Shown here one piece after another: positions 1-64,000 of a stretch of 64,000 bases of DNA. Origin of the DNA: an uncultured delta proteobacterium (GTDB taxonomy: Bacteria; Desulfobacterota; Binatia; UBA9968). The number at the start of each line of letters is the position of its first letter. The first letter of the stretch is position 1. The stretch spans positions 1,344,001 to 1,408,000 of the forward strand of contig CAVSHR010000004.1 in NCBI GenBank assembly GCA_963727625.1, written 5' to 3'. Position numbers and translations under genes: made by a program. The notes under the pieces are model-generated. The model was not told the DNA's origin. It searched no databases and saw only the letters and a program-made list of their open reading frames with translations.

Positions 1-1341
1 CTGCCCATGTTGGCGCTTGATCGCGCGTAAAACGTCATACGCGACGGTTGGCGCGGACCTGATCCGCCCCCTGCCCTCGCAGTGCGGGCAGGGACGGAGG
101 AGCTGGTTCTCCAAACTTTCGCGAGTGCGTTGGCGGGTCATTTCGACTAGCCCGAGCTCGGAAATTTTGAGAATGTTGGTGCGCGCCTTATCTTTCTTGA
201 GCGCGTCTTTTAACGCCTCGTAAACCTTCTTGCGGTTGGCTTCTTTTTCCATGTCGATGAAATCAATAATGATGATGCCGCCGACGTTTCTCAGGCGTAA
301 TTGCCGGACAACTTCCTGGGTTGCCTCTAGATTAGTCTTGAAGATGGTGTCTTCTTGGTTGCGCTTGCCGACAAACCGGCCGGTGTTGACGTCTACCGCG
401 GTGAGCGCCTCGGTTCGTTCAATAATGATGTAACCGCCGGAGCGCAACCACACTTTGCGTTCCAGTGCCTTCACCACCCTGTCCTCGATCCCTTGTTGCT
501 CGAAGAGCGGCTCTTTGCCTGTGTACGCGACGATTTTCAATTTAAGCCGCGGCATGAAGTGGCGCACGAAATCGACCACCCGGCGATGATCTTTCGGCGA
601 ATCAATCACCACCTGTTCGGTATCCGTGGAAAAAAAATCGCGAATCGTGCGCGTAATCAGATCGAGATCCTGGTGGATCAGCGACGGCGCCGCGGCGCTT
701 GCGGCCTTTTTCTGAATGCCCTTCCAGAGCCTCGTGAGAAACCCCAAATCCCGTTGGATTTCCCTCTTGCTGCGCCCTTCGCACGCCGTCCGCAAGATAA
801 ATCCGCCATCATTGGTTCCCAGCGACTGGGCAATTTCCTTTAGCCGTTTGCGCTCTTCGTCGCTTTCGATGCGCCGGGAGATACCGATATGCTTGGTGCC
901 CGGCATAAAAACCATATAACGCCCCGGTAACGAAACATGCGAGGTCACTCGCGCGCCTTTGGTTCCAAGCGGATCTTTAGCCACTTGGACGAGAATCTCT
1001 TCGCCGCGGGATAGTTGTTTTTCTAACGGCAGACGGCGCGACGGCCGCGGCTTGGGCGCTTCTGCAAACTCGACCTCCTCCACCGAGTCATTGAGCAGCG
1101 GGACGTCTTCCGGTTCGCTGGAGAAATCGGAGGCATGGAGAAAGCCGGCCTTCTCCATGCCAATATCGATAAAGGCGGCCTGCATGCCCGGCAACACGCG
1201 CGCGACCTTGCCTTTATAAATATTCCCGGCAACACCCATTTCTTCTTTTCGTTCGATCAGAAATTCGGCCAGGAGGCCGTCTTCAATGATCGCAATACGG
1301 TTTTCTTGCGGCGTCGAGTTTATGAAAATCTCTTGTTTCAT
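1..1341 (-). CDS. rng: Ribonuclease E/G family (RNase G-like), 3' end outside the window
   Basis: Manual minus-strand translation from ATG at 1341: MKQEIFINSTPQENRIAIIEDG...GNIYKGKVARVLPGMQAAFIDIG..., later LTAVDVNTGRFVG and GGIIIIDFIDM. Absent from the ORF track because it runs off the window. Confidence 0.92.
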   Translation of the reverse strand, partial: MKQEIFINSTPQENRIAIIEDGLLAEFLIERKEEMGVAGNIYKGKVARVLPGMQAAFIDIGMEKAGFLHASDFSSEPEDVPLLNDSVEEVEFAEAPKPRPSRRLPLEKQLSRGEEILVQVAKDPLGTKGARVTSHVSLPGRYMVFMPGTKHIGISRRIESDEERKRLKEIAQSLGTNDGGFILRTACEGRSKREIQRDLGFLTRLWKGIQKKAASAAAPSLIHQDLDLITRTIRDFFSTDTEQVVIDSPKDHRRVVDFVRHFMPRLKLKIVAYTGKEPLFEQQGIEDRVVKALERKVWLRSGGYIIIERTEALTAVDVNTGRFVGKRNQEDTIFKTNLEATQEVVRQLRLRNVGGIIIIDFIDMEKEANRKKVYEALKDALKKDKARTNILKISELGLVEMTRQRTRESLENQLLRPCPHCEGRGRIRSAPTVAYDVLRAIKRQHGQ

Positions 1342-1583
1342 TAGAATTATTGATTAGGCAAAGACTGCGGGGGAGATCCGTGAGTCGGAATCACCGGAAA
1401 TAAGACGGCGAATTCATTAAATTCGTAACTGAAATTAGTTGTGGTTATAGTGGAATTTATACCCGACTTCAAGCAAACAGCGCGCCGCTCTAAAACCGCG
1501 GAATTGACTTTGACCGTCCCTCCGGATATTTTTATCGGAGTATCGTTGCATCTAGTTCCCATCATGTAGGCATCGAAAACTAT

Positions 1584-2216
1584 ATGATTTATCCGGCCAC
1601 AGCGCCTGCTTACGGTATCCTCAATACTAAAGTCCTGATTCTCAATCGGTCCTATTTGCCGATCCATGTCACGTCGGTACGGCGCGCGTTCGTGCTGCTT
1701 TATCAGGGCATCGCCAAGGCGGTTAACGAGCAGTACCGGACCTTCGATTTTGCCAGCTGGAGCGATCTTTCGATATCGGCCCATGACGAGACCATTGGCT
1801 TGGTAAACCGGGTGATCCGGGTTCCCAGGGTCGTTTTGCTGGTTGGCTATGATCGAGTGCCCAAGCGCCAGGTTCGCTTCAGCCGATACAATATTTACGC
1901 CCGCGATAAATGCACCTGCCAGTATTGCGGCCGGCGCCTGCCACGCCATGAACTCAACCTTGACCATGTTATCCCGCGCTCGCAAAACGGCACCTCGACT
2001 TGGGAAAACGTGGTCTGCTCGTGCCACGAATGCAACCGGCGCAAGGGCGGAAGAACGCCCCAACAGGCCAACATGCCGCTGGTCCGCAAACCATTTAAGC
2101 CGCAGTGGACGCCGTTCATGCAAGAAACCTTCAGCATGTCTCGTTACAAGGAATGGATGCCGTTCCTGAACACGATCGACGTCTCATACTGGAACACCGA
2201 ATTGCTCGAGATGTAG
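1584..2216 (+). CDS. HNH endonuclease (McrA-like HNH family)
   Basis: VLILN N-terminus; RDKCTCQYCG...LNLDHVIPRSQNG...WENVVCSCHECNRRKGGRTP HNH and Zn motifs. Confidence 0.9.
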   Translation: MIYPATAPAYGILNTKVLILNRSYLPIHVTSVRRAFVLLYQGIAKAVNEQYRTFDFASWSDLSISAHDETIGLVNRVIRVPRVVLLVGYDRVPKRQVRFSRYNIYARDKCTCQYCGRRLPRHELNLDHVIPRSQNGTSTWENVVCSCHECNRRKGGRTPQQANMPLVRKPFKPQWTPFMQETFSMSRYKEWMPFLNTIDVSYWNTELLEM

Positions 2217-2318
2217 TTCTGTTCAGCCCATCGAAAGGTGACCTGCTTTTCGCTCATGGGCTGCCGACCCCCTAATCCTACAAAAATCACAGGGCTGCTT
2301 CCGGCGCAGCGCTTACCT

Positions 2319-2364
2319 CCCCATATCTTGCGGTAAATTTCAACATGTCCCCCCGTATATTGTG
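2319..2364. promoter_or_regulatory. Tandem NrdR-box-like motifs upstream of smc
   Basis: CCCCATATCTTGCG (2319-2332) and CCCCGTATATTGTG (2351-2364), 32 bp apart, just before TTGACA at 2373. Confidence 0.5.
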
Positions 2365-2456
2365 ATTATCACTTGACACCCTCAGTCTACTATGGAATAT
2401 TGCAGCTATATTTCGCCGGTTTCAACTGCCAGGAAATTCCCTAGATAGAATTAGCT

Positions 2457-5400
2457 ATGCGTTTAAAACGCCTTGAAATGGTTGGATTTAAGTCATTCGC
2501 CGGAAAGACCGTAGTGGAGCTTAATCCGGGCATCACTGCGGTGGTCGGCCCGAACGGCTGTGGCAAGTCGAATATCGTCGATGCCTTGCGCTGGGCCATG
2601 GGCGAGCAAAGCGCGCGCCATCTACGCGGCCAGCAAATGGAAGACGTGGTTTTTAATGGTAGCGACAGTTTACCGCCCACCGGAATGGCGGAGGTGTCGA
2701 TCATCTTCGACAATGAGGACGGCCGCGGTCCCGCTGAGTACGGCAACTTTAGCGAGATCATGGTGACCCGGCGGCTGTTTCGCTCCGGCGAATCGGAATA
2801 CGCGATCAACAAAGTCATCTGCCGTCTGAAGGACGTGGTCGAGCTATTTTTGGGAACCGGGGTCGGCAGCAAAGCCTATTCGATCGTCGAGCAAGGTAAA
2901 GTCGATGAATTGGTCAATTCCAAACCGGAAGATCGGCGCGGGGTGATTGAAGAAGCCGCCGGCACGAGTAAGTACAAAAGCCGCAAAAGCATCGCTGAGA
3001 AGAAACTGGAGCGCACTCAGCAGAATCTTCTGAGAGTGAGCGACATCGTGCGCGAGATCGAACGGCAGATCCGCACGATGGAGTTGCAGGCGAAAAAGGC
3101 CGAGCGTTACCGCGCCCTCAGAGAGGAGCTCAAAGACAAAGAGCTCGCCAGCGCATTTTTGCAAACCGAAGTCTTTAACGTTGAAATTGCCCGTCAAGAA
3201 AGCCAATTGGCCGGCGTGGAAAATCGGTTAGCCGAGCACCTGGCTTTGATGCACGGAAAAGAAGCGGAAAACGAGTCGGTACGATTGTCCTTGATGGAAG
3301 CCGACAAGGAAATTGGTTTGCTCCAAGAATGCGTCTATCAACGGCGGGGGGCGATTCAAGCCGACGAACAGAAGTGTGAATTTTACCGCAAAGATCTGAC
3401 GCAACTGGCGCAGACCGAAGCCGACACCCGCACCTCGCTAGCGCAGCTCGAAGAGAGAACCAAATCCCTCGCCCAAGAAATCGACGAGCTTAACAAGGCG
3501 AACGAGAGTTTCATTCAGCTCTCGCTCTTTGAAGAATCGTTTCTCCGCGACAAGGAAAGCGAGCTCGAAAATCTTCAGATTCGGCTACGCTCGCTCCAAG
3601 CCGAGCTTGAAGAGGAAAAAGCGGCATTGATCGACGCCGCCAACCAGATTGCCAATCTGAAAAACGAAGCCCTGGCCAAGGAAAAGCGCCATAGCGAAAT
3701 CGACCGAGAGCTGGCGCGCAACCGTGCAGAGCTCGCCCAGGCATCGGCCGAGCTGGCGGCATGCGAAGAGAAGAAGTGCGCCAGCGCCGGGGCGTTGGCA
3801 GGCTGCTCGGACGAGGTGCGTGAGCGCACATTAGAGGTCGCTCAGGTTAACGCGACGATCCAGGGCTTGAGCAAGTGCCGCGCAGAGCAAGAATCGAAAT
3901 TTGCCTCGATCAAGGAGCAAATCCACGAGAGCCGCTCGCGCTTGCGCTCCTTTGAGGAGCTGCAAAAAAACTACGAAGGCTATCAAGAAGGCGTGCGCGC
4001 CATCATGCTCAAGAGACAGCAGGAATCCGAGCCGAACGGGATTTACGGGTTGGTAGCCGAAGTCATCGAAGCGCCGGAGAACTACGAAAAGGCGCTGACT
4101 GCGGTTTTGGGTGATCGCCTGCAATATGTCATCGTCAAAAGCCACCGGGAGGGCCTTGAAGCGATCGATTATTTAAAGACCCAAGCCTCCGGCCGCGGCA
4201 GCTTCATCCCCCTCGAACTATCGCGCAAGCCCCATAAGGAATTACCCCTCGGCGAAGCTGAAGTGATCGCGCCACTGATCAACGTCATTTCCGTCAAAGA
4301 AGGTTTTCGCGATGTCGCGGAATATTTACTTTCCGACGTCGTGGTGGTGCGCGATCTTCAGGCCGGCCTGGCGCTTTGGAACCGCAACGGTTATCACAAC
4401 ACGATGGTCACTTCGGAGGGCGAGGTGATCGACCCGATCGGCATCGTCACCGGTGGCAGCAGCGCGCCCTTGGAAGCGAGCTTTCTCACCCAAAGGCGGC
4501 GCATCCGCGAGCTCAAAGCCATACTTGCCGAGCGCGAGCTGCAGATCGCCCAGGAGCAGCGCAAACAGGAAGAACTCAAACAGCAGCTGGAGCAAGCGGA
4601 AACTCAAAAAGCGGTATTGGCCGCCGAGATCCATCGGCTCGAGCTCGATCGGGTGCGTTTGGATCATGAGAATCGCGCCGCGAGCCAGGAATATGAGCGC
4701 TTGACCCAGACGGTGCAGGCGCTTACTCAGGAACAAAGCGATCTGACAACCACGGTGCAACTTCTCACCGAAGAGATCCAAAGCTGTCGAAGCCAGGCAC
4801 AATCGCGCAGCGATGAGAAGACCACGCGCGAGGCGGCTTTGGCGCGCAAGCAGACGGAGCTCGCTGAGTTAGACCAGTCCGTGGAAGGGGCTGAAAGCGC
4901 GGCGACGCAGTCGCGCATCCGCAACGCGGCCTTGGGCGAAAAGCGCGACAACACCCATTTGAATTTGGCCAATCGCCTCAAACTTCAAGAGGAAACCGCT
5001 CGAGAAATCGCCACGCGCCAGGGACAGATCGCCGATTGCCAGCAGCGCCGCGTCGAGATCGAGCAGGCCTTGGGGCAAACCGAGGACGCCCTTGGGCAAA
5101 ACCGCGTCGAGCTGCAAGAGCTTGAAAAACGGCTCCATACCGACCGCCAGAAATACCGGGAGATCTCTATGCGGGTCGCCGAGATCGGCGAGACGCTCAA
5201 AGAGCTCAGGCCGGTGCTCGAAACTTGCCAGGAGGAAAAGAGCCAGATTCAATTGACCCTCACCGAGCAACGGCTCGGCCTGCAACATTTGGCCACCAAC
5301 TTGCGGGAAAAATACGACACCGACTTGAAAAACTTGACCATAGAATTTCCCGACAATCGGCCGTCGCAAGCCGAGCTGAGAGTTGAGATCGACGATCTGC

Positions 5401-6011
5401 GCGGCCGACTGGAGCGCATGGGCGAAGTAAACTTGGCCGCCATCGGCGAGTACGAAGAGCTCACCGAGCGCTTTCGTTTCATGAGCCGGCAAAAAGAAGA
5501 TCTGGAAAAATCGATCGCCGACTTGCAACAGACCATCGTCAAGCTCAATCGCATTTGCCGGCTGCGCTTCAAGGAAAGTTTCGAAGCCATCAATGAAAAA
5601 TTCGAAGCGATTTTTCCGCGTCTATTCCGCGGCGGCAAAGCTAAATTGGTGCTTACCGACGAGAACGATTATCTCGAAACCGGCGTCGATATCGTAGTCC
5701 AACCACCGGGTAAAAAACTGCAATCGATAACCCTGTTGTCCGGCGGCGAAAAGGCGCTGACCGCGGTCAGTCTTTTGTTCGCGATCTTTTTAACCAAGCC
5801 CAGCCCATTTTGCTTTCTCGACGAAGTGGACGCGCCGCTCGATGACGCCAACGTCGATCGCTTCAATGACATGATCAAGGAGATGAGCGAGCTCTCGCAA
5901 TTTATCCTGGTCACGCACAATAAAAAATCCATGCAGGCCGCCGAGACGCTGTATGGCATCACTATGGCGGAGCCCGGGGTTTCCAAGGTCGTTTCGGTAA
6001 GAATGCAATAG
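2457..6011 (+). CDS. smc: Chromosome segregation protein SMC
   Basis: GFKSF; Walker A GPNGCGKSN; coiled coils and hinge; LSGGEK signature; LDEVDAPLD; 1184 aa. Confidence 0.98.
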   Translation: MRLKRLEMVGFKSFAGKTVVELNPGITAVVGPNGCGKSNIVDALRWAMGEQSARHLRGQQMEDVVFNGSDSLPPTGMAEVSIIFDNEDGRGPAEYGNFSEIMVTRRLFRSGESEYAINKVICRLKDVVELFLGTGVGSKAYSIVEQGKVDELVNSKPEDRRGVIEEAAGTSKYKSRKSIAEKKLERTQQNLLRVSDIVREIERQIRTMELQAKKAERYRALREELKDKELASAFLQTEVFNVEIARQESQLAGVENRLAEHLALMHGKEAENESVRLSLMEADKEIGLLQECVYQRRGAIQADEQKCEFYRKDLTQLAQTEADTRTSLAQLEERTKSLAQEIDELNKANESFIQLSLFEESFLRDKESELENLQIRLRSLQAELEEEKAALIDAANQIANLKNEALAKEKRHSEIDRELARNRAELAQASAELAACEEKKCASAGALAGCSDEVRERTLEVAQVNATIQGLSKCRAEQESKFASIKEQIHESRSRLRSFEELQKNYEGYQEGVRAIMLKRQQESEPNGIYGLVAEVIEAPENYEKALTAVLGDRLQYVIVKSHREGLEAIDYLKTQASGRGSFIPLELSRKPHKELPLGEAEVIAPLINVISVKEGFRDVAEYLLSDVVVVRDLQAGLALWNRNGYHNTMVTSEGEVIDPIGIVTGGSSAPLEASFLTQRRRIRELKAILAERELQIAQEQRKQEELKQQLEQAETQKAVLAAEIHRLELDRVRLDHENRAASQEYERLTQTVQALTQEQSDLTTTVQLLTEEIQSCRSQAQSRSDEKTTREAALARKQTELAELDQSVEGAESAATQSRIRNAALGEKRDNTHLNLANRLKLQEETAREIATRQGQIADCQQRRVEIEQALGQTEDALGQNRVELQELEKRLHTDRQKYREISMRVAEIGETLKELRPVLETCQEEKSQIQLTLTEQRLGLQHLATNLREKYDTDLKNLTIEFPDNRPSQAELRVEIDDLRGRLERMGEVNLAAIGEYEELTERFRFMSRQKEDLEKSIADLQQTIVKLNRICRLRFKESFEAINEKFEAIFPRLFRGGKAKLVLTDENDYLETGVDIVVQPPGKKLQSITLLSGGEKALTAVSLLFAIFLTKPSPFCFLDEVDAPLDDANVDRFNDMIKEMSELSQFILVTHNKKSMQAAETLYGITMAEPGVSKVVSVRMQ

Positions 6012-6074
6012 CCGCGCGGCCAATTTCCAGCCCATCCGGTTGACTCCATCACAACCTTCCAACAGTATGAGTCC

Positions 6075-7001
6075 ATGAACGGTGGATCGTTTTTTCAGCG
6101 CCTCAAACAGGGCCTGAGCAAGAGTCGCGAAAGCCTGGCGGGAAAAATCGGCACGATTTTTCAGAACCGGCGCTGGGATGAAAATTCCCTGGCAGCGATG
6201 GAAGAAAGCTTGATCGCCGCCGACGTGGGCGTAAAGGCGACCCAGAAACTCGTTGATAGCCTGCGGCGTCAATCGCCCAACGGCAGCGATGATTTGGCGC
6301 AAGAAATGAGCGCGCGCCTACAGGCCGCCATGATTCAGATGCTGCAAGAGTCCAAAGGCGTGACTAAACTGCCGCCCTTCTCGGTTCGCCCCTGGGTCGT
6401 CATCTTTCTCGGCGTCAACGGCGTCGGCAAGACCACCACCATCGGTAAGCTCGCCGCGCAATTGCGCGGCGCCGGCAAGAAAGTCTTGCTGGTGGCCGGC
6501 GACACCTTTCGCGCCGCCGCCGTCGAGCAGCTTGATGCCTGGGGCAAGCGCACCGGGGTCGACGTCGTCAAGCATCGCGCCGGCGCCGATCCATCGGCCG
6601 TGGTCTTCGACGGTATGCAAGCGGCTAAAAGCCGCGGCGTCGATGTTCTGTTGATCGACACCGCCGGGCGTCTCCATACCAAGGTTCACTTGATCGAAGA
6701 GCTCAAAAAGATCCGCCGGGTGATCACCCGCGAGCAGCCGGATGCGCCGCACGAGACTCTCCTGGTGCTCGATGCCACCACCGGACAGAACGGTCTGCAG
6801 CAGGCGCGCGCCTTTAAAGAAGCCGCCGACATCAGCGGCATCGTGCTAACCAAACTCGACGGCACCGCCAAAGGCGGCGTCATCATCGGCATCCAAGAGG
6901 AGCTGGGCGTGCCGGTCAAGTACATCGGCATCGGCGAAGATGTCGAAGATCTACAACCCTTCGACGCAGCGAGCTTTGTCCGCGCTCTGTTTGAAAATTG
7001 A
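6075..7001 (+). CDS. ftsY: Signal recognition particle receptor FtsY
   Basis: GVNGVGKTTTIGKLA, DTFRAAA, DTAGR, TKLDGTAKGG; follows smc. Confidence 0.97.
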   Translation: MNGGSFFQRLKQGLSKSRESLAGKIGTIFQNRRWDENSLAAMEESLIAADVGVKATQKLVDSLRRQSPNGSDDLAQEMSARLQAAMIQMLQESKGVTKLPPFSVRPWVVIFLGVNGVGKTTTIGKLAAQLRGAGKKVLLVAGDTFRAAAVEQLDAWGKRTGVDVVKHRAGADPSAVVFDGMQAAKSRGVDVLLIDTAGRLHTKVHLIEELKKIRRVITREQPDAPHETLLVLDATTGQNGLQQARAFKEAADISGIVLTKLDGTAKGGVIIGIQEELGVPVKYIGIGEDVEDLQPFDAASFVRALFEN

Positions 7002-7030
7002 CGGTCGCTTTGGGTGACGGCAACGGGCTC

Positions 7031-7059
7031 TTGACTTGTTTAGGGACGAGCAATAACCT
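7031..7059 (+). promoter_or_regulatory. Putative sigma-70 promoter of the Fe-S carrier gene
   Basis: TTGACT-N17-TAACCT, then RBS GGGAG and ATG at 7076. Confidence 0.45.
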
Positions 7060-7075
7060 TCTTGAGGGAGTAATT

Positions 7076-7426
7076 ATGGAAACCTCGCATACCGACATCG
7101 TCGACTTATCCCTGAGCTCCAGCGCCGCTGAGCAGATCAAGAAGCTTTTGGCCCGCGATTCGCGTGAAGGTTATGGTCTTCGGGTTTCCGTAACCGATGG
7201 AGGTTGTTCCGGTTTTTCTTACAAACTGGATTTTGACGAGCGCCACAAGCCGGATGACCTGGTTCTGGAGCTAAGCGGATTAAAGGTTTTCGTTGATCAC
7301 CGCAGTGCGCCCTATCTGGCCGGCACGGTGATCGACTTTATCCCGGGCATTTACGGCGGCGGCTTTAAATTCAGCAATCCCAACGCTACGGCCACCTGCG
7401 GCTGCGGCACGTCTTTCTCGGCCTAA
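7076..7426 (+). CDS. A-type iron-sulfur cluster carrier (HesB/IscA/ErpA family)
   Basis: GGCSGFSY and C-terminal NPNATATCGCGTSF motifs. Confidence 0.93.
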   Translation: METSHTDIVDLSLSSSAAEQIKKLLARDSREGYGLRVSVTDGGCSGFSYKLDFDERHKPDDLVLELSGLKVFVDHRSAPYLAGTVIDFIPGIYGGGFKFSNPNATATCGCGTSFSA

Positions 7427-7584
7427 GCGCCGGAACCGATCTCAATCGGATAATTAGCGTTTCGTGCCCACAAGGCTAACGAGTTTCCGAGAGACGGCAG
7501 CGGACTGTCCGTGTTTGTTTTGGTCTACTGGTTTGGCGCAGCCGCGGATCTCGTCAACGAGTAACAATATTTCAAGGACGACTT

Positions 7585-8622
7585 TTGAAGGCGGTAAAAA
7601 TCCACGCTCATGGCGGCATCGATCAACTGCGCTACGGCGAAACCGAGGACCCGGAGATCCGAGGGTCCATGGATGTCATCGTCAAGCTCAAGGCCGCCGC
7701 AGTCAACCGTATTGACTTAGCCATCCGCGCCGGCGTTAATGGCGAAAGCCTTTTTTCGCCGCGCATTCTCGGCGCCGACGGCGCGGGCACGGTTGTCACA
7801 GTCGGCGCCGAAGTGAAACACGTCACACCAGGCGATGCAGTTTGCCTTTATCCTCTGATCGGCTGCGGCCAGTGTCGTTACTGCGCCATCGGACGCGAAT
7901 CCAGCTGTGACGCAAGGAAAGTTTTGGGTGAACGCGACGACGGCACCTACGCTGAGTACATCCGAGTGCCTGCAAAAAATTGCTTCGCCGTGCCCGCTGG
8001 ATTATCGTTCGAAGAAGCGGCCGCCCTCCCGCTGGTGTACGTGACCGCTTGGCGCATGTTGATCAGCCACGCCGATGTCAGGCCAGGCGAATGGGTCTTG
8101 ATCATGGGGGCCGGCGGCGGCATCGCGACGGCGGCGCTGCAACTGGCCGCCGCCATCGGCGCGCATATTATCGTGACTTCGAGCAGTGAGGCAAAATTGG
8201 CCCGAGCCATGCAGCTCGGCGCGGCGCATGGCCTCAGCTATCGAGACCCGGAATTTGCCAGAGAAGTACGACGGTTGACCGGCAAGCACGGCGCCGATGT
8301 CGTTGTCGACTGCAGCGGTGGAGAGAACTGGGCCAAATGCCTGGCGGCCCTCGCGCGCGGCGGCAGACTGGTAACTTGCGGAGCTGGCGCCGGAGCGTTG
8401 GCCAAATCTGATCTGCCACGGGTATTCTGGAACCATCTGAAGATTTTCGGGACGAGACCGGGAAATCGCACCGAGTTTTGCCAGCTGCTCAACTTCATGG
8501 AATTTTCTTTTGCAAAACCAGTCATCGACCAAGTGTTTCCCCTCGAAGACGCCAAGTGGGCGCAGCGGCGTATGCAAGATGGTCAACAATTCGGTAAGAT
8601 CGTGCTGCGCATGAACACTTGA
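7585..8622 (+). CDS. Zinc-binding alcohol dehydrogenase / quinone oxidoreductase (MDR family)
   Basis: GADGAG; structural Zn site CGQCRYC..C; GAGGGIA nucleotide-binding motif; FGKIVL end. Confidence 0.88.
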   Translation: MKAVKIHAHGGIDQLRYGETEDPEIRGSMDVIVKLKAAAVNRIDLAIRAGVNGESLFSPRILGADGAGTVVTVGAEVKHVTPGDAVCLYPLIGCGQCRYCAIGRESSCDARKVLGERDDGTYAEYIRVPAKNCFAVPAGLSFEEAAALPLVYVTAWRMLISHADVRPGEWVLIMGAGGGIATAALQLAAAIGAHIIVTSSSEAKLARAMQLGAAHGLSYRDPEFAREVRRLTGKHGADVVVDCSGGENWAKCLAALARGGRLVTCGAGAGALAKSDLPRVFWNHLKIFGTRPGNRTEFCQLLNFMEFSFAKPVIDQVFPLEDAKWAQRRMQDGQQFGKIVLRMNT

Positions 8623-8684
8623 CAGGCCGGCTCATTAAAATAATCACGGAGTTGACAAACCGCTCGTTGAGCGAGGAATAGTCG

Positions 8685-9257
8685 ATGCGAGTCATCGGAG
8701 GAACGGCGAAGGGCCGCCGTCTGCTTGTACCTAAAGGCCGGTCGGTAAGACCGACGGCAGCGAGAGTCAAAGAGTCGCTCTTTAACATCCTGCCGCGAGA
8801 TTTTTCCGGCATGAAAGTCCTTGACCTTTTTTCCGGTACGGGCAATGTGAGCATCGAAGCGTTGAGCCGCGGCGCTGCGAACGCGCTGCTGGTCGACGCT
8901 TCGGCAAGATCTGCCCACACGATGCGCGAAAATCTCTTGCGCCTGGGATTCGGCGAATGCTCGATGGTTTGGGTCGCCCCGGTGGCCCGGGCTCTGCGCG
9001 CCCTGGCAAAACGCGGCGCCACTTTCGACGTGATTTTTCTCGATCCGCCTTACGAGCAAGGGTTGATGGGCTCCTCCCTAAAGCTCATCGCCCAAGGCCA
9101 TTTGCTCAGCGCCTCGGGAATCGTAGTCGGGGAGCATAGCGCGCGGGAAGCGGTCAAATCGAGCTACGACTCGCTTGTACAATATGACCAGCGGCGCTAC
9201 GGAGATACGCGGTTGTCCTTTTTTAAACAGGCGGTGAACGCCAATTCAGCACTCTGA
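8685..9257 (+). CDS. rsmD: 16S rRNA m2G966 methyltransferase RsmD
   Basis: MRVIGG..KGR, RPT..RVKESLFN, LDLFSGTG, FLDPPY; adjacent to coaD. Confidence 0.93.
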   Translation: MRVIGGTAKGRRLLVPKGRSVRPTAARVKESLFNILPRDFSGMKVLDLFSGTGNVSIEALSRGAANALLVDASARSAHTMRENLLRLGFGECSMVWVAPVARALRALAKRGATFDVIFLDPPYEQGLMGSSLKLIAQGHLLSASGIVVGEHSAREAVKSSYDSLVQYDQRRYGDTRLSFFKQAVNANSAL

Positions 9258-9267
9258 GGATCATGCC

Positions 9268-9768
9268 ATGACAAACAACACGGTTGCCATTTACCCCGGG
9301 TCCTTCGATCCGATGACCAACGGGCATGTCGATCTGGTTAAACGCACGTTGAGAGTCTTCGATCAGGTCGTCGTCGCCATCGCCACCAACCCGGATAAGG
9401 ACCATTCCCTCTTTAGCGTCAAAGAGCGCCTGCAGATGATCGACGAAGTCTTCGTCGGCCTTCAAGGGCGAGTCCAAGCCGACTCGTTTCAGGGCTTGCT
9501 GGTTGAATACGCCGAACGAAAAAATTCCAAGGTGATCATCCGCGGCTTGCGCGCGGTCTCCGATTTTGAATACGAATTTCAGATGGCGATGATGAATCAC
9601 CGCCTCAAACCGCAGCTCGAAACCCTATTCATGATGACCGGTGAGTCGGAGTTCTACACCAGCTCGCGGCTGGTCAAAGAAGTGGTCAGCCTAGGCGGCG
9701 ATGTCTCCGGCTTGGTGCCCGATAATGTCTTAAAGAAGCTTAAAGATAAGTTTAAGCGCCGAGGATGA
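9268..9768 (+). CDS. coaD: Phosphopantetheine adenylyltransferase
   Basis: AIYPGSFDPMTNGH, IRGLRAVSDFEYE, SSRLVKEV. Confidence 0.97.
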   Translation: MTNNTVAIYPGSFDPMTNGHVDLVKRTLRVFDQVVVAIATNPDKDHSLFSVKERLQMIDEVFVGLQGRVQADSFQGLLVEYAERKNSKVIIRGLRAVSDFEYEFQMAMMNHRLKPQLETLFMMTGESEFYTSSRLVKEVVSLGGDVSGLVPDNVLKKLKDKFKRRG

Positions 9769-9774
9769 CGTCGG

Positions 9775-10971
9775 ATGACAAAACTCGCTGACCGAACCAA
9801 ACTGATTAAGACTTCCGTCACACTGGCAATCGCCGCAAAGGCGGGCAAGCTGCGCGCCGAAGGCGTCGACGTGGTCAACTTTTCCGCCGGGGAACCTGAT
9901 TTCGACACGCCCGAACATATCAAGGCGGCGGCCATCGATGCCTTGCGCAAAGGCATGACCAAGTACACCGACGTCAAAGGCATCGAAACATTGCGCGCCG
10001 CGGTCAGCGAAAAATATCAGCGCGAGCATGGACTCGATTATCGCAAGGAGGATGTGCTGGTAAGCTGCGGCGCCAAACATTCTCTGTACAACATATTGCA
10101 AGCCGTGGTTAACCCGGGCGACGAAATAGTGATCCCGGCCCCCTACTGGGTGAGCTATTCGGATATGGCTTTGCTTGCCGGCGGCGTGCCGAAATTGATT
10201 CCATCGAACGAGGCCACCGGCTTCCGAATCAAGGCTGAACAACTCCAAGCCGCGTTGACACCGCGAACCCGGGCCTTTTTGTTGAACAGCCCGTGCAATC
10301 CCACCGGAGCAACTTACAACCGGGCGGAATTGCAAGCCATCGGAGCTGTACTCGAGAAACAGGACTGCCTGATCCTGGCCGACGATATTTACGAAAAAAT
10401 CGTTTACGACGGTTTTGAGGTTCATAACCTCGTGGCCCTCTGCCCTGCCCTGCGCGATCGCACGATTATTGTCAACGGCGTGTCCAAAACCTACGCAATG
10501 ACCGGTTGGCGCATCGGCTACGCGCTCGGACCGAGTGACGTCATCGCAGCCGGCGCGAAGATTCAAAGTCAAAGCACATCGAATCCAACTTCCATCGCCC
10601 AGGCCGCCGCCCTCGAGGCGATTCGCGGGCCTCAAGACGAGGTGGCGCGCATGGTTCGCGAGTTTCAAAAAAGGCGCGATGTGATCGTCGACAAGCTCAA
10701 CGCCATCGACGGCATTACCTGCCTCAAGCCAGAGGGCGCGTTCTACGTGTTCCCGAACTTTAGCGCGTTGCTGAACAAAACCGGCCGGGGCAAGAAGCTC
10801 AGCTCCCCCTGCGATATCGCCGACTATCTGCTTGAGGAAGCCAAAGTCGCCGGGGTGCCGGGAGAAGACTTCGGCTCCCACGAGCACATTCGTTTTTCCT
10901 ATGCGACATCGCTCGAAGACATTGAAAAGGGCTGCGAGCGCATTCGCGACGCGGTAGCGAAACTGAGCTAA
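9775..10971 (+). CDS. PLP-dependent aminotransferase class I/II (aspartate aminotransferase-like)
   Basis: GEPDFDTP, NSPCNPTG, DDIY, SKTYAMTGWRIG (PLP lysine). Confidence 0.93.
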   Translation: MTKLADRTKLIKTSVTLAIAAKAGKLRAEGVDVVNFSAGEPDFDTPEHIKAAAIDALRKGMTKYTDVKGIETLRAAVSEKYQREHGLDYRKEDVLVSCGAKHSLYNILQAVVNPGDEIVIPAPYWVSYSDMALLAGGVPKLIPSNEATGFRIKAEQLQAALTPRTRAFLLNSPCNPTGATYNRAELQAIGAVLEKQDCLILADDIYEKIVYDGFEVHNLVALCPALRDRTIIVNGVSKTYAMTGWRIGYALGPSDVIAAGAKIQSQSTSNPTSIAQAAALEAIRGPQDEVARMVREFQKRRDVIVDKLNAIDGITCLKPEGAFYVFPNFSALLNKTGRGKKLSSPCDIADYLLEEAKVAGVPGEDFGSHEHIRFSYATSLEDIEKGCERIRDAVAKLS

Positions 10972-10983
10972 GCGACGGCCGAC

Positions 10984-11409
10984 TCAAGGTTTCGGCCGGC
11001 GGCCGGTCTTCTTGAAGAGGAAGTAGTCGCGCAAGATCTGCGCGTGATCAAATACCAGCGGTGTCGGTAATTTATTTTCACTGAACGCGCGCGCGACCTT
11101 GGCATCGTCGGCACCCCGCGGCACGCCCTCAGCGCTAGCGATGAAAACGGTCGAGACCGTATGATGGCGAGCGTCTCTGGTCGGATCGGAGTATGTATAA
11201 AACTGCTCGGTCAGTTTGACATCGAGAGAAGTTTCTTCCCTGGCTTCGCGCACCGCCGCGCTTTCGATGCTCTCGCCATAGTCGACGAATCCGCCGGGCA
11301 AGGCCCAGCCGTGGGGTGGATTTTTTCGTTCGATCAGGACGGTTTCTCCACCGGCGAGTTCGATGATGATATCGACGGTCAACAATGGATTGCGATATTT
11401 TTCGCTCAT
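10984..11409 (-). CDS. NUDIX hydrolase
   Basis: Nudix box [24 protein letters not shown]. Confidence 0.92.
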
Positions 11410-11470
11410 GGCGCTTCCCTACCTTGACTCCGTTGAAAGCGCAAGGTAGAAGAATAACTCAAATTCATGT

Positions 11471-11547
11471 CGCGGGGTGGAGCAGTCTGGTAGCTCGCAA
11501 GGCTCATAACCTTGAGGTCCCGGGTTCAAATCCCGGCCCCGCAACCA
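11471..11547 (+). tRNA. Initiator tRNA-Met (CAT)
   Basis: CGCGGGG/CCCCGCA acceptor stem with C1:A72 mismatch; anticodon arm CAAGG-CTCATAA-CCTTG; T-loop GTTCAAATC; encoded CCA. Confidence 0.96.
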
Positions 11548-12607
11548 ATTCTTTCAAGGCTTTATCAACCAACGGTTCGAAAACGGTTTGATCGAGCTTC
11601 AGTCCTAGGGTCCCGCAGTAGTCCGCCTGTATCATCGCCAACGACGTTCCGCAGTATTGAGCTACGGAAAGCGGATTTTCACCCCGCTTGATTGCTTCCG
11701 TTATGAACGTGTGCCGAGTCGCGTAGAATTTTCGATGCCTAATCCCGATTTTCTTTAACGCACCGCCCCAATTGTGCTCACTCCATTTCCTCGCGTTCAT
11801 CGGTTCCCCGTTCTTGTTCACAAAGAGATGCTTAAGCCCGAGCTGGCACGAAGGAAGGATTTCCAGAACCCTTAAAACGGGCTTCCCGAACTGAATCGTC
11901 CTAGCACTGCCAAAGGTTTTAGGCCCCGACTCGCTGCCCATATATCTCGATTTGCTTATCGCTATCGTCTGCCGCTCCAAGTCTACATCGGCCCAGGCAA
12001 GCGCGGAGGCTTCAGACGGTCGCATTCCGGTATGGAACAACGTAAAGACCCAAGGGAAATAAAAGAAGTCGCTCGCAGCCCAATACGCCACAATCCTGTC
12101 CCTTTCTTCTGCCGTGAACGGATCAGGCTTGGCCCGCTGGTTGGATGGCCATCGAATATCGATAAATGGATCTCTCCCCATCAACTCCTCAAGTTCTGCC
12201 CTAGCATCTCGATAAAGCGCTCTAAATGAGCCGTCAATGACATTCCTCACAGTTTTGACACTAAGACCTTGCCGTAACAGCTGCATCCTGAATTCGGTCA
12301 ATTCGCCCGTACCAATGGCCAACAGACGCCTACTTTTGAATTTGGGCAGAATATACGCCCGAAAATGCTGGCTGTAGTCCCGAACCCGCGACCGTCTAAA
12401 CAAGGGCTCAATCTTGGTATTGATCCACGAATCGAAGTACTCCTGGACCGTCGGAGTTGGGGTTAATCCGTACGTGCCCTGGATGTACTGCTCAAGACGA
12501 TGCTGGGCTAATCCCTTTTTCGTCGTCTTAAGCGACTTCATCAGGCTTCCGTCGATCAGGTACCACATAGAGCCGCGGTCCTTACGTTGTTTTAGGTGTG
12601 GGGGCAA
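11504..12607 (-). CDS. Phage/ICE-type tyrosine integrase
   Basis: TGMRPSEASALAWADVD, GPKT, FYATRHTF, C-terminal Tyr (ADYC); 3' end overlaps the tRNA antisense. Confidence 0.92.
   Translation of the reverse strand: MPPHLKQRKDRGSMWYLIDGSLMKSLKTTKKGLAQHRLEQYIQGTYGLTPTPTVQEYFDSWINTKIEPLFRRSRVRDYSQHFRAYILPKFKSRRLLAIGTGELTEFRMQLLRQGLSVKTVRNVIDGSFRALYRDARAELEELMGRDPFIDIRWPSNQRAKPDPFTAEERDRIVAYWAASDFFYFPWVFTLFHTGMRPSEASALAWADVDLERQTIAISKSRYMGSESGPKTFGSARTIQFGKPVLRVLEILPSCQLGLKHLFVNKNGEPMNARKWSEHNWGGALKKIGIRHRKFYATRHTFITEAIKRGENPLSVAQYCGTSLAMIQADYCGTLGLKLDQTVFEPLVDKALKELVAGPGFEPGTSRL
11525..11548 (+). repeat. att core copy 1 (tRNA 3' end)
   Basis: TTCAAATCCCGGCCCCGCAACCAA. Confidence 0.95.
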
Positions 12608-12803
12608 TTACGGCCTCCTGAAAGGGAATCTGTAATCCGTCTACAACGCGGTAAAGGGCATCGATCCGTCGCGGAGCTTCGCCCCGCAATATCTTAGCCA
12701 GGGTTTTGTTATTAACTCCACAAAGGGCACAAACGTCAACGACCTTAAGCTGCTTGGCGGCCATCGCCTGAAGGATGCGGGGAACGTTGATCGAGACGTT
12801 CAT
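12582..12803 (-). CDS. XRE/Cro-type HTH regulator (possible repressor or excisionase)
   Basis: KVVDVCALCGVNNKTLAKILRG HTH pattern; overlaps the integrase start. Confidence 0.7.
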   Translation of the reverse strand: MNVSINVPRILQAMAAKQLKVVDVCALCGVNNKTLAKILRGEAPRRIDALYRVVDGLQIPFQEAVIAPTPKTT

Positions 12804-12819
12804 AGACCCAGCCTAAAGG

Positions 12820-13086
12820 CTAACTAGCCTTTTTCCACCCCGTGACTATTTTCCTCAGTCCAGGTTCCCGCAGTTTTTCCATGGTCTCTTGGACGGTATC
12901 AACCACACCCTTTGCAAGGCTTTTTAGGCCATAGCGATTGACGGTTATCGCTAAATACAACAACGTGGCCGCCCGCAGGAATTCGCTAACTTTCATGTCA
13001 AGTTTTTCGGCAGCCTCTTCAAAGGCTTTTTTATCCTGCGCCGACACTCTAACCATGATCACTTCACTGCGGTCTTGTTTTTCCAT
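12820..13086 (-). CDS. Ribbon-helix-helix (CopG/MobC-like) protein
   Basis: VIMVRVSAQDKKAFEEAAEKLDMKVSEFLR; RBS GAGGAGG. Confidence 0.7.
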   Translation of the reverse strand: MEKQDRSEVIMVRVSAQDKKAFEEAAEKLDMKVSEFLRAATLLYLAITVNRYGLKSLAKGVVDTVQETMEKLREPGLRKIVTGWKKAS

Positions 13087-13241
13087 AGCGCCTCCTCACG
13101 AGTAGATTGTGTATATCATTATAGCTCAGAGTATGTCAAGCGCTACTTTGACCGTATATAACAAGTGAACCGGAAAATAACCCGCCTATAGTTAGGGAGA
13201 TAACCCGCCGCCCCGGTCGGCTTTTGCCGGAGAAGTTTACG

Positions 13242-13270
13242 TTGACAAAACGGGCTAGTTACACGATATT
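13242..13270 (+). promoter_or_regulatory. Candidate cassette-array promoter (Pc-like)
   Basis: TTGACA-N17-GATATT about 85 bp before the first cassette boundary. Confidence 0.45.
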
Positions 13271-13355
13271 TTAAACGATTCCGATTCTATCGTCGAAACC
13301 GCCGCAGGAGATAAGCCGACCGGGATTTCCCGCGGCTACTGCGGGTCACTTATTA

Positions 13356-13362
13356 GTTAGGC
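13356..13362 (+). other. First cassette crossover point (attI-like), G/TTAGGC
   Basis: GTTAGGC is the exact reverse complement of GCCTAAC that ends cassette 1. Confidence 0.7.
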
Positions 13363-13370
13363 CAACAACA

Positions 13371-14089
13371 ATGGTTTATTCCATCCCAATTGCCATCATA
13401 CTTTTCGGAATCATTCTCATTGCTCCGACGGTCGACGAGTCAAGGTACGCAGATCCAAGTTGGCGTTGGGAATTCGAGACCGCGGACGTGTCGCGACCTT
13501 TCCGGCGATCTGTCCCGGAAATTCTACGAAGCACAGGCTAACAATTTGACTCCAGCCGCCATACGCTCGGACCATGGTGCCGCGGTAATCAGTCTCGGAG
13601 TGTCGATTGCTGCTCTCTTTCTGATGCTTCGACTTCGAACGTTTCGAGATCTGTTTCATTTAGGGACACTAGCAACTCGGCGAGGAATGTTCTGGATGGC
13701 AACCGCAGCATGGTGGGGTTGGGTTCCGGCACAGTTGCTGTGGCTGCAATATACACTTGAGCGTGGAGACTATCCGTGGTGGGCGGACAATATTGCAATC
13801 CCAATCGCAGAGGAGCGTGTTCTTTTGTGTGCTTGGTTTTCCCTTTGTGCTATGCGGTTGGTATCTCTCAACGCGCGGAGTGAGACTGCCGGTCGCCGTT
13901 TTACAAGTTCCACGGGGCTCCAAGGGTGTGGTGGCCACGGCGTTTTTAATGGTACTCCTTTCATGGTTTGTGCTCGCAGGCGTTCGGGCCTTTGGGGAAG
14001 GTGACGTGTTCACAATTCCAGTATCGGTTGTCGGGGTTTATGCAAGTGTTGCTCTCTGGGCAGCGGCGTGTGCACCGCGAGTGGCCTAA
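13371..14089 (+). pseudogene. Cassette 1: multi-pass membrane protein, apparently two frameshifts
   Basis: ATG 13371 (MVYSIPIAIILFGIILI), continues in ORFs 13390-14004 and 13757-14089; stop TAA lies inside the attC R'' box. Confidence 0.6.
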
Positions 14090-14164
14090 CAAACGGCTTG
14101 AAACGGATCGTCGGACCGGCTCGCTGCGCTCGCTGGCCTTGTCCGTTCAGCCGTAGCGTTAGAT
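14084..14164 (+). other. attC site 1 (81 bp)
   Basis: GCCTAAC-5nt-GCT(T)GAA(A)CGGA ... TCCGTTCAGC-6nt-GTTAGAT; imperfect palindrome with extrahelical bases. Confidence 0.88.
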
Positions 14165-14178
14165 TTCAAAGGAAGCTT

Positions 14179-14803
14179 ATGACCAACTACTTTTGTCAAC
14201 TCGAGAATCAACTTCCGGCCATACAGAGCTTATCTTCTTCTGAAGGAGTAAAGGGCTTTTTTGGCCAGGAAGTGCTCCGCTTCCACTCAATTGCCGGGAC
14301 CTTGCTTGCCAACTTTTGCCTCGATGGTGGCGCCAGCGTTGATGAGCGCTACATTACGCACATCCTTGCCCGATCGTTATTGGAAAACTATTTCTGGCTC
14401 ATCTACCTGTTCGATGATCCCGCCCAAGCAGAAATTCGATATCAGCACCTGACGAACTCCTTCAAACGGGATTACTTGAAGCTAATGAATGAAGACCGGC
14501 TCCCCCAGAAGGATCAGCTCGAACCCGCAGATCCGGCTCTGGGCGAGCTGGCAGCGCGCACCCGATGTAAACAGCATGCTCGCGCAAGTGACGAACGACT
14601 ACGGAGACCGCCTTAATTACCTGTATTTCATTTACCGGATTACCAGCTTCGATACGCACGGTAAGAATTTAGGCACAGTTCTCCAGACCGTGTTCGGCAA
14701 AACATGCAATTTTCCGGTGCTTGATCTCAAGCACGTTATTGAGCTTGTTGCCAATCAATACCTTGTTATCCTCGATGGGCTCCGAAATGATCATGAAATC
14801 TAA
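14179..14803 (+). pseudogene. Cassette 2: DUF5677/HEPN-like helical protein, one frameshift near 14540
   Basis: ARSLLENYFWL..L then, in the shifted frame, LYFIYRITSFDTHG; stop lies inside ATCTAAC. Confidence 0.55.
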
Positions 14804-14882
14804 CCGCCGCTTGAGCCGACGCCGAGCGTTGTGAGTTAATGAAGCTTTTCTGCTGTAGCGGCTCAGCGGCATGGCGTTAGCT
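14798..14882 (+). other. attC site 2 (85 bp)
   Basis: ATCTAAC..CGCT(T)GAGCCG ... CGGCTCAGCG..GTTAGCT; R'' is complementary to GTTAGAT at the cassette start. Confidence 0.87.
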
Positions 14883-14890
14883 AGCACTGC

Positions 14891-15587
14891 ATGATCACAT
14901 CGAATGTCATTCATCGCGTCTTTCGCATCCGGCACGGAGCTTCGGAGGCGACGGCGTTCACGTTAGAACTAGACGAGAGGGAGTATCTCGTCACGGCGAA
15001 GCACGTGGTCAAAGACTTGACGAACGAGCAAACGATCGACGTTTTCGGAAATGGAGCTTGGCAGCCAAGGGAAGCGACGCTTGTCGGTCACGCGGTTGGA
15101 GACCGCGACATTTCGGTCCTGGCTTTTAAGACCGTTCTGACGCCTCCGGGCCTGCCGATGCCGGCGACAAGCAAGGGTGTGATCTATGGTCAAGATGTGT
15201 TCTTTCTCGGATTCCCCTACGGCTTTGTCGGTCATTACGCATTCGGTCCGGCAAGGCTTTCCGCTACCTTTTGTGAAGAAGGCAATCGTCTCATTGCTCG
15301 ACCGAGACACCTTTCTGCTTGATGGTCACAATAACCCAGGCTTCTCGGGTGGGCCGGTCGTTTTCAGGGAAGCCGGAAAAGTAGACCTGAATGTCTTTGC
15401 AGTCGTTTCAGGATTCCAGGCAGTTAACGAGCCGGTCTACGTTGGTGACAGTCCCGTATACGCCGGCGCTGGCGAGCCCGTTGTCTTCAGGTACAACACC
15501 GGAATCATCGTAACGTGGAGTGTCGATTTCGCTGTGGAACTCATCAAGGCGAACCCGATCGGCGCGATGAGAAACGGTGCTGGCTAA
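14891..15587 (+). pseudogene. Cassette 3: trypsin-like serine protease, one frameshift near 15250
   Basis: Catalytic triad LVTAKHV / DRDISVL / NNPGFSGGPV split over ORFs 14891-15322 and 15186-15587. Confidence 0.75.
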
Positions 15588-15631
15588 CCAATGGGGTGAG
15601 ACCGGCAGGCAGCTCACCCAGAACGTTATGC
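15582..15631 (+). other. attC site 3 (very short, 50 bp)
   Basis: GGCTAAC-CAATG-GGGTGAG-12nt-CTCACCC-AGAAC-GTTATGC; the cassette 3 stop lies inside R''. Confidence 0.7.
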
Positions 15632-15889
15632 CGTAACCACGCAAGGCCGTGCCGTATGTTCCAGCGTGCCTTACGCCATTCACAGCGACGTTCACGTGCC
15701 TTGCAGTGTTCTGCCACCTTGAACCTTTTTTCGGAGATCCGAAAACCCCGAACGCTAGTAAGGGGTTTTCGAAGGGATTCAAGTCATGAGCCCCAGTGCC
15801 ACGCCGGAGCAGCGCGCCGGAATCCGCCGCCCTGCTCCGCCTGTCAATGAACACGAACGGAGAAAAGCGGATTAGTCGACTTTGTAATG

Positions 15890-16096
15890 TCACAACCCCG
15901 CTCCAGGAGACATTGAGCGAAACTCATTGACGATGCCCGGTGACCCCATCATGAGAGTCACTTCACAACACACACAGTACATTTCCAGTTCGCCCTCAAA
16001 GTCCGGTATCAATTGAACCCTAATCTTGTGGCCGCGACTCCCGTGACTTACTAGACTACGAAATGAGCCGTTGAACATCTTTTGAACTTTCACCAC
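15890..16096 (-). CDS. Small hypothetical protein with CxxC, downstream of rep
   Basis: 68-aa ORF with YCVCCE; RBS GAGGTG. Confidence 0.45.
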   Translation of the reverse strand: MVKVQKMFNGSFRSLVSHGSRGHKIRVQLIPDFEGELEMYCVCCEVTLMMGSPGIVNEFRSMSPGAGL

Positions 16097-16201
16097 TCAC
16101 CTCTCGAAATTTTCTTCCACATTTGCCTTTAAACGAACGATCTCACGTTAACCCTTGTCTGAACCCTCGCCCTTTACAGAGGCGCACCACTATTGTAAAG
16201 C

Positions 16202-16894
16202 TCAGAACAGCTCAACTATTTGACGCTCTCGTACATCGAGCAGCCTTCCTCCAAACACCGTCGAGCCCTCATTCAATAACTCTTCCCACGCAACAAGCAG
16301 ATCTTGAAAAGTGACCTCTGGCACTTCACGATCAAACTTGTAAGCGTAATGCACGTCATGGCGAACCAATCTCAACATGCGAACCATAAACTTCCAGCCT
16401 TTACCTATGGCAAATCTTGCACGCTTCCAGCTCCAGGACATCCTCACCAGTGCCCCCCGCTGATCGGCCAGGTATTGAAGAGCGAAATATCTCCCAACGC
16501 GACGAATTGAATTCTTCCCCAGATTCATCCGCTGAATATAAACAATGTACGCTCCGTGAATGACGTCCCACTGTTCGGAAAGCCAACCTTGATCGATGAT
16601 GAACGTCCGATCGCCAGCCCAGGCCCAAACCATGTGGAGAACTCCATTGCCCTCCGAGGTTTCCACCACGAACGTTTCGACTCCTTTGTAACCGAGGTCA
16701 CGTTCAACTCGCCGGCGAAGCTCTTGGAGATGGCGACGCAGGAGATGAGCCGGACCATTATCAGCAGTGGTTAGATCGATCCTCGAAATCTGACAATTAC
16801 GAGATTTTGCTTCGTAGCACCAACTTATAAGCCGGTTAAATACTCGCTTCTGTTGTTTTGTCCACGGCTTAAAATCACCCTTAGAATTCACCAC
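16202..16894 (-). CDS. HUH-superfamily rolling-circle replication initiator-like protein
   Basis: Motif I IDLTT, motif II EGNGVLHMVW, W..W (WLSEQW), motif III RYFALQYL; RBS AGGAGG. Confidence 0.7.
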   Translation of the reverse strand: MVNSKGDFKPWTKQQKRVFNRLISWCYEAKSRNCQISRIDLTTADNGPAHLLRRHLQELRRRVERDLGYKGVETFVVETSEGNGVLHMVWAWAGDRTFIIDQGWLSEQWDVIHGAYIVYIQRMNLGKNSIRRVGRYFALQYLADQRGALVRMSWSWKRARFAIGKGWKFMVRMLRLVRHDVHYAYKFDREVPEVTFQDLLVAWEELLNEGSTVFGGRLLDVRERQIVELF

Positions 16895-17045
16895 AAAACC
16901 TCCTTTGCACGACAGCCAACGGTTTGATTTTGGTTAGATCAAGGGTAGCCATAGGCAGCCTTTAGGCGCTTTTCCGCTTTCGTAACTTGTTGATTTGTTG
17001 AGAACTTAGCAGTTGCAGACTGTTAACAGCAGACGCTTCGGCGGA

Positions 17046-17069
17046 TTCAAATCCCGGCCCCGCAACCAA
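17046..17069 (+). repeat. att core copy 2
   Basis: Identical 24-mer. Confidence 0.95.
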
Positions 17070-17275
17070 CTTTTCCGAATAGTTAGAATACCCGCTGTGC
17101 CGATTTTGAGCGATGTTGAGCCCCTGCCGCGCGCAATAGTTCGCCTCGATCATCGCCACGCTGGTTCCTACGTAATCTGCAATCGCCTTTAGATTGTGCC
17201 CTGCCCTTACCAGCTCGGTGATGGTCGTATGCCGGCAAGCGTAGAATTTGCGGTGCCGGATGCCGAGCTTTTTCA
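17046..17275 (-). pseudogene. C-terminal remnant of a second, paralogous tyrosine integrase
   Basis: KKLGIRHRKFYACRHTTITE..VGTSVAMIEANYC..LVAGPGFE aligns by eye with the integrase 1 C-terminus. Confidence 0.88.
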
Positions 17276-17324
17276 GTTGAGAACTTAGCAGTTGCAGACT
17301 GTTAACAGCAGACGCTTCGGCGGA

Positions 17325-17699
17325 TTCGTCGAGGACGTTCATCGAACGGTCGACGAACGAGAGGAGACACGGACTGTAAGGATCGCGATGGGAGATGTCG
17401 TTCAGGAGATTGCGCGGGGGAGCCGGAGTGTCCGAGAGTGTGGTGCTCAACAAGGGACGTGGTCGGCTTGGGAGCCCCGGCTCAGGGCCGAGGCGGCGTA
17501 TGTGGGGCGGGAACTGGGAGGAATTAGTTTGACGCAGGCTGCGCAGTATTTGGGGCGAGATCTGAGCACGATGTCGTTAGCGCTAACGCGTTTGGAGAAT
17601 GAGCTGGGAAGCGACGGCGAAAAGCGCAAGCGCCTGGACTCTCTTTGCGTCCGGCTGCGACAAGGGAGAAGGCGCAAATATCAAATAAGCAAAGCCTGA
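17325..17699 (+). pseudogene. C-terminal remnant of a Y1/RAYT-like transposase with a DnaA-C-like HTH
   Basis: FVEDVH..RAEAAYVGRELGGISLTQAAQYLGRDLSTMSLALTRLE..KYQISKA; no N-terminal catalytic domain. Confidence 0.55.
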
Positions 17700-18060
17700 C
17701 ACCTGGTCCCGATTAATTTTTCAGGACGCTGCGCGATCAATACGCAACGCCCGGAACAGTTATAACAAAGCCCAGCTGCGGTTGGTTAATGGAGAAAGCA
17801 GACTTTCGAGGTCGCGGGCATGAGGAATGCGGTTGGGTCGCGAATCATGTAGAAATCTAAGGCGCAATAACCGGCTAGATCGCGCTTACACCCGACCATC
17901 GATAGGATCGGCTCGCGCATGGGTGTGGGCGATGGATAAGGCGTGTGATCCCTCGAGCCGATTGAGCTCCACCTCGAGCACGAAATCGGTGTTGACCATC
18001 AAGCACCGGGGCCCGACAGAAATCGCCGGCGCCTACCGGATCCGCCAGGGGTACAGGAGG

Positions 18061-19494
18061 TCAGTCGACCTTCTTGAAATCAGCGATTTTGATTTCGTGC
18101 TTTTTCAGCAGGTCATAAAAGTCCGCTCGATATTTACCGGCCATTTCCGCAGCTCGAGCGGCTTTTCCGCCACATAGCTCCAAGACCCGAATGAGATAGT
18201 CGCGCTCGAATTCAGCGCGAGCCTGCTTCAAGGTTTTTTGCGAGTCGCGCGTTGGCAGGAGGTGGGACTGGTCCGACGCTCCGTTACCCGGGAAGCCGGA
18301 CGGCGTCTTGACCTGCAAAACCAGGTCATCCGTCACGACTTCTTTCTGGGTCATGGTGACGGCAAATTCCAAGGTGTTTTCCAACTCCCGCACATTGCCC
18401 GGCCAATCATGTTGCATCAACTTTTGCATCGCGGCGGGGGTCAGGCCGCTCACCGGTTTCTTCATCTGCCGAGAGATCTTCTTCAACAGATGTTCGACCA
18501 AATAGGGGATATCTTCGGCGCGCTCTTTCAGAGGCGGCAAAACGATCGGAATGACATGAATCCGATAAAATAGGTCCTCGCGAAAGCGATCCTGTCGCAC
18601 TTCTTCCACCAGGTTTTTCTTAGTCGCAACGACGATTCTAACGTCGACTTGAACCGGTTTTTCGCCGCCCACGGGATAAAACTGGCGTTCCTCAAGGGCG
18701 CGCAAGAGCTTAACTTGAATCGACAGGGGCATGTCGCCGATCTCGTCCAAAAATAGCGTCCCGCCATTGGCCTGGGTAAATAGCCCTTTGGTGCTTCGCA
18801 CGGCTCCGGTAAAGGCCCCCTTTTCATGTCCAAATAACTCGCTCTCGAGGAGATTCTCGGGAATTGCCGCGCAATTGATCGCGACAAAGGGTCCATCTTT
18901 GCGATTGCTCTGCAAATGGATCGCCTTGGCGATCAATTCTTTGCCCGTGCCGCTTTCGCCATGAATGTAAACCGTCGAGTCTGTCATTGCGATGCGTGTT
19001 ACGGCCTCGAGCACCCTCTGCATCTTCTCGCTCTTCGCGACGATGTTGGCGAAATCGTATTTCTCCTTGAGCATGCCCCTCAGCCGTTGATTTTCAAAAA
19101 CAAGCTTGCAGCTGTCCAGGGCCCGGCTCACCTGCAAGACCAGCTCATGGGGGTCGAAAGGTTTTGTCAGGTAGGTGTAAGCGCCGCGCGTCATCGCCTC
19201 GACCGCGCCTTCGACGCTGGCATGGCCGGTGAGAATGATGACCGGCATACCCGGCTGGAGCGCATGCAACCGCTCCATGAGTGTCATGCCATCCTGGTCG
19301 GCGAGGCGCAGGTCGACGATCGACAAATCGAATTCGCCGGTCTTGGCGATGCTCAATGCCTCCTCGCCATCCAAGGCAATGCTCACCGCGCAATTCGCAG
19401 CGCTCAGTTTTGCTTTGACAAGTTCGAGTAGATTTTGATCGTCGTCCACCACGAGAATGTTTGCCGTTGACATGAGGTTTCCCTCTTTTTTCAT
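18061..19494 (-). CDS. Sigma-54-dependent response regulator (NtrC family: REC-AAA-HTH)
   Basis: REC domain; GESGTGKE; GAFTGA; LFLDEIG; WPGNVRELEN. Confidence 0.96.
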   Translation of the reverse strand: MKKEGNLMSTANILVVDDDQNLLELVKAKLSAANCAVSIALDGEEALSIAKTGEFDLSIVDLRLADQDGMTLMERLHALQPGMPVIILTGHASVEGAVEAMTRGAYTYLTKPFDPHELVLQVSRALDSCKLVFENQRLRGMLKEKYDFANIVAKSEKMQRVLEAVTRIAMTDSTVYIHGESGTGKELIAKAIHLQSNRKDGPFVAINCAAIPENLLESELFGHEKGAFTGAVRSTKGLFTQANGGTLFLDEIGDMPLSIQVKLLRALEERQFYPVGGEKPVQVDVRIVVATKKNLVEEVRQDRFREDLFYRIHVIPIVLPPLKERAEDIPYLVEHLLKKISRQMKKPVSGLTPAAMQKLMQHDWPGNVRELENTLEFAVTMTQKEVVTDDLVLQVKTPSGFPGNGASDQSHLLPTRDSQKTLKQARAEFERDYLIRVLELCGGKAARAAEMAGKYRADFYDLLKKHEIKIADFKKVD

Positions 19495-19795
19495 CTCGAT
19501 TTGAGCCTTCCTCAGCTCTGGAAAAACGCTTGAAAACGGTCGGTCAGAGAAGCTGAATCCAATCGATCCGCATCGGCTTCAATCCGGATTAACGCCGCGT
19601 CCAGTGCGCGACCGATCGATGGTTTCCAACCGCGACAAACGAGAAATATTGTCCGCAAGACTTAGAACATCGCATTTTTCTCTGAATCAAGCCGCCGCGG
19701 GTGCAACCTTATCGGTAATGGAAGTCCACTAGCTGCGATGAATCGATTCGGGTCGAAATGGATATTGACGTTTCGTCTCTCATGGGCCTAGTTAA

Positions 19796-19810
19796 TCAAG
19801 CGTCATGCCA
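19796..19810 (-). promoter_or_regulatory. Sigma-54-like promoter upstream of the NtrC-family gene
   Basis: TGGCATGACGCTTGA (one deviation at -12). Confidence 0.45.
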
Positions 19811-19951
19811 ACCGCTAAAAACTTGGAAAATTAGCATTTCCCAACTCTTCTGTTCCGAAGAACCCAGCAATCCCGCCCCCAAGTGAAGGGTTTTCTGCAA
19901 CATGAAGGGAATTCCCTCCCGTCACGACAGTATTGATTGAAGTCGAACGTT

Positions 19952-22714
19952 TTAATGCAGCCCGATCACCGCCTGGGAATTTTCCGCTGGCGGCTCTATG
20001 GGCAACTGAACTATGAACGTTGTTCCGCAACCAGGCTTGCTTGCTACCTCAATTTTACCGCCATGTGATTTCACAATTCGGGCGCAAATGGGCAGCCCCA
20101 GACCCAAGCCGCGCCGTTTCTTCAAAGTAAAAAATGGTTGAAAAATCCTCGGCAAGACATCGGCGTCGATGCCGATACCGGTGTCGCCCACAGTAATGGC
20201 TAGCTGATTGATCGGATCGACGGCCGCCCTGAGTGTCAGAGTACCGCCCTTCGGCATGGCGTCCACGGCATTCAACGCCAGATTCAACAACACTTGCTGC
20301 ATCTGCTGCGCGTCCGCTTGGATCCGCGGCAGTTGATCGGGAATTTCGATAATCGTCTCCACCTGGTTTTTACCGGCGTGCGGCCGGACGAGATCCGCGG
20401 TCTTACGAACGATCTGTTCGATGTCGGTCGAGGCAAACTCGGCGTTCTTCGGACGGCCGAACTCCAGCAGCTCCTGCACCAGTTTTTCGCATCGATTCGC
20501 CTCTTCGACAATGATTTGAACATGGTGGTAATTAGGATCGGAAGGCGCCAGATTCGCCAACAACCCCTGCGCGAAGCCCAGGATAATACCCAGTGGATTG
20601 TTGAACTCATGCGCCATTGAAGCGGTCAGCTCTGCGACTGCGACCAACCGCCCGGACGCCAACAATTGCCGCTCCAATTCCTGTGCTTGATTGCGCAGAT
20701 GTTCTTCGCTTTCGCGCAGCGCCGTCTCCGCCCGCATACGTTCCAAAAATTGACCGATTTCGCCGCTGATGGACTGAATCATTTTCAGTAAATTTTCATC
20801 CGGGTCACGCCCCGCGCCGTCATAAAATTCCAAAACGCCAAGCACCTCGTTACGCATCTTGATCGGAAAGGCAAATCCCGTATGGGAGCTCTGGCTCTCG
20901 CTCAACGAACGCGGCATTGTTTCCACCGCTTTTCCCAGATCCGCCGTCCACTCCGGATGCTCCGTGCTCCATACGCGTCCCGGCAGCCCCCATCCGCGCG
21001 CCAACGCGGGGCGATCATCGTCCGGGATAGCGGTCCAGGCCGGATCATGCCAGGTCTCCGTGCATTCCAGCCGTTGAGAGTTTTTGTTGACCAACCAGAC
21101 AGCGCCGTAGATCCAGTTCCAGCCGCTGCCGATGGTCGCCAGAATCTTTGGCCATGCGGCTTGTCCCGTATCCGATTCTGCGAGCGCCGAGGTCACGGCG
21201 TGCTTCGCCGCGAGGCTGCGGGCGACACGCTTGCGCTCGCTGATATCACGGTTGCATTCCAAAATAATCCGGCTGCCGGTCCGATCGACAATCAATTTAA
21301 AGCGGCTCTCTACCTCGATGAGCTGGCCCGCTTTCGTCGTCTGGCTCAGTTCTCCGTTCCATTGCCCGGTCTCGATCAGCGTCGTTTTAAAACTCTCTCG
21401 GCCGCCGGGAAAATTCGTGGCAAGCAGCTCGTGGCTTATAAACCCGATAGCCTCATCGGCGGAGTAACCGTAAAGCTGCTCCGCGCCGCGATTCCAGTAA
21501 GTGATGCGGCCGTCAAGCTCGCGGGCGAAGATCGCTTCGTTGGCGAGATTTAAAAGATCGGCTTGCCTCTGGAGAAACTCTTCTTGTTTGCGCAGTTCGC
21601 CTTCGACGTGGTCTCGCTCGCTTTCGCGCTCTTGCAGGAGTTGACCCGCCCGTTCCATCTCACGGGCCAGCTCGTCGAGCTCGGCGATTGGGGAGGTCGC
21701 GGGAAATTCTAGAGAACGGCCACGCCCCAAAGCATGCGCTGCCGTCGAAAGCGCCGCGATCGGACGGGCCGCTTGCCGGGCAAAAACGACCGCGACTCCG
21801 AGGCCAAGCAGCAAAAGCAAAACGCCTCCTCCTCCCACTGTGGCCACTGAACCGTACAAAATCGCGTTTATCTCCGAGCTCGGCACCGTCAACGCGATAA
21901 ACCATCCTGAGCGCTGCGAGCGGCTGATTGCGGCGTAAGCGCTGACCCCATCTTCAGTTACGCCGCTCAGGAACTGCTCGCTGGCGAGCGTGTTCATTTT
22001 CGCGAGCAGCGGCGCCACCGGCTGGCCGATAAACTTTTTCGCTTCCTTGCTCCGGGCGATAATGATCCGCTTGGTATCGAACACCGTGCCGAGCCATTCC
22101 TGCGGCACTTTCTGCTTTGCCAGAATCTCTGTGAACACCCGCGGATCGAGGGCCGCCGTGAGGATGTAAATGATGGTGTTCTCCCGCACCACCGGAACGT
22201 GAATATTGATGCCGTCTTCATTGGACCCGGGGCTGGGATAATCGCTGATGACCGGGAGCCGGGTCCGCATCACGGCGTCAAGATTGTCGCGCTCTATCGC
22301 CGCGGATTCTTCAACCAGAGGCTTCGCGATGCTCATCAGGGCGCGTCCCGTCGGATCGAACAAGGTCAGTCTTTTCCAGCTATTCTGTGTGCGAAGAATG
22401 CGCGCAGCAGTCGCGCGGAAAACCTTCACCGCACCCACGTCGAGGGGCTCCGACGTTGCAAGCGCCTCCAGATTGGTAATCGAAGACTCAATTTCCTGAT
22501 CGATGGCGAGTGCCAACGCCCGGGTCGTATCTTCGAAACCGCGCCGTCGATTGGCCTGCTCCTGGCGCGCAAACAAGATCATTATGAAAATCGAAAACAC
22601 CAGTAATGGACCGACTGCGCCGATGATCAAACGAATCAAGAATGAATGCATCGACAGCCGGCGGCTGAACCAACTGTTCCGTTGTACTCGTGGAGACGCC
22701 ATTAGGATGCTCAA
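19952..22714 (-). CDS. Membrane sensor histidine kinase (Cache-HAMP-PAS-GAF-HisKA-HATPase)
   Basis: Two TM segments; YWNRGAEQLYGY (PAS); GLPGRVW (GAF); AHEFNNPL; NLALNAVDAM; DTGIG; GLGLGL. Confidence 0.95.
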   Translation of the reverse strand: MSILMASPRVQRNSWFSRRLSMHSFLIRLIIGAVGPLLVFSIFIMILFARQEQANRRRGFEDTTRALALAIDQEIESSITNLEALATSEPLDVGAVKVFRATAARILRTQNSWKRLTLFDPTGRALMSIAKPLVEESAAIERDNLDAVMRTRLPVISDYPSPGSNEDGINIHVPVVRENTIIYILTAALDPRVFTEILAKQKVPQEWLGTVFDTKRIIIARSKEAKKFIGQPVAPLLAKMNTLASEQFLSGVTEDGVSAYAAISRSQRSGWFIALTVPSSEINAILYGSVATVGGGGVLLLLLGLGVAVVFARQAARPIAALSTAAHALGRGRSLEFPATSPIAELDELAREMERAGQLLQERESERDHVEGELRKQEEFLQRQADLLNLANEAIFARELDGRITYWNRGAEQLYGYSADEAIGFISHELLATNFPGGRESFKTTLIETGQWNGELSQTTKAGQLIEVESRFKLIVDRTGSRIILECNRDISERKRVARSLAAKHAVTSALAESDTGQAAWPKILATIGSGWNWIYGAVWLVNKNSQRLECTETWHDPAWTAIPDDDRPALARGWGLPGRVWSTEHPEWTADLGKAVETMPRSLSESQSSHTGFAFPIKMRNEVLGVLEFYDGAGRDPDENLLKMIQSISGEIGQFLERMRAETALRESEEHLRNQAQELERQLLASGRLVAVAELTASMAHEFNNPLGIILGFAQGLLANLAPSDPNYHHVQIIVEEANRCEKLVQELLEFGRPKNAEFASTDIEQIVRKTADLVRPHAGKNQVETIIEIPDQLPRIQADAQQMQQVLLNLALNAVDAMPKGGTLTLRAAVDPINQLAITVGDTGIGIDADVLPRIFQPFFTLKKRRGLGLGLPICARIVKSHGGKIEVASKPGCGTTFIVQLPIEPPAENSQAVIGLH

Positions 22715-22764
22715 TTCATCGAGCGACCGGAGTGACTCTCATCACAGCAAAATCTCAGCGCCAT

Positions 22765-23196
22765 TCAGAGAACGAGCCTGATCGCTTCGGCCAGCTCCGG
22801 CAAATCCACCGGTTTGGTCAGGTAACGAACCGCTCCCTTGTCGAAGGCAAGCTTGATCGAAGCTACCGTCGGATATGCCGTCATCATGATCACCTTGATT
22901 TCAGGCGCGCATTGAATCAATTGCTCGAGCAAATCGATGCCGTCCACGTTGCCGAGGCGGACGTCCAGTAAAGCTACTTTGAAAGATTGGCGATCGAGCA
23001 GAGCCAGCGCTTCGTCGGCGCTCGACGCCGTGGCGACAGCGTAACCTCGTTGGCTGAGAAACCAGCGTAGCAGCGTCAGAAAGTTAATTTCGTCGTCAAC
23101 CACTAGAACCGACTCGCGGGCGGCCTCACGTGTGAGATCATTCCGGGTGTCGGCTGTCGCGCGAGAGCACGGCGGTTGGCAATTGATTTTATCCAT
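22765..23196 (-). CDS. Single-domain response regulator
   Basis: VLVVDDE, LLDVRL, MTAY, YLTKP; start chosen at an ATG with RBS. Confidence 0.88.
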   Translation of the reverse strand: MDKINCQPPCSRATADTRNDLTREAARESVLVVDDEINFLTLLRWFLSQRGYAVATASSADEALALLDRQSFKVALLDVRLGNVDGIDLLEQLIQCAPEIKVIMMTAYPTVASIKLAFDKGAVRYLTKPVDLPELAEAIRLVL

Positions 23197-23842
23197 TTCC
23201 TCTGCGGCATCGCGGCCTGCACACGACCGGTCAGGTAGAGGCCTCCTGTTAGCGCGGAACGCCGGCCCTGGCCTGGTTTGCACCTCCGCTCAAGACTCTA
23301 TGGGAATCGAGCATTTCGGAACCACGACGCTCCCGGGACCCGATCCCGGGGAGCATTTCACTGAAGCTCGATCTCATTTGCAGCTCGAAATAATTCATCC
23401 AGTGGGCGAGAACCTTTTCCCGCATCGTAAGTCTAATTTGAGTATAGTCTGAACGAGCTCAACGCTGGTTCAGACGCGTCGATAAATTTGCCGGTAGACA
23501 GTGTCATGGTTCCGAATCTTAACCGATGCCATTGACGACCAATTGAGAGCGGCAGCCATGCGCTTGATAACTGAACTGCCACTTTGCCGCACTATCAGCT
23601 CAGAGGTGAGAAATTCTCTTCTGGCTTCAAATGCGCTGCGTCATTCAACTTGGGATCAAAAGCACTTCTTGTACCAACCGGAGAATCGCCAATTGTTTAG
23701 TTAATACAGCGACTTTGAAGATCGTGTACGACACATCAAACTAGCGGTGAAGGGAATTTCCTCTTTTATGAGACGATTTTTACCGACAGTCCAAGTTTCG
23801 AGACCGCGAACGGAGCCGGCCATTTTTTAAGCCTCGCAGAAG

Positions 23843-24271
23843 TTACTTAGATAGCAGGCCGAAGGATTGGTAGGGTGGGCAACTCGCGAGATATTCCAAA
23901 ATCGCGAGCAGCTGGGATGCCTTCGACTTCCGACTTTTCTGATCGGTCCGGGCGCCATCGAGGGTCTCGGCCGAAGTTGGCATATTTTCAGCCTTTGTCG
24001 CCGATGTTCCCGCAAATCTCACGGCATTCGAGCGCCACGGCCGCGGCCACCGAGGCCTCGGTTGCCTCATGCGCTTCTGCCCGCGGAATTTGGCCATTTT
24101 GCCGTAGCCGGATCCGCCTGGTTTGTTGCCGCCTTCATGAAATTTATGGACTGTAGCCCAGGCGCGGGCTGCAGCCGTTGCCTCGCTGAGGCCGCGCAGT
24201 TTGTAGCCTTTCTCGATATGCCTAGCCTGGCGCTTTTGCTTGTCTGAGTACTTGGATTTATCCCTTGGCAT
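23843..24271 (-). CDS. Small basic stress-associated protein ('plasmid stabilization'-annotated family); C-terminus uncertain
   Basis: MPRDKSKYSDKQKRQARHIEKGY..RAWATVHK..GGSG motif. Confidence 0.6.
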   Translation of the reverse strand: MPRDKSKYSDKQKRQARHIEKGYKLRGLSEATAAARAWATVHKFHEGGNKPGGSGYGKMAKFRGQKRMRQPRPRWPRPWRSNAVRFAGTSATKAENMPTSAETLDGARTDQKSRKSKASQLLAILEYLASCPPYQSFGLLSK

Positions 24272-24334
24272 AGGCACTCCAAACCAGCGCGGCCCTCCAG
24301 CCGCGACGACCGGCGGCATCGCGCATGAGATCGC

Positions 24335-24955
24335 TTACGCGGCCACGTCAATTTGATTGTCGACTCGCTTCACCCCTTCGGTCGCCCGCGCCAATCGTTC
24401 GGCCTCGCTTTTTTGCGCGCGGTCTTTCACTTTGCCGCGCAAGGTTACGTTGCTGTTCACCACATCGACGTCGATCGTGCGCTCTTGGGTCTTCGTGCTG
24501 GCGATCAACTGGGCGACGATCTTACTGTGAATCCATGCGTCCTCAAGCCGGTTGCCGACCTTTTCGCCGAATTCTTTGGCCTTCCGCCATTCTTCCTTGG
24601 CCATCTCCTCCGTGAACTCCTGTCGCGACACATCGGTCGGCCGCACGGTAATGCGATCGTCGATCGTCAAGTCAGTCTGCGCGCTTCGGGCGAGTTCAAG
24701 CGCTTTGGCGCGCAGCGATTCGGATGGAACCGTGCCAGACAGCGTGGCGCGCTTGGCCTGCTCGTCGACATCGACGCTCAAATGGGCGGCGCTCAGCTGT
24801 TCATCAGCGTCGAGACGGGCTTTGATCAGGTGCTCGATATTTGCCGACGATCTTTCCTCGCTCGCGCGCATTTGATTTTCATCCGGCTTCTCGCAACCCA
24901 GAAAAGCGGGGCTCACCGCGAGCACCCCAACCAGTGCCCAAGCAAATGTCTTCAT
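24335..24955 (-). CDS. Dual BON-domain lipoprotein (OsmY-like)
   Basis: Lipobox FLGC; two BON repeats (ATLSGTV; DAWIHSKI..VTLRGKV..EGVKRVDNQI). Confidence 0.88.
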   Translation of the reverse strand: MKTFAWALVGVLAVSPAFLGCEKPDENQMRASEERSSANIEHLIKARLDADEQLSAAHLSVDVDEQAKRATLSGTVPSESLRAKALELARSAQTDLTIDDRITVRPTDVSRQEFTEEMAKEEWRKAKEFGEKVGNRLEDAWIHSKIVAQLIASTKTQERTIDVDVVNSNVTLRGKVKDRAQKSEAERLARATEGVKRVDNQIDVAA

Positions 24956-25057
24956 ACGTCCTCCTTTGTAACGTTGCCGGACACAGGAAAACTTGCCTCC
25001 CGCAATCCTCATCAAACCGGCAGGCATCGATGAAGCTGCCGCTCGTGCAACCATCTG

Positions 25058-25405
25058 CTAGCGCGGCGATTCATCGCGTAGACGCTGATTCTCCCGTCTC
25101 AGTCGCTCGAGCTCGTCGGCATTGCGATCGATCTGTCGCTGCTGTTCATTCTGGGTTTGCTCTTGGCCCATGAGCTGGTCCCCGATCAGCGCGCCGGCGA
25201 GGAGCCCCACCGGGCCGCCGATCAATGCGCCGACGGCGGCATGTCCGACCGTGCTGCCGATAATCGCCCCGCTTCCGGCTCCCAGTCCGGCGCCGATCAG
25301 TCCGCCCTGCTCCCGGGTCGTGAGCGGCGAGCTGCATGACGTTGCCAATAAGCCTGCGAACGCGCAGACTGCGCTCCATTTACTTATTTGCTTGATCGCA
25401 ATCAT
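25058..25405 (-). CDS. Glycine-zipper lipoprotein
   Basis: Lipobox ATSC; GGLIGAGLGAGSGAIIG..GALIG. Confidence 0.8.
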   Translation of the reverse strand: MIAIKQISKWSAVCAFAGLLATSCSSPLTTREQGGLIGAGLGAGSGAIIGSTVGHAAVGALIGGPVGLLAGALIGDQLMGQEQTQNEQQRQIDRNADELERLRRENQRLRDESPR

Positions 25406-25560
25406 ATTTAACCTCCTCGCGTTTTAAACCTTGGGGCCTTTTCGCTCCAAGCGACCGCCGACCCCGACCGGATCGATTGATAAAATTTTTGTGCGTACGT
25501 CGCGCGTATCTGAATCGTTCGACCATCGCCGCCGGACGCCGACAATCCGTCGCCCACCGC

Positions 25561-25728
25561 TCAATGCCAGCGATTCGAGCCCCGTGTGGAACCCAGCAGA
25601 TCGGACAGGATGTAAGCGACCAGGATGTGCGGATGTTTCTCCTCGCGTTCGTCAAGCGCTTCAACCTCTCCGGTCAGTGCAGCGATTAGATCCCCTAGAG
25701 TCGTCTCGACGGTTTCATTGTTAGCCAT
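25561..25728 (-). CDS. 55-aa hypothetical protein (below the ORF-track cutoff)
   Basis: MANNETVETTLGDLIAALTGEVEALDEREEKHPHILVAYILSDLLGSTRGSNRWH; RBS GGAGG; sigma-54 site upstream. Confidence 0.65.
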   Translation of the reverse strand: MANNETVETTLGDLIAALTGEVEALDEREEKHPHILVAYILSDLLGSTRGSNRWH

Positions 25729-25790
25729 GACATTTTCCTCCAGGCATCTTGAGGCCGCGCCTGCCCTCTTCGTGCTGATACGTTAGCAGC

Positions 25791-25805
25791 GCAAGTCCTG
25801 TGCCA
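25791..25805 (-). promoter_or_regulatory. Sigma-54 promoter
   Basis: TGGCACAGGACTTGC, a full match to TGGCAC-N5-TTGC. Confidence 0.75.
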
Positions 25806-25923
25806 CTCCTAAAGGCTTCCGAGACGGTCAACGCAGTTAACTATTTTATTCAGCGAAAATTCGGTGTCGCGCTTCTGTCTGCGAATTTCAGATAGCATGA
25901 TGGCAATGCGCCGATCATCACTG

Positions 25924-26223
25924 CTACCCGGCTGCCACCGGAACCGCGCCGTTATTCTCTTGGCGCGAAACGGCGATGGTATCGTAACCGGGGTCCTCGT
26001 CGACCGCTTCGCTGAACTCGCGCGGATCAAGCCAAAGCTTATTGCCGTCAATACCTCCGCCCGGATAACGGTTATCGAACTGCACTAACCAGTTATTCTG
26101 ACCGCGCTGCTCGAAGCGGACAAGCTGTCCGACCTCGCCGCCGCGCAGCCAATGCTGCTGCGATACTTTTACGTGAACCCCGATGGTGGTTTTTGCTTCG
26201 CATCTGACACCTCCCGCAACCAA
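25924..26223 (-). CDS. Hypothetical protein
   Basis: Globular-looking ORF (HWLRGGEVG..WLVQFD..LWLD); start uncertain; GGGCACGCGGTTTGC at 26264-26278. Confidence 0.45.
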   Translation of the reverse strand: MVAGGVRCEAKTTIGVHVKVSQQHWLRGGEVGQLVRFEQRGQNNWLVQFDNRYPGGGIDGNKLWLDPREFSEAVDEDPGYDTIAVSRQENNGAVPVAAG

Positions 26224-26575
26224 CGCCTGCTTGGGCTCGCGCTGGTCTTAAATAGACATAGGCGCAAACCGCGTGCCCATGGATTCATTGGCGGATCCAA
26301 GTGAAATTTCGTGCGTTTTGGGGATTGGTGGAATTTATCAGCGTCTATTTGCTAGAGATTTTCCTACAGAAAATTCTGGCTTACCCGAAAGCATGGCTCC
26401 ACCGCTTGCGTGGGGTTTTTCTGAATCGACCGCCACATCGCCGGCACAACCCAATGGCCGCTGAATTCATGGGTGAGTGAATAGACACTATCTTCAAAGG
26501 TCGAGCGCGCCAGTCCCCCGCCGCGCGCTGCAATGCAACCGTATGCCCGCGCCCATCGATGCTCGCACCGCCAGG

Positions 26576-26962
26576 CTACGCCGCTCTCCGGCGGCGGCGC
26601 GTTTGGGCCGAAACCCGCTCCACCAGTTCGCTGCCCTCGAACGGCTTGGGGAGAACTTCGGCGTGATGTAGTTTGGTTTCCTCGGCGAGCTCCGCCCGGT
26701 AACGCCCCGGGTCGCCGGTCATGTAGATTGTTTTTATATTTACGTCCTTGCTGCGAATGCGCGTCATGAGATCCAATCCGTTTTCGTCGCCAATACCGAT
26801 ATCCGTAATGATGAGATGGGGTTTGAAACTCGCAAAGGCTCGATAGGCCTCGACGGCACTATTGGCGGTTCGGACAACATAACCTGCAGCCCGAAGGCGC
26901 GCTTCGATCAGCAGGGCGAGGTTAGCGTCGTCATCGACGATCAGGATTTTGATTTTTTTCAT
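26576..26962 (-). CDS. Single-domain response regulator
   Basis: ILIVDDD, IITDIGI, YMTG, LPKPF. Confidence 0.88.
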   Translation of the reverse strand: MKKIKILIVDDDANLALLIEARLRAAGYVVRTANSAVEAYRAFASFKPHLIITDIGIGDENGLDLMTRIRSKDVNIKTIYMTGDPGRYRAELAEETKLHHAEVLPKPFEGSELVERVSAQTRRRRRAA

Positions 26963-27007
26963 TGCATATCCTCCGCTGCCGGGTGAGCGCGCCCATAGGC
27001 GTAACTG

Positions 27008-27022
27008 GCAAACTGCATACCA
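27008..27022 (-). promoter_or_regulatory. Sigma-54 promoter
   Basis: TGGTATGCAGTTTGC about 45 bp before the ATG at 26962. Confidence 0.65.
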
Positions 27023-27292
27023 ACCTGCCCGCTTTGGGTAAACGGGCGATTTTCAACGGCGGAAGAAAACATAGATCCGACCGCCAGGTCGATAGTGGAG
27101 GAAATCCGCTGGTTGAATTGTCTGGCAAAACGGATTGCTGCCGACTTCTCGAGGAATGCTCTTATGCGGGTTTGCGCGGTCAATCGGGAAGACTTCGAAC
27201 GCCCTGAGAACGGAAGAGCCTTGCCACCGCCGATAAGGACGCGCGTGATTTGCAGGTACAGCAACTCCCGCGACCTTGGCGGGATCACTCTT

Positions 27293-27836
27293 TTAAATCT
27301 CGCAGAAGAAGCATGAACCCAGGGCCTCGACCTTCTTTGGGTAAGAACTCGGATCGAGAAACCAAAGCGCCGCAGCGGCGCTGCTCAAAAGCGAGTTGCC
27401 GTCTTGGGGCGTGAAACCGGTGCCGATCACCTCGCGTTTTCCGCGGAGCGCGAGACTTTGCCGCACCATCACCGTCTGATTGAATATGCGACCGAACATC
27501 CCCTGGTTGCGTCCTAAGGAAAACACCGACGCCGAGGACTGCTTGTGGGTCAGCGCGATTCTAGGGTTGGATTTGAGCCTGTGGACGACCTCCTCTAGAG
27601 TCGTCGGCTGTTGGAACGTCAGGCCAAAGTTGAATTTCCCCCGATTTTTTATCGACGCAAAGGCTCGCTCCCCGGCGGGCCAGCGCTAAAATCCTGGATC
27701 GGTCGTTCGACAACGGCGAGCGTTCATGAAATGTGATTTCATCGATCTCGAAAGGCGCGTGAAAATTCAGCAACAGGCCGATCAACGGCTCACCGATGGT
27801 CCCCGTACCGATCACATGAACGATGTTTTTCCGCAT
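27293..27836 (-). pseudogene. Disrupted GAPDH-like Rossmann-fold dehydrogenase
   Basis: VHVIGTGTIGEPLIGL N-terminus and GFTPQDGNSLLSS C-terminus in separate short ORFs; too short for a full enzyme. Confidence 0.5.
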
Positions 27837-27931
27837 CCATCGCCCCCAGTTTCAGTTCCCGGTCGAGCCACGGAACTGCCGACGTCCATGCCCGAGCCGA
27901 CCCCGTCCGCGGGCGCTTTTCGATTGGATAC

Positions 27932-28330
27932 TCATGACCGAACTCGCTCTGCTTCGATTAACTCGAGCGCTCGATTGCGCAGCTGCTCATCGGCGCTGAT
28001 CGTTTGATACAAGGCGGCGTAGCGCTCCATGCTGAGACCTTCTCGCTCCAGCGCCGCGCCAAATTTGGCAACCGCTTCCTGTTCGACACGGCCTTTCTCT
28101 TGAGGCGAAGTCGCACCGCCTAATTTTGGCTCGTACTCCGCGCGGATCTTGTGGAATTGCACGTAGGCTTTTGCAAACGCTTTGAGCTCGTTATCGCTGA
28201 TGGCCCGCTGCTTGCTCACCGACCCCTGATCCTGGGTTTTCGTTTGCGCGTGGAGCGCACTGAACGACCCGAACGACGCTAAAGGCAACAGCAATCCGAT
28301 ACCCAGCGTCAATCTTCGAAGTGTTTTCAT
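27932..28330 (-). CDS. Secreted DUF4168-like protein
   Basis: Signal peptide; ISDNELKAFAKAY..EGLSMERYAAL..DEQLRNR. Confidence 0.75.
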   Translation of the reverse strand: MKTLRRLTLGIGLLLPLASFGSFSALHAQTKTQDQGSVSKQRAISDNELKAFAKAYVQFHKIRAEYEPKLGGATSPQEKGRVEQEAVAKFGAALEREGLSMERYAALYQTISADEQLRNRALELIEAERVRS

Positions 28331-28561
28331 GGCCCTTCTCCTCATCCCGCCGGCAACCGGCGCGGGTCCTGGTCCGTCTTTAAAATTCGTCGCCTTGAAT
28401 CAAACCCAAACTCCGCGGCGTCGAACTGCAAGAGACCGCGGATGGTATGTCGGTTTGCGATTCGCACTGGCCGTGGCGGGTCGCAAACGTCGGCGATTTC
28501 GCCTACGGCATCGGAGGAGGCGCTGCACTAGCGCGCCCCTCCGATGCCTCATCGAGGCGCG

Positions 28562-28903
28562 CTAGTGCGCGCCCATGGGCGACTTGCCGCCCGCTTTGCG
28601 CGAATCGTTTGGATGAGCGGAGGGGGAATTCACCGACCCGCTCTTGTCCTCGGCGATCGCGCTGGCCACGCGCTTTTCACCCTTTTGGGTATACGTGACT
28701 CTTACCTTGTCTCCCGCTTTCACTGAGTTCGCACCCTTGGTCGCGCTGCTGATCGCTACGGTCTCTTTCCCGTCGGCGGTGTTCAGCACGATCTCCTGCT
28801 TCGACTTATTGATTTGTTGAACCGTGCCCTGCAACATGGCAGCCGACGCGGAAAACGCAGGCAAGAACAACAGAGCGATCAAGACAATAAAGGCCTTTTT
28901 CAT
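28562..28903 (-). CDS. Secreted small OB-fold-like protein
   Basis: Signal peptide; GTVQQI..VKAGDKVRVTY..ASAI. Confidence 0.7.
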   Translation of the reverse strand: MKKAFIVLIALLFLPAFSASAAMLQGTVQQINKSKQEIVLNTADGKETVAISSATKGANSVKAGDKVRVTYTQKGEKRVASAIAEDKSGSVNSPSAHPNDSRKAGGKSPMGAH

Positions 28904-29066
28904 CTTTATTCACCTCCTTTCTTGTTTATTTTTAGAACACTTCAAAAACCCAATTTTGAATCGAACACCGACGCGCGGTGTCGCCGGCTAGGAGCAGCAG
29001 CTTCGAGCCTGTGCTTGCGTCTCGCTTGGCATCGATCATCCTCATCGGTGTCGAATTAGTTATTTC

Positions 29067-29081
29067 GCAAGCCTCATGCCA
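29067..29081 (-). promoter_or_regulatory. Sigma-54 promoter
   Basis: TGGCATGAGGCTTGC. Confidence 0.65.
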
Positions 29082-29532
29082 GCATCGCGATGATTAGACA
29101 TCGGCTGAAAATAAAGAACTTACCGACGGGAGGGTCCGCCTTGTTCAATTCCGGTGTAGGTATTTCTTCGAACGACGTCGGAATATTGATTGCGGTGTTT
29201 TTCATGCACCAGGTAAAACCCGAACAATGATGACGCAGCAGTCTTCATCGAGATCCTGGCTTTTGTTAAGGACATTTGTCGGCCCAATTTCCTCTGGCTG
29301 GAGCCATAGCTGCCAACGCCGGTGACATAGGTTGATGATGTGCTTTTCACGTGCTTCAGAGAGACCGTTTCTCGCTTGTCTATGATGGGGAATCTTGCGC
29401 GACCGGCGCGCAATCAGGCACTCGCTTTAATTCGGAAATTTAGAAGGCAAAACCCCTTCAAAATGTTCCGAATAACTCCTACGCGATTTGGCCCCGATGA
29501 GCATTTCCAACGAGTTAGTCAGACAAGGAGTC

Positions 29533-29547
29533 TGGCATTCTGTTTGC
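29533..29547 (+). promoter_or_regulatory. Sigma-54 promoter
   Basis: TGGCATTCTGTTTGC upstream of the ExeA-like gene. Confidence 0.65.
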
Positions 29548-29660
29548 TCGCGTAGACGTAGACGAGGATGAGGGTCGGGGCAAACGTGCGACGATAAGAA
29601 CAGGCGATCCCTTGGCTTAGTCTCGCGGATGATATTTCGGAGTATGAAAATCTAGTCCTC

Positions 29661-31253
29661 ATGGAAACGCCTTCAGCCGAAAGTGCGCCCCGCTCAGCGC
29701 CCTTCAGCGGATTTCCTTCAGGCGGCTTCTTCTTTCGCGGCCTCCACATCGAAGAAATCTTGACGACGCTCCGCGCCAATATCGAAGCAAGAAGAAGCCT
29801 GACCGCCGTCATAGGCGAAGGGGGCAGCGGAAAGACCGCTCTGCTGAACAATCTCACCGCCGATTTGCGCGGCGACGTCATTCCCATCAGGACATCGAAC
29901 CCGCGGTTGAATTTCACCGGCATCCTGCGCCTGATCCAGTTCACCCTCGATCCGGAACTAAGCGCTGCGGAGGAAGACGCGCTGCTGGCGATCTGCAAGT
30001 ACTGCCTGCGCGCGCGCAGACGACAAAAGCAAATCATCGTCTTGATTCTTGACAACGCGCATCACCTCGCAGAATCGACCCTGAGCCGGCTAGCGCAAAG
30101 TTTTACTGAAACTGGTCCGCAGGATTACGACGGTCCGTTGTTGCAAGTAGTCTTCGCCGGCCGGCCGCAGCTGAAAACAGTGCTGCTGCAGGCCGCTCAG
30201 TCACCACCAAGCCAGCGCCCGGTGATCTGCGAGCTTGGCCCGCTGCGGGGCTTTGAGGTCGCTTCCTACATCGAGCAAGGGCTGCGCGCGGCTGGCTTGC
30301 CGTCTAAGTTATTCGAGCTTTCCGCCGTCGAGCAAATCGCCCGGTCAAGCAACGGCAATCCGGCTCGGGTCAACGCGCTTTGCAACCGCGCCTTGCAAAT
30401 TGTCGGCACAAGCAGCAGCGGACAAATGACCGCCGAGTTGATTCAGACCATCGCCCACGACCTCCATATGGGCGACGCTCGAGCCCAAGACCACGAACTG
30501 GTACGGGAAAAGATCGGGCCGGCCGAGAAGGATAACTCCACGGAATTTCAGTTCGGGGAGCCGAGCGCGACGGACGTCGTCGGCGAAACATTTCTACATT
30601 ATCATACCGGTTATGATCGCAATCGTCTTCTCCAGCCGCGCCGGATTATCAGGAGTGTGGCGCCGCTCGTCGCTCTTCTAGCACTGGCCGCGGGGGCCGG
30701 CGCGTGGAGCCAAACCAAGCCGGGAGCCAGTCAATTGACCCGCGTGAGCAGGGCGCTTTCGCAAATCTTTCCGTCGCTCTACCGTATCGCCGAGCCTCCA
30801 CGAGCTCAATCCTTTTCGGCGCCGATGGCGCTCCCGGCGATCCCTGAGGAGCCGTTCCCAAGCGCCTCTCATCCGGCTGCGCAGGAACGAGAGAGCAACG
30901 TACCACAAGCTGAGCAACCGCGGACCACTGCGGAAGCACCGGGTGATGCTGCTGAGGAAACCTTTGGATCGAGCGAAGCGGCACCACCGCGCGCACCTGC
31001 ACCGACACAGAAGCGGAACTTCCCGCCGACGCAAGCCAACACCTTCGAACCGCGCGACAAGTTGGAAGCCAAAATCATTCAGGCAATTTCGCATCGCGCG
31101 ATCATCGGTGTCGGTGTCTCCGTGGTTGGGGGCACGGCCATCCTCGAAGGCCATGTCGCTAGTGAACGGCAACGGCGAGCCGCCGAACGGGCTGCGCGCA
31201 GCGTGGATGGGATAGAACGGGTGCGTAACCGAATCACGGTCAGCGTTGGCTGA
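29661..31253 (+). CDS. ExeA/GspA-like AAA ATPase with TM segment and C-terminal BON domain
   Basis: GEGGSGKT; LILDNAH; LQVVFAGRPQL; GNPARVNALC; C-terminal AILEGHV..DGIERVRNRITV. Confidence 0.85.
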   Translation: METPSAESAPRSAPFSGFPSGGFFFRGLHIEEILTTLRANIEARRSLTAVIGEGGSGKTALLNNLTADLRGDVIPIRTSNPRLNFTGILRLIQFTLDPELSAAEEDALLAICKYCLRARRRQKQIIVLILDNAHHLAESTLSRLAQSFTETGPQDYDGPLLQVVFAGRPQLKTVLLQAAQSPPSQRPVICELGPLRGFEVASYIEQGLRAAGLPSKLFELSAVEQIARSSNGNPARVNALCNRALQIVGTSSSGQMTAELIQTIAHDLHMGDARAQDHELVREKIGPAEKDNSTEFQFGEPSATDVVGETFLHYHTGYDRNRLLQPRRIIRSVAPLVALLALAAGAGAWSQTKPGASQLTRVSRALSQIFPSLYRIAEPPRAQSFSAPMALPAIPEEPFPSASHPAAQERESNVPQAEQPRTTAEAPGDAAEETFGSSEAAPPRAPAPTQKRNFPPTQANTFEPRDKLEAKIIQAISHRAIIGVGVSVVGGTAILEGHVASERQRRAAERAARSVDGIERVRNRITVSVG

Positions 31254-31373
31254 GTAGCAACCGACCCCGGGATCATCCTGAACGTGAAATTAACCGGCGC
31301 GACGAAGAACCCGGCACCGCCATCCGCTTGGCGTCCGGCGAAACCCTCCCGGCACACCGGGTGATTTCCGTCG

Positions 31374-32717
31374 TCACCTTTCCAAGTCGTCGCTCGGCTG
31401 CAACGCCGATATTTTCCAACCTTGCCGCGGCCGGCCGATGATCCGGTTATTCTGCGCTCGATTGCCACCGAGGGAATCTTCGACCGCAAACGCTATGCCC
31501 GACGCTTCAACCACGTTGTTGCTCAACTCATTACCCAGCAGGGCGCCGCCGAGAGCCACGCCGTTGGCGAATCCTTGGACCTTGTTTTCGGCGACCAATG
31601 AGTTCTGCAGGCGGCGCAAATCGATGGCGAATTCCTTGCCGTTTCGCCCGTGATTTTCAAGAATATTGCCGACAATCGAAATTTTCTTAAACAGGATTCC
31701 CGCGACCGCCGAGGTATTGGCAAAGATGGTTTGCGCCGGCGCCGGCGCACCCGCCTCGATGCGAAAACGGTTGTTTTTGATTTCCAAATCTTCGAAAACA
31801 TTGCCGTCAGCCGGCTTGGAATTGTCCGGTGTGCCGATCCGTATACCGTAGCCTGCGGTCGTCGTCCGAATCACCTGATTGTTGGCGATCGAGATCCGCG
31901 TGAATCGACAGTGACGGTCGGTCGGCGGGTCGATGCCGACGCTGATGCCGGCGCCGAGCGGATCGACGATTTTATTGTTGACGATTTTGAAATCCTCGGC
32001 GACCGCCCCCCCGCCGACCGTGAAAACGCCGATACCCGCGGTTTTCACAGCGCGCCTCACCACGTTGCCGTCGATGACCACCCGGCGCGCGTGATTGACC
32101 TCGAACTGGAGATCGTCGATGAAATTGTTGACGATCTGCACGTCCTGGCTCGGCGCTCGGCCCTTGCCCAAAACGACGGAGTAACGATCGGTCCTATCCA
32201 CGGGTTTGGGCGCGCCGTCCCAAAACCAATTATTTTCGATGCGCAGGCGTTTGGCGGCGTAAAAGACCACACCGCCGTAGGACTTGACGCCGTTGGCGTC
32301 GAAGCCGAGTTGGGTGATGACGATATCGGACGCGCCGTCGAATGTGGCGATGCGCTCCGCGCCGGCCTTTCGTTTGATCACGCTGCGCCGGCCGGTGCCG
32401 GCAAACACCAAATCCGAACGATTGATCACCCGCAAATTGGACACCGGATAAATGCCCTCGGGAAATTTTATGATCGCGTTCTTTGGCGCTCCGTCGATCG
32501 CCCTCTGGATCGCCGCCGTATCATCCGAGACCCCGTCGCCGCGCGCGCCCAAAGCGCGCACGTCAATCATCCTAGGCTGCGGATTTGTCGCGGCGAGATG
32601 GAGCAAGCCGCCGGATCGCGGGAAACCCTGCTGCATGCGTGCCGGCACGGCGCCGGCTAGAAGAATCGCCAGCGGCGCCGCGATCATCAGGGCGGTTCTA
32701 AACTTTGACGGTTTCAT
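31374..32717 (-). CDS. Secreted right-handed beta-helix protein (pectate lyase-like)
   Basis: GARGDGVSDDTAAIQRAID..FPEGIY; repeated IxNN strands. Confidence 0.85.
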   Translation of the reverse strand: MKPSKFRTALMIAAPLAILLAGAVPARMQQGFPRSGGLLHLAATNPQPRMIDVRALGARGDGVSDDTAAIQRAIDGAPKNAIIKFPEGIYPVSNLRVINRSDLVFAGTGRRSVIKRKAGAERIATFDGASDIVITQLGFDANGVKSYGGVVFYAAKRLRIENNWFWDGAPKPVDRTDRYSVVLGKGRAPSQDVQIVNNFIDDLQFEVNHARRVVIDGNVVRRAVKTAGIGVFTVGGGAVAEDFKIVNNKIVDPLGAGISVGIDPPTDRHCRFTRISIANNQVIRTTTAGYGIRIGTPDNSKPADGNVFEDLEIKNNRFRIEAGAPAPAQTIFANTSAVAGILFKKISIVGNILENHGRNGKEFAIDLRRLQNSLVAENKVQGFANGVALGGALLGNELSNNVVEASGIAFAVEDSLGGNRAQNNRIIGRPRQGWKISALQPSDDLER

Positions 32718-33942
32718 TTTCCGACCTCGCTTTCCTAGGCTCGATGGCGACGCCGCGGATCGCTTTCTCGTCGAGCAGTTGCCGGTAAAGCTGATCCATA
32801 TCGTCGATCAGCCGGTTCACGTCGAAGCGCCGGCGCGCCGCGAGCATGGCATTTTGGCCGAGGCGCGCGGCCTTTTCCCGATCGCCGAGCAGATCGAGAA
32901 CCGCGGCGGCCATGGCCTCGGCATCGCCGGCCGTGACCAACCGTCCGGTGATCTCGTCCGCGATGATGTCGGGAATCCCACCGACGCGGGTCGCCACCAC
33001 CGGGCAGCTCGCTGCCATGGCTTCGATGGCGGAGAGCGGCGTACCCTCATTATTCGAAGAGACCACCAGCACATCCAAGTCCGCGTAGATGCGCGGCAGA
33101 TCCGTGCGCCAACCGGTAAAATTGACGCGCGCCGCGATGCCGAGCCGGCGCGCGTGATCTTCGAGCGCCCGGCGCAACACGCCGTCGCCGACGACGACGA
33201 AATGCGCGGCCGGTTCGGCTCGGGCGATGCGCGCCGCCGATTCGAGAAACAGCGCGTGATTCTTGATCGGAAACAGACGGCCGACGATGCCGATCAGTCT
33301 GGCATCGCCCGCAAAGCCGAACTCGCGGCGGAATTCGCCTTGGCGGCGCGGCGCCTGGAGAAACGGCTCGATATCCAGCCCGAGCGGAATGACGGTAATC
33401 TTATCCGCCCTGGCAACGCCGTAACCGATCAAATCCTGTTTAACCTGCTCGCTCACAGCGACCAAACGATCGCTCAGCCAGGCAAGCGACCGCTCCATGC
33501 GACGGAGCGTCCAGTTTTTAACCGCGCCGTAATAGCCATGAAGCACATGGCCGTGAAAGGTATGGACGACAATCGGCACGCCGGCCAGACGGGCGGCCAC
33601 CCGTCCGAGCAATCCCGCCTTGGCCGTATGGGTATGGACGATATGCGGCCGATAACGGCGCATCACCAGCCAAAGGCGTGCCAGCGCTTTAGCGTCGCGC
33701 GGCGTCAGATTAAAAGACGTGACGATCTCGCGGATGCGATGCGGCCACACGCCGCGCGAGAGCGCATAATCCAACATGGATCCTTCTGCTCGGCTCTCGC
33801 GGCCGATCACCAGCAGTTGTTCGAATCGGTCGGGATTCAAGCCCGCGGCCAAATTGACCACGTGGATGCTCGGCCCGCCGACATTCAAGCGGCCGATGAC
33901 GCGCAGAACTCGGACCTTGTTTTCGCGCTGACGGGAAGCCAT
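32698..33942 (-). CDS. Glycosyltransferase family 4
   Basis: RLNVGGP, HTHTAKAG, SNNEGTPLSAIEAMA. Confidence 0.93.
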   Translation of the reverse strand: MASRQRENKVRVLRVIGRLNVGGPSIHVVNLAAGLNPDRFEQLLVIGRESRAEGSMLDYALSRGVWPHRIREIVTSFNLTPRDAKALARLWLVMRRYRPHIVHTHTAKAGLLGRVAARLAGVPIVVHTFHGHVLHGYYGAVKNWTLRRMERSLAWLSDRLVAVSEQVKQDLIGYGVARADKITVIPLGLDIEPFLQAPRRQGEFRREFGFAGDARLIGIVGRLFPIKNHALFLESAARIARAEPAAHFVVVGDGVLRRALEDHARRLGIAARVNFTGWRTDLPRIYADLDVLVVSSNNEGTPLSAIEAMAASCPVVATRVGGIPDIIADEITGRLVTAGDAEAMAAAVLDLLGDREKAARLGQNAMLAARRRFDVNRLIDDMDQLYRQLLDEKAIRGVAIEPRKARSENETVKV

Positions 33943-35843
33943 GAGCTCACCTCGCAATCGATGAACTGGCGATGCCAGATTTCCAGAGTCAATAGAGCCC
34001 AGAGACGGTGGCCGTGATCGCGTTCGCCGCCGAGATGTTCACCGACCAGCCGGCGCAGCGCTTGCTCGTCGAAATAACCGCGGCGCAGCGCTGTCGGCGA
34101 CAATAAATGGTCGCAGAGAAAATCCCGCAGACCGGCGCGAAACCAGCGTCCGACGGGCACGCCAAAGCCATGTTTCTTTCGCCAGAGGATCTCGCTCGGC
34201 AAGAGACCCTCGAAGGCACGCTTCAAAACATACTTCGTCGTCATCCCTTTGAGTTTGAGCGAAGTCGGGATCCGGCTGGCGTATTCCAATAGCCGGTGGT
34301 CGAGAAACGGGCAGCGCGCCTCCAAAGAATGGGCCATCGTCATGCGATCGCTCTTCACCAGCAAATCTCCCGGCAGATAACTCGAGAGATTGACCGCAAG
34401 CAACTCGTCGATCGGATCCGCGCCCGCGCGACCGCTAAAATAGCCGCGAAAGTGAGCGACCGGATCGATCTCGACGGTATCGGTGATCAGCTGGCGCAAT
34501 GCCTCGGGCGTGAAGATGCCGACCCATTCCAAATAGCGCTCGGGCAGCGGCAGCGCCGCGCTGCCGACGAAACGTTTGACCCGGCGCGCCAGATCGTCGT
34601 ACGCGGTTGATTCCGGCCAGAAGCGCGCCAGCCGGTTTACGGCATCCTGGACGCAGCGCGGCGCGCGCCGGTAGTACTCCGCCAGACGGGCGGCGGCAAA
34701 TCTTTCGTAGCCGGCGAAAAGCTCATCGCCACCGTCGCCGGTGAGCACCACTTTGACATGGGCCTGCGCCAGCCTTGCGACCCAGTAGGTCGCAAGCGCC
34801 GACGAATCCGCGAAGGGCTGATCGTAGTGCCACACCAGCTTCGGCAGCAACTCGACCGCGTCCGGCTGCACGATCAGTTCGTGGTGGTCGCTGCCAAACT
34901 GCCGCGCCACCCTGCGCGCGAACGGCAGTTCGTTGAACGACGGCTCGTCGGCGAAGCCGATGGAAAACGTGCGCACCGGCCCGCCGATCAGCCTGGTCAT
35001 CACGGCGACCACCGCCGCCGAGTCGACACCGCCGCTCAAAAACGCGCCGAGCGGCACATCGCTGGTCAAGCGCAGCCGCACCGCTTCCTCGAAACGCTCG
35101 CGCACCTGTTGGATATATTCCGATTCGAAAAACCGCGGCGCGTCGACCGGCTCCCGCGGCGCGCTCCAGTAACGGCGGATGGCAGTCTGATCGCCTTCGA
35201 CCCATAGCATGTGACCGGGCGGCAGCTCGTGGATGTTCTCGAAGAAGGTGAGCGGGCTCGGCACGTAGCCGTAGGCCAGATAGAGCGGCATCACCGCGCG
35301 GTTCACGATGGCGCGGACGCCGGGGTGGGCAAGCATCGCCTTGATCTCCGAACCGAAGACTAGTCGGTTCGCATCCTGGTGATAATAAAGTGGCTTCTTG
35401 CCGAGCCGATCGCGCGCCAGGAACAGCCGCAACTCGGCGCGCTTTCGGCCGTCGTAGATGGCGAAGGCGAACATGCCGCGCAACCGCTTCACGCAATCGA
35501 CGCCCCACTCCTCGTATGCGCAGAGAACCACCTCGGTGTCGGATCGGGAGCGAAAGCGGTGACCGCGGCGCTTGAGCTCGTCGCGCAAGTCGACGAAGTT
35601 ATAGATTTCGCCGTTGAAAACGATCCAGCAAGTCTCCGCTTGATTGGCTATTGGCTGCTGGCCGCCCTCGATATCGATAATGCTCAGCCGGGTCATGCCG
35701 AGAACGGCGTCGTCGAAGACTACCGCGCCGTGATCGTCGGGGCCGCGATGGGCCAGCGCGGCGTTCATCGGCTCAAACAGCGCCGTCGACCACCCGATGT
35801 CGCTTTTGCCCTGAAGCTCGATCCATCCGCAAATACCGCACAT
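33885..35843 (-). CDS. asnB: Asparagine synthase (glutamine-hydrolysing)-like amidotransferase
   Basis: MCGICG, HRGPD, FNGEIYN, FLSGGVDS, GDGGDELFAGY; probably amidates the polysaccharide. Confidence 0.93.
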   Translation of the reverse strand: MCGICGWIELQGKSDIGWSTALFEPMNAALAHRGPDDHGAVVFDDAVLGMTRLSIIDIEGGQQPIANQAETCWIVFNGEIYNFVDLRDELKRRGHRFRSRSDTEVVLCAYEEWGVDCVKRLRGMFAFAIYDGRKRAELRLFLARDRLGKKPLYYHQDANRLVFGSEIKAMLAHPGVRAIVNRAVMPLYLAYGYVPSPLTFFENIHELPPGHMLWVEGDQTAIRRYWSAPREPVDAPRFFESEYIQQVRERFEEAVRLRLTSDVPLGAFLSGGVDSAAVVAVMTRLIGGPVRTFSIGFADEPSFNELPFARRVARQFGSDHHELIVQPDAVELLPKLVWHYDQPFADSSALATYWVARLAQAHVKVVLTGDGGDELFAGYERFAAARLAEYYRRAPRCVQDAVNRLARFWPESTAYDDLARRVKRFVGSAALPLPERYLEWVGIFTPEALRQLITDTVEIDPVAHFRGYFSGRAGADPIDELLAVNLSSYLPGDLLVKSDRMTMAHSLEARCPFLDHRLLEYASRIPTSLKLKGMTTKYVLKRAFEGLLPSEILWRKKHGFGVPVGRWFRAGLRDFLCDHLLSPTALRRGYFDEQALRRLVGEHLGGERDHGHRLWALLTLEIWHRQFIDCEVSSWLPVSAKTRSEFCASSAA

Positions 35844-35876
35844 ATTGCGATCCTCCCTTCGAGCGGAATCAATTTG

Positions 35877-37016
35877 TCAGGCGAATACTCGCAAGCGAGT
35901 CGCGCCGCCGCTTAGGTCCTGATACAGCGCGATGGTCGCCGCGGCCATCCGATCGGCGCTGAAATACCGCCGCACCCGCTCGCCGGCCCGCTGCGCCAGC
36001 CGCTGTCGTCGCACCGGCTCGCGCGCCAGCCGAGCCAGCGCGTCGGCAAACGCGGCGGGTTGGCCGGGCTCGACGAGCAATGCCGATTCATCGTGCACGG
36101 CGATTTCCGTCAAGGGCGCGACTCGGCTCGCGACGATCGGTTTGCCGGCCGCCATGGCTTCGACCATGACCTGGCCGAACCCTTCCGAGCAGGTCGCAAA
36201 CGCGAACACGTCGAGGGCGGCGAGAAACGCGCCGATGTCGCTTTGAAAACCGACCAGGCTCACCCGATCGCCGACTCTGGAATCGCGAATCTGCCGGCGC
36301 AACTCGGCGCCGTAGCCCCAGGGATCATGGCCGGCGATCAATAACTGCGCGTCGGCAACTTGGCGCAGGATTTCGGGCATCGCTCGGATCAAAATCTGGT
36401 GGCCCTTGCGCGGCTCGAGCCGTCCGATCGAGCCGATGACGAACCTTCCATCGAGCCGCCAACCTTGACGCAGGTCGATGCGCGCGCCGGACAACCTTTC
36501 GGTGTCGATGCCGTAGTGAATGACCGCGGCGCGCTCGGGCGGCAGGCCAGCCCCGATCAGCCAATCGCAAACCGCATGGGAGATGCACAGGATCCGATCG
36601 GCGCGGCGCCAGAGCCTGTGCATCAACGGCAAACTCCACCGCGCCGACCAATCGACGCTGTAAACCGCGTGCACCGAGCTCACCCAGACGATCGACGGCC
36701 GGCGATATTTGACGAACGCGCCGGCCATGTCGGCGCGCGGCAGATGGGTATGGAGAATGTCCGGCTGTTCCGCGGCGACCAACCGCATGACTCGACCGAA
36801 AAAGCGCGAGTCATAGCGCCCCGCCGCACCGAGGTCAGCAACGCGAACACCCGACGCTTCAAAGTCGCGCCGCAGCGAGCGGCTGCCGACGACTCGCTCG
36901 CGCAAACAAGCGACGACCGGGTCAACGCCGCGGTCGCGCAGATGGCGGCACAGGGTGAGCAGATGCAATTCAGCGCCGCCGGCGGAAAGGGTATTGATCA
37001 GGTGAAGAACTTTCAT
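35877..37016 (-). CDS. Glycosyltransferase family 4
   Basis: GGAELHL, GRLEPRKG, SEGFGQVMVEAMAAG. Confidence 0.92.
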   Translation of the reverse strand: MKVLHLINTLSAGGAELHLLTLCRHLRDRGVDPVVACLRERVVGSRSLRRDFEASGVRVADLGAAGRYDSRFFGRVMRLVAAEQPDILHTHLPRADMAGAFVKYRRPSIVWVSSVHAVYSVDWSARWSLPLMHRLWRRADRILCISHAVCDWLIGAGLPPERAAVIHYGIDTERLSGARIDLRQGWRLDGRFVIGSIGRLEPRKGHQILIRAMPEILRQVADAQLLIAGHDPWGYGAELRRQIRDSRVGDRVSLVGFQSDIGAFLAALDVFAFATCSEGFGQVMVEAMAAGKPIVASRVAPLTEIAVHDESALLVEPGQPAAFADALARLAREPVRRQRLAQRAGERVRRYFSADRMAAATIALYQDLSGGATRLRVFA

Positions 37017-37053
37017 GGCCTTCTGGACAGCCTCCGTGAGCCGCCTTGGCGCC

Positions 37054-38535
37054 TCACACAGAAACGCCCCTCCGTCTGACCCGCAGCAGGGTTTCACCCA
37101 AAAAGATCAGGCCGAACGTAAAACCAACCACCGTCAGAGCCTGGGGCCAAACCTCGAACGATGCCCACATCATCTGCAGAGAATATATGAGCGCGAGCAC
37201 ATAGACGGCGGCATGCAAACGCCCGCGGCGAAATTGCAGATAAAGCGTCTTGATCACGATGCCGTAAAGCAGCATCACGACGGCCACGCCGCCCAGACCG
37301 AAGTTAACATAGGCGTCGCCGATCAAAGAGGCATTGACCGCCCATTTGTCGTCTTCGGTGGCAAAGCCGAGCAGCGTTTCGACGATGTAAACCCCGGTGC
37401 TCCGCCCCGGGATAAAAATGAATTTGTTCAGCGGCCATGAGAGCGCGCCGATAAACGTCTGTCCGCCAAGGACGCCGGGACCGATGGCGATCGCTCCCGC
37501 CAGGCTGTGCAGTTGCCCGAGATCGGTAAAAATACTGACCTGCAGGTATTCCCAAAACCCGCTCAGGGTTAAGCCGTCGGAAAACGCCCGGGCGCCGAGC
37601 GCGCCGCGATACATCGCGCCGATATAAGACACGGAAAGCACCGCGAACAGGATCAACGGCGCGATCACGACGTAGGGATAGTTGACCGTAATCCTCGGCC
37701 AGCGCTGCTGCTGGCGGCGCAGATACCAGAGCAGCAACAAGCCGCCGACAATCGAGATCATCGCCCGATTCCGCCCGCCGAGCACCCAGTAAAATAGCGT
37801 CGCCAGCCCGGCCGGTAACAACGCGTGCCATGCGCCGACCTTCGGCAAGTAGTAGCAGGTCAGCAGCACGCTGCCCGAGATCAGCAGATAGGCCATGAAG
37901 AAATACTTGCCGGTGCCCTGTTGAATCGTCGTTTCACGAAACGCGCCGCTGCCGATGACCTCGAGCGAGGCGTTGCTGACGAGAAAAACGGCGAGCGCGG
38001 CAAACCCCAACAGCATGCCCGCCGCGGCGGCGGCACGGGCGCCCGGCGCCAAGGCGAACCTCAAGCCGGACGACGTGGCAAGCGGCCGCGCGCGCTGAGC
38101 CAAGAGCCATCCCAGAATGGCGGCAAGCAAGCCGAACAGAGCAAGCGCGTGTCCCCACCGCCAATCTTCGCCGGTCAGTTTCATCGCGTCGAAAAAGCGC
38201 CCGACCTCATCCGGCAGGACCGCGCCATGGAGCAGGAACAGCGCCGGAAGGAAGTGGCGGACCGCGCAGATCGCGCAAACCAGGCACAGCGGATTGAACG
38301 AATCGCGCCAGATTTGGATGGTTCGTAAGAAGGCGACGAGGATCGCCGCGTAAGCGACGATCGCGAAATAGGGCAAGAGCCCGGCCTGGCGCGCAGTCAT
38401 CGTGATGACGCCGAACAAAAACGCCGCGGCCGCCAGCCAAAAGGAAAAATAGCCGCGCGCCGCCCGTGCGTCGGCGTCAGCGGACCAGCGCGTCAAGGAT
38501 TTTTCAGAAGTGGCAATCAACATCGCCTTTCTCAC
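37054..38535 (-). CDS. Polysaccharide polymerase (Wzy-like membrane protein)
   Basis: Many TM segments; GGRNR; DAYVNFG; lies within the EPS locus. Confidence 0.75.
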   Translation of the reverse strand: MRKAMLIATSEKSLTRWSADADARAARGYFSFWLAAAAFLFGVITMTARQAGLLPYFAIVAYAAILVAFLRTIQIWRDSFNPLCLVCAICAVRHFLPALFLLHGAVLPDEVGRFFDAMKLTGEDWRWGHALALFGLLAAILGWLLAQRARPLATSSGLRFALAPGARAAAAAGMLLGFAALAVFLVSNASLEVIGSGAFRETTIQQGTGKYFFMAYLLISGSVLLTCYYLPKVGAWHALLPAGLATLFYWVLGGRNRAMISIVGGLLLLWYLRRQQQRWPRITVNYPYVVIAPLILFAVLSVSYIGAMYRGALGARAFSDGLTLSGFWEYLQVSIFTDLGQLHSLAGAIAIGPGVLGGQTFIGALSWPLNKFIFIPGRSTGVYIVETLLGFATEDDKWAVNASLIGDAYVNFGLGGVAVVMLLYGIVIKTLYLQFRRGRLHAAVYVLALIYSLQMMWASFEVWPQALTVVGFTFGLIFLGETLLRVRRRGVSV

Positions 38536-39644
38536 AAGCTCTGGTCGAGCGAATGCGCCAGGCGCCCGTCCCGCCCCGCCTGCACGGACGCAAATAGCGC
38601 GATCAGCCGCTGCGCCAGCCGATCGATCGAATGGAGCGACTGCACCCGGATGCGCAGGTATGCGCCCATGCGGTCGCGCTCGGCGGCGGGGAGCGCCAAC
38701 AGGCGGGCCAGGCGCTCGGCCAACTGGCGGTCGTCACCGAAATCGTAGGTCAGCTCGTTCTTGAATTTTCCCAGCGTGGCGCAGAATCCTTCATTGGCAA
38801 CCACGCACGGCCGGGCGCAGCTCATCGCCTCCCACGCAACCTTGTCGCCGAATCCAATGGGCGACATGTTGACGTGCACGGCGCAACGTCGATAGCGCTC
38901 GGGCAGCCGTTCGATCGGCACCGCCGGTTCGAAGGAGACGACAGCCTGCAATTGCGCCCGATCGATCTGTTCACGGAGCTCTTGGACATAGGCGCGATCC
39001 TGTGCCACCGCCGGTGCGCCGACGATGACCACTCGGAAAGCGCGCGCGGCGCCGCGGCGCAATCGCTCGGCGGCCCGAATCAGGGTCGGATGATCTTTCA
39101 CCGGCGAAAGCCTGCCGACGCAAAGAATGATCGGCGGTTGGCTCGGCTGCGCGTCCGGACCAGGCGAAAATAGCTGGGTATCGATGCCGTGGCCGATCGC
39201 CACGAGCTTGTCGTGTTTATAGGGATAGGCGGTGTCGACGCTGGCGACCGTTTTCGCCGATAAGCGATGCGCCGCCTTGAGCGCCCAGGACGCGTGGGGA
39301 TGGGCGTACCAGGTGACGATCGGAACTTTTTTTCGCCGCAGCAACGGCGCGCCGAGGACGGTGAACAGCGGCATCATGTGCGCGAAGCAGACGTCCGGCG
39401 GCGATTCGCGCAAGACCCGGCTCAGGATTCGGTAAAATTCCGCCGCCCGGCGCGGCTCGCCGTAGCCCATCTCCTTGCCGACGGAATCGACCCGCACGTT
39501 GCTTGGGAGTTGCAACCGGCCCGCCCTCATCGTGATGACCTGCACGGAATCGATCCGCTGTGCCAGGGCGCGAATCCAATGGGTGGTAAAACCGAGAATC
39601 GGATCGTCGATGTCGGTGGCGAGATTAAAAATGAGCAATCGCAT
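38532..39644 (-). CDS. Glycosyltransferase family 4
   Basis: GHGIDT, VGRLSPVK, DKVAWEAMSC. Confidence 0.9.
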   Translation of the reverse strand: MRLLIFNLATDIDDPILGFTTHWIRALAQRIDSVQVITMRAGRLQLPSNVRVDSVGKEMGYGEPRRAAEFYRILSRVLRESPPDVCFAHMMPLFTVLGAPLLRRKKVPIVTWYAHPHASWALKAAHRLSAKTVASVDTAYPYKHDKLVAIGHGIDTQLFSPGPDAQPSQPPIILCVGRLSPVKDHPTLIRAAERLRRGAARAFRVVIVGAPAVAQDRAYVQELREQIDRAQLQAVVSFEPAVPIERLPERYRRCAVHVNMSPIGFGDKVAWEAMSCARPCVVANEGFCATLGKFKNELTYDFGDDRQLAERLARLLALPAAERDRMGAYLRIRVQSLHSIDRLAQRLIALFASVQAGRDGRLAHSLDQSL

Positions 39645-40815
39645 GTTGCCTCGACGCGTTGTCGCTATGCGCGTGATGAATAATTTTTCGGTAACCGTTC
39701 AAATAGACTTCCGTGGAAAAAAACTCGTCGGCAAAGGCTTGCCCCGCCTGCCCCATGGCCCGCGCCGGGCGCGGGTTTTCGAGGATCCAGGCGAGCCGCT
39801 TCGCCAGCGCCTGCGGATCGTTGGGCGGAATCAAAAACCCGTTCACGCAGTTTTCGATCAGGTCTGGAATCCCGCCCACGGCCGTGCCGATCACGGGCGT
39901 CGCCGCCGCCATCGCTTCGATAAGGACGCGCCCGAGACCCTCCGACGCCGACGGCAGGACCACCGCCGCCGCACTCGACATGAGCGCGGCGAGCTCGACC
40001 TGAGCAACCGCCGGGCGAAATTCCACCCGGCCCTCAAGCCCGAGCAGAGAAACTTGCCGGCGCAGGGCATCGGCGTAGGTTTTATTCTGGCGGCGGCCGA
40101 CGATGAGCAATCGGCTCTCGGGAAATTCGCCGGCGATCACGGCAAAGCCATCGATCAATCGATCCACGCCTTTGAGCGGCGTCAAGACTCCGGCGTAAAG
40201 AATCCGCTGGCTATCCGGGTCTTGGGTCGCGCGCGCCGCCCGACGAAAAACGTTCATATCGGTCCAGGCAGGGAACTGCACCACCGGTTTTCCCGGCGCC
40301 CAGCGCCGGAGCTGGGCCTGCGTGGCGCTCGATATGGCGCGCAGGAGATCGGCATGACGCAGGGAGAAGCGCGCGCCGAGCGCCATCAGATCACGGTAAA
40401 AATTGGCAAAACGGATGCGCCGCTCGAGAAAAACGCTCCCGGCAAAATCGCCGTGCGCCTCCACGACCAGAAAAATCCGCCGGCCGAACCAGCCCGCGAT
40501 TTTTTTGATCACCGCCGGTGCGACCGCTTCATAGGGACTTTGCGCGACGATCAGCCGAACTTCATGGCGCAGGATGAGCCACAGCACAATCAACGCGCCC
40601 AGAATCCACATTTCCAGATAACGGACAAACCGCAGCGGTATTTCAGGCAGCAGATAAAAATGCGCCTGCTCGGAAAACCGCCGCGGCCGCGTCCCCTGCG
40701 CGAAGCCGACGACGAAGACCTCGCCGAGGCCGGCCAGCGCGGCAAATTTCTTGCGGTCCGTGGCATCGAGGGGTTGGCGATAGCGGGCGCCGCCGAAAAA
40801 GCAAACTCGGTTCAT
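39625..40815 (-). CDS. Glycosyltransferase family 4
   Basis: SEGLGRVLIEAMAA..VGGIPD. Confidence 0.92.
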   Translation of the reverse strand: MNRVCFFGGARYRQPLDATDRKKFAALAGLGEVFVVGFAQGTRPRRFSEQAHFYLLPEIPLRFVRYLEMWILGALIVLWLILRHEVRLIVAQSPYEAVAPAVIKKIAGWFGRRIFLVVEAHGDFAGSVFLERRIRFANFYRDLMALGARFSLRHADLLRAISSATQAQLRRWAPGKPVVQFPAWTDMNVFRRAARATQDPDSQRILYAGVLTPLKGVDRLIDGFAVIAGEFPESRLLIVGRRQNKTYADALRRQVSLLGLEGRVEFRPAVAQVELAALMSSAAAVVLPSASEGLGRVLIEAMAAATPVIGTAVGGIPDLIENCVNGFLIPPNDPQALAKRLAWILENPRPARAMGQAGQAFADEFFSTEVYLNGYRKIIHHAHSDNASRQHAIAHF

Positions 40816-40821
40816 CGCGGG

Positions 40822-41883
40822 TCACTCCTGTAAAAGTTGTAAATACGCCGGCATCAGCACCGACCACTCGAGATGGGCTTCGGCGTATCGCATGCCCGCC
40901 TGCCCCAACGTCGATCGTTTTCCCGGCGAGCGCGCCAGCTCCACCAGGGCATCCGAGAACTCTTCGAGCGATCTGCACAGAACCCCGGAACCGGACTCCT
41001 GCAAAATCAAGCCTTCATCGAGCTCCGTCGAAACCACCGGCACGCCGCAAGCCATAAACTGGGCGATCTTGACGCTGAACCGGCCCGGCGGAGGCGACCA
41101 TGTGCGCGGGTAAACGCCGATGTCCAAATCCGCTAAATAAGTGAGCATGTCCGCCAGCGCGACATAGCCGAACAATTTGACCCAGCCGCTTCGCCCCGCG
41201 AGCACATGCGCCTTGAGGGATTCGCTCGCGTTGCCGAACAGCCAGAGGGTGAGCCTGGGCTCGGACAAGCGCGCGCGTTCGACGGCCTGGAAAAGAAAAT
41301 CGAGATCGTCCTGATCTCCCCGTGCCCTTTGCGCACCGTCGGCGCTCAGGGTTAGCGATGGGGCGTGAAAGCCGATGACGATCTCGTCGGCGCCTTTGAA
41401 TCGGGCGCGGATTTCACGGCGCTTGCCGGCATCGATCTGTCCCGCAGCGACTCCCTGTGGGATCACATGGATCGGCGCCCTCACTCCTCGCTCTTGGAAA
41501 ATCGCCTTGGCGCGATGGGTGGTCACGACCAGCGCTTTGACCTGGGGTAGGTTCAACGCCGCAACTTCCGCTTCGCTGAACAGCGGATCATCGAGATCGA
41601 CGACCACGCTGCGGTGTCTTGGCCAGGCGCGAATCTGTTCAGTGGTCACCGTGTAAAGGGTTTCATAGCGGCGCGCCAGATATTGGATCGACGCGGGATA
41701 AATCAGCACGCCGCTCAAGCGGTGCCAGATACGATACTGCACGGCGCGGATCCACCGGTGCTCGCTCAGACGAAATTTGCAAAAGCGCACCACCGAGCGG
41801 AGGCGAGGAAACAGCGCCGCGTAGCGCGGATTGTTGTGCTGCGGAAACCACAGGGTCAGGCAGACGGCCTTAGGCGCGGTCAC
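40822..41883 (-). CDS. GT-B glycosyltransferase
   Basis: DLDD, VIPQGV, SVKIAQFMACGVPVV; GTG start coupled to the flippase stop. Confidence 0.8.
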   Translation of the reverse strand: MTAPKAVCLTLWFPQHNNPRYAALFPRLRSVVRFCKFRLSEHRWIRAVQYRIWHRLSGVLIYPASIQYLARRYETLYTVTTEQIRAWPRHRSVVVDLDDPLFSEAEVAALNLPQVKALVVTTHRAKAIFQERGVRAPIHVIPQGVAAGQIDAGKRREIRARFKGADEIVIGFHAPSLTLSADGAQRARGDQDDLDFLFQAVERARLSEPRLTLWLFGNASESLKAHVLAGRSGWVKLFGYVALADMLTYLADLDIGVYPRTWSPPPGRFSVKIAQFMACGVPVVSTELDEGLILQESGSGVLCRSLEEFSDALVELARSPGKRSTLGQAGMRYAEAHLEWSVLMPAYLQLLQE

Positions 41884-43295
41884 TCGGCGGCCTCCTTTCG
41901 ATCGGCGAGCCTGGAAAACATCAGCAGCATGGCGAGGATAAATCCGGCTTTGCCCACGGCGGCGAGCAGCGCCATGCCGGAAAACCCCCAGGCACGGACG
42001 ATGAACCAGGCCAGTCCGATCACCACGCCGGTTTGCAGCGCGTAACCGAGCGTCCAGAGGTTCAAGTGGGCCGAGGCGTAGTAAGCCGAATTCAACCAGA
42101 AGAAGATTGCGCTGACCGCCGCGCCCGCCATCATCAGCTGCACGCCGTGGACCATCGGCGCGTAGCGCGCGCCAAAGACCAGCGGAATCACGATCGGATA
42201 GAGCGGCAGGGACAGCAGCAGCAGGCCGCAAACCGGCAAACCGGCTTGAACGGTCCAGCCTTTCAACACGCCGCGCATGCGCTTGCCGCCGTCCAAGCTC
42301 CAGCGCGCCGAGAGCGAAGGATAGACCACTTTGCCCATGGAAGTTTCAAGATACGAACCGACGGTCACGATGCTGGCAGCCAGACGAAAAAAACCCGCGG
42401 CTTCCGGCCCGCGAAAATGGCCCAGCATCATCAAGGGCAGCTGACTCATCAAACCGCCGCCGGTGACGATCAGGTAATTCCAGCCAAACAGTCCGCTGAT
42501 TTCCTTGCGCAACGGACGGACCGCCGCCACCGAGCCGCTCCACCAAGCAGGCAAGTTTTCACGGCGCAATACATGATTCGCAATACCGGCGGCGAAGAGC
42601 GCGATCAGAACATTGCCGAGGGCGGCACCCAGTACGGCGCCGGCCACACCGTAACCGGCGAGCAACAAACCGATCACCAAAAGCGAGCCGATCAATTGAT
42701 CGAGCACTTGCAGCAGCGCGACCCAGTGGAATCGTTCGAACGACGTCAATACCGCCTGACTGGTCCCGCAGAGCGACCAGATCGGAAACGAAGACGCGAA
42801 CGCGATCATCAGCCAGGCGATATCCGCACGATTGAAAAATTGCTCCGCCACCCACCGGGCGGTGGCCGCAACCAAGAGTGCGGCGCCAAGCGAGACCAGG
42901 AAATCCAACGCGTAGCCCAACTTGCAGACGCCGGCGAGCATGGCCTCGCGCCGGTCGGAACGAAAGCGCGCTATGTATCGGGTCGTCACCAAACCGGATT
43001 TCACCGCCACCAGCGAGCCGAGCAGCATCGGATATGACATCACCACCGCTGTGAGGCCAAAATCTTTGGGCCCCAGCAAACGCGCGCTAACGATACTCGT
43101 CGCCAGGCCGATGGCGGCGGCGACATACTGCGACCCGGCAAGCAGCACCGCGCCTTCGGTCAAGGGATGGCGCGCCGTACGTCTGACCGCGGCGATCATG
43201 CCGTGGGTCAGCGTTTCGCGGCCCGCGACGCCGCTCAGCAGCGGCTCAGCCGCCTTGCCGGCTAAAGAATTTTTGAGCGATTGGAACCAAGGCAT
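41880..43295 (-). CDS. Wzx-like polysaccharide flippase
   Basis: ARLLGPKDFG, multiple TM segments, GPEAAGFF. Confidence 0.87.
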   Translation of the reverse strand: MPWFQSLKNSLAGKAAEPLLSGVAGRETLTHGMIAAVRRTARHPLTEGAVLLAGSQYVAAAIGLATSIVSARLLGPKDFGLTAVVMSYPMLLGSLVAVKSGLVTTRYIARFRSDRREAMLAGVCKLGYALDFLVSLGAALLVAATARWVAEQFFNRADIAWLMIAFASSFPIWSLCGTSQAVLTSFERFHWVALLQVLDQLIGSLLVIGLLLAGYGVAGAVLGAALGNVLIALFAAGIANHVLRRENLPAWWSGSVAAVRPLRKEISGLFGWNYLIVTGGGLMSQLPLMMLGHFRGPEAAGFFRLAASIVTVGSYLETSMGKVVYPSLSARWSLDGGKRMRGVLKGWTVQAGLPVCGLLLLSLPLYPIVIPLVFGARYAPMVHGVQLMMAGAAVSAIFFWLNSAYYASAHLNLWTLGYALQTGVVIGLAWFIVRAWGFSGMALLAAVGKAGFILAMLLMFSRLADRKEAAE

Positions 43296-43393
43296 GTTGG
43301 CGTTTTCATGGGCGCGCCGGAGATCGTCGAGCCGGACTCGGCGCGTTTAGTCCACGGTTGATGAAAAAATATCTCCCCGGGCGCTGACGGCGC

Positions 43394-44242
43394 TTACTCC
43401 CGTATGCAGTAAAGATTGACGTACTTGGCGGCTTCGATCCGCGAATCCACCGGTTTGAGGCCGCGGTTGGCTTCGTCGATCATGAAGATCGCGAAATCGA
43501 GCCGGCGCAGCGCCGCCAGCAGCGATTGCGGCGATTCGCCGGCGAATTGCAGCGAGGTCGGATTGCACTCGACGAATAATTTTACCCTGCTGCCGGAATG
43601 CGCCAGAGTTTGGCTCAGCCCCCGTAGAGCCTGAATTTCGCCGCCCTCGATGTCGATCTTGACGACGTCGACCTTGAGTCCCCGATCGAGGAAATCGTCG
43701 GCGACGATGGTCTCGACCATGGTCGCATGGCCGCCGCCGGTGGCAATCAGGCTGCTCCGGCTCTGATCGCCGCCGTGGAGAAAAAACGGTTGCATACCGG
43801 CCTCGTCCGAGACCGCCTTGGGCAGGCAAATCACGCGCGCGCCTAGTCGATTCAAGCGCAGGTTCTCACTTAGCAGCTCATAATTGCGCGGATCGGGCTC
43901 GAACGCATAGACTCGTCCATGGGCGCCGACTCGGCGCGCCGCCAACAGGGTGTACCAACCGACGAAGGCGCCGATATCGAGCACCACCATCCCGGGGTGA
44001 ATCACATTGGCAAACAGGCGCGCCATCAGGGCCTCAATCTCTCCCCTGCGCAGCGCCCGGAGATAATGGCGGTGTTCCAATGACGCGCTGATATCGAATC
44101 CGTCGACCCGCACCGAAAGCCGGTTTCCCAAGAGCGGCATCAAAAGATTTTTTCCTGCGGGCGGCAACTGCGCCAGCCCGAGGCGCCGGCACAGGCCGCC
44201 CAATCGATCCAGCTTTTCGAGCACAGTCATTTGATCGATCAT
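43394..44242 (-). CDS. FkbM-family methyltransferase
   Basis: LDIGAFVG, AFEPDP, VKIDIEGGE. Confidence 0.9.
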   Translation of the reverse strand: MIDQMTVLEKLDRLGGLCRRLGLAQLPPAGKNLLMPLLGNRLSVRVDGFDISASLEHRHYLRALRRGEIEALMARLFANVIHPGMVVLDIGAFVGWYTLLAARRVGAHGRVYAFEPDPRNYELLSENLRLNRLGARVICLPKAVSDEAGMQPFFLHGGDQSRSSLIATGGGHATMVETIVADDFLDRGLKVDVVKIDIEGGEIQALRGLSQTLAHSGSRVKLFVECNPTSLQFAGESPQSLLAALRRLDFAIFMIDEANRGLKPVDSRIEAAKYVNLYCIRE

Positions 44243-44275
44243 TGGAATCCCCTTTCCTCGCCACCCGGCCGCAGG

Positions 44276-45481
44276 TCAGCCGTCGTGCGCCTCGACCGCG
44301 CCGAGGCTTCGCCTCTCGCGCCGCTGTTCGCGCCTTGCGGTTGCTTGAAGCAGAGCCGCCGTCTGTTCGATCATCCGGGCGGAATTGAATTGCGCCGCAG
44401 TGCGCCGGGCTTCCTCGGCCAAGCGTTTTCGCAAGTCCGGCGTCGATAAGAGCTCCGATAAAACTTCGCATAGCGCGCCGTTGATCTCCGGGGCGATGAG
44501 CCGGCCGTTCTCGCCATCGCGCACCACTTCGGGCGTGCCGCCCACTGCCGTGGCCGCCACCGGCAGACCCAGGCTCATCGCCTCGAGCACCACATGGGGC
44601 AATCCTTCGGTGGTCGAATTGAGCACGAAAAGATCGCAAGCAGCCATCAAAGCCAGCGCTTCCTCCCTGCTTCTTTGCCCGGCGAAATAAACTCGCTCGG
44701 CCAGCCCGCGCTGCCGCGTCAACGCTTCCAGCCCCCGCCGTTCCGAACCGTCGCCGACGATCACCAGTCCGACGTTATCCAGCGCGGCCACGGCCTGGAC
44801 GATGCGGTCGACCTGCTTGATGGGGATCAGCCGGCCGACGGTGACGATCTTGAGCGCGGCGGCCAGCGGGATTTTTGCCGGCGCCACGGCCGGGCAATCG
44901 ACGCCATTGAATATCGGCGCGATTTTTTCCGCGGCTACGCCCCAGGCCGCGACAGTGCGCGCCAGATATCGGCTCGGCGTGATCAGCGCATCGGCACGGC
45001 GCGCGCAAAAATTCCTCAGGGCTTTAAAGGTCTGCACTCGCCAGCCGGACCATTCGTTTTGAAATGTCTCGAAGCTCGAGGCTACCCAGCCCTGTTGCAG
45101 CGAATGCTCCCACGCCCAATCACCGACCCATTTCTGCACCAGCGGTTTACGCAACAGAAGATTGGCCAGCGCCGCTTCCATATAGAGTCCCTGGACAAAC
45201 AGTAGATCGGCGTCTTGGGCGCCGCGCACGAGCGCGGCCACGGTGCGGAAAAATCGCCAGGGCTTGAACAAACCGCGGCGAATGCGCGTCACGGCAAAGG
45301 GAAAACGAGCAGTGGCGCCGGCGGATTCACTCAGGGTCAGCACCGCGACCCGATGGCCCCGTTCGGCCAGCGCCGTCGCTATCTTCGGCACGTAGGTGGC
45401 TGGGCCGCCGATATCGGGAGGAAAGATGCCGGTGACGAATTGGATATTGAGCCGGTCCGAAGCCGCGTGCCGCGCCATCAC
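44276..45481 (-). CDS. Glycosyltransferase family 4
   Basis: FPPDIGGPATY, EGLPHVVLEAM. Confidence 0.92.
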   Translation of the reverse strand: MMARHAASDRLNIQFVTGIFPPDIGGPATYVPKIATALAERGHRVAVLTLSESAGATARFPFAVTRIRRGLFKPWRFFRTVAALVRGAQDADLLFVQGLYMEAALANLLLRKPLVQKWVGDWAWEHSLQQGWVASSFETFQNEWSGWRVQTFKALRNFCARRADALITPSRYLARTVAAWGVAAEKIAPIFNGVDCPAVAPAKIPLAAALKIVTVGRLIPIKQVDRIVQAVAALDNVGLVIVGDGSERRGLEALTRQRGLAERVYFAGQRSREEALALMAACDLFVLNSTTEGLPHVVLEAMSLGLPVAATAVGGTPEVVRDGENGRLIAPEINGALCEVLSELLSTPDLRKRLAEEARRTAAQFNSARMIEQTAALLQATARREQRRERRSLGAVEAHDG

Positions 45482-46779
45482 AGGCTCCAGTACAGGACGC
45501 CGTTTTTGTCGCCGGCATCGCGATAGGCGCCCTTGATATCGATGAACACGGCCGGCTTGCCGCCGTTGCGCAACAGTCCAGTATAGGCTTCCGGCGGCAT
45601 ATCGAGAAACATGCGGTGCGGCACCGCCAGCACCACCGCGTCGAATTTCTCTTTCGCCGCAAAGGGATTTTTGCGCGGCCGCATGTCGAGTTTTTGGATC
45701 GCGTCGGCGCCGACATGGGGATCGTAAACCGCCACTTCGACGCCGTGGTTCTCCAGCTCTTGAACCACTTCGACCACCCGGGTATTGCGCAAATCGCTGA
45801 CGTCTTCCTTGAATGTCGCGCCAAGGATCAACGCCGAGGCGCCGCGCACGACGCGCCTGGCGCGAATCAACAGCTTGACCGTTTCCTGAGCCACGTAGTG
45901 CCCCATGTAGTCATTGATTCTTCTTCCAGCAAGAATCACGTCCGGATGGTGGTCGAGTTCCTGGGCTTTGAACGTGAGATAGTAGGGGTCCACCGGAATG
46001 CAGTGGCCGCCGACCAGGCCCGGCTCATAGCAGAGAAAATTCCATTTGCTGCGCGCCGCCTTGAGCACCTCCTGGGTGTCCAGGCCCATGCGGTGAAACA
46101 GCACCGCCAGCTCGTTCATCAGGGCGATGTTCAAATCCCGTTGCACGTTTTCAATCACCTTGGCGGCTTCGGCGGTGCGAATGGTCGGCGCCCGGTAAAC
46201 TCCCGCGTCGACCACCAGGCCATAGATTGCGGCGAGTTTTTCCGTCGTCTCATCGTCCTGTCCGGCAACAATCTTGGTGACTGTGTGCAGCGCGTGTTCA
46301 TGATCTCCAGGGTTGATCCGTTCCGGGGAGTAACCGACTTTGAATTCGCGGCCGGCCTTCAGGCCGGACTCGGCTTCGAGCACCGGCACGCAGACCTCCT
46401 CGGTGCAGCCGGGATACACCGTGGATTCATAGACGACGATCGCGCCGCGAGTGAGATTTTGTGCCACCAGCCGGCTGGCGTCGACGAGATGCGACAAGTC
46501 CGGCCGCTTCGCCTTGTCCACCGGCGTCGGCACGGCGATCACAATCACCGAGGCCCGTTGCAGAAGCGCCGGGTCGCTGGTGAACTCCAGGAGCGGCCCG
46601 CGCAGGTCCGCTTTGCTCAGCTCGCCGTTGCGATCGTTGCCTTCGAGCAGCTCCCGAACCCGCTGCTCGTCGACGTCGAAGCCGACCGTCGGAACGACTT
46701 TGCCAAATGCCGAAGCCAGCGGCAGCCCCACATAACCCAATCCGACGACGGCGACACAGCGGGGCAAATTTGTTTTCAT
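45478..46779 (-). CDS. UDP-N-acetylhexosamine dehydrogenase (WbpO/TviB-like)
   Basis: GLGYVGLP, ESTVYPG, YSPERINPG, GGHCIPVDPYYL. Confidence 0.92.
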   Translation of the reverse strand: MKTNLPRCVAVVGLGYVGLPLASAFGKVVPTVGFDVDEQRVRELLEGNDRNGELSKADLRGPLLEFTSDPALLQRASVIVIAVPTPVDKAKRPDLSHLVDASRLVAQNLTRGAIVVYESTVYPGCTEEVCVPVLEAESGLKAGREFKVGYSPERINPGDHEHALHTVTKIVAGQDDETTEKLAAIYGLVVDAGVYRAPTIRTAEAAKVIENVQRDLNIALMNELAVLFHRMGLDTQEVLKAARSKWNFLCYEPGLVGGHCIPVDPYYLTFKAQELDHHPDVILAGRRINDYMGHYVAQETVKLLIRARRVVRGASALILGATFKEDVSDLRNTRVVEVVQELENHGVEVAVYDPHVGADAIQKLDMRPRKNPFAAKEKFDAVVLAVPHRMFLDMPPEAYTGLLRNGGKPAVFIDIKGAYRDAGDKNGVLYWSL

Positions 46780-48590
46780 GATTTTCTGACTCCCTCCTCG
46801 ATGAATTCGAATTGCAGCGACTTGACCCAGAGCCCGAGCGGTTCGCACAGCGCGCGGATCTGCTGTGCCTGCCCCCCGGCGAGAAGATCCGGTGCGGCAA
46901 TGATGCAGCCGCAAATCTGATTGCGCTCGAGGATTTGCGGCAGCTTTTCCGCGCCGCCGAAGATCCGCAGACCGGCGACGCTACGGCCTTCCTTGATGGG
47001 ATCGTCGTCGAGAAAGCCGATCGGGCAGTAAGCGATCTTAGGATTGTGCCGGCACTCGCGCACCACGGCCTCGCCGCGATCACCCGCGCCGTAGACAAGA
47101 ATAGGGATGCGCTGTCGCCGCGGCCGGTCTATGAGCAGACCGAACAGCCGGAAGGAAAGGCGGCTGCCGGCCATGCCGACAAAGAGCAACAGGGCGTAGA
47201 GAATGAACACCACCCGCGAGTAGCCGGCGAAGCCGTACAAGTGGGTCAACGCGACCACCGCCAACCCGGCGGCGCAAAGCACGGCAGCGGCGATGCGCAC
47301 GAGGTCATCGAGGCCGGTGTAGCGCCACAGCCCGCGATAAACGCCCATCATCTGGAAGCCGGCGTAGGCGGCGATCATCACGATGGGTAGCGAGGCGAGA
47401 TAGAGATTTATCAGGGAAGGACTCAGGCGAAATTCAAACCGCAAGGCATAAGCCAGGTAGTAGGCAAAGGCGATCAGGAAAAAATCCAGCGTCACTTCCA
47501 TGAGCCGCCGTTTGTAAGCGAGCGCGGCTAGGAAAGCGGCCAGCTTCTTTGCTGCGGCGTGCCGCGCGCCGCCTGGAAGCGCCACCAGTTCGACCTGCGC
47601 CAGATAGGCCGTGAAAAGAGTGAAAATCAGAACGACCAGCGGAAAGACCGCCAAGCCCAAGGCGTAGGACAGCTGCTTGATGACCACCGCCGTGGCGCCG
47701 GACACCGCGGCCATGAAATAGAGCAGCAGCACCGCCTGGGACTCGCTCAAGCCGAGAAACACCAGGCGATGGGACGCATGATCCTTGCCGCCCTGGGAAA
47801 TCGGCTGGCCGCGCAACAATCGCGTCATCGTCACCAGCGTCGTGTCGAGGATCGGCACCAGCAGGATGCACGCCGGCACGGCGATCAAGGACAAGATGTT
47901 GGAAGCCTGGCCGTTGGCATGAATCGTCAGAAGGCTCAGCGACATCCCCAAGAACAAGCTGCCCCCATCGCCCATGAAGATCGACGCCGGATTGAAATTG
48001 AACAGGAGAAATCCGGCCACACCGCCGGCGAGCGCAAGGGCGGCGATGAAATAATCCTGCTCCCCCTGGACGTGGAACAGATACGCCAGATAAGCCGCCG
48101 CAATCAGACCGATGCCGGCGGCGAGACCGTCCATGTTGTCGAGCAGGTTGAAAGCATTGGTCAATCCGATGATCCAAAACGCGGTTAGCAAAAGGTCCGG
48201 CGGTCCCCAGGAGAAAAAGCGCAACTGAAAACCGAAGAACAGCGCTGCGGCGGCCGCGGCGATCTGCCCCGACAGTTTCGCCGCCGGCGTCAACTGCCGG
48301 AAATCATCGTAGACACCCAGGCAAAACGCCGCCGTCACGATCAGGAGATAGGGCGCCAGGGACCCGGGATGGGACGCAAAGCAGACGGTCAACAACAGGA
48401 TCGGAAAAAAGAACGCGATGCCGCCGCTGGTCGGCGTGGCGCTCTTGTGCCAGCGCGCGGCGTTCGGCACGGCAATGCAATTCCAGCGCGCGGCGAGGCG
48501 ACCGCAAATCGGCACGCTCAACGCGGTCAGCGCGAAAGCGCCGGCCGGAACGACCAACGAGGCTGCCTCTTGCCACTGGGTAATCATCAT
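46776..48590 (-). CDS. WecA/MraY-like phosphoglycosyltransferase fused to a CapD-like N-terminal membrane and Rossmann region
   Basis: GVYDD, NAFNLLDNMDGLA, FMGDGG, DHASHRL; then YRGLWRYTG, LVYGAG, GFLDDD. Confidence 0.85.
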   Translation of the reverse strand: MMITQWQEAASLVVPAGAFALTALSVPICGRLAARWNCIAVPNAARWHKSATPTSGGIAFFFPILLLTVCFASHPGSLAPYLLIVTAAFCLGVYDDFRQLTPAAKLSGQIAAAAAALFFGFQLRFFSWGPPDLLLTAFWIIGLTNAFNLLDNMDGLAAGIGLIAAAYLAYLFHVQGEQDYFIAALALAGGVAGFLLFNFNPASIFMGDGGSLFLGMSLSLLTIHANGQASNILSLIAVPACILLVPILDTTLVTMTRLLRGQPISQGGKDHASHRLVFLGLSESQAVLLLYFMAAVSGATAVVIKQLSYALGLAVFPLVVLIFTLFTAYLAQVELVALPGGARHAAAKKLAAFLAALAYKRRLMEVTLDFFLIAFAYYLAYALRFEFRLSPSLINLYLASLPIVMIAAYAGFQMMGVYRGLWRYTGLDDLVRIAAAVLCAAGLAVVALTHLYGFAGYSRVVFILYALLLFVGMAGSRLSFRLFGLLIDRPRRQRIPILVYGAGDRGEAVVRECRHNPKIAYCPIGFLDDDPIKEGRSVAGLRIFGGAEKLPQILERNQICGCIIAAPDLLAGGQAQQIRALCEPLGLWVKSLQFEFIEEGVRKS

Positions 48591-48617
48591 GGACTTCGCG
48601 GTGCCGGCGCTTGCCCG

Positions 48618-49631
48618 CTAGACGGCATGTTCCATCACGAGCTGCGGCCCCGAGGTCAAGCTTGCGGCGGCCTCCGCCCGGTAATAATCAATGACACTGG
48701 CGACGATATCCTCGATGCTTCGCACCGGGCGAAAAGCGACCAGTTTCTTGATCTTTCTGATGTCGGGCACCCGCCTGGGCATATCCTCAAAACCTTCTTC
48801 ATAGGCCTGGTCGTAGGGAATGAAGCGAATCGGCGACGCGCTGCGCGCAACCGAACGCACTAATTCAGCGAGTCGCAGTATGGTAATTTCGCTCTCGCTG
48901 CCGACGTTGAAGATTTCGCCGATCGCGCCGCGGTGAAGCGTCAGCCGGGCGAGCGCCTCGACGGCGTCCTCGACGTGGCAGAAACAACGCGATTGCGCGC
49001 CGTCGCCGTAAACCGTCAAGGGCAGACCCGCCAGGGCCTGGCGCACAAAGGTCGGCAGCACCATTCCGTAGCGCCCGGTTTGGCGCGGTCCGACGGTGTT
49101 GAACAGGCGCACGATCACCACCGGGAGTTTTCTTTCTTTGCGATAAGCGAGCGCGAGAAATTCGTCGATCGCCTTGGAACAGGCATAGCTCCAGCGCCCC
49201 TTGGAGGTCGGACCCATCACCAGATCGTCGGTTTCGGAAAAGGGAATCTTGCTGGCTTTGCCGTAGACCTCGGAGGTGCTGGCGATCAAGACCCGTTTTT
49301 GCTTCTTGCTGGCGAATTCCAGCACTCCTTCGGTGCCTTTGACGTTGGTCTCGATGGTGCGCACCGGGCTCTCGACGATCAGCCGCACGCCCACCGAGGC
49401 GGCCAGGTGAACGATCGAATCGCACTCATCGATGAGCTCGGCGAGCAAGGGACGATTGAAAATCGTGTCGACGACGTACTCGAATCGCGGCTCGGCTTTG
49501 AAATGCTCGATGTTATGCATCGAGCCGGTGCACAGATCGTCGAGAACGGTGACATGATGGCCGTCTGCGAGCAGCCGCTCGGATAGATGGGAGCCGATGA
49601 AACCCGCCCCGCCAGTGATCAAATAACGCAT
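48618..49631 (-). CDS. NAD-dependent nucleotide-sugar epimerase/dehydratase
   Basis: LITGGAGFIGSHL, STSEVYG, YACSK, RLFNTVGPRQ. Confidence 0.93.
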   Translation of the reverse strand: MRYLITGGAGFIGSHLSERLLADGHHVTVLDDLCTGSMHNIEHFKAEPRFEYVVDTIFNRPLLAELIDECDSIVHLAASVGVRLIVESPVRTIETNVKGTEGVLEFASKKQKRVLIASTSEVYGKASKIPFSETDDLVMGPTSKGRWSYACSKAIDEFLALAYRKERKLPVVIVRLFNTVGPRQTGRYGMVLPTFVRQALAGLPLTVYGDGAQSRCFCHVEDAVEALARLTLHRGAIGEIFNVGSESEITILRLAELVRSVARSASPIRFIPYDQAYEEGFEDMPRRVPDIRKIKKLVAFRPVRSIEDIVASVIDYYRAEAAASLTSGPQLVMEHAV

Positions 49632-49690
49632 AGAAACCGTTCCTCCGTGGCCAAAAATATTTTCTTCTTTCTGCATCCAGGGAATGCGAC

Positions 49691-52024
49691 TCACGCCAAC
49701 CGGACCGACGAATAGTATTCGCCGTCGTAATATTGATAGTAATCCTCGTAATCGCCGCTTCTCAGATCGACTCGATTGAGCACCACGCCGAGGAGCTTTG
49801 TGCGCTCGCCGCGCAATTCGGCGAGCGCGCCCTTGACCCAATTCTTCGGGGTTTCCTGCCCGCGCACGACGAAGACCACGCCGTCAACCATCTTGGACAG
49901 CATCACCGCATCGCTCACAGGCATCACCGGCGGCGAATCGATGAATATGAAATCGAAGCTCTCCTTGAGGCGCGTCAAGGCGTCGCGCATTCTTTGCGAA
50001 CCGACGAGTTCGGCGGGATTGGGCGCCGGAGCGCCGCAGTTGAGCACCGAGAGATTGGCCACCGACGTGGGCTGAATCATCCGGTCGAGCTCTTCTTGGC
50101 CGACCAGGAAATCGGTCAGGCCGCGATCGTTGTTCACCCTCAGAGCGCGGTGGCATTGCGGCCGGCGCAAGTCCGCGTCGATCACCAGGCAGTGATAGCC
50201 GAGATGCGCAAACATGATCGCCGTGTTGGTCACCGAAATGGTTTTGCCCTCGCCCGCAGTGCTGCTGGTAAAGAGAATCGTTTGAGGCGGCTGGGCCGGC
50301 CGGGAGTAGAGAATCGAGGTCCGCAGCTTTCGATACGCCTCGGTGATCACGGTAAACCGGAGATTGGAGGGCACCGGACTTTTGTTCGGCACGCAAAGCT
50401 GCGCATCAAGCACCGGCTTGCGCGAGGTAAAGGGCAAGCGCCATTTGGCCGCATTTCTCGGCAAGCTGAAGAAGTCCGGGACGACCACCAGATTGGTCAG
50501 ATGGAGATTGCGCTCGACATCCTCCGGCGTCCGCAGCGTGTTGTCGAAATGCTCCGAGAGAAACGCCCAGCCCAGGCCCGCCATCAAACCGAACACGGCG
50601 GCGAGCATCACCGTCAAGCGTTTCTGCGGCGCCGACGGCAGCAGGGGAATTTCCGCGTTGTCGATAATCGTAATATTCGACGCCGGAATCTCTGCGGCCA
50701 AGCCGACCTCCTTGATCCGTTCCAATACGCTGTCGTAGAGCTGCTTGTTGGTGTCCGCCTCGCGCGACAGGATGGCGTACTCGACCGACGCGTCCTTCAA
50801 GGCCAGGGCGTCGGATTTTTGCCGATTCATCTGTGTTCGGAGATCTTTTTCTTTCGCCGCGGCGGCGTAAAAGGAGGAGTTAATGCCTTCGACGACGCTT
50901 TTGATTTGGGCGGCGAGCCGTTGCCTGGCGTCCGCCAACTGGGCCTGCACCTGAGCCAGCTTCGGATAGCCGGGCTTGAACTGGGCGGCGAGGTTCGCTT
51001 CCTGGCCTTCGAGAGTGACGACCTGCGACTTCAAGTTCTGGATCAGCGGATTGTTGATTACCGCGGGAAGCGAATTGTAGTCGCGCTGCTGGATCATGCG
51101 TGCGTTCGCTTCCACGCCGATGCGCTCCGCTTCGGCCTCGGTGAGCCGCTTGTTGAGGTCGGCGAGGCGATCGACGACGATATTTTCTTTGTCGTCGAGA
51201 GAGATGATGCCCTTGCTGCGGCGGAACTGATTCAGTGACTCCTCGGAATTTTGCACGCGCTGCTTGAGCTCGGCCAACTTGCTTTCGAGAAATTTACGCG
51301 CTCCCTCGTTGGCTCGCGAACGCAATTGGATCCCCTGTTGAATGAAGGCGTTGGCGTGGGCATTGGCGATCGCCGCGGACAGCGCGGGGTCGGGCGTGCT
51401 CACGGCCACGTCCACCAGACGGCTGCGTTTGACCGGATCGATTGCGACCATTTTCTCATAGCCGTTGATCAACCGCGGATCGACGCCATAAGGATCTTGG
51501 GCTTTGCCGCCCGGCGTTCGCTGAGCGGTGATCCAAGCCGTCACCATCGACCATAATTGCCCCAGGGGTGATGCGCTGCTCCCCGTGAAAAGCGGATTCT
51601 TCTCCAGCCCGAGTTGGCGGATCACCGCGGCAGCCAGGCTCCGGCTCTTCAGCATCTCGTATTGGCTCTGATAGTAATTGTGCTCGTCGGACTCCACCGA
51701 CTCCGACAACACCTGCTGGACATTGACGACCTGCGGCCCTTTGCGCTCGATTACGAGCTTGGCTCGCGCCGTATAGATAGGCGTGGCCAGCAGCACGCTG
51801 ACGACGGCGACCACCACGGCTGCGGTCAAGCAACCAATGATGCGCCACTTGTGCTTTCTGGCGATCTGCCAGTAGTCGCGGATATGCGGGGCGTCGCTCG
51901 CATCGACAAGCCGGGCGCTCGCTAGCGGGTCTTCCTCCGCTTGGCCCGGGACAAAATAGAGTGTGCCTCGCTTCGAATAGGGTGAAACATCATTCATAAA
52001 TGACTCTCTCCTGGCCTTCGACAC
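49691..52024 (-). CDS. wzc: Wzc-type polysaccharide co-polymerase / tyrosine kinase
   Basis: Two TM segments with coiled coil; EAYRKLRT; GEGKT; IDADLR; DSPP; Tyr-rich tail YEDYYQYY. Confidence 0.93.
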   Translation of the reverse strand: MSKARRESFMNDVSPYSKRGTLYFVPGQAEEDPLASARLVDASDAPHIRDYWQIARKHKWRIIGCLTAAVVVAVVSVLLATPIYTARAKLVIERKGPQVVNVQQVLSESVESDEHNYYQSQYEMLKSRSLAAAVIRQLGLEKNPLFTGSSASPLGQLWSMVTAWITAQRTPGGKAQDPYGVDPRLINGYEKMVAIDPVKRSRLVDVAVSTPDPALSAAIANAHANAFIQQGIQLRSRANEGARKFLESKLAELKQRVQNSEESLNQFRRSKGIISLDDKENIVVDRLADLNKRLTEAEAERIGVEANARMIQQRDYNSLPAVINNPLIQNLKSQVVTLEGQEANLAAQFKPGYPKLAQVQAQLADARQRLAAQIKSVVEGINSSFYAAAAKEKDLRTQMNRQKSDALALKDASVEYAILSREADTNKQLYDSVLERIKEVGLAAEIPASNITIIDNAEIPLLPSAPQKRLTVMLAAVFGLMAGLGWAFLSEHFDNTLRTPEDVERNLHLTNLVVVPDFFSLPRNAAKWRLPFTSRKPVLDAQLCVPNKSPVPSNLRFTVITEAYRKLRTSILYSRPAQPPQTILFTSSTAGEGKTISVTNTAIMFAHLGYHCLVIDADLRRPQCHRALRVNNDRGLTDFLVGQEELDRMIQPTSVANLSVLNCGAPAPNPAELVGSQRMRDALTRLKESFDFIFIDSPPVMPVSDAVMLSKMVDGVVFVVRGQETPKNWVKGALAELRGERTKLLGVVLNRVDLRSGDYEDYYQYYDGEYYSSVRLA

Positions 52025-52031
52025 TGCCGCA

Positions 52032-53135
52032 TCATCGAATCGGGATGCTCGCGCCCACGCTCATGATCGAACTGAAGAATCGATAGATGCCGTAAGCGAC
52101 CAATTTGGGGCTGGAAGAGCCGACGTCGATGACATCCCCTTCGCGGATCGAGAGATCCGGTTGCGCGCCGCTTTTGATCGAGTCCAGATCGGCGACGAAG
52201 GAGGTCTTCCGTCCGCTCTTGTCGGTACGGATCACTTCCACCGATCCGGTATCGGCCGGAAACATCGGTCCTCCCGCGGCGGCCACCGCGCCCAGGACGG
52301 TGAGCCCGGAAGTGATTTTGTAGGAGCCCGGCTTTTCGACCCAACCCTGCACCAGCACCTCGCCGCCGCCGGGAACCATGATGATATCGCCGGCGCGCGC
52401 CGGCATTTGCAAAAAACGCTCGTTGTTGCTGCGATGGATGCTGTCGAGGCTGATCACGATCGGCTCGACGTTCTTCAAAATAAGCGGCGCGGGATCTTGC
52501 CGGACGACTTGCGACGGCATGGATTGCACGACTTTTTTCGCCTGATCGGAATCCGCCGGCTCGGCGGGGACAAACAGCAGGCGCTCGGCCGCCTCCGGCT
52601 TCATGCCGCCCGCTTGGGAGATCATATTCAAAAGCGTGTCCGAATAACTCGCGAGATTATAGAGTCCGGGTTTCTGCACGGCGCCGATCACCGCCACCTG
52701 CCGGCTGCGAAATTCTTTGACGAACAAATTCACTTGCGGATTACGCATGTAATTTTCTTCGAGGCGACGGCGAATTTCGTCCCTTAACGCTCTCTCTGTC
52801 ATGCCGTCAACTTTGATGACGCCGACAAAGGGTAGCGTAATCGTGCCGTCGCCATTGACCCGTTCCGACATGTTTTTGATTTCATCCATGCCGGGAATGT
52901 TCAGCTCGATCACGTCGCCGGGCCCGATCGGATAGTCGCTGCCACCGCCTTTTTGTTGACGCCGCTCCCAGATCGCGTTGAGGCGCTGAACATCATTGCT
53001 CTGCTGGGTGCTCTCATGGGCGACCGCGCTGGCGGTCGACAGCTTCTCGCCGCCGGTCTCCGCAGGTTGGGTCGCAACAGGGGCGCAACCGGCGGCAACA
53101 ATCAGAATTCCACACCAACCAAGACATAGTTTCAT
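52032..53135 (-). CDS. wza: Polysaccharide export lipoprotein (Wza/SLBB)
   Basis: Lipobox AAGC; DYPIGPGDVI; DGTITLPFVG; GAVQKPG; SLBB repeats. Confidence 0.9.
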   Translation of the reverse strand: MKLCLGWCGILIVAAGCAPVATQPAETGGEKLSTASAVAHESTQQSNDVQRLNAIWERRQQKGGGSDYPIGPGDVIELNIPGMDEIKNMSERVNGDGTITLPFVGVIKVDGMTERALRDEIRRRLEENYMRNPQVNLFVKEFRSRQVAVIGAVQKPGLYNLASYSDTLLNMISQAGGMKPEAAERLLFVPAEPADSDQAKKVVQSMPSQVVRQDPAPLILKNVEPIVISLDSIHRSNNERFLQMPARAGDIIMVPGGGEVLVQGWVEKPGSYKITSGLTVLGAVAAAGGPMFPADTGSVEVIRTDKSGRKTSFVADLDSIKSGAQPDLSIREGDVIDVGSSSPKLVAYGIYRFFSSIMSVGASIPIR

Positions 53136-53271
53136 GGTCGCAACCTCAGGTTCGATCAGTCCATCGAAGTCACCGCACGCATCGGGACAATCCATTCGCT
53201 ACCGGCCTTGTAGGTTCGAAATACCAGAGTGACCTCCCATCGTTCACCGGGCCAACTCGCTCCTGGTCTAT

Positions 53272-53286
53272 GCAAACTGTCTGCCG
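53272..53286 (-). promoter_or_regulatory. Sigma-54-like promoter of the EPS operon
   Basis: CGGCAGACAGTTTGC (GG-N10-GC). Confidence 0.5.
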
Positions 53287-53442
53287 CGAATTTTGCAGTG
53301 CAGTTTGTCAATCATTTCCCGCCGACAACTCAATGCGGACGCGGCCGGTAGGTAAATTTCTGCCATGACCCATCCGCACAGGCGGCGCGCTTGACTGATT
53401 TTCACTGCTTCTAAGAAGCTAACGGTGCATTCCCCACGGGGG

Positions 53443-53577
53443 TCATTCGAAATGGTCATCGTCACAATCCACCTGATGTTGACGCAAGCGATCCAAAGAC
53501 CCGAAGCCTTGGCCACAGTGGCTGCACTCGTAGCAGCGAATCAATTCCGTCGTCGGGCTGGGTTCTTGTTCGTTCAT
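53443..53577 (-). CDS. 44-aa C2H2/C2HC zinc-finger microprotein
   Basis: YECSHCGQGFGSLDRLRQHQVDC fits Y-x-C-x2-C-x3-F-x5-L-x2-H-x3-C; RBS GAGG. Confidence 0.6.
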   Translation of the reverse strand: MNEQEPSPTTELIRCYECSHCGQGFGSLDRLRQHQVDCDDDHFE

Positions 53578-54313
53578 CTCTAACCTCATTGTTGGATCAC
53601 GATCGACAATCCGGCTATGGGGAACACTTGCGCGCCATCTACGATACAAACCGCCGGCGAATGTTCGGCAGTGCTGGCACCACTCTAACTGTCGCGAAGG
53701 CGGATCGCCGAGCGCAACGGCAGCCGCGCTTGATTGCGTGCGAATCAAATCATCAGTTAGTCATCGACTTCAGCAACCGCTGTGCCATCACGTTGATTTC
53801 ACTTCCACTGTTTAAATCTCAACGGTTTAACGCGCTTCGAAGAGAATACGAGATCGCAGATTTGTAGAGCATCCCCTTCACTCACGTCGGTAAATTCCCT
53901 ATTGCGAGGCGCGGACATCCATTGGCGTTGCCTTGCGTGGAGACCGCGGGTCGCTCTCACGGCAGCCCAAAATGAAGTTATTGAAAGGCGGCATCGGCAC
54001 GCCGCGCCGCTCATCGAATGGAGGGACTAAAAAGCTGATGACGCTTACGAAGACGCCCTCGTGACTCGCGCCCTGCTACAATCCGTATGGATCGTCGCGG
54101 GCAACGCCCGAGGCCGATTGGCATAAACGCGGTTCGTCACGGGATCGATTGAGATAGAGTTTCGATTGCGCGCTCTTGGGTCGAGCGCAAAAAGGAGAGC
54201 AAACACGGTGTTTAGAATCACACTCCCGCAGCGCGTGCTTTTCGATAAGCAGTGAATCGGGTGAGGCGTCGCGTTCGCGCAAATTTGATGTTGGTATTCT
54301 CTATAAAAGTGCC

Positions 54314-54339
54314 GGGCGAGGCCGTTCTCGGCCTCGCCC
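54314..54339 (-). terminator. Intrinsic terminator-like hairpin
   Basis: GGGCGAGGCCG-TTCT-CGGCCTCGCCC just downstream of 54353-54739(-). Confidence 0.6.
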
Positions 54340-54352
54340 TGGTTAAAAATAA

Positions 54353-54739
54353 TTATCGTTTCGCCTTGCTCGGCGACCCGGCGCGATCGGCAGATGCTGC
54401 GGACTTATGCACCGAGTCCGCGACCAAATTCGCGCCCTGTTCGCGGTAGGAGATCATGACTTGATCGCCGACCTTGATGGAATCCAGCGACTTCTTGGTC
54501 ATGCCGCCTTGGACTTTCAGGTCGAGTTCCCGATCCGCGGTCTTGACCTTCAATTTACCCGTCTTTGCGTCGATGGCGGTGACTTCGCCGCTCGCCTGCT
54601 TGGCGGTTTCCTTGCTATCGATGCCATGCTCCATTTTTCCTGGAGTCGACGGCTTGGTCTGCGCGTAGCCGGCGCCGGCGCTCAGCGCCAATAGCCCCGC
54701 ACCGGCCAACGAGAACGCCGCATTTATTGTCTTTTTCAT
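54353..54739 (-). CDS. Secreted small OB-fold-like protein (resembles 28562-28903)
   Basis: Signal peptide; GEVTAID..IKVGDQVMISY..ADSV. Confidence 0.7.
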   Translation of the reverse strand: MKKTINAAFSLAGAGLLALSAGAGYAQTKPSTPGKMEHGIDSKETAKQASGEVTAIDAKTGKLKVKTADRELDLKVQGGMTKKSLDSIKVGDQVMISYREQGANLVADSVHKSAASADRAGSPSKAKR

Positions 54740-54768
54740 AAATTCCTCCTGTCGCTTTTTTGATTATT

Positions 54769-55011
54769 CTAACTCATCAGATTGCGCTCTCTTTTTGAGT
54801 CGGCGGTTTGGCGCTCGCACCATTCATTGGCCCAGCGCTTAATTTCTCCGCTGCGGTCGCCGTATCGCTTTTGCACGACACCGAGAAACTTGTCATAGTT
54901 TCCTTCGATTTCGAGCAAGTCATTATCAGTTAGCTGTCCCCATTTCTTCTTGAGCTCGCCTTTCAATTGACGCCAGCTGCCTTTGAATTGATCTTTATTC
55001 ACCGGGTTCAC
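54769..55011 (-). CDS. CsbD-family general stress protein
   Basis: NKDQFKGSWRQLKGELKKKWGQLTDNDL..GVVQKRYG. Confidence 0.9.
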   Translation of the reverse strand: MNPVNKDQFKGSWRQLKGELKKKWGQLTDNDLLEIEGNYDKFLGVVQKRYGDRSGEIKRWANEWCERQTADSKRERNLMS

Positions 55012-55206
55012 CTCCTTTCGTGTTTTTCATGATCGTTACCATCTTTGGTTCTCTCGTCTGTCGCTGTCGTTCGCGGCAGCCGTCGCGCGCTTGATAGTAC
55101 TTGCAGTCAAGGCGCCGATACTGATCGAGCCTGGTTTTATCCTTGGATCGCCGCACGGCGAAAGAATTTCGTCATGTCGCGGAAGATCTCTTGACTGGAC
55201 TGTGAC

Positions 55207-55221
55207 GCACATACGATGCCA
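55207..55221 (-). promoter_or_regulatory. Sigma-54-like promoter upstream of the CsbD gene
   Basis: TGGCATCGTATGTGC. Confidence 0.5.
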
Positions 55222-55578
55222 ATTTGCGCTCTGATTGCGCACCGAGAATTTTCAATGGTTTAGAGCGCGAAGCTTGGCTCGCAATGAACTGAGTTGCAGG
55301 CTGCGGTCCTACGCAACTTGTAGGCCTGCGGGGATTTACCGACATCGGCGTGCCCGGCCATTTGTGGAATAATCCGATAATCTGAATTAATGCCGATGAC
55401 AAGCAGTGGGAAATTTGCGGCACGTCCACCGTGGAGGTTTAGAAAAGCTCTGCGGATCCTCGCGGGCGGGAGGTCCCGATCTTTGTCTTCCGGATTTTGA
55501 CGGCGACGAAAAGATCGGGACCCGATGTGGACAGACAATGTCGGCGGGATTGCTGTTGGTCTGTAAAAAGGCGCGGCG

Positions 55579-55743
55579 CTAAACCGGCGGCCGGCGCCCC
55601 ATGACGAGGCCAACCAGGAATAGAATCAAAAACACGACGAACAAGATCCAGGCAATCTGGGTTGCCGCGCCAGCAATACCACTCAGCCCCAAAACCCCGG
55701 CGATCAGAGCAATTACCAAAAATGTCACAGCCCAATTCAACAT
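55579..55743 (-). CDS. DUF1328 small membrane protein
   Basis: [54 protein letters not shown] (manual translation). Confidence 0.88.
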
Positions 55744-55821
55744 CGGTGCGCCCTCCTTTCTGCGAACAAAAGGTTCGCTTGATTACAAAACTTCGGCCTG
55801 CTTTTTTTTGCCATCCCCCCG

Positions 55822-55959
55822 CTACATTCGCACTAACCCCAGGATACCGGTGACGATGAGATAGATTGCCACGATATAGTTAAGCAATCTGGGAATCATC
55901 AGGATCAGGATCCCTGCGATCAGCGCCACCAACGGCTGCAATGCGACGTAGATTTGCAT
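55822..55959 (-). CDS. DUF3096 small membrane protein
   Basis: PLVALIAGILILMIPRLLNYIVAIYLI. Confidence 0.85.
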   Translation of the reverse strand: MQIYVALQPLVALIAGILILMIPRLLNYIVAIYLIVTGILGLVRM

Positions 55960-56010
55960 GTGATCGTCCTCCAATCTTCGTTCATGGCCCGATGCCCGGG
56001 CTCTCAAGCG

Positions 56011-56652
56011 TCAGCGGAGATATGGGCTCGCCGCTTTCCCTGAGGCCGTCCCATCGTCGAGCAGTTCGATTTCGACTCGGGTCGTACCGTGATCGATCAT
56101 GCCCAAGGCCTGCGCGGCGGCTTGGGAGAGATCGATGATCCGGCCTTCGATATAGGGACCGCGGTCATTGATTTCGACTTCAACGGATTTTCTATTGCTG
56201 AGGTTGGTCACTCTCGCCTTGCTACCCAGCGGCAGCGTCTTGTGCGCAGCGGTGAGTTTCTTCGAATCGAAAATGTCCCCGCTAGCGGTTTTTTTGCCGC
56301 TGAATCCCGGGCCATACCAGGAAGCCTCTCCGACCTTTCGCAATCGGAAACGCGAGAGCTCACGGCGCAGATCAATTCCTTCGGTCATACCGTTACCGAC
56401 GCTTTCACCGGCTTCCCCGGGTGTTGCTCGGCCGATGGTTTCTCTCTCCTCTGGACCGTTGAGCGAATCTTCCCAACGGTCCGCAATGGCCGCACATCCG
56501 ACAACGATCGACGCGCATAGAAGGCAGAACAAAATCCACGAGGCTGGCTCGATTTTCATTCCGAGCGACATGATCAACACCAATGGCTTTCGCCGATGCG
56601 TTAAAATTTTCTTGCTGCTCGGCTTATCGCGTCGGACGACTCCGTCACTCAA
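56011..56652 (-). CDS. rlpA: RlpA-family lytic transglycosylase lipoprotein (true start probably further downstream)
   Basis: GEASWYG, TAAHKTLPLG, INDRGP, RIIDLS. Confidence 0.9.
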   Translation of the reverse strand: MSDGVVRRDKPSSKKILTHRRKPLVLIMSLGMKIEPASWILFCLLCASIVVGCAAIADRWEDSLNGPEERETIGRATPGEAGESVGNGMTEGIDLRRELSRFRLRKVGEASWYGPGFSGKKTASGDIFDSKKLTAAHKTLPLGSKARVTNLSNRKSVEVEINDRGPYIEGRIIDLSQAAAQALGMIDHGTTRVEIELLDDGTASGKAASPYLR

Positions 56653-56729
56653 CAGTTGAACACTTTAAATAAATCAGCACTCCCACCGCACGCCTGTCCG
56701 CTATCCGAGAACTTGAACGAAACGCTAGA

Positions 56730-56744
56730 GCAACGCTCATACCA
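56730..56744 (-). promoter_or_regulatory. Sigma-54 promoter
   Basis: TGGTATGAGCGTTGC. Confidence 0.6.
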
Positions 56745-57133
56745 TCACGATGGCAATCTTGGTTTCTCCAGGTAAAGCAGCGGCTTAATCACCGTGTCAC
56801 GGTATTATTTTGGCTTGAAGTGTCAGGACTTTTCCTGCATGCCGTTCGGCTGTCGCGATTTTCGACGTGATTGCGCGATATCTGCGTGACTGCACAAGGC
56901 GATAGCGACGATGTTGCCGCGAGTTGCTCTGAACAAATGCTTGAGTTGCCGAGCAGTCAGATTGCGAATCCAGCGACGGATTTCTTCGGCGCGAGGAGCT
57001 GCTGAAGGGAAACGTCCGAGGTGTCAGTCGTTTTCCTACTCGCACGCCGGTCAAAACACCAACAAACATTTTTGCGCAAATGAGCGCGCGAGCTAAGCTG
57101 TTTAAAAGCAAAGACATCCCTTTCGATGAAAAC

Positions 57134-57148
57134 TGGCACGGCGTTTGT
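57134..57148 (+). promoter_or_regulatory. Sigma-54-like promoter
   Basis: TGGCACGGCGTTTGT. Confidence 0.55.
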
Positions 57149-57246
57149 ACACCTACTTCAACAGATCATTGTTGACGGAAACGTCGTGGAAATGTCCGTC
57201 GTACCTGTGATTTGATCAGCAATAACATTTGGCAGGAGGGTACAAT

Positions 57247-57471
57247 ATGAAAAAACTTCTATTGTTAGCGATGCTGGCGGCTTTCAGCCAGTGGGGCTGC
57301 GAGTTTCTCGGTGGAGCGGCGGTGGGCAGTCTCGCCACCGGCGCCGGCTATGAAATCAACGCCAAGCGGCAAATGGACCGGCTCGAGGATGATTACCGCA
57401 AGGAGCGGATCTCGCGGCGTGAGTACGAAGCTCGCAAAGCCCAGATCGAACGCGGCTCGATCATCTATTGA
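57247..57471 (+). CDS. Small lipoprotein
   Basis: MKKLLLLAML..WGC signal; RBS AGGAGG. Confidence 0.75.
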   Translation: MKKLLLLAMLAAFSQWGCEFLGGAAVGSLATGAGYEINAKRQMDRLEDDYRKERISRREYEARKAQIERGSIIY

Positions 57472-57539
57472 TCTTGGCGCAACCGGCCCCCAATTAAGCA
57501 CGACTGTTGGCAATTTCAAGTTTTTCGGAGGAGAGCCTT

Positions 57540-57863
57540 ATGAAGACGACCATTTTGAAACCTGTTGTTCTATCCATTGCGATAGCTTTGCTTCTGTCCG
57601 CAGCCGGATGCACTTCCCTGACCGGACAGTCGGCCGGTCAGTATGTCGATGACACGACGATCACAGCTTCGGTGAAGGCCAAGTTGGTTGCGGATAAAGC
57701 CGCGAATCTCACTCGTGTCGACGTCGAGACCACCAACAAAGTGGTTTCGCTGAATGGCGTCGTACAATCGCCGGACCAAAAACTGCGCGCTGAGCAATTG
57801 GCGATGCAAGTCGCGGGCGTGCAACGAGTCGATAATAATTTGCAGATCCAGCACCAAAATTAG
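57540..57863 (+). CDS. Single BON-domain lipoprotein
   Basis: Lipobox AAGC; DDTTITASVKAKL..VSLNGVV..GVQRVDNNL. Confidence 0.9.
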   Translation: MKTTILKPVVLSIAIALLLSAAGCTSLTGQSAGQYVDDTTITASVKAKLVADKAANLTRVDVETTNKVVSLNGVVQSPDQKLRAEQLAMQVAGVQRVDNNLQIQHQN

Positions 57864-57917
57864 AACGGCTTGATGCTTGCTGGCATCGGTTTTTACGGAA
57901 CGAAAGAGATCAATGGC

Positions 57918-58202
57918 ATGAAAACTAACGAGGAAGAAAGTTTGGGGCTGTTGCTGGTTGGATTTGCCCTGGGGTTGGTGGCCGGAGTGCTATGGGCGCC
58001 TCCTTCAGGCCGGGATACGCGGCGCGAGTTGCGCCGTGTATCCCGGGACAAGTTAAGCTACCTGATTGATGAGGCCGAGCGACTCCGTGATGGCACCGAT
58101 CATCTGGCCGACAGCTCGAGGAAATGGCTTGCTCGCCTGACGACTTCAAGCCACCCTGCGAAAACGGCAGCAGAGCTCGGTTCCAGGGAATGGAATGTAT
58201 GA
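57918..58202 (+). CDS. YtxH-like protein
   Basis: GFALGLVAGVLWAPPSGRDTRREL. Confidence 0.75.
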   Translation: MKTNEEESLGLLLVGFALGLVAGVLWAPPSGRDTRRELRRVSRDKLSYLIDEAERLRDGTDHLADSSRKWLARLTTSSHPAKTAAELGSREWNV

Positions 58203-58459
58203 GCCATGGACGGCGCCGCTGCCGGCGCTTTTGACTTGGCGACGGCACGATTACACTGCGATTAACCCGTCGTCGAGTTAAACGTCGGTGCTGATATCCA
58301 TACTAGGGCTGCTTTTGGTCGTCTGGCTGTTTGCCGTAATAGCCGGGTATCTGCTTGGCGGATTGATCCATTTGCTTTTGCTCCTTGCATTGATCGTTTT
58401 GTTTATCGATGTTTTGGAACGACGCAAGTTTTTTTGACGCGAAGCAAAGGGAGTAAGCT

Positions 58460-58681
58460 ATGAAACCATTGATATTAGGTGGAATCGGATTGATCCTGCT
58501 CGGTATCATCGCGCTGTCCTACAACCGAATCACCTACACGACCGAAGAGAAAATCGCCGAAATCGGTCCGCTCAAAGCGACCGCCGAGAAGGAAAAGACA
58601 ATCTCGCTTCCACCCCTGTTGGGCGGCTTGGCATTAGTAGCTGGAGTCGGACTGATCGCGGTCGGATATAAGAAACCGTGA
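58460..58681 (+). CDS. Small two-TM membrane protein (DUF3185-like)
   Basis: GLILLGIIAL..IGPLKAT..PPLLGGLALVAG. Confidence 0.75.
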   Translation: MKPLILGGIGLILLGIIALSYNRITYTTEEKIAEIGPLKATAEKEKTISLPPLLGGLALVAGVGLIAVGYKKP

Positions 58682-59181
58682 CTCAGTTCAACCGGCTCCC
58701 TATGATGTTTTAATGGTCAATCGTGCGGATCTTTTGCAAGTACCCATAACCGCTGGCAAGTAAATCCGAAGTGTCCTAAGAGTTATCTAGTGTAGACTGT
58801 TGGATCTGTTTCGGTTGCTACCAGAGCGACCAAAACGCGGCTTAGCGTATAGCGTTTTATCCCTCAAAGCTGAATAGCGATCAAGTCGCGGCGATAGCGC
58901 CGAAGTTACGCCAAGGGGATAAAACGTGTTGGACTAAACTGCGGAGCAGCGCCCAAGTTGCGGCTATGGGGATTTTAATGAGGCAGAGGCGTCACGGCGC
59001 CAGGTTCTGGATGATACGAGGGCATCATCGCAATGGCGATGGGGTGTTGCAAAATTCCAACGTTGGAGATGGCCCGCTGGAAACAGAGCGTTGCGTATCG
59101 TTTTTCGCGTTTGCGGATACACCCGTCCATGCGACTGGCGAGGTCCAGAGACAAACCAGATGAAACTCGACGAAGCTTTGT

Positions 59182-60351
59182 TCATGAAGAATCCCAATAA
59201 CGCAGGTTGGGCGTCGCCGGCAGTTCGCCGACGGTGATCATGATTCCCTCATGGCAGCACGGGCAGCGCGAAAGATCGACGCCGGTGATCTTAAGCAGCA
59301 AGTCTTTGGCTGAAAGAACGGGGGATTGCGGCAACGCCGGATCGATTTCGAGCAGTTTACGGCACTGAGCCAGCACCTGTTTTTTGGATCGGTTAGCCAG
59401 AATGCCGAAGTGACGGATGCGCATGAAACCATCGGGCAGGACGTGGAGCAGGAAGCGGCGGATAAACTCTTGGGCCTCCAAGGTTATCGTTTTCTTGCGA
59501 TCGCCGTCTTTGCGATCCCGGTAGTTCAGAGTGACCTGGCCCTGATCGGTAGCGAGAATCCGATCGTTGGAGAGCGCTACCCGGTGGGTGTAGCGGCCCA
59601 GATAGTCGAGCACGGATTGTGGAGAGCCGAACGGCTTTTTGGCGTAGACGACCCAGTCCCTGTGGTACGGGAGCTGGATATGGTTGTCGAGGGGATCAAT
59701 TTTTCCTCGTCGACGAGCCCGTCCTAACAGGTCTAAGAACTTACCCCGAAACACCCGGCTCAGGGCCTTGACCGGAAACAGAAAGTTCTTACGTGCCGCG
59801 ATCCAACGATTTCGATCGATAGACAGAGCGCCAGCGGGAACCAGACAGTGCAGATGAAAATGATCCTTGAGGGTTTGGTCCCAGGTGTGCAGAACAGCAA
59901 TGACCCCCAGAGTTCCACCCAGACGGCTTTTACCGAAATCCAGCAACGTTTCGCTGACCGCTTTGAACAAAAGACTCAGGACGATTTTCTTATGAGCAAG
60001 AATCAGCCGGTTAAATTCATGGGGCAAGGTGAAAACCAGGTGGAAGTATCCCACCGGCAAAAGCTCAGAGGTTTGCTTCTCCAACCACTGGGCTTTGGCC
60101 AGCGACTGGCACTTGGGGCAGTGGCGGTTGCGACAGGAGTTGTAAGCCGGGCGCTCAAAGCCGCAGGCATCGCAGCGATCCAAGTGGCCGCCGAGTTCTT
60201 GAGTTCGGCAGACCGTCACAGCGCGGATCACCTTGTGCTCAGCAGCCGACACCCGATGGGTTTGCTCGAAGCGCGCCCCGTACTGACGAAAGATATCGGC
60301 CAACTCGGGGCGTGTTGTTTTCTCTCCTGCCGCCAGCTTGGCCAGCGACAT
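59182..60351 (-). CDS. IS91-family (Y2 HUH) transposase with Zn-binding domain
   Basis: CDACG..SCRNRHCPKC; HLVFTLP; HFHLH; YLGRY; RIRHFG. Confidence 0.93.
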   Translation of the reverse strand: MSLAKLAAGEKTTRPELADIFRQYGARFEQTHRVSAAEHKVIRAVTVCRTQELGGHLDRCDACGFERPAYNSCRNRHCPKCQSLAKAQWLEKQTSELLPVGYFHLVFTLPHEFNRLILAHKKIVLSLLFKAVSETLLDFGKSRLGGTLGVIAVLHTWDQTLKDHFHLHCLVPAGALSIDRNRWIAARKNFLFPVKALSRVFRGKFLDLLGRARRRGKIDPLDNHIQLPYHRDWVVYAKKPFGSPQSVLDYLGRYTHRVALSNDRILATDQGQVTLNYRDRKDGDRKKTITLEAQEFIRRFLLHVLPDGFMRIRHFGILANRSKKQVLAQCRKLLEIDPALPQSPVLSAKDLLLKITGVDLSRCPCCHEGIMITVGELPATPNLRYWDSS

Positions 60352-60363
60352 GGCGATTCCCCG

Positions 60364-61212
60364 TTAAAGCGGGGCGTCGCGCAGATCGAGCAAGTCCAGG
60401 GGACTGGCGGTGGCACCGAGCTTGGGCTGGCGAATCTGCAAATAGCGCTGGGTACTCTGAAGCGAGTTATGACCCAACAGCGTCTTGATGGTCACTAAGT
60501 CCACGCCACCTTCCAAAAGATGGGTGGCAAAACAATGTCGCAGCGTATGAATGCCTTTGCCTTTTTCAACCCCGCTTTTGTGCTTGGCGAGATTGTAGAC
60601 TTTCTGCGCGGCGGTGATGTGTAGGGGATCATTTCTGGTTTTACCAAAGAAGACCTACATCACGGGTTGATACGTTTGCTTGTATCTCTTCAGTTCCGCC
60701 AAAAGCCTCTTGGAGAGAATCGTGTAACGGTCCTTTTTCCCTTTGCCCTGTTCGACCCGGATCATCATCCGTTCGCAATCGATATCGCTGAGTTTGAGAT
60801 GGATTAGCTCCGTGACTCGCAGTCCGGCCGAGTATGCTGTCATCAGCAAACAGCGATCACGCAATTTGACGGCGGCTTGCAGCAATCGCTCGACCTCTCT
60901 GGGGCTTAACACTTCCGGTAAACGCCAGGTCCGTTTCCTTCGTGGCAAGAAGAACTGTTCTCGGCTCCATCCCAAAACTTGTTGATAGAAAAATCGGAGC
61001 GCCGAAATATTGACGTTCAGCGAACTACTCGACAAACCCCGCTCCTGCAAATGCAACAGATACGTCCGGATTTGGTCCTGGGTCAGCTGATCCGGGAACT
61101 GCCGATAATGCTTAGCTAACCCGACCATCGCGGCCAGGTAAGACTTCTGCGTCCTCGCCGCGAAGTTGCGCAGCTTCATCTCCGCAACCATCTTCTCTCG
61201 TAGTGCTCCCAT
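60364..61212 (-). pseudogene. Tyrosine recombinase with an in-frame TAG at 60655-60657
   Basis: GLRVTE, QGKGKKDR, then [26 protein letters not shown] in the same frame. Confidence 0.85.
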
Positions 61213-61669
61213 AAAAACCCTCCTGGATTTAAGATGGGAGCGACGCTATCACGCAAATTGTGAAGACTGGCAGTGGCCTGACTTGATGGGAACTAATGCG
61301 AAAAACAAATGCAGATCAGGGCAGAAAACTTCGCACGGTATCCGCCACCGCGCAGCGGTTTAGTTCAACATTTTTTGGCGAAGGCGGATTCACAGCCCAA
61401 AGAATTGTTGTGCATGCTCTTATTCCACCCACAAATAGACGCCTCGGATAGCCGCCTCTGACGCCACCCATTCTACTACGACAATCCGGCGCCAGGCATC
61501 CGTGCTCGACTCTAGCTGCCGGCGCTCATTCAGGAATTCTCGTCGGGATTTCTCGTCTTCCATATATATCCGGTCCCCGATATTCGTCCCGTCATCGTTA
61601 GGCACCTGGATTTTTAGCCCTGGAAGCTATGCTAAGTGAAGCTCCTTTTGGTTCCGGCGAAAGAACCCC

Positions 61670-62209
61670 ATGCACATACTAGTGGTCGAAGACGAAAAGA
61701 AGGTCGCAAGTTTCTTCAAACGCGGGCTTGAGGCGGCAAACTATTCTGTCGATGTGGAGCATGACGGCAAGGCCGGATTGAACCGAAAAATCGAAGGCGG
61801 ATTTGATCTGGTCATTCTCGATGTCATGCTGCCGACGCTCGACGGACTGAGCGTAATGAAGCAAATTCGCCTGCAACGGATCAGCGTGCCGATCCTTTTG
61901 CTCACCGCCCGGGTCACTGTAGCCGACCGGGTCAGCGGACTAGATCGAGGCGCGGATGATTATCTCACCAAGCCGTTTGCCTTTGAAGAACTGCTGGCGC
62001 GTGTGCGCGCGTTACTGCGGCGCGGAGGGCCGCTTGCGCCAACGGTGTTATCTGTGGCGGACTTGCGACTCGATCCGGTGACCCGTGAGGTTAACCGCGG
62101 CAATCGGCGCATCGAGCTGGCGCCCAAGGAGTTCGCCCTGCTTGAGTTTCTCCTCCGCCGGCACGAACAGATCCTCAGCGGCGCGCACTCAAAAACAGTC
62201 ATCAGATAG
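61670..62209 (+). pseudogene. OmpR-family (CusR/CzcR-like) response regulator, truncated in the winged helix
   Basis: ILVVEDE, LDVMLP, GADDYLTKPF, KEFALLEFL, then similarity ends; no cognate kinase follows. Confidence 0.75.
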
Positions 62210-62481
62210 CCCTATATCGCCCGTTGATCTGGGGCTTTTGAGGTCCGTCGATGACGAACTCATCTGGCAGGGACGGCAGTGTCTCACGTACAACCACCAC
62301 GAAAAGATCAGACCACCGTTGCCTCGGATGCCGTTGGTACATTCAGGAACACCGCCGATCCGGAAAGACTTTGAAATTGCAGAGCCTCTCATAAGGTGAG
62401 TCATCGCCTGTCAACCTTGCCTGGAAAACTAGGATTCGACTGCCTTGATTTGTCCGTCGGCTTCGAATAACTAGTTTCCCC

Positions 62482-62816
62482 ATGAATATACACGATTTAA
62501 CCGTTAACCAACTTAGGCGGGCAGCCGCAATCAAAGAACAACTCGAATCTTTGAATAAGGAGCTGCGAAATATCCTCGGCGATCAGGCAACTCCCGGTTG
62601 GCGACAAAGAATCACGGGCCCATGAGCGCTTCTACGAAAAGGAAAATCGCGGCGGCTCAGAGAGCACGCTGGGCAAGCTTGCGGCGGGCGAACCCAGCGA
62701 AGCGGTCAGTCAAGCCTACTGCCAAAAAAATGAAAATGAGCCCGGCGGCCAGAGCGAAATTGTCGGCCAAATTGAAGGCTTACTGGGCGGCGAAGAAAGC
62801 TGGGAAGAAGACCTGA
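62482..62816 (+). pseudogene. Basic histone/H-NS-like protein, frameshifted near 62600
   Basis: MNIHDLTVNQLRRAAAIKEQLESLNKEL.. then MSASTKRKIAAAQRARWA..MSPAARAKLSAKLKAYWAAKK. Confidence 0.6.
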
Positions 62817-63927
62817 ATCTTTTCGCTCCTGCTATCAACTCGAGTAAAAATTTGATTTTTATCTTTTGTCTGCATTGTTTGAATTTCCACGTACTCCCTA
62901 ATCATAATTCCCTCCGCAACCCGTGTAGCCCATGCGATTCCCGCGTGTCTCGATGGTCGGCCCCGGTCCCTTAATAACACCTATGGCGTCACCGGTTCCT
63001 GCAGAACTGCCTGACACTCACTGCAGCCCGGCACCTGCAAGCACTTCTCTAGTTCTGATTCTAGACGGCCCTCATACTTTTCCGCGACGGTTCGCGCATC
63101 TTTCGCGCGGTCGAGGCCGCAGTTTGCGACGCGATATCTTTGTTCAGTAAACTTGCGCGATGCCGGGGCCAATCCCCGAATCGCCGCCGGTGATGACGAT
63201 TACCGGTGAGATTCATCATGACGGGTTTCATTGTCGCGCATTGATTTTATCTCTCTCGGACAAGAGCTCGTCCATTTGATGGCCACGAAAAATTCCGCCA
63301 TAGCGCTAGGCGGTTCCGTTCCGATCTGCGCGACCCCGCCAAAGATGAAAAGCGTAATGCTGCGCACCGGAATTTTATATTGCAATGCCACCACCGAGTG
63401 GCCCTTTTCAGTGGTCCCCTTCGTTGATATCGGGTGGGTCCCTAAAGTGAAATCGAACACGTTGCCATATCTGGATCCAATCGCCCTCTTTTGAGGCTGA
63501 TTACCAATATTCTGAAAGTGCTACAGGTCTAGCTACGATGCAGTCAATGGTTTCCTACCCAACGCGTCCCACATTGCCTGAAGCCGTGGTCGGCCGGGTT
63601 TTTCATGAATACATAGATGATCCGTAGCGGCTTTGCCGTACAATCTAGTGCAATCCCCGCAACAGCATCGGATAGTTTTACAAATCCTTTGCGCCTGGCG
63701 TCGAGGGAGGAACATGACAGTCTATTACCTTCGCGATTAATGAATCGATCACAAAGTATTCTGTTCACCAATTAAAACGGGTCAGGATAGCATGCTCAAG
63801 ACTGTGCGACTTTTGTGCGATGCCAGTTAGCACACCCGTGCATTTAGGCACCGTTGGCCTTATTCCACATCTCGTAATTTCGGGTAGTTAACTGTTGTAG
63901 ACGCTTGGTAGTACTTACATTTTCGTC

Positions 63928-63951
63928 TTCAAATCCCGGCCCCGCAACCAA
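63928..63951 (+). repeat. att core copy 3
   Basis: Identical 24-mer TTCAAATCCCGGCCCCGCAACCAA. Confidence 0.95.
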
Positions 63952-64000
63952 CTTCGAAGGCCTCTCCTCAAGTTTCTCCAAACGGAAAAGTCCCGTCCTT

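Follow-up and report, generated by a model that had tools for sequence, protein, structure and literature searches.

A three-cassette attC array without its own integrase, carried on a small tRNA-Met island in an uncultured Binatia genome

Introduction

Cassette arrays are known to ride on mobile islands. In Salmonella genomic island 1, a class 1 integron array is carried on a site-specific, integrative and mobilisable island with its own non-integron integrase, and on such islands the integrons come with an intI1 of their own and with resistance cassettes. The array described here also rides on a site-specific island with a non-integron integrase; unlike its counterpart in Salmonella, it has no intI and no resistance gene, and its host is an uncultured environmental genome.

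Another kind of arrangement is the CALIN, which IntegronFinder (PMC4889954) defines as a cluster of attC sites with no integron integrase. [quoted passage not shown] The same sections state that transcription of an array usually runs opposite to that of intI, that attI, which the survey did not search for, is unknown in most integrons, and that four origins of CALINs are possible, with none of them being preferred. Cassette insertion at secondary, non-att sites has also been reported, in the part of the preprint drawn upon here (bioRxiv 10.1101/2022.09.11.507474).

As far as these sources go, the present locus resembles a CALIN in having more than one attC site on the same strand, no intI nearby, a small size (three sites) and an IntI elsewhere on the replicon. 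It differs in keeping an attI-type site and a predicted promoter at its head, in lying inside a tRNA-integrated element and in having genes that read as broken. Like the secondary-site cassettes, it lies away from an integrase and would have been placed by IntI acting in trans; unlike them, it has for its target a conserved site that has been used repeatedly and behaves like an attI, rather than an arbitrary GTT. A further related system is the sedentary chromosomal integron of the genome itself (C4:364115-372082), which has the same attC architecture and shares one cassette with the array; in contrast to the array, it possesses an intact IntI, which lies upstream of its cassettes and points the same way. 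The element at this locus is of a known kind, and its setting is unusual. The stretch from 13356 to 15631 is a true three-cassette array without its own integrase, that is a CALIN, with an attI-type head, carried as island cargo and probably loaded by IntI in trans. The origin and continued play of integrase-less cassette clusters is an open point in integron biology, and this locus offers a testable case, with a landing site recurrent in one genus, a cassette in common with the resident integron and a small carrier element.

attC sites and cassette boundaries

Three attC sites are present on the forward strand of the window, by which the whole analysed stretch of 64,000 nucleotides is meant. 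These are attC1 at 14084-14164 (81 nt; covariance model match of 36.6 bits, E 4.5e-6), attC2 at 14798-14882 (85 nt; 27.1 bits, E 5.9e-4) and attC3 at 15582-15631 (50 nt; 30.7 bits, E 9.1e-5), with the lengths that the initial annotation had given. The covariance model, a kind of check that this annotation had suggested, was trained on 18 attC sites (11 from relatives and 7 from the genome’s own integron, none from the array) and places the three sites at ranks 1-3 among its 37 matches in the 64-kb window (E<=10, both strands). The array therefore has two or more same-strand attC sites spaced within 4 kb, and the model is the main support for them.

All 15 pairs are placed in each model alignment. 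Every site shows R'' and R' with AAC and GTT, an unpaired spacer, an L''/L' helix and a single-base bulge on the R''-L'' arm, in agreement with the L''/L' pairing and extrahelical bases noticed earlier from the letters of attC1 and attC2. The cassette boundaries fall at G|TT. GTTAGGC (13356-13362) is complementary to GCCTAAC (14084-14090) at 7/7 positions, as is GTTAGAT (14158-14164) to ATCTAAC (14798-14804); GTTAGCT (14876-14882) pairs with GGCTAAC (15582-15588) at 6/7, the one mismatch being already on record. The 5' core of each cassette complements its own 3' R'' and not the neighbouring one. All six heptamers lie where they had been placed. GTTAGCT, GGCTAAC and the last R' of the array, GTTATGC (15625-15631), each miss the strict consensus at one position. 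Sequences like attC1 and attC2 recur in genomes of the same genus.

The cassettes and their frameshifts

Cassette 1, with its bounding core sites (13356..14164, forward strand), carries the broken gene of a membrane protein of unknown family, which has lost 2 nt before 13491 and gained 1 nt at 13811. Cassette 2 (14158..14882, forward) encodes a DUF5677 protein whose homologues (up to 83% identity) have 207-208 aa, and its tblastn frames switch at about 14540-14550. Cassette 3 (14876..15631, forward) encodes a trypsin-like S1 serine protease with homologues of 231 aa (up to 85% identity; PF13365), with a frame switch at about 15252-15280. The terminal reading frames stop at a TAA inside R'' (ORF ends 14089, 14803 and 15587) and the leaders measure 8, 14 and 8 nt, so that the stop codons inside R'' and the very short leaders reported earlier both hold. 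The claim of one gene per cassette has to be given up, as each coding region is split across two or three frames. Compared with intact homologues, all three genes are frameshifted, by four indels in total, and as assembled the array therefore looks to be decaying.

It is possible, though we regard it as doubtful, that the organism has all three genes intact, the four indels being consensus errors of the assembly and the array a working and expressed satellite. The assembly of the genome has 15 contigs and 6.3% contamination. A further protein, P0002 (231 aa), from a 5,471-nt contig that is absent from the metagenome scan, shares 99% identity with the C-terminal frame of cassette 3 and reads through the shift site of the window, although it has another shifted stretch elsewhere. 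Because P0002 is free of the cassette 3 frameshift, the frameshifts could be polymorphic or assembly errors. Against such errors, the four indels all lie outside homopolymer runs, long unbroken frames occur elsewhere (1184, 920, 777, 652 and 604 aa), about 22 kb of contiguous long ORFs are found at 31-53 kb, and the genes of the island backbone are unbroken, as are the cassettes of the IntI-linked array and of an array on contig C2.

Homologues of the cassette 3 protein elsewhere sit between attC matches: at 21 of the 80 metagenome loci its relatives adjoin attC matches on the gene strand, the strand that has 47 of the 49 matches. PADLOC gave this protease family only weak matches, to its LmuA and RT-protease models, and a defence role is not claimed. 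Cassettes 2 and 3 have no paralogues in the genome, and at the DNA level the cassette coding sequences have no match in the 40 other relatives searched.

Cassette 1, on the other hand, has a twin in the genome. At C4:369165-369970, on the reverse strand, an intact copy of 239 aa lies within the IntI-linked integron, 985 kb away. The two differ by 4 substitutions and 2 indels over 805 nt, and their identity opens at the G of GTTAGGC and runs as far as the next core site's GTT. Such near-identity, limited to one cassette, points to a recent cassette-sized exchange. The suggested BLAST of the cassettes in other integron contexts thus returned a hit, and with core-to-core identity and 5' cores that complement their own R'', the IntI-type recombination proposed in the initial annotation gains support. 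Its idea of different donor integrons does not fare as well: the twin in the same genome and the attC1-like and attC2-like sequences in the same genus point instead to one local cassette pool.

The integron integrase

No match to TIGR02249 at E<=0.001 was found within 40 kb of the array, and no intI adjoins the attI-like unit and the array as it would in a complete integron. Two matches inside the window, at 60.4-61.2 kb, score 96 and 63 bits, below the cut-off of 265. Genome-wide there are 14 matches, and only one of these is above the cut-off and an intact IntI (C4:370957-371898; 467.8 bits); it is followed by its array on the same strand and lies on the same contig as the present array, at a distance of 985 kb. 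The lack of a nearby IntI had escaped the initial annotation, as had the attI-like head unit, the tRNA-Met island and the frameshifts in all three genes.

The attI-like unit at the array head

Upstream of cassette 1 lies a unit of about 190 nt (13175..13358, forward), defined by a 26-copy alignment and ending in ACTTATTAGTT at the cassette 1 junction. It contains a predicted outward promoter at 13242-13270 (TTGACA, a 17-nt spacer and GATATT; 10/12 in the scan), which is consensus-like and conserved across the copies. The unit has matches (E<=1e-8) in 20 of the 31 genomes of the genus, and a single genome has up to 7 copies. A second orphan unit of the host genome, at C2:110088, heads two cassettes with unbroken ORFs. 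The unit is also found upstream of ordinary-looking genes.

Over the 40 nt leading up to the junction, the 26 copies have a mean identity of 0.72, which falls to 0.26 beyond it; GTT stands at the junction in 22. The unit is thus conserved up to a crossover GTT and variable beyond it, with the first cassette beginning there, which is the pattern of an attI as far as sequence goes. A complementary R'' and hairpin follow in 12 copies; in the remaining 14, no matching first cassette was seen within the roughly 1.5 kb available. In two copies, from two relatives, intI lies directly upstream; both of these genes are imperfect, one being split in two frames and the other matching residues 213-384 only. 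Since the genus has many copies of it, two relatives have it right after intI and its homology ends at the terminal GTT, the unit appears to behave as an attI-type site. Its last 12 nt resemble the junction of the genome’s own attI. With the attI region of the C4 integron as a whole, it shares only short ordered motifs and no blastn similarity, so its recognition by the genome’s IntI is an assumption. A blastn search around 80 IntI homologues from other taxa did not detect the unit. In the literature searched, to which the statement is confined, ‘orphan attI’ and similar phrases had no on-topic use.

An unlikely alternative is that unit and cassettes are the relic of an integron whose intI was deleted, taken up as a block by the island with no further exchange and no IntI in trans. 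Loss of intI is one of the proposed CALIN origins in the sections consulted (PMC4889954). The frameshifts in all three cassette genes would suit such a relic, as would the decaying intI genes (one split, one partial) beside unit copies in relatives, and three copies (L032, L042 and L045) keep about 30 nt of the upstream flank of the two intI-linked copies with no IntI match. However, the single-cassette identity with the twin, broken by only 4 substitutions and 2 indels, speaks for recent exchange. Moreover, the unit begins right at the backbone junction (13174/13175), so no intI remnant lies between island backbone and unit, and the surrounding 40 kb holds none at the TIGR02249 threshold given above.

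It is improbable that the unit is a promoter-bearing intergenic repeat with a chance GTT, used by IntI as a non-att site. Cassettes outside att sites are on record in the parts of the two sources used (bioRxiv 10.1101/2022.09.11.507474; PMC4889954), and the copies upstream of ordinary-looking genes would fit a mere repeat. A chance GTT, however, does not sit well with homology that breaks at the same GTT in 22/26 copies, with unrelated sequence beyond, nor with the 12/26 copies in which the next cassette has an R'' complementary to the bases that follow GTT. The two copies directly after intI and the likeness of the last 12 nt to the junction of the resident attI argue the same way.

Structure of the attC sites

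In the training alignment of the attC model, 77.2% of cells pair, compared with 21-42% when the partner is slid by 1-3 columns, and the observed value was reached by none of 500 shuffles. RNAalifold predicted no consensus structure for this alignment; the structure was set instead from the column-pair table and then checked by the above pairing and shuffle test. On the bottom strand, whose folding had been suggested as a check, hairpins do form, but their z-scores are only -1.8, -1.0 and -1.4 for attC1, attC2 and attC3, with 9, 30 and 21 of 200 shuffles folding equally well. The hairpin energies are not significant alone and give weak support. GTTRRRY by itself is not enriched (85 matches vs 82 expected), and a genome-wide scan for simple AAC...GTT hairpins gave 803 sites vs 1206 in the reversed-sequence control; with no excess, this count has no discriminating power and served only for picking candidates. 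Rfam matched nothing but the tRNA over the region. That the sites are chance AAC...GTT hairpins or terminators among three unrelated genes, as the weak z-scores, the unenriched heptamer and the abundance of such hairpins in the genome might suggest, is hardly credible against the top three model ranks in the window, a cassette-exact twin in an IntI-linked array, attC1-like and attC2-like copies in the genus and cassette 3 homologues between attC matches elsewhere.

The array as cargo of a tRNA-Met island

The reading that the array was loaded by IntI in trans onto an island involves the following steps. The attI-type unit and the three cassettes are cargo of a 5.5 kb integrative element at tRNA-Met, and the cassettes would have entered at the GTT of the unit through an integron integrase supplied in trans. 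This integrase most probably came from the only intact IntI gene of the genome, 985 kb off, whose array holds the twin of cassette 1. The promoter at 13242-13270 may drive the cassettes, the island itself may move, and the array, once served by the chromosomal IntI, would now be in decay.

More tentatively, the unit may be a portable, integrase-less integron platform, multiplied in the genus and collecting cassettes via IntI in trans, which is here loaded on a 5.5 kb element with an integrase and a Rep-like protein. A vehicle other than an integron could then carry cassette arrays from cell to cell, and the IntI of a new host, whichever it has, could re-activate them. Such a platform, if real, would show in concrete terms how CALINs could arise and spread. 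If the trans reading is true, the integron ‘memory’ would be spread over several platforms per genome and be partly mobile without an integrase; if it is false, the locus is an ordinary decaying CALIN.

The island is bounded by direct repeats. The tRNA-Met gene (11471..11547, forward; ARAGORN, Rfam tRNA 63.9 bits) supplies attL, a 33-nt repeat at its 3' end (11521-11553), and attR (17042..17074, forward; blastn) is a copy of it with 91% identity. The island tyrosine integrase (11504..12607, reverse; 367 aa) is of the phage type (PF00589, PF14659; PHROG 1 integrase, 7e-41), and the 3' end of its gene overlaps the tRNA-Met gene. As an integron integrase it was ruled out: it has no TIGR02249 match at E<=0.01, is absent from the 14 genome-wide matches, and its best NCBIfam matches are XerC/XerA at 33-35 bits. 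A full-length paralogue, 86% identical, lies on C2 in a paralogous backbone with different cargo. Homology with that backbone stops at 13174 and resumes at 16107, which delimits a cargo slot at 13175-16106. The slot ends in a non-cassette tail (15632..16106) with no attC model match and no convincing gene.

Two small backbone genes precede the slot on the reverse strand. One encodes a 73-aa HTH protein (12582..12803), kept in the C2 island, with weak HTH_26/HTH_31 matches below the Pfam cut-off. The other encodes an 88-aa RHH protein (12820..13086), NikA/MobA-like, with a match above cut-off to the NikA-like family PF21983 (31.7 bits) and weak ones to MobA, MbpA and RelB. Beyond the slot, a Rep-like protein of 230 aa (16202..16894, reverse) is predicted to adopt an HUH-endonuclease fold (AlphaFold pLDDT 90.7). 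It had no Pfam, PHROG or PADLOC match, and Foldseek gave no match in the PDB at E<=0.001; a wide VIA search did. By VIA-align the model superposes on SIRV1 ORF119 (2x3g) with Z 11.4 and rmsd 3.1 over 114/116 residues, the next Z being 7.5, and on the nuclease domains of parvovirus Rep/NS1 with Z 7.3-7.5. Across 29 sequences, H87, Y136 and Y141 do not vary, and they may be the HUH Rep motif residues (His and catalytic Tyr). Judging from this structural model, the protein is probably the replication initiator of the element. Among 123 genomes of the order, it is present in one, namely the host.

The 5.5 kb element looks able to excise and replicate. In the 40 other relatives searched, its backbone is matched at the DNA level by short or low-identity pieces only: one genome (G005) has 69% identity to part of the integrase gene, and in relatives stretches of 40-190 nt match at the right end of the backbone.

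The cassette array and the twin of cassette 1 in the resident integron

The initial annotation had correctly spotted a cassette array in the window, and it is a real integron cassette array of a known kind. The decisive evidence, as judged from sequence, is a twin of its first cassette. [quoted passage not shown] The identity runs from the G of GTTAGGC up to the GTT of the following core site, and the flanks of the two copies are unrelated on either side. Therefore, a cassette-sized unit has moved between contexts via core-site recombination. The IntI-type recombination proposed earlier is supported by this core-bounded twin in an IntI-linked array.

The resident integron has intI, around 135 nt and the first cassette on a single strand, the same layout as in the intI-linked unit copies of relatives, and its junction reads ACTTAATGGTTAGCC. 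A further stretch, C4:376053-378278 (locus L010, 16054-18278, -), puts cassettes on both sides of intI. Elsewhere on this contig, 30 residues of a 71-aa frame (C4:790494-790583) match the IntI model in its C-terminal part with 34 bits. At a distance of 1.3 kb there is an attC match (C4:791864-791944, 34.1 bits), and together the two are possibly another decayed integron.

Core sites and attC structure

All six core heptamers were found exactly where they had been annotated on the + strand: GTTAGGC (13356-13362) and GCCTAAC (14084-14090) for cassette 1, GTTAGAT (14158-14164) and ATCTAAC (14798-14804) for cassette 2, and GTTAGCT (14876-14882) and GGCTAAC (15582-15588) for cassette 3. The last R' is GTTATGC (15625-15631, +). 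Similarly, the attC lengths of 81, 85 and 50 nt were reproduced, as was the placement of the stop codons, a TAA inside R'' closing the final frame in every unit. The GTTRRRY motif itself is not enriched in the window (85 occurrences vs 82 expected). The proposed GTTRRRY/RYYYAAC bounds hold in that each 5' core is complementary to its R'' (7/7, 7/7 and 6/7 for cassettes 1, 2 and 3), but three heptamers depart from the strict consensus by a single base. The 5' cores pair with the R'' of their own cassette and not with the neighbouring one; this self-complementarity is the informative feature of the array, being the outcome of recombination at G|TT.

Folding by itself is weak support for attC identity. 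The bottom strands of attC1-3 (-18.5, -17.5 and -10.9 kcal/mol) are slightly stabler than the top strands (-16.9, -16.2 and -10.1), but 9, 30 and 21 of 200 shuffles fold as well. A covariance model was therefore built from 18 attC sites, none from the window array and with the attC1 twin excluded: 11 downstream of unit copies in relatives and 7 from the resident IntI-linked array. As these sites were chosen by a self-made hairpin rule, the same rule is carried into the model. RNAalifold returned no structure on the attC alignment, so the structure was taken from the column-pair table: an R box, a spacer and two 4-bp helices separated by one bulged base. Pairing was observed in 77.2% of the training cells, vs 21-42% with partners slid by 1-3 columns, with two-sided changes in 33 cells vs 10-16; none of 500 shuffles reached the observed pairing.

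When all 64 kb were searched on both strands with filters off, the three best matches were the annotated sites, all on the + strand: attC1 (14084-14164; 36.6 bits, E 4.5e-6), attC3 (15582-15631; 30.7 bits, E 9.1e-5) and attC2 (14798-14882; 27.1 bits, E 5.9e-4). In all three alignments, the bulged base falls on the R''-L'' arm. The fourth-best match (7474-7537, -; 19.7 bits, E 0.026) lies alone in an intergenic gap and may be either an isolated attC or a chance match.

The attI-like unit heading the array

Ahead of cassette 1 lie 184 nt (13175-13358, +) from a repeat family that has four copies in this genome and matches in 20 of the 31 genus genomes (E<=1e-8). Counts over relatives, for the 31 genus and 123 order genomes alike, include the unpublished genome G005. 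Partial matches and duplicate loci being omitted, 26 near-full copies were aligned (the window copy, 24 loci from the genus search and locus L023). Each carries a near-invariant predicted promoter facing the cassettes, TTGACA and GATATT with a 17-nt spacer, and the copies terminate in ACTTAATAGTT. Pairwise identity averages 0.72 over the 40 nt preceding the junction GTT vs 0.26 over the 40 nt past the heptamer. The GTT is present in 22 of the 26 copies, and in 12 a downstream heptamer at least 6/7 complementary to the junction bases is followed by an attC-like hairpin.

In two relatives, G021 and G007, the unit lies directly behind a same-strand intI, which is split in two frames in the former and matched only over residues 213-384 in the latter. 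Apart from the junction, no similarity was detectable between the unit and the intI-to-cassette region of the resident integron, nor was the unit found near 80 IntI homologues of other taxa. A second orphan copy (C2:110088-112387, L141) heads two cassettes with unbroken ORFs, encoding an ABC-type substrate-binding protein (331 aa) and a methyltransferase-like protein (262 aa), with attC matches of 36.8 and 22.7 bits. On these sequence features, the unit behaves as an attI-type site with a predicted promoter, and it mostly occurs without an integrase.

The island and its integrases

A 91% identical copy of the tRNA-Met 3' end (11521-11553) is found at 17042-17074. The region bounded by these repeats encodes an integrase, an HTH protein and a NikA-like RHH protein, followed by the cargo and a 230-aa protein. 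The integrase, a recombinase with a phage-integrase domain (11504-12607, -), lies beside the array, overlaps the tRNA-Met 3' end and gave no match to the integron-integrase model TIGR02249. Genome-wide, a single match clears the cut-off of 265 bits (467.8 bits); its position, C4:370957-371898, is 985 kb away from the array. Within the window, TIGR02249 matches only Xer-like sequence at 60.4-61.2 kb (96 and 63 bits). These Xer-like tyrosine recombinase ORFs (~60391-61212, -) belong to a 2.5 kb repeat (58839-61365), 97% identical to C9:505194-507720 and probably a mobile element; the C9 copy lies 2 kb from another attI-like unit and adjoins a group II intron reverse-transcriptase fragment.

A paralogous island backbone on C2 (78% and 93% identical) holds a different 2.9 kb cargo bounded by the same junctions, 13174/13175 and 16106/16107 in the window. 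Thus, the attI-like unit, the cassettes and a 475-nt tail fill a cargo slot. The 230-aa protein had no family match; its confident predicted fold (pLDDT 90.7) best matches the SIRV1 Rep protein ORF119 (Z 11.4, rmsd 3.1, 114 of 116 residues; next match Z 7.5), and one His and two Tyr are invariant. Its homologues are all unnamed, many on 4-7 kb contigs, and among the 123 order genomes it was found in this one alone. The island is probably a small integrative, rolling-circle-replicating element. G005 matches part of its integrase gene at 69%.

To the right of attR, a second, truncated integrase frame (16962-17453; sharing 55% identity with that of the island across 78 residues) and a perfect 52-nt direct repeat (16997-17048/17276-17327) suggest remnants of an earlier tandem element at the same tRNA-Met site. 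The G+C content is 0.49-0.56 in the island and flanks vs 0.58-0.66 across 30000-50000, the 11-17 kb region being among the lowest of the window.

Cassette genes broken as assembled

One gene per cassette had been annotated; the reading is, however, split in all three. The twin of cassette 1 is a single open frame of 239 aa, which the window copy holds in three frames through two indels. Cassette 2 (14158-14882), with DUF5677 homologues of 207-208 aa (at most 83% identity), switches frame once at ~14540-14550, and cassette 3 (14876-15631), with trypsin-like S1 protease homologues of 231 aa (at most 85%), once at ~15252-15280. Four indels thus fall within 2.2 kb. The same assembly has unbroken frames of 1184, 920 and 777 aa, long ORFs that run contiguously for ~22 kb (31-53 kb) and unbroken island backbone genes, and the cassettes of both other arrays examined in this genome are unbroken. 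The indels are probably real; that they are assembly errors, the array then being functional and not decaying, is a lesser though appreciable possibility.

In P0002, a near-identical cassette-3 protein, the frame continues across the window's shift point, and its own shifted stretch lies further upstream; this counts against a simple pseudogene reading. In length, the P0002 contig (5,471 nt) comes close to the island, whose repeats are spaced 5,521 nt apart, and it may be the element in excised or circular form, or a strain variant.

The attC model was also run (E<=0.1) over 80 metagenome loci of cassette-3 protease relatives, which gave it an outside check. Of 49 matches, 47 were on the gene's strand; at 21 of the 80 loci a match lay no more than 150 nt from the gene on one side or the other, and in 6 on both sides. 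Such proteases occur in cassette contexts elsewhere.

Origin of the array and known systems

The likely course is that IntI supplied in trans would have inserted the cassettes successively at the GTT of the unit, whose promoter would read into them; the island could carry unit and cassettes together, and the array would now be in decay. It is rather improbable that the array is the relic of a complete integron that lost intI, with no activity in trans, as cassette 1 has a recent cassette-exact twin and no intI remnant lies between the island backbone and the unit. Insertion at a secondary site within an unrelated repeat is more doubtful still, since the same GTT was used repeatedly. Chance hairpins deserve hardly any credence.

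Integron arrays that ride on integrative islands, SGI1 for example, retain their own intI1. No relevant use of ‘orphan attI’ and like phrases was found in the limited collection of literature searched. A putative orphan attI platform carried by a small mobile island, one of whose cassettes has its twin in the resident integron, is a useful, not a startling, case. The complete-integron test found no intI at the locus, and the array is therefore not a complete integron. Under the definition in PMC4889954 the array counts as a CALIN, all four of the features tested being present. Compared with the usual CALIN, the array differs in having a recognisable multi-copy attI-type head, in riding in an element that is integrated at a tRNA and has a Rep-like gene, and in having all three of its genes broken.
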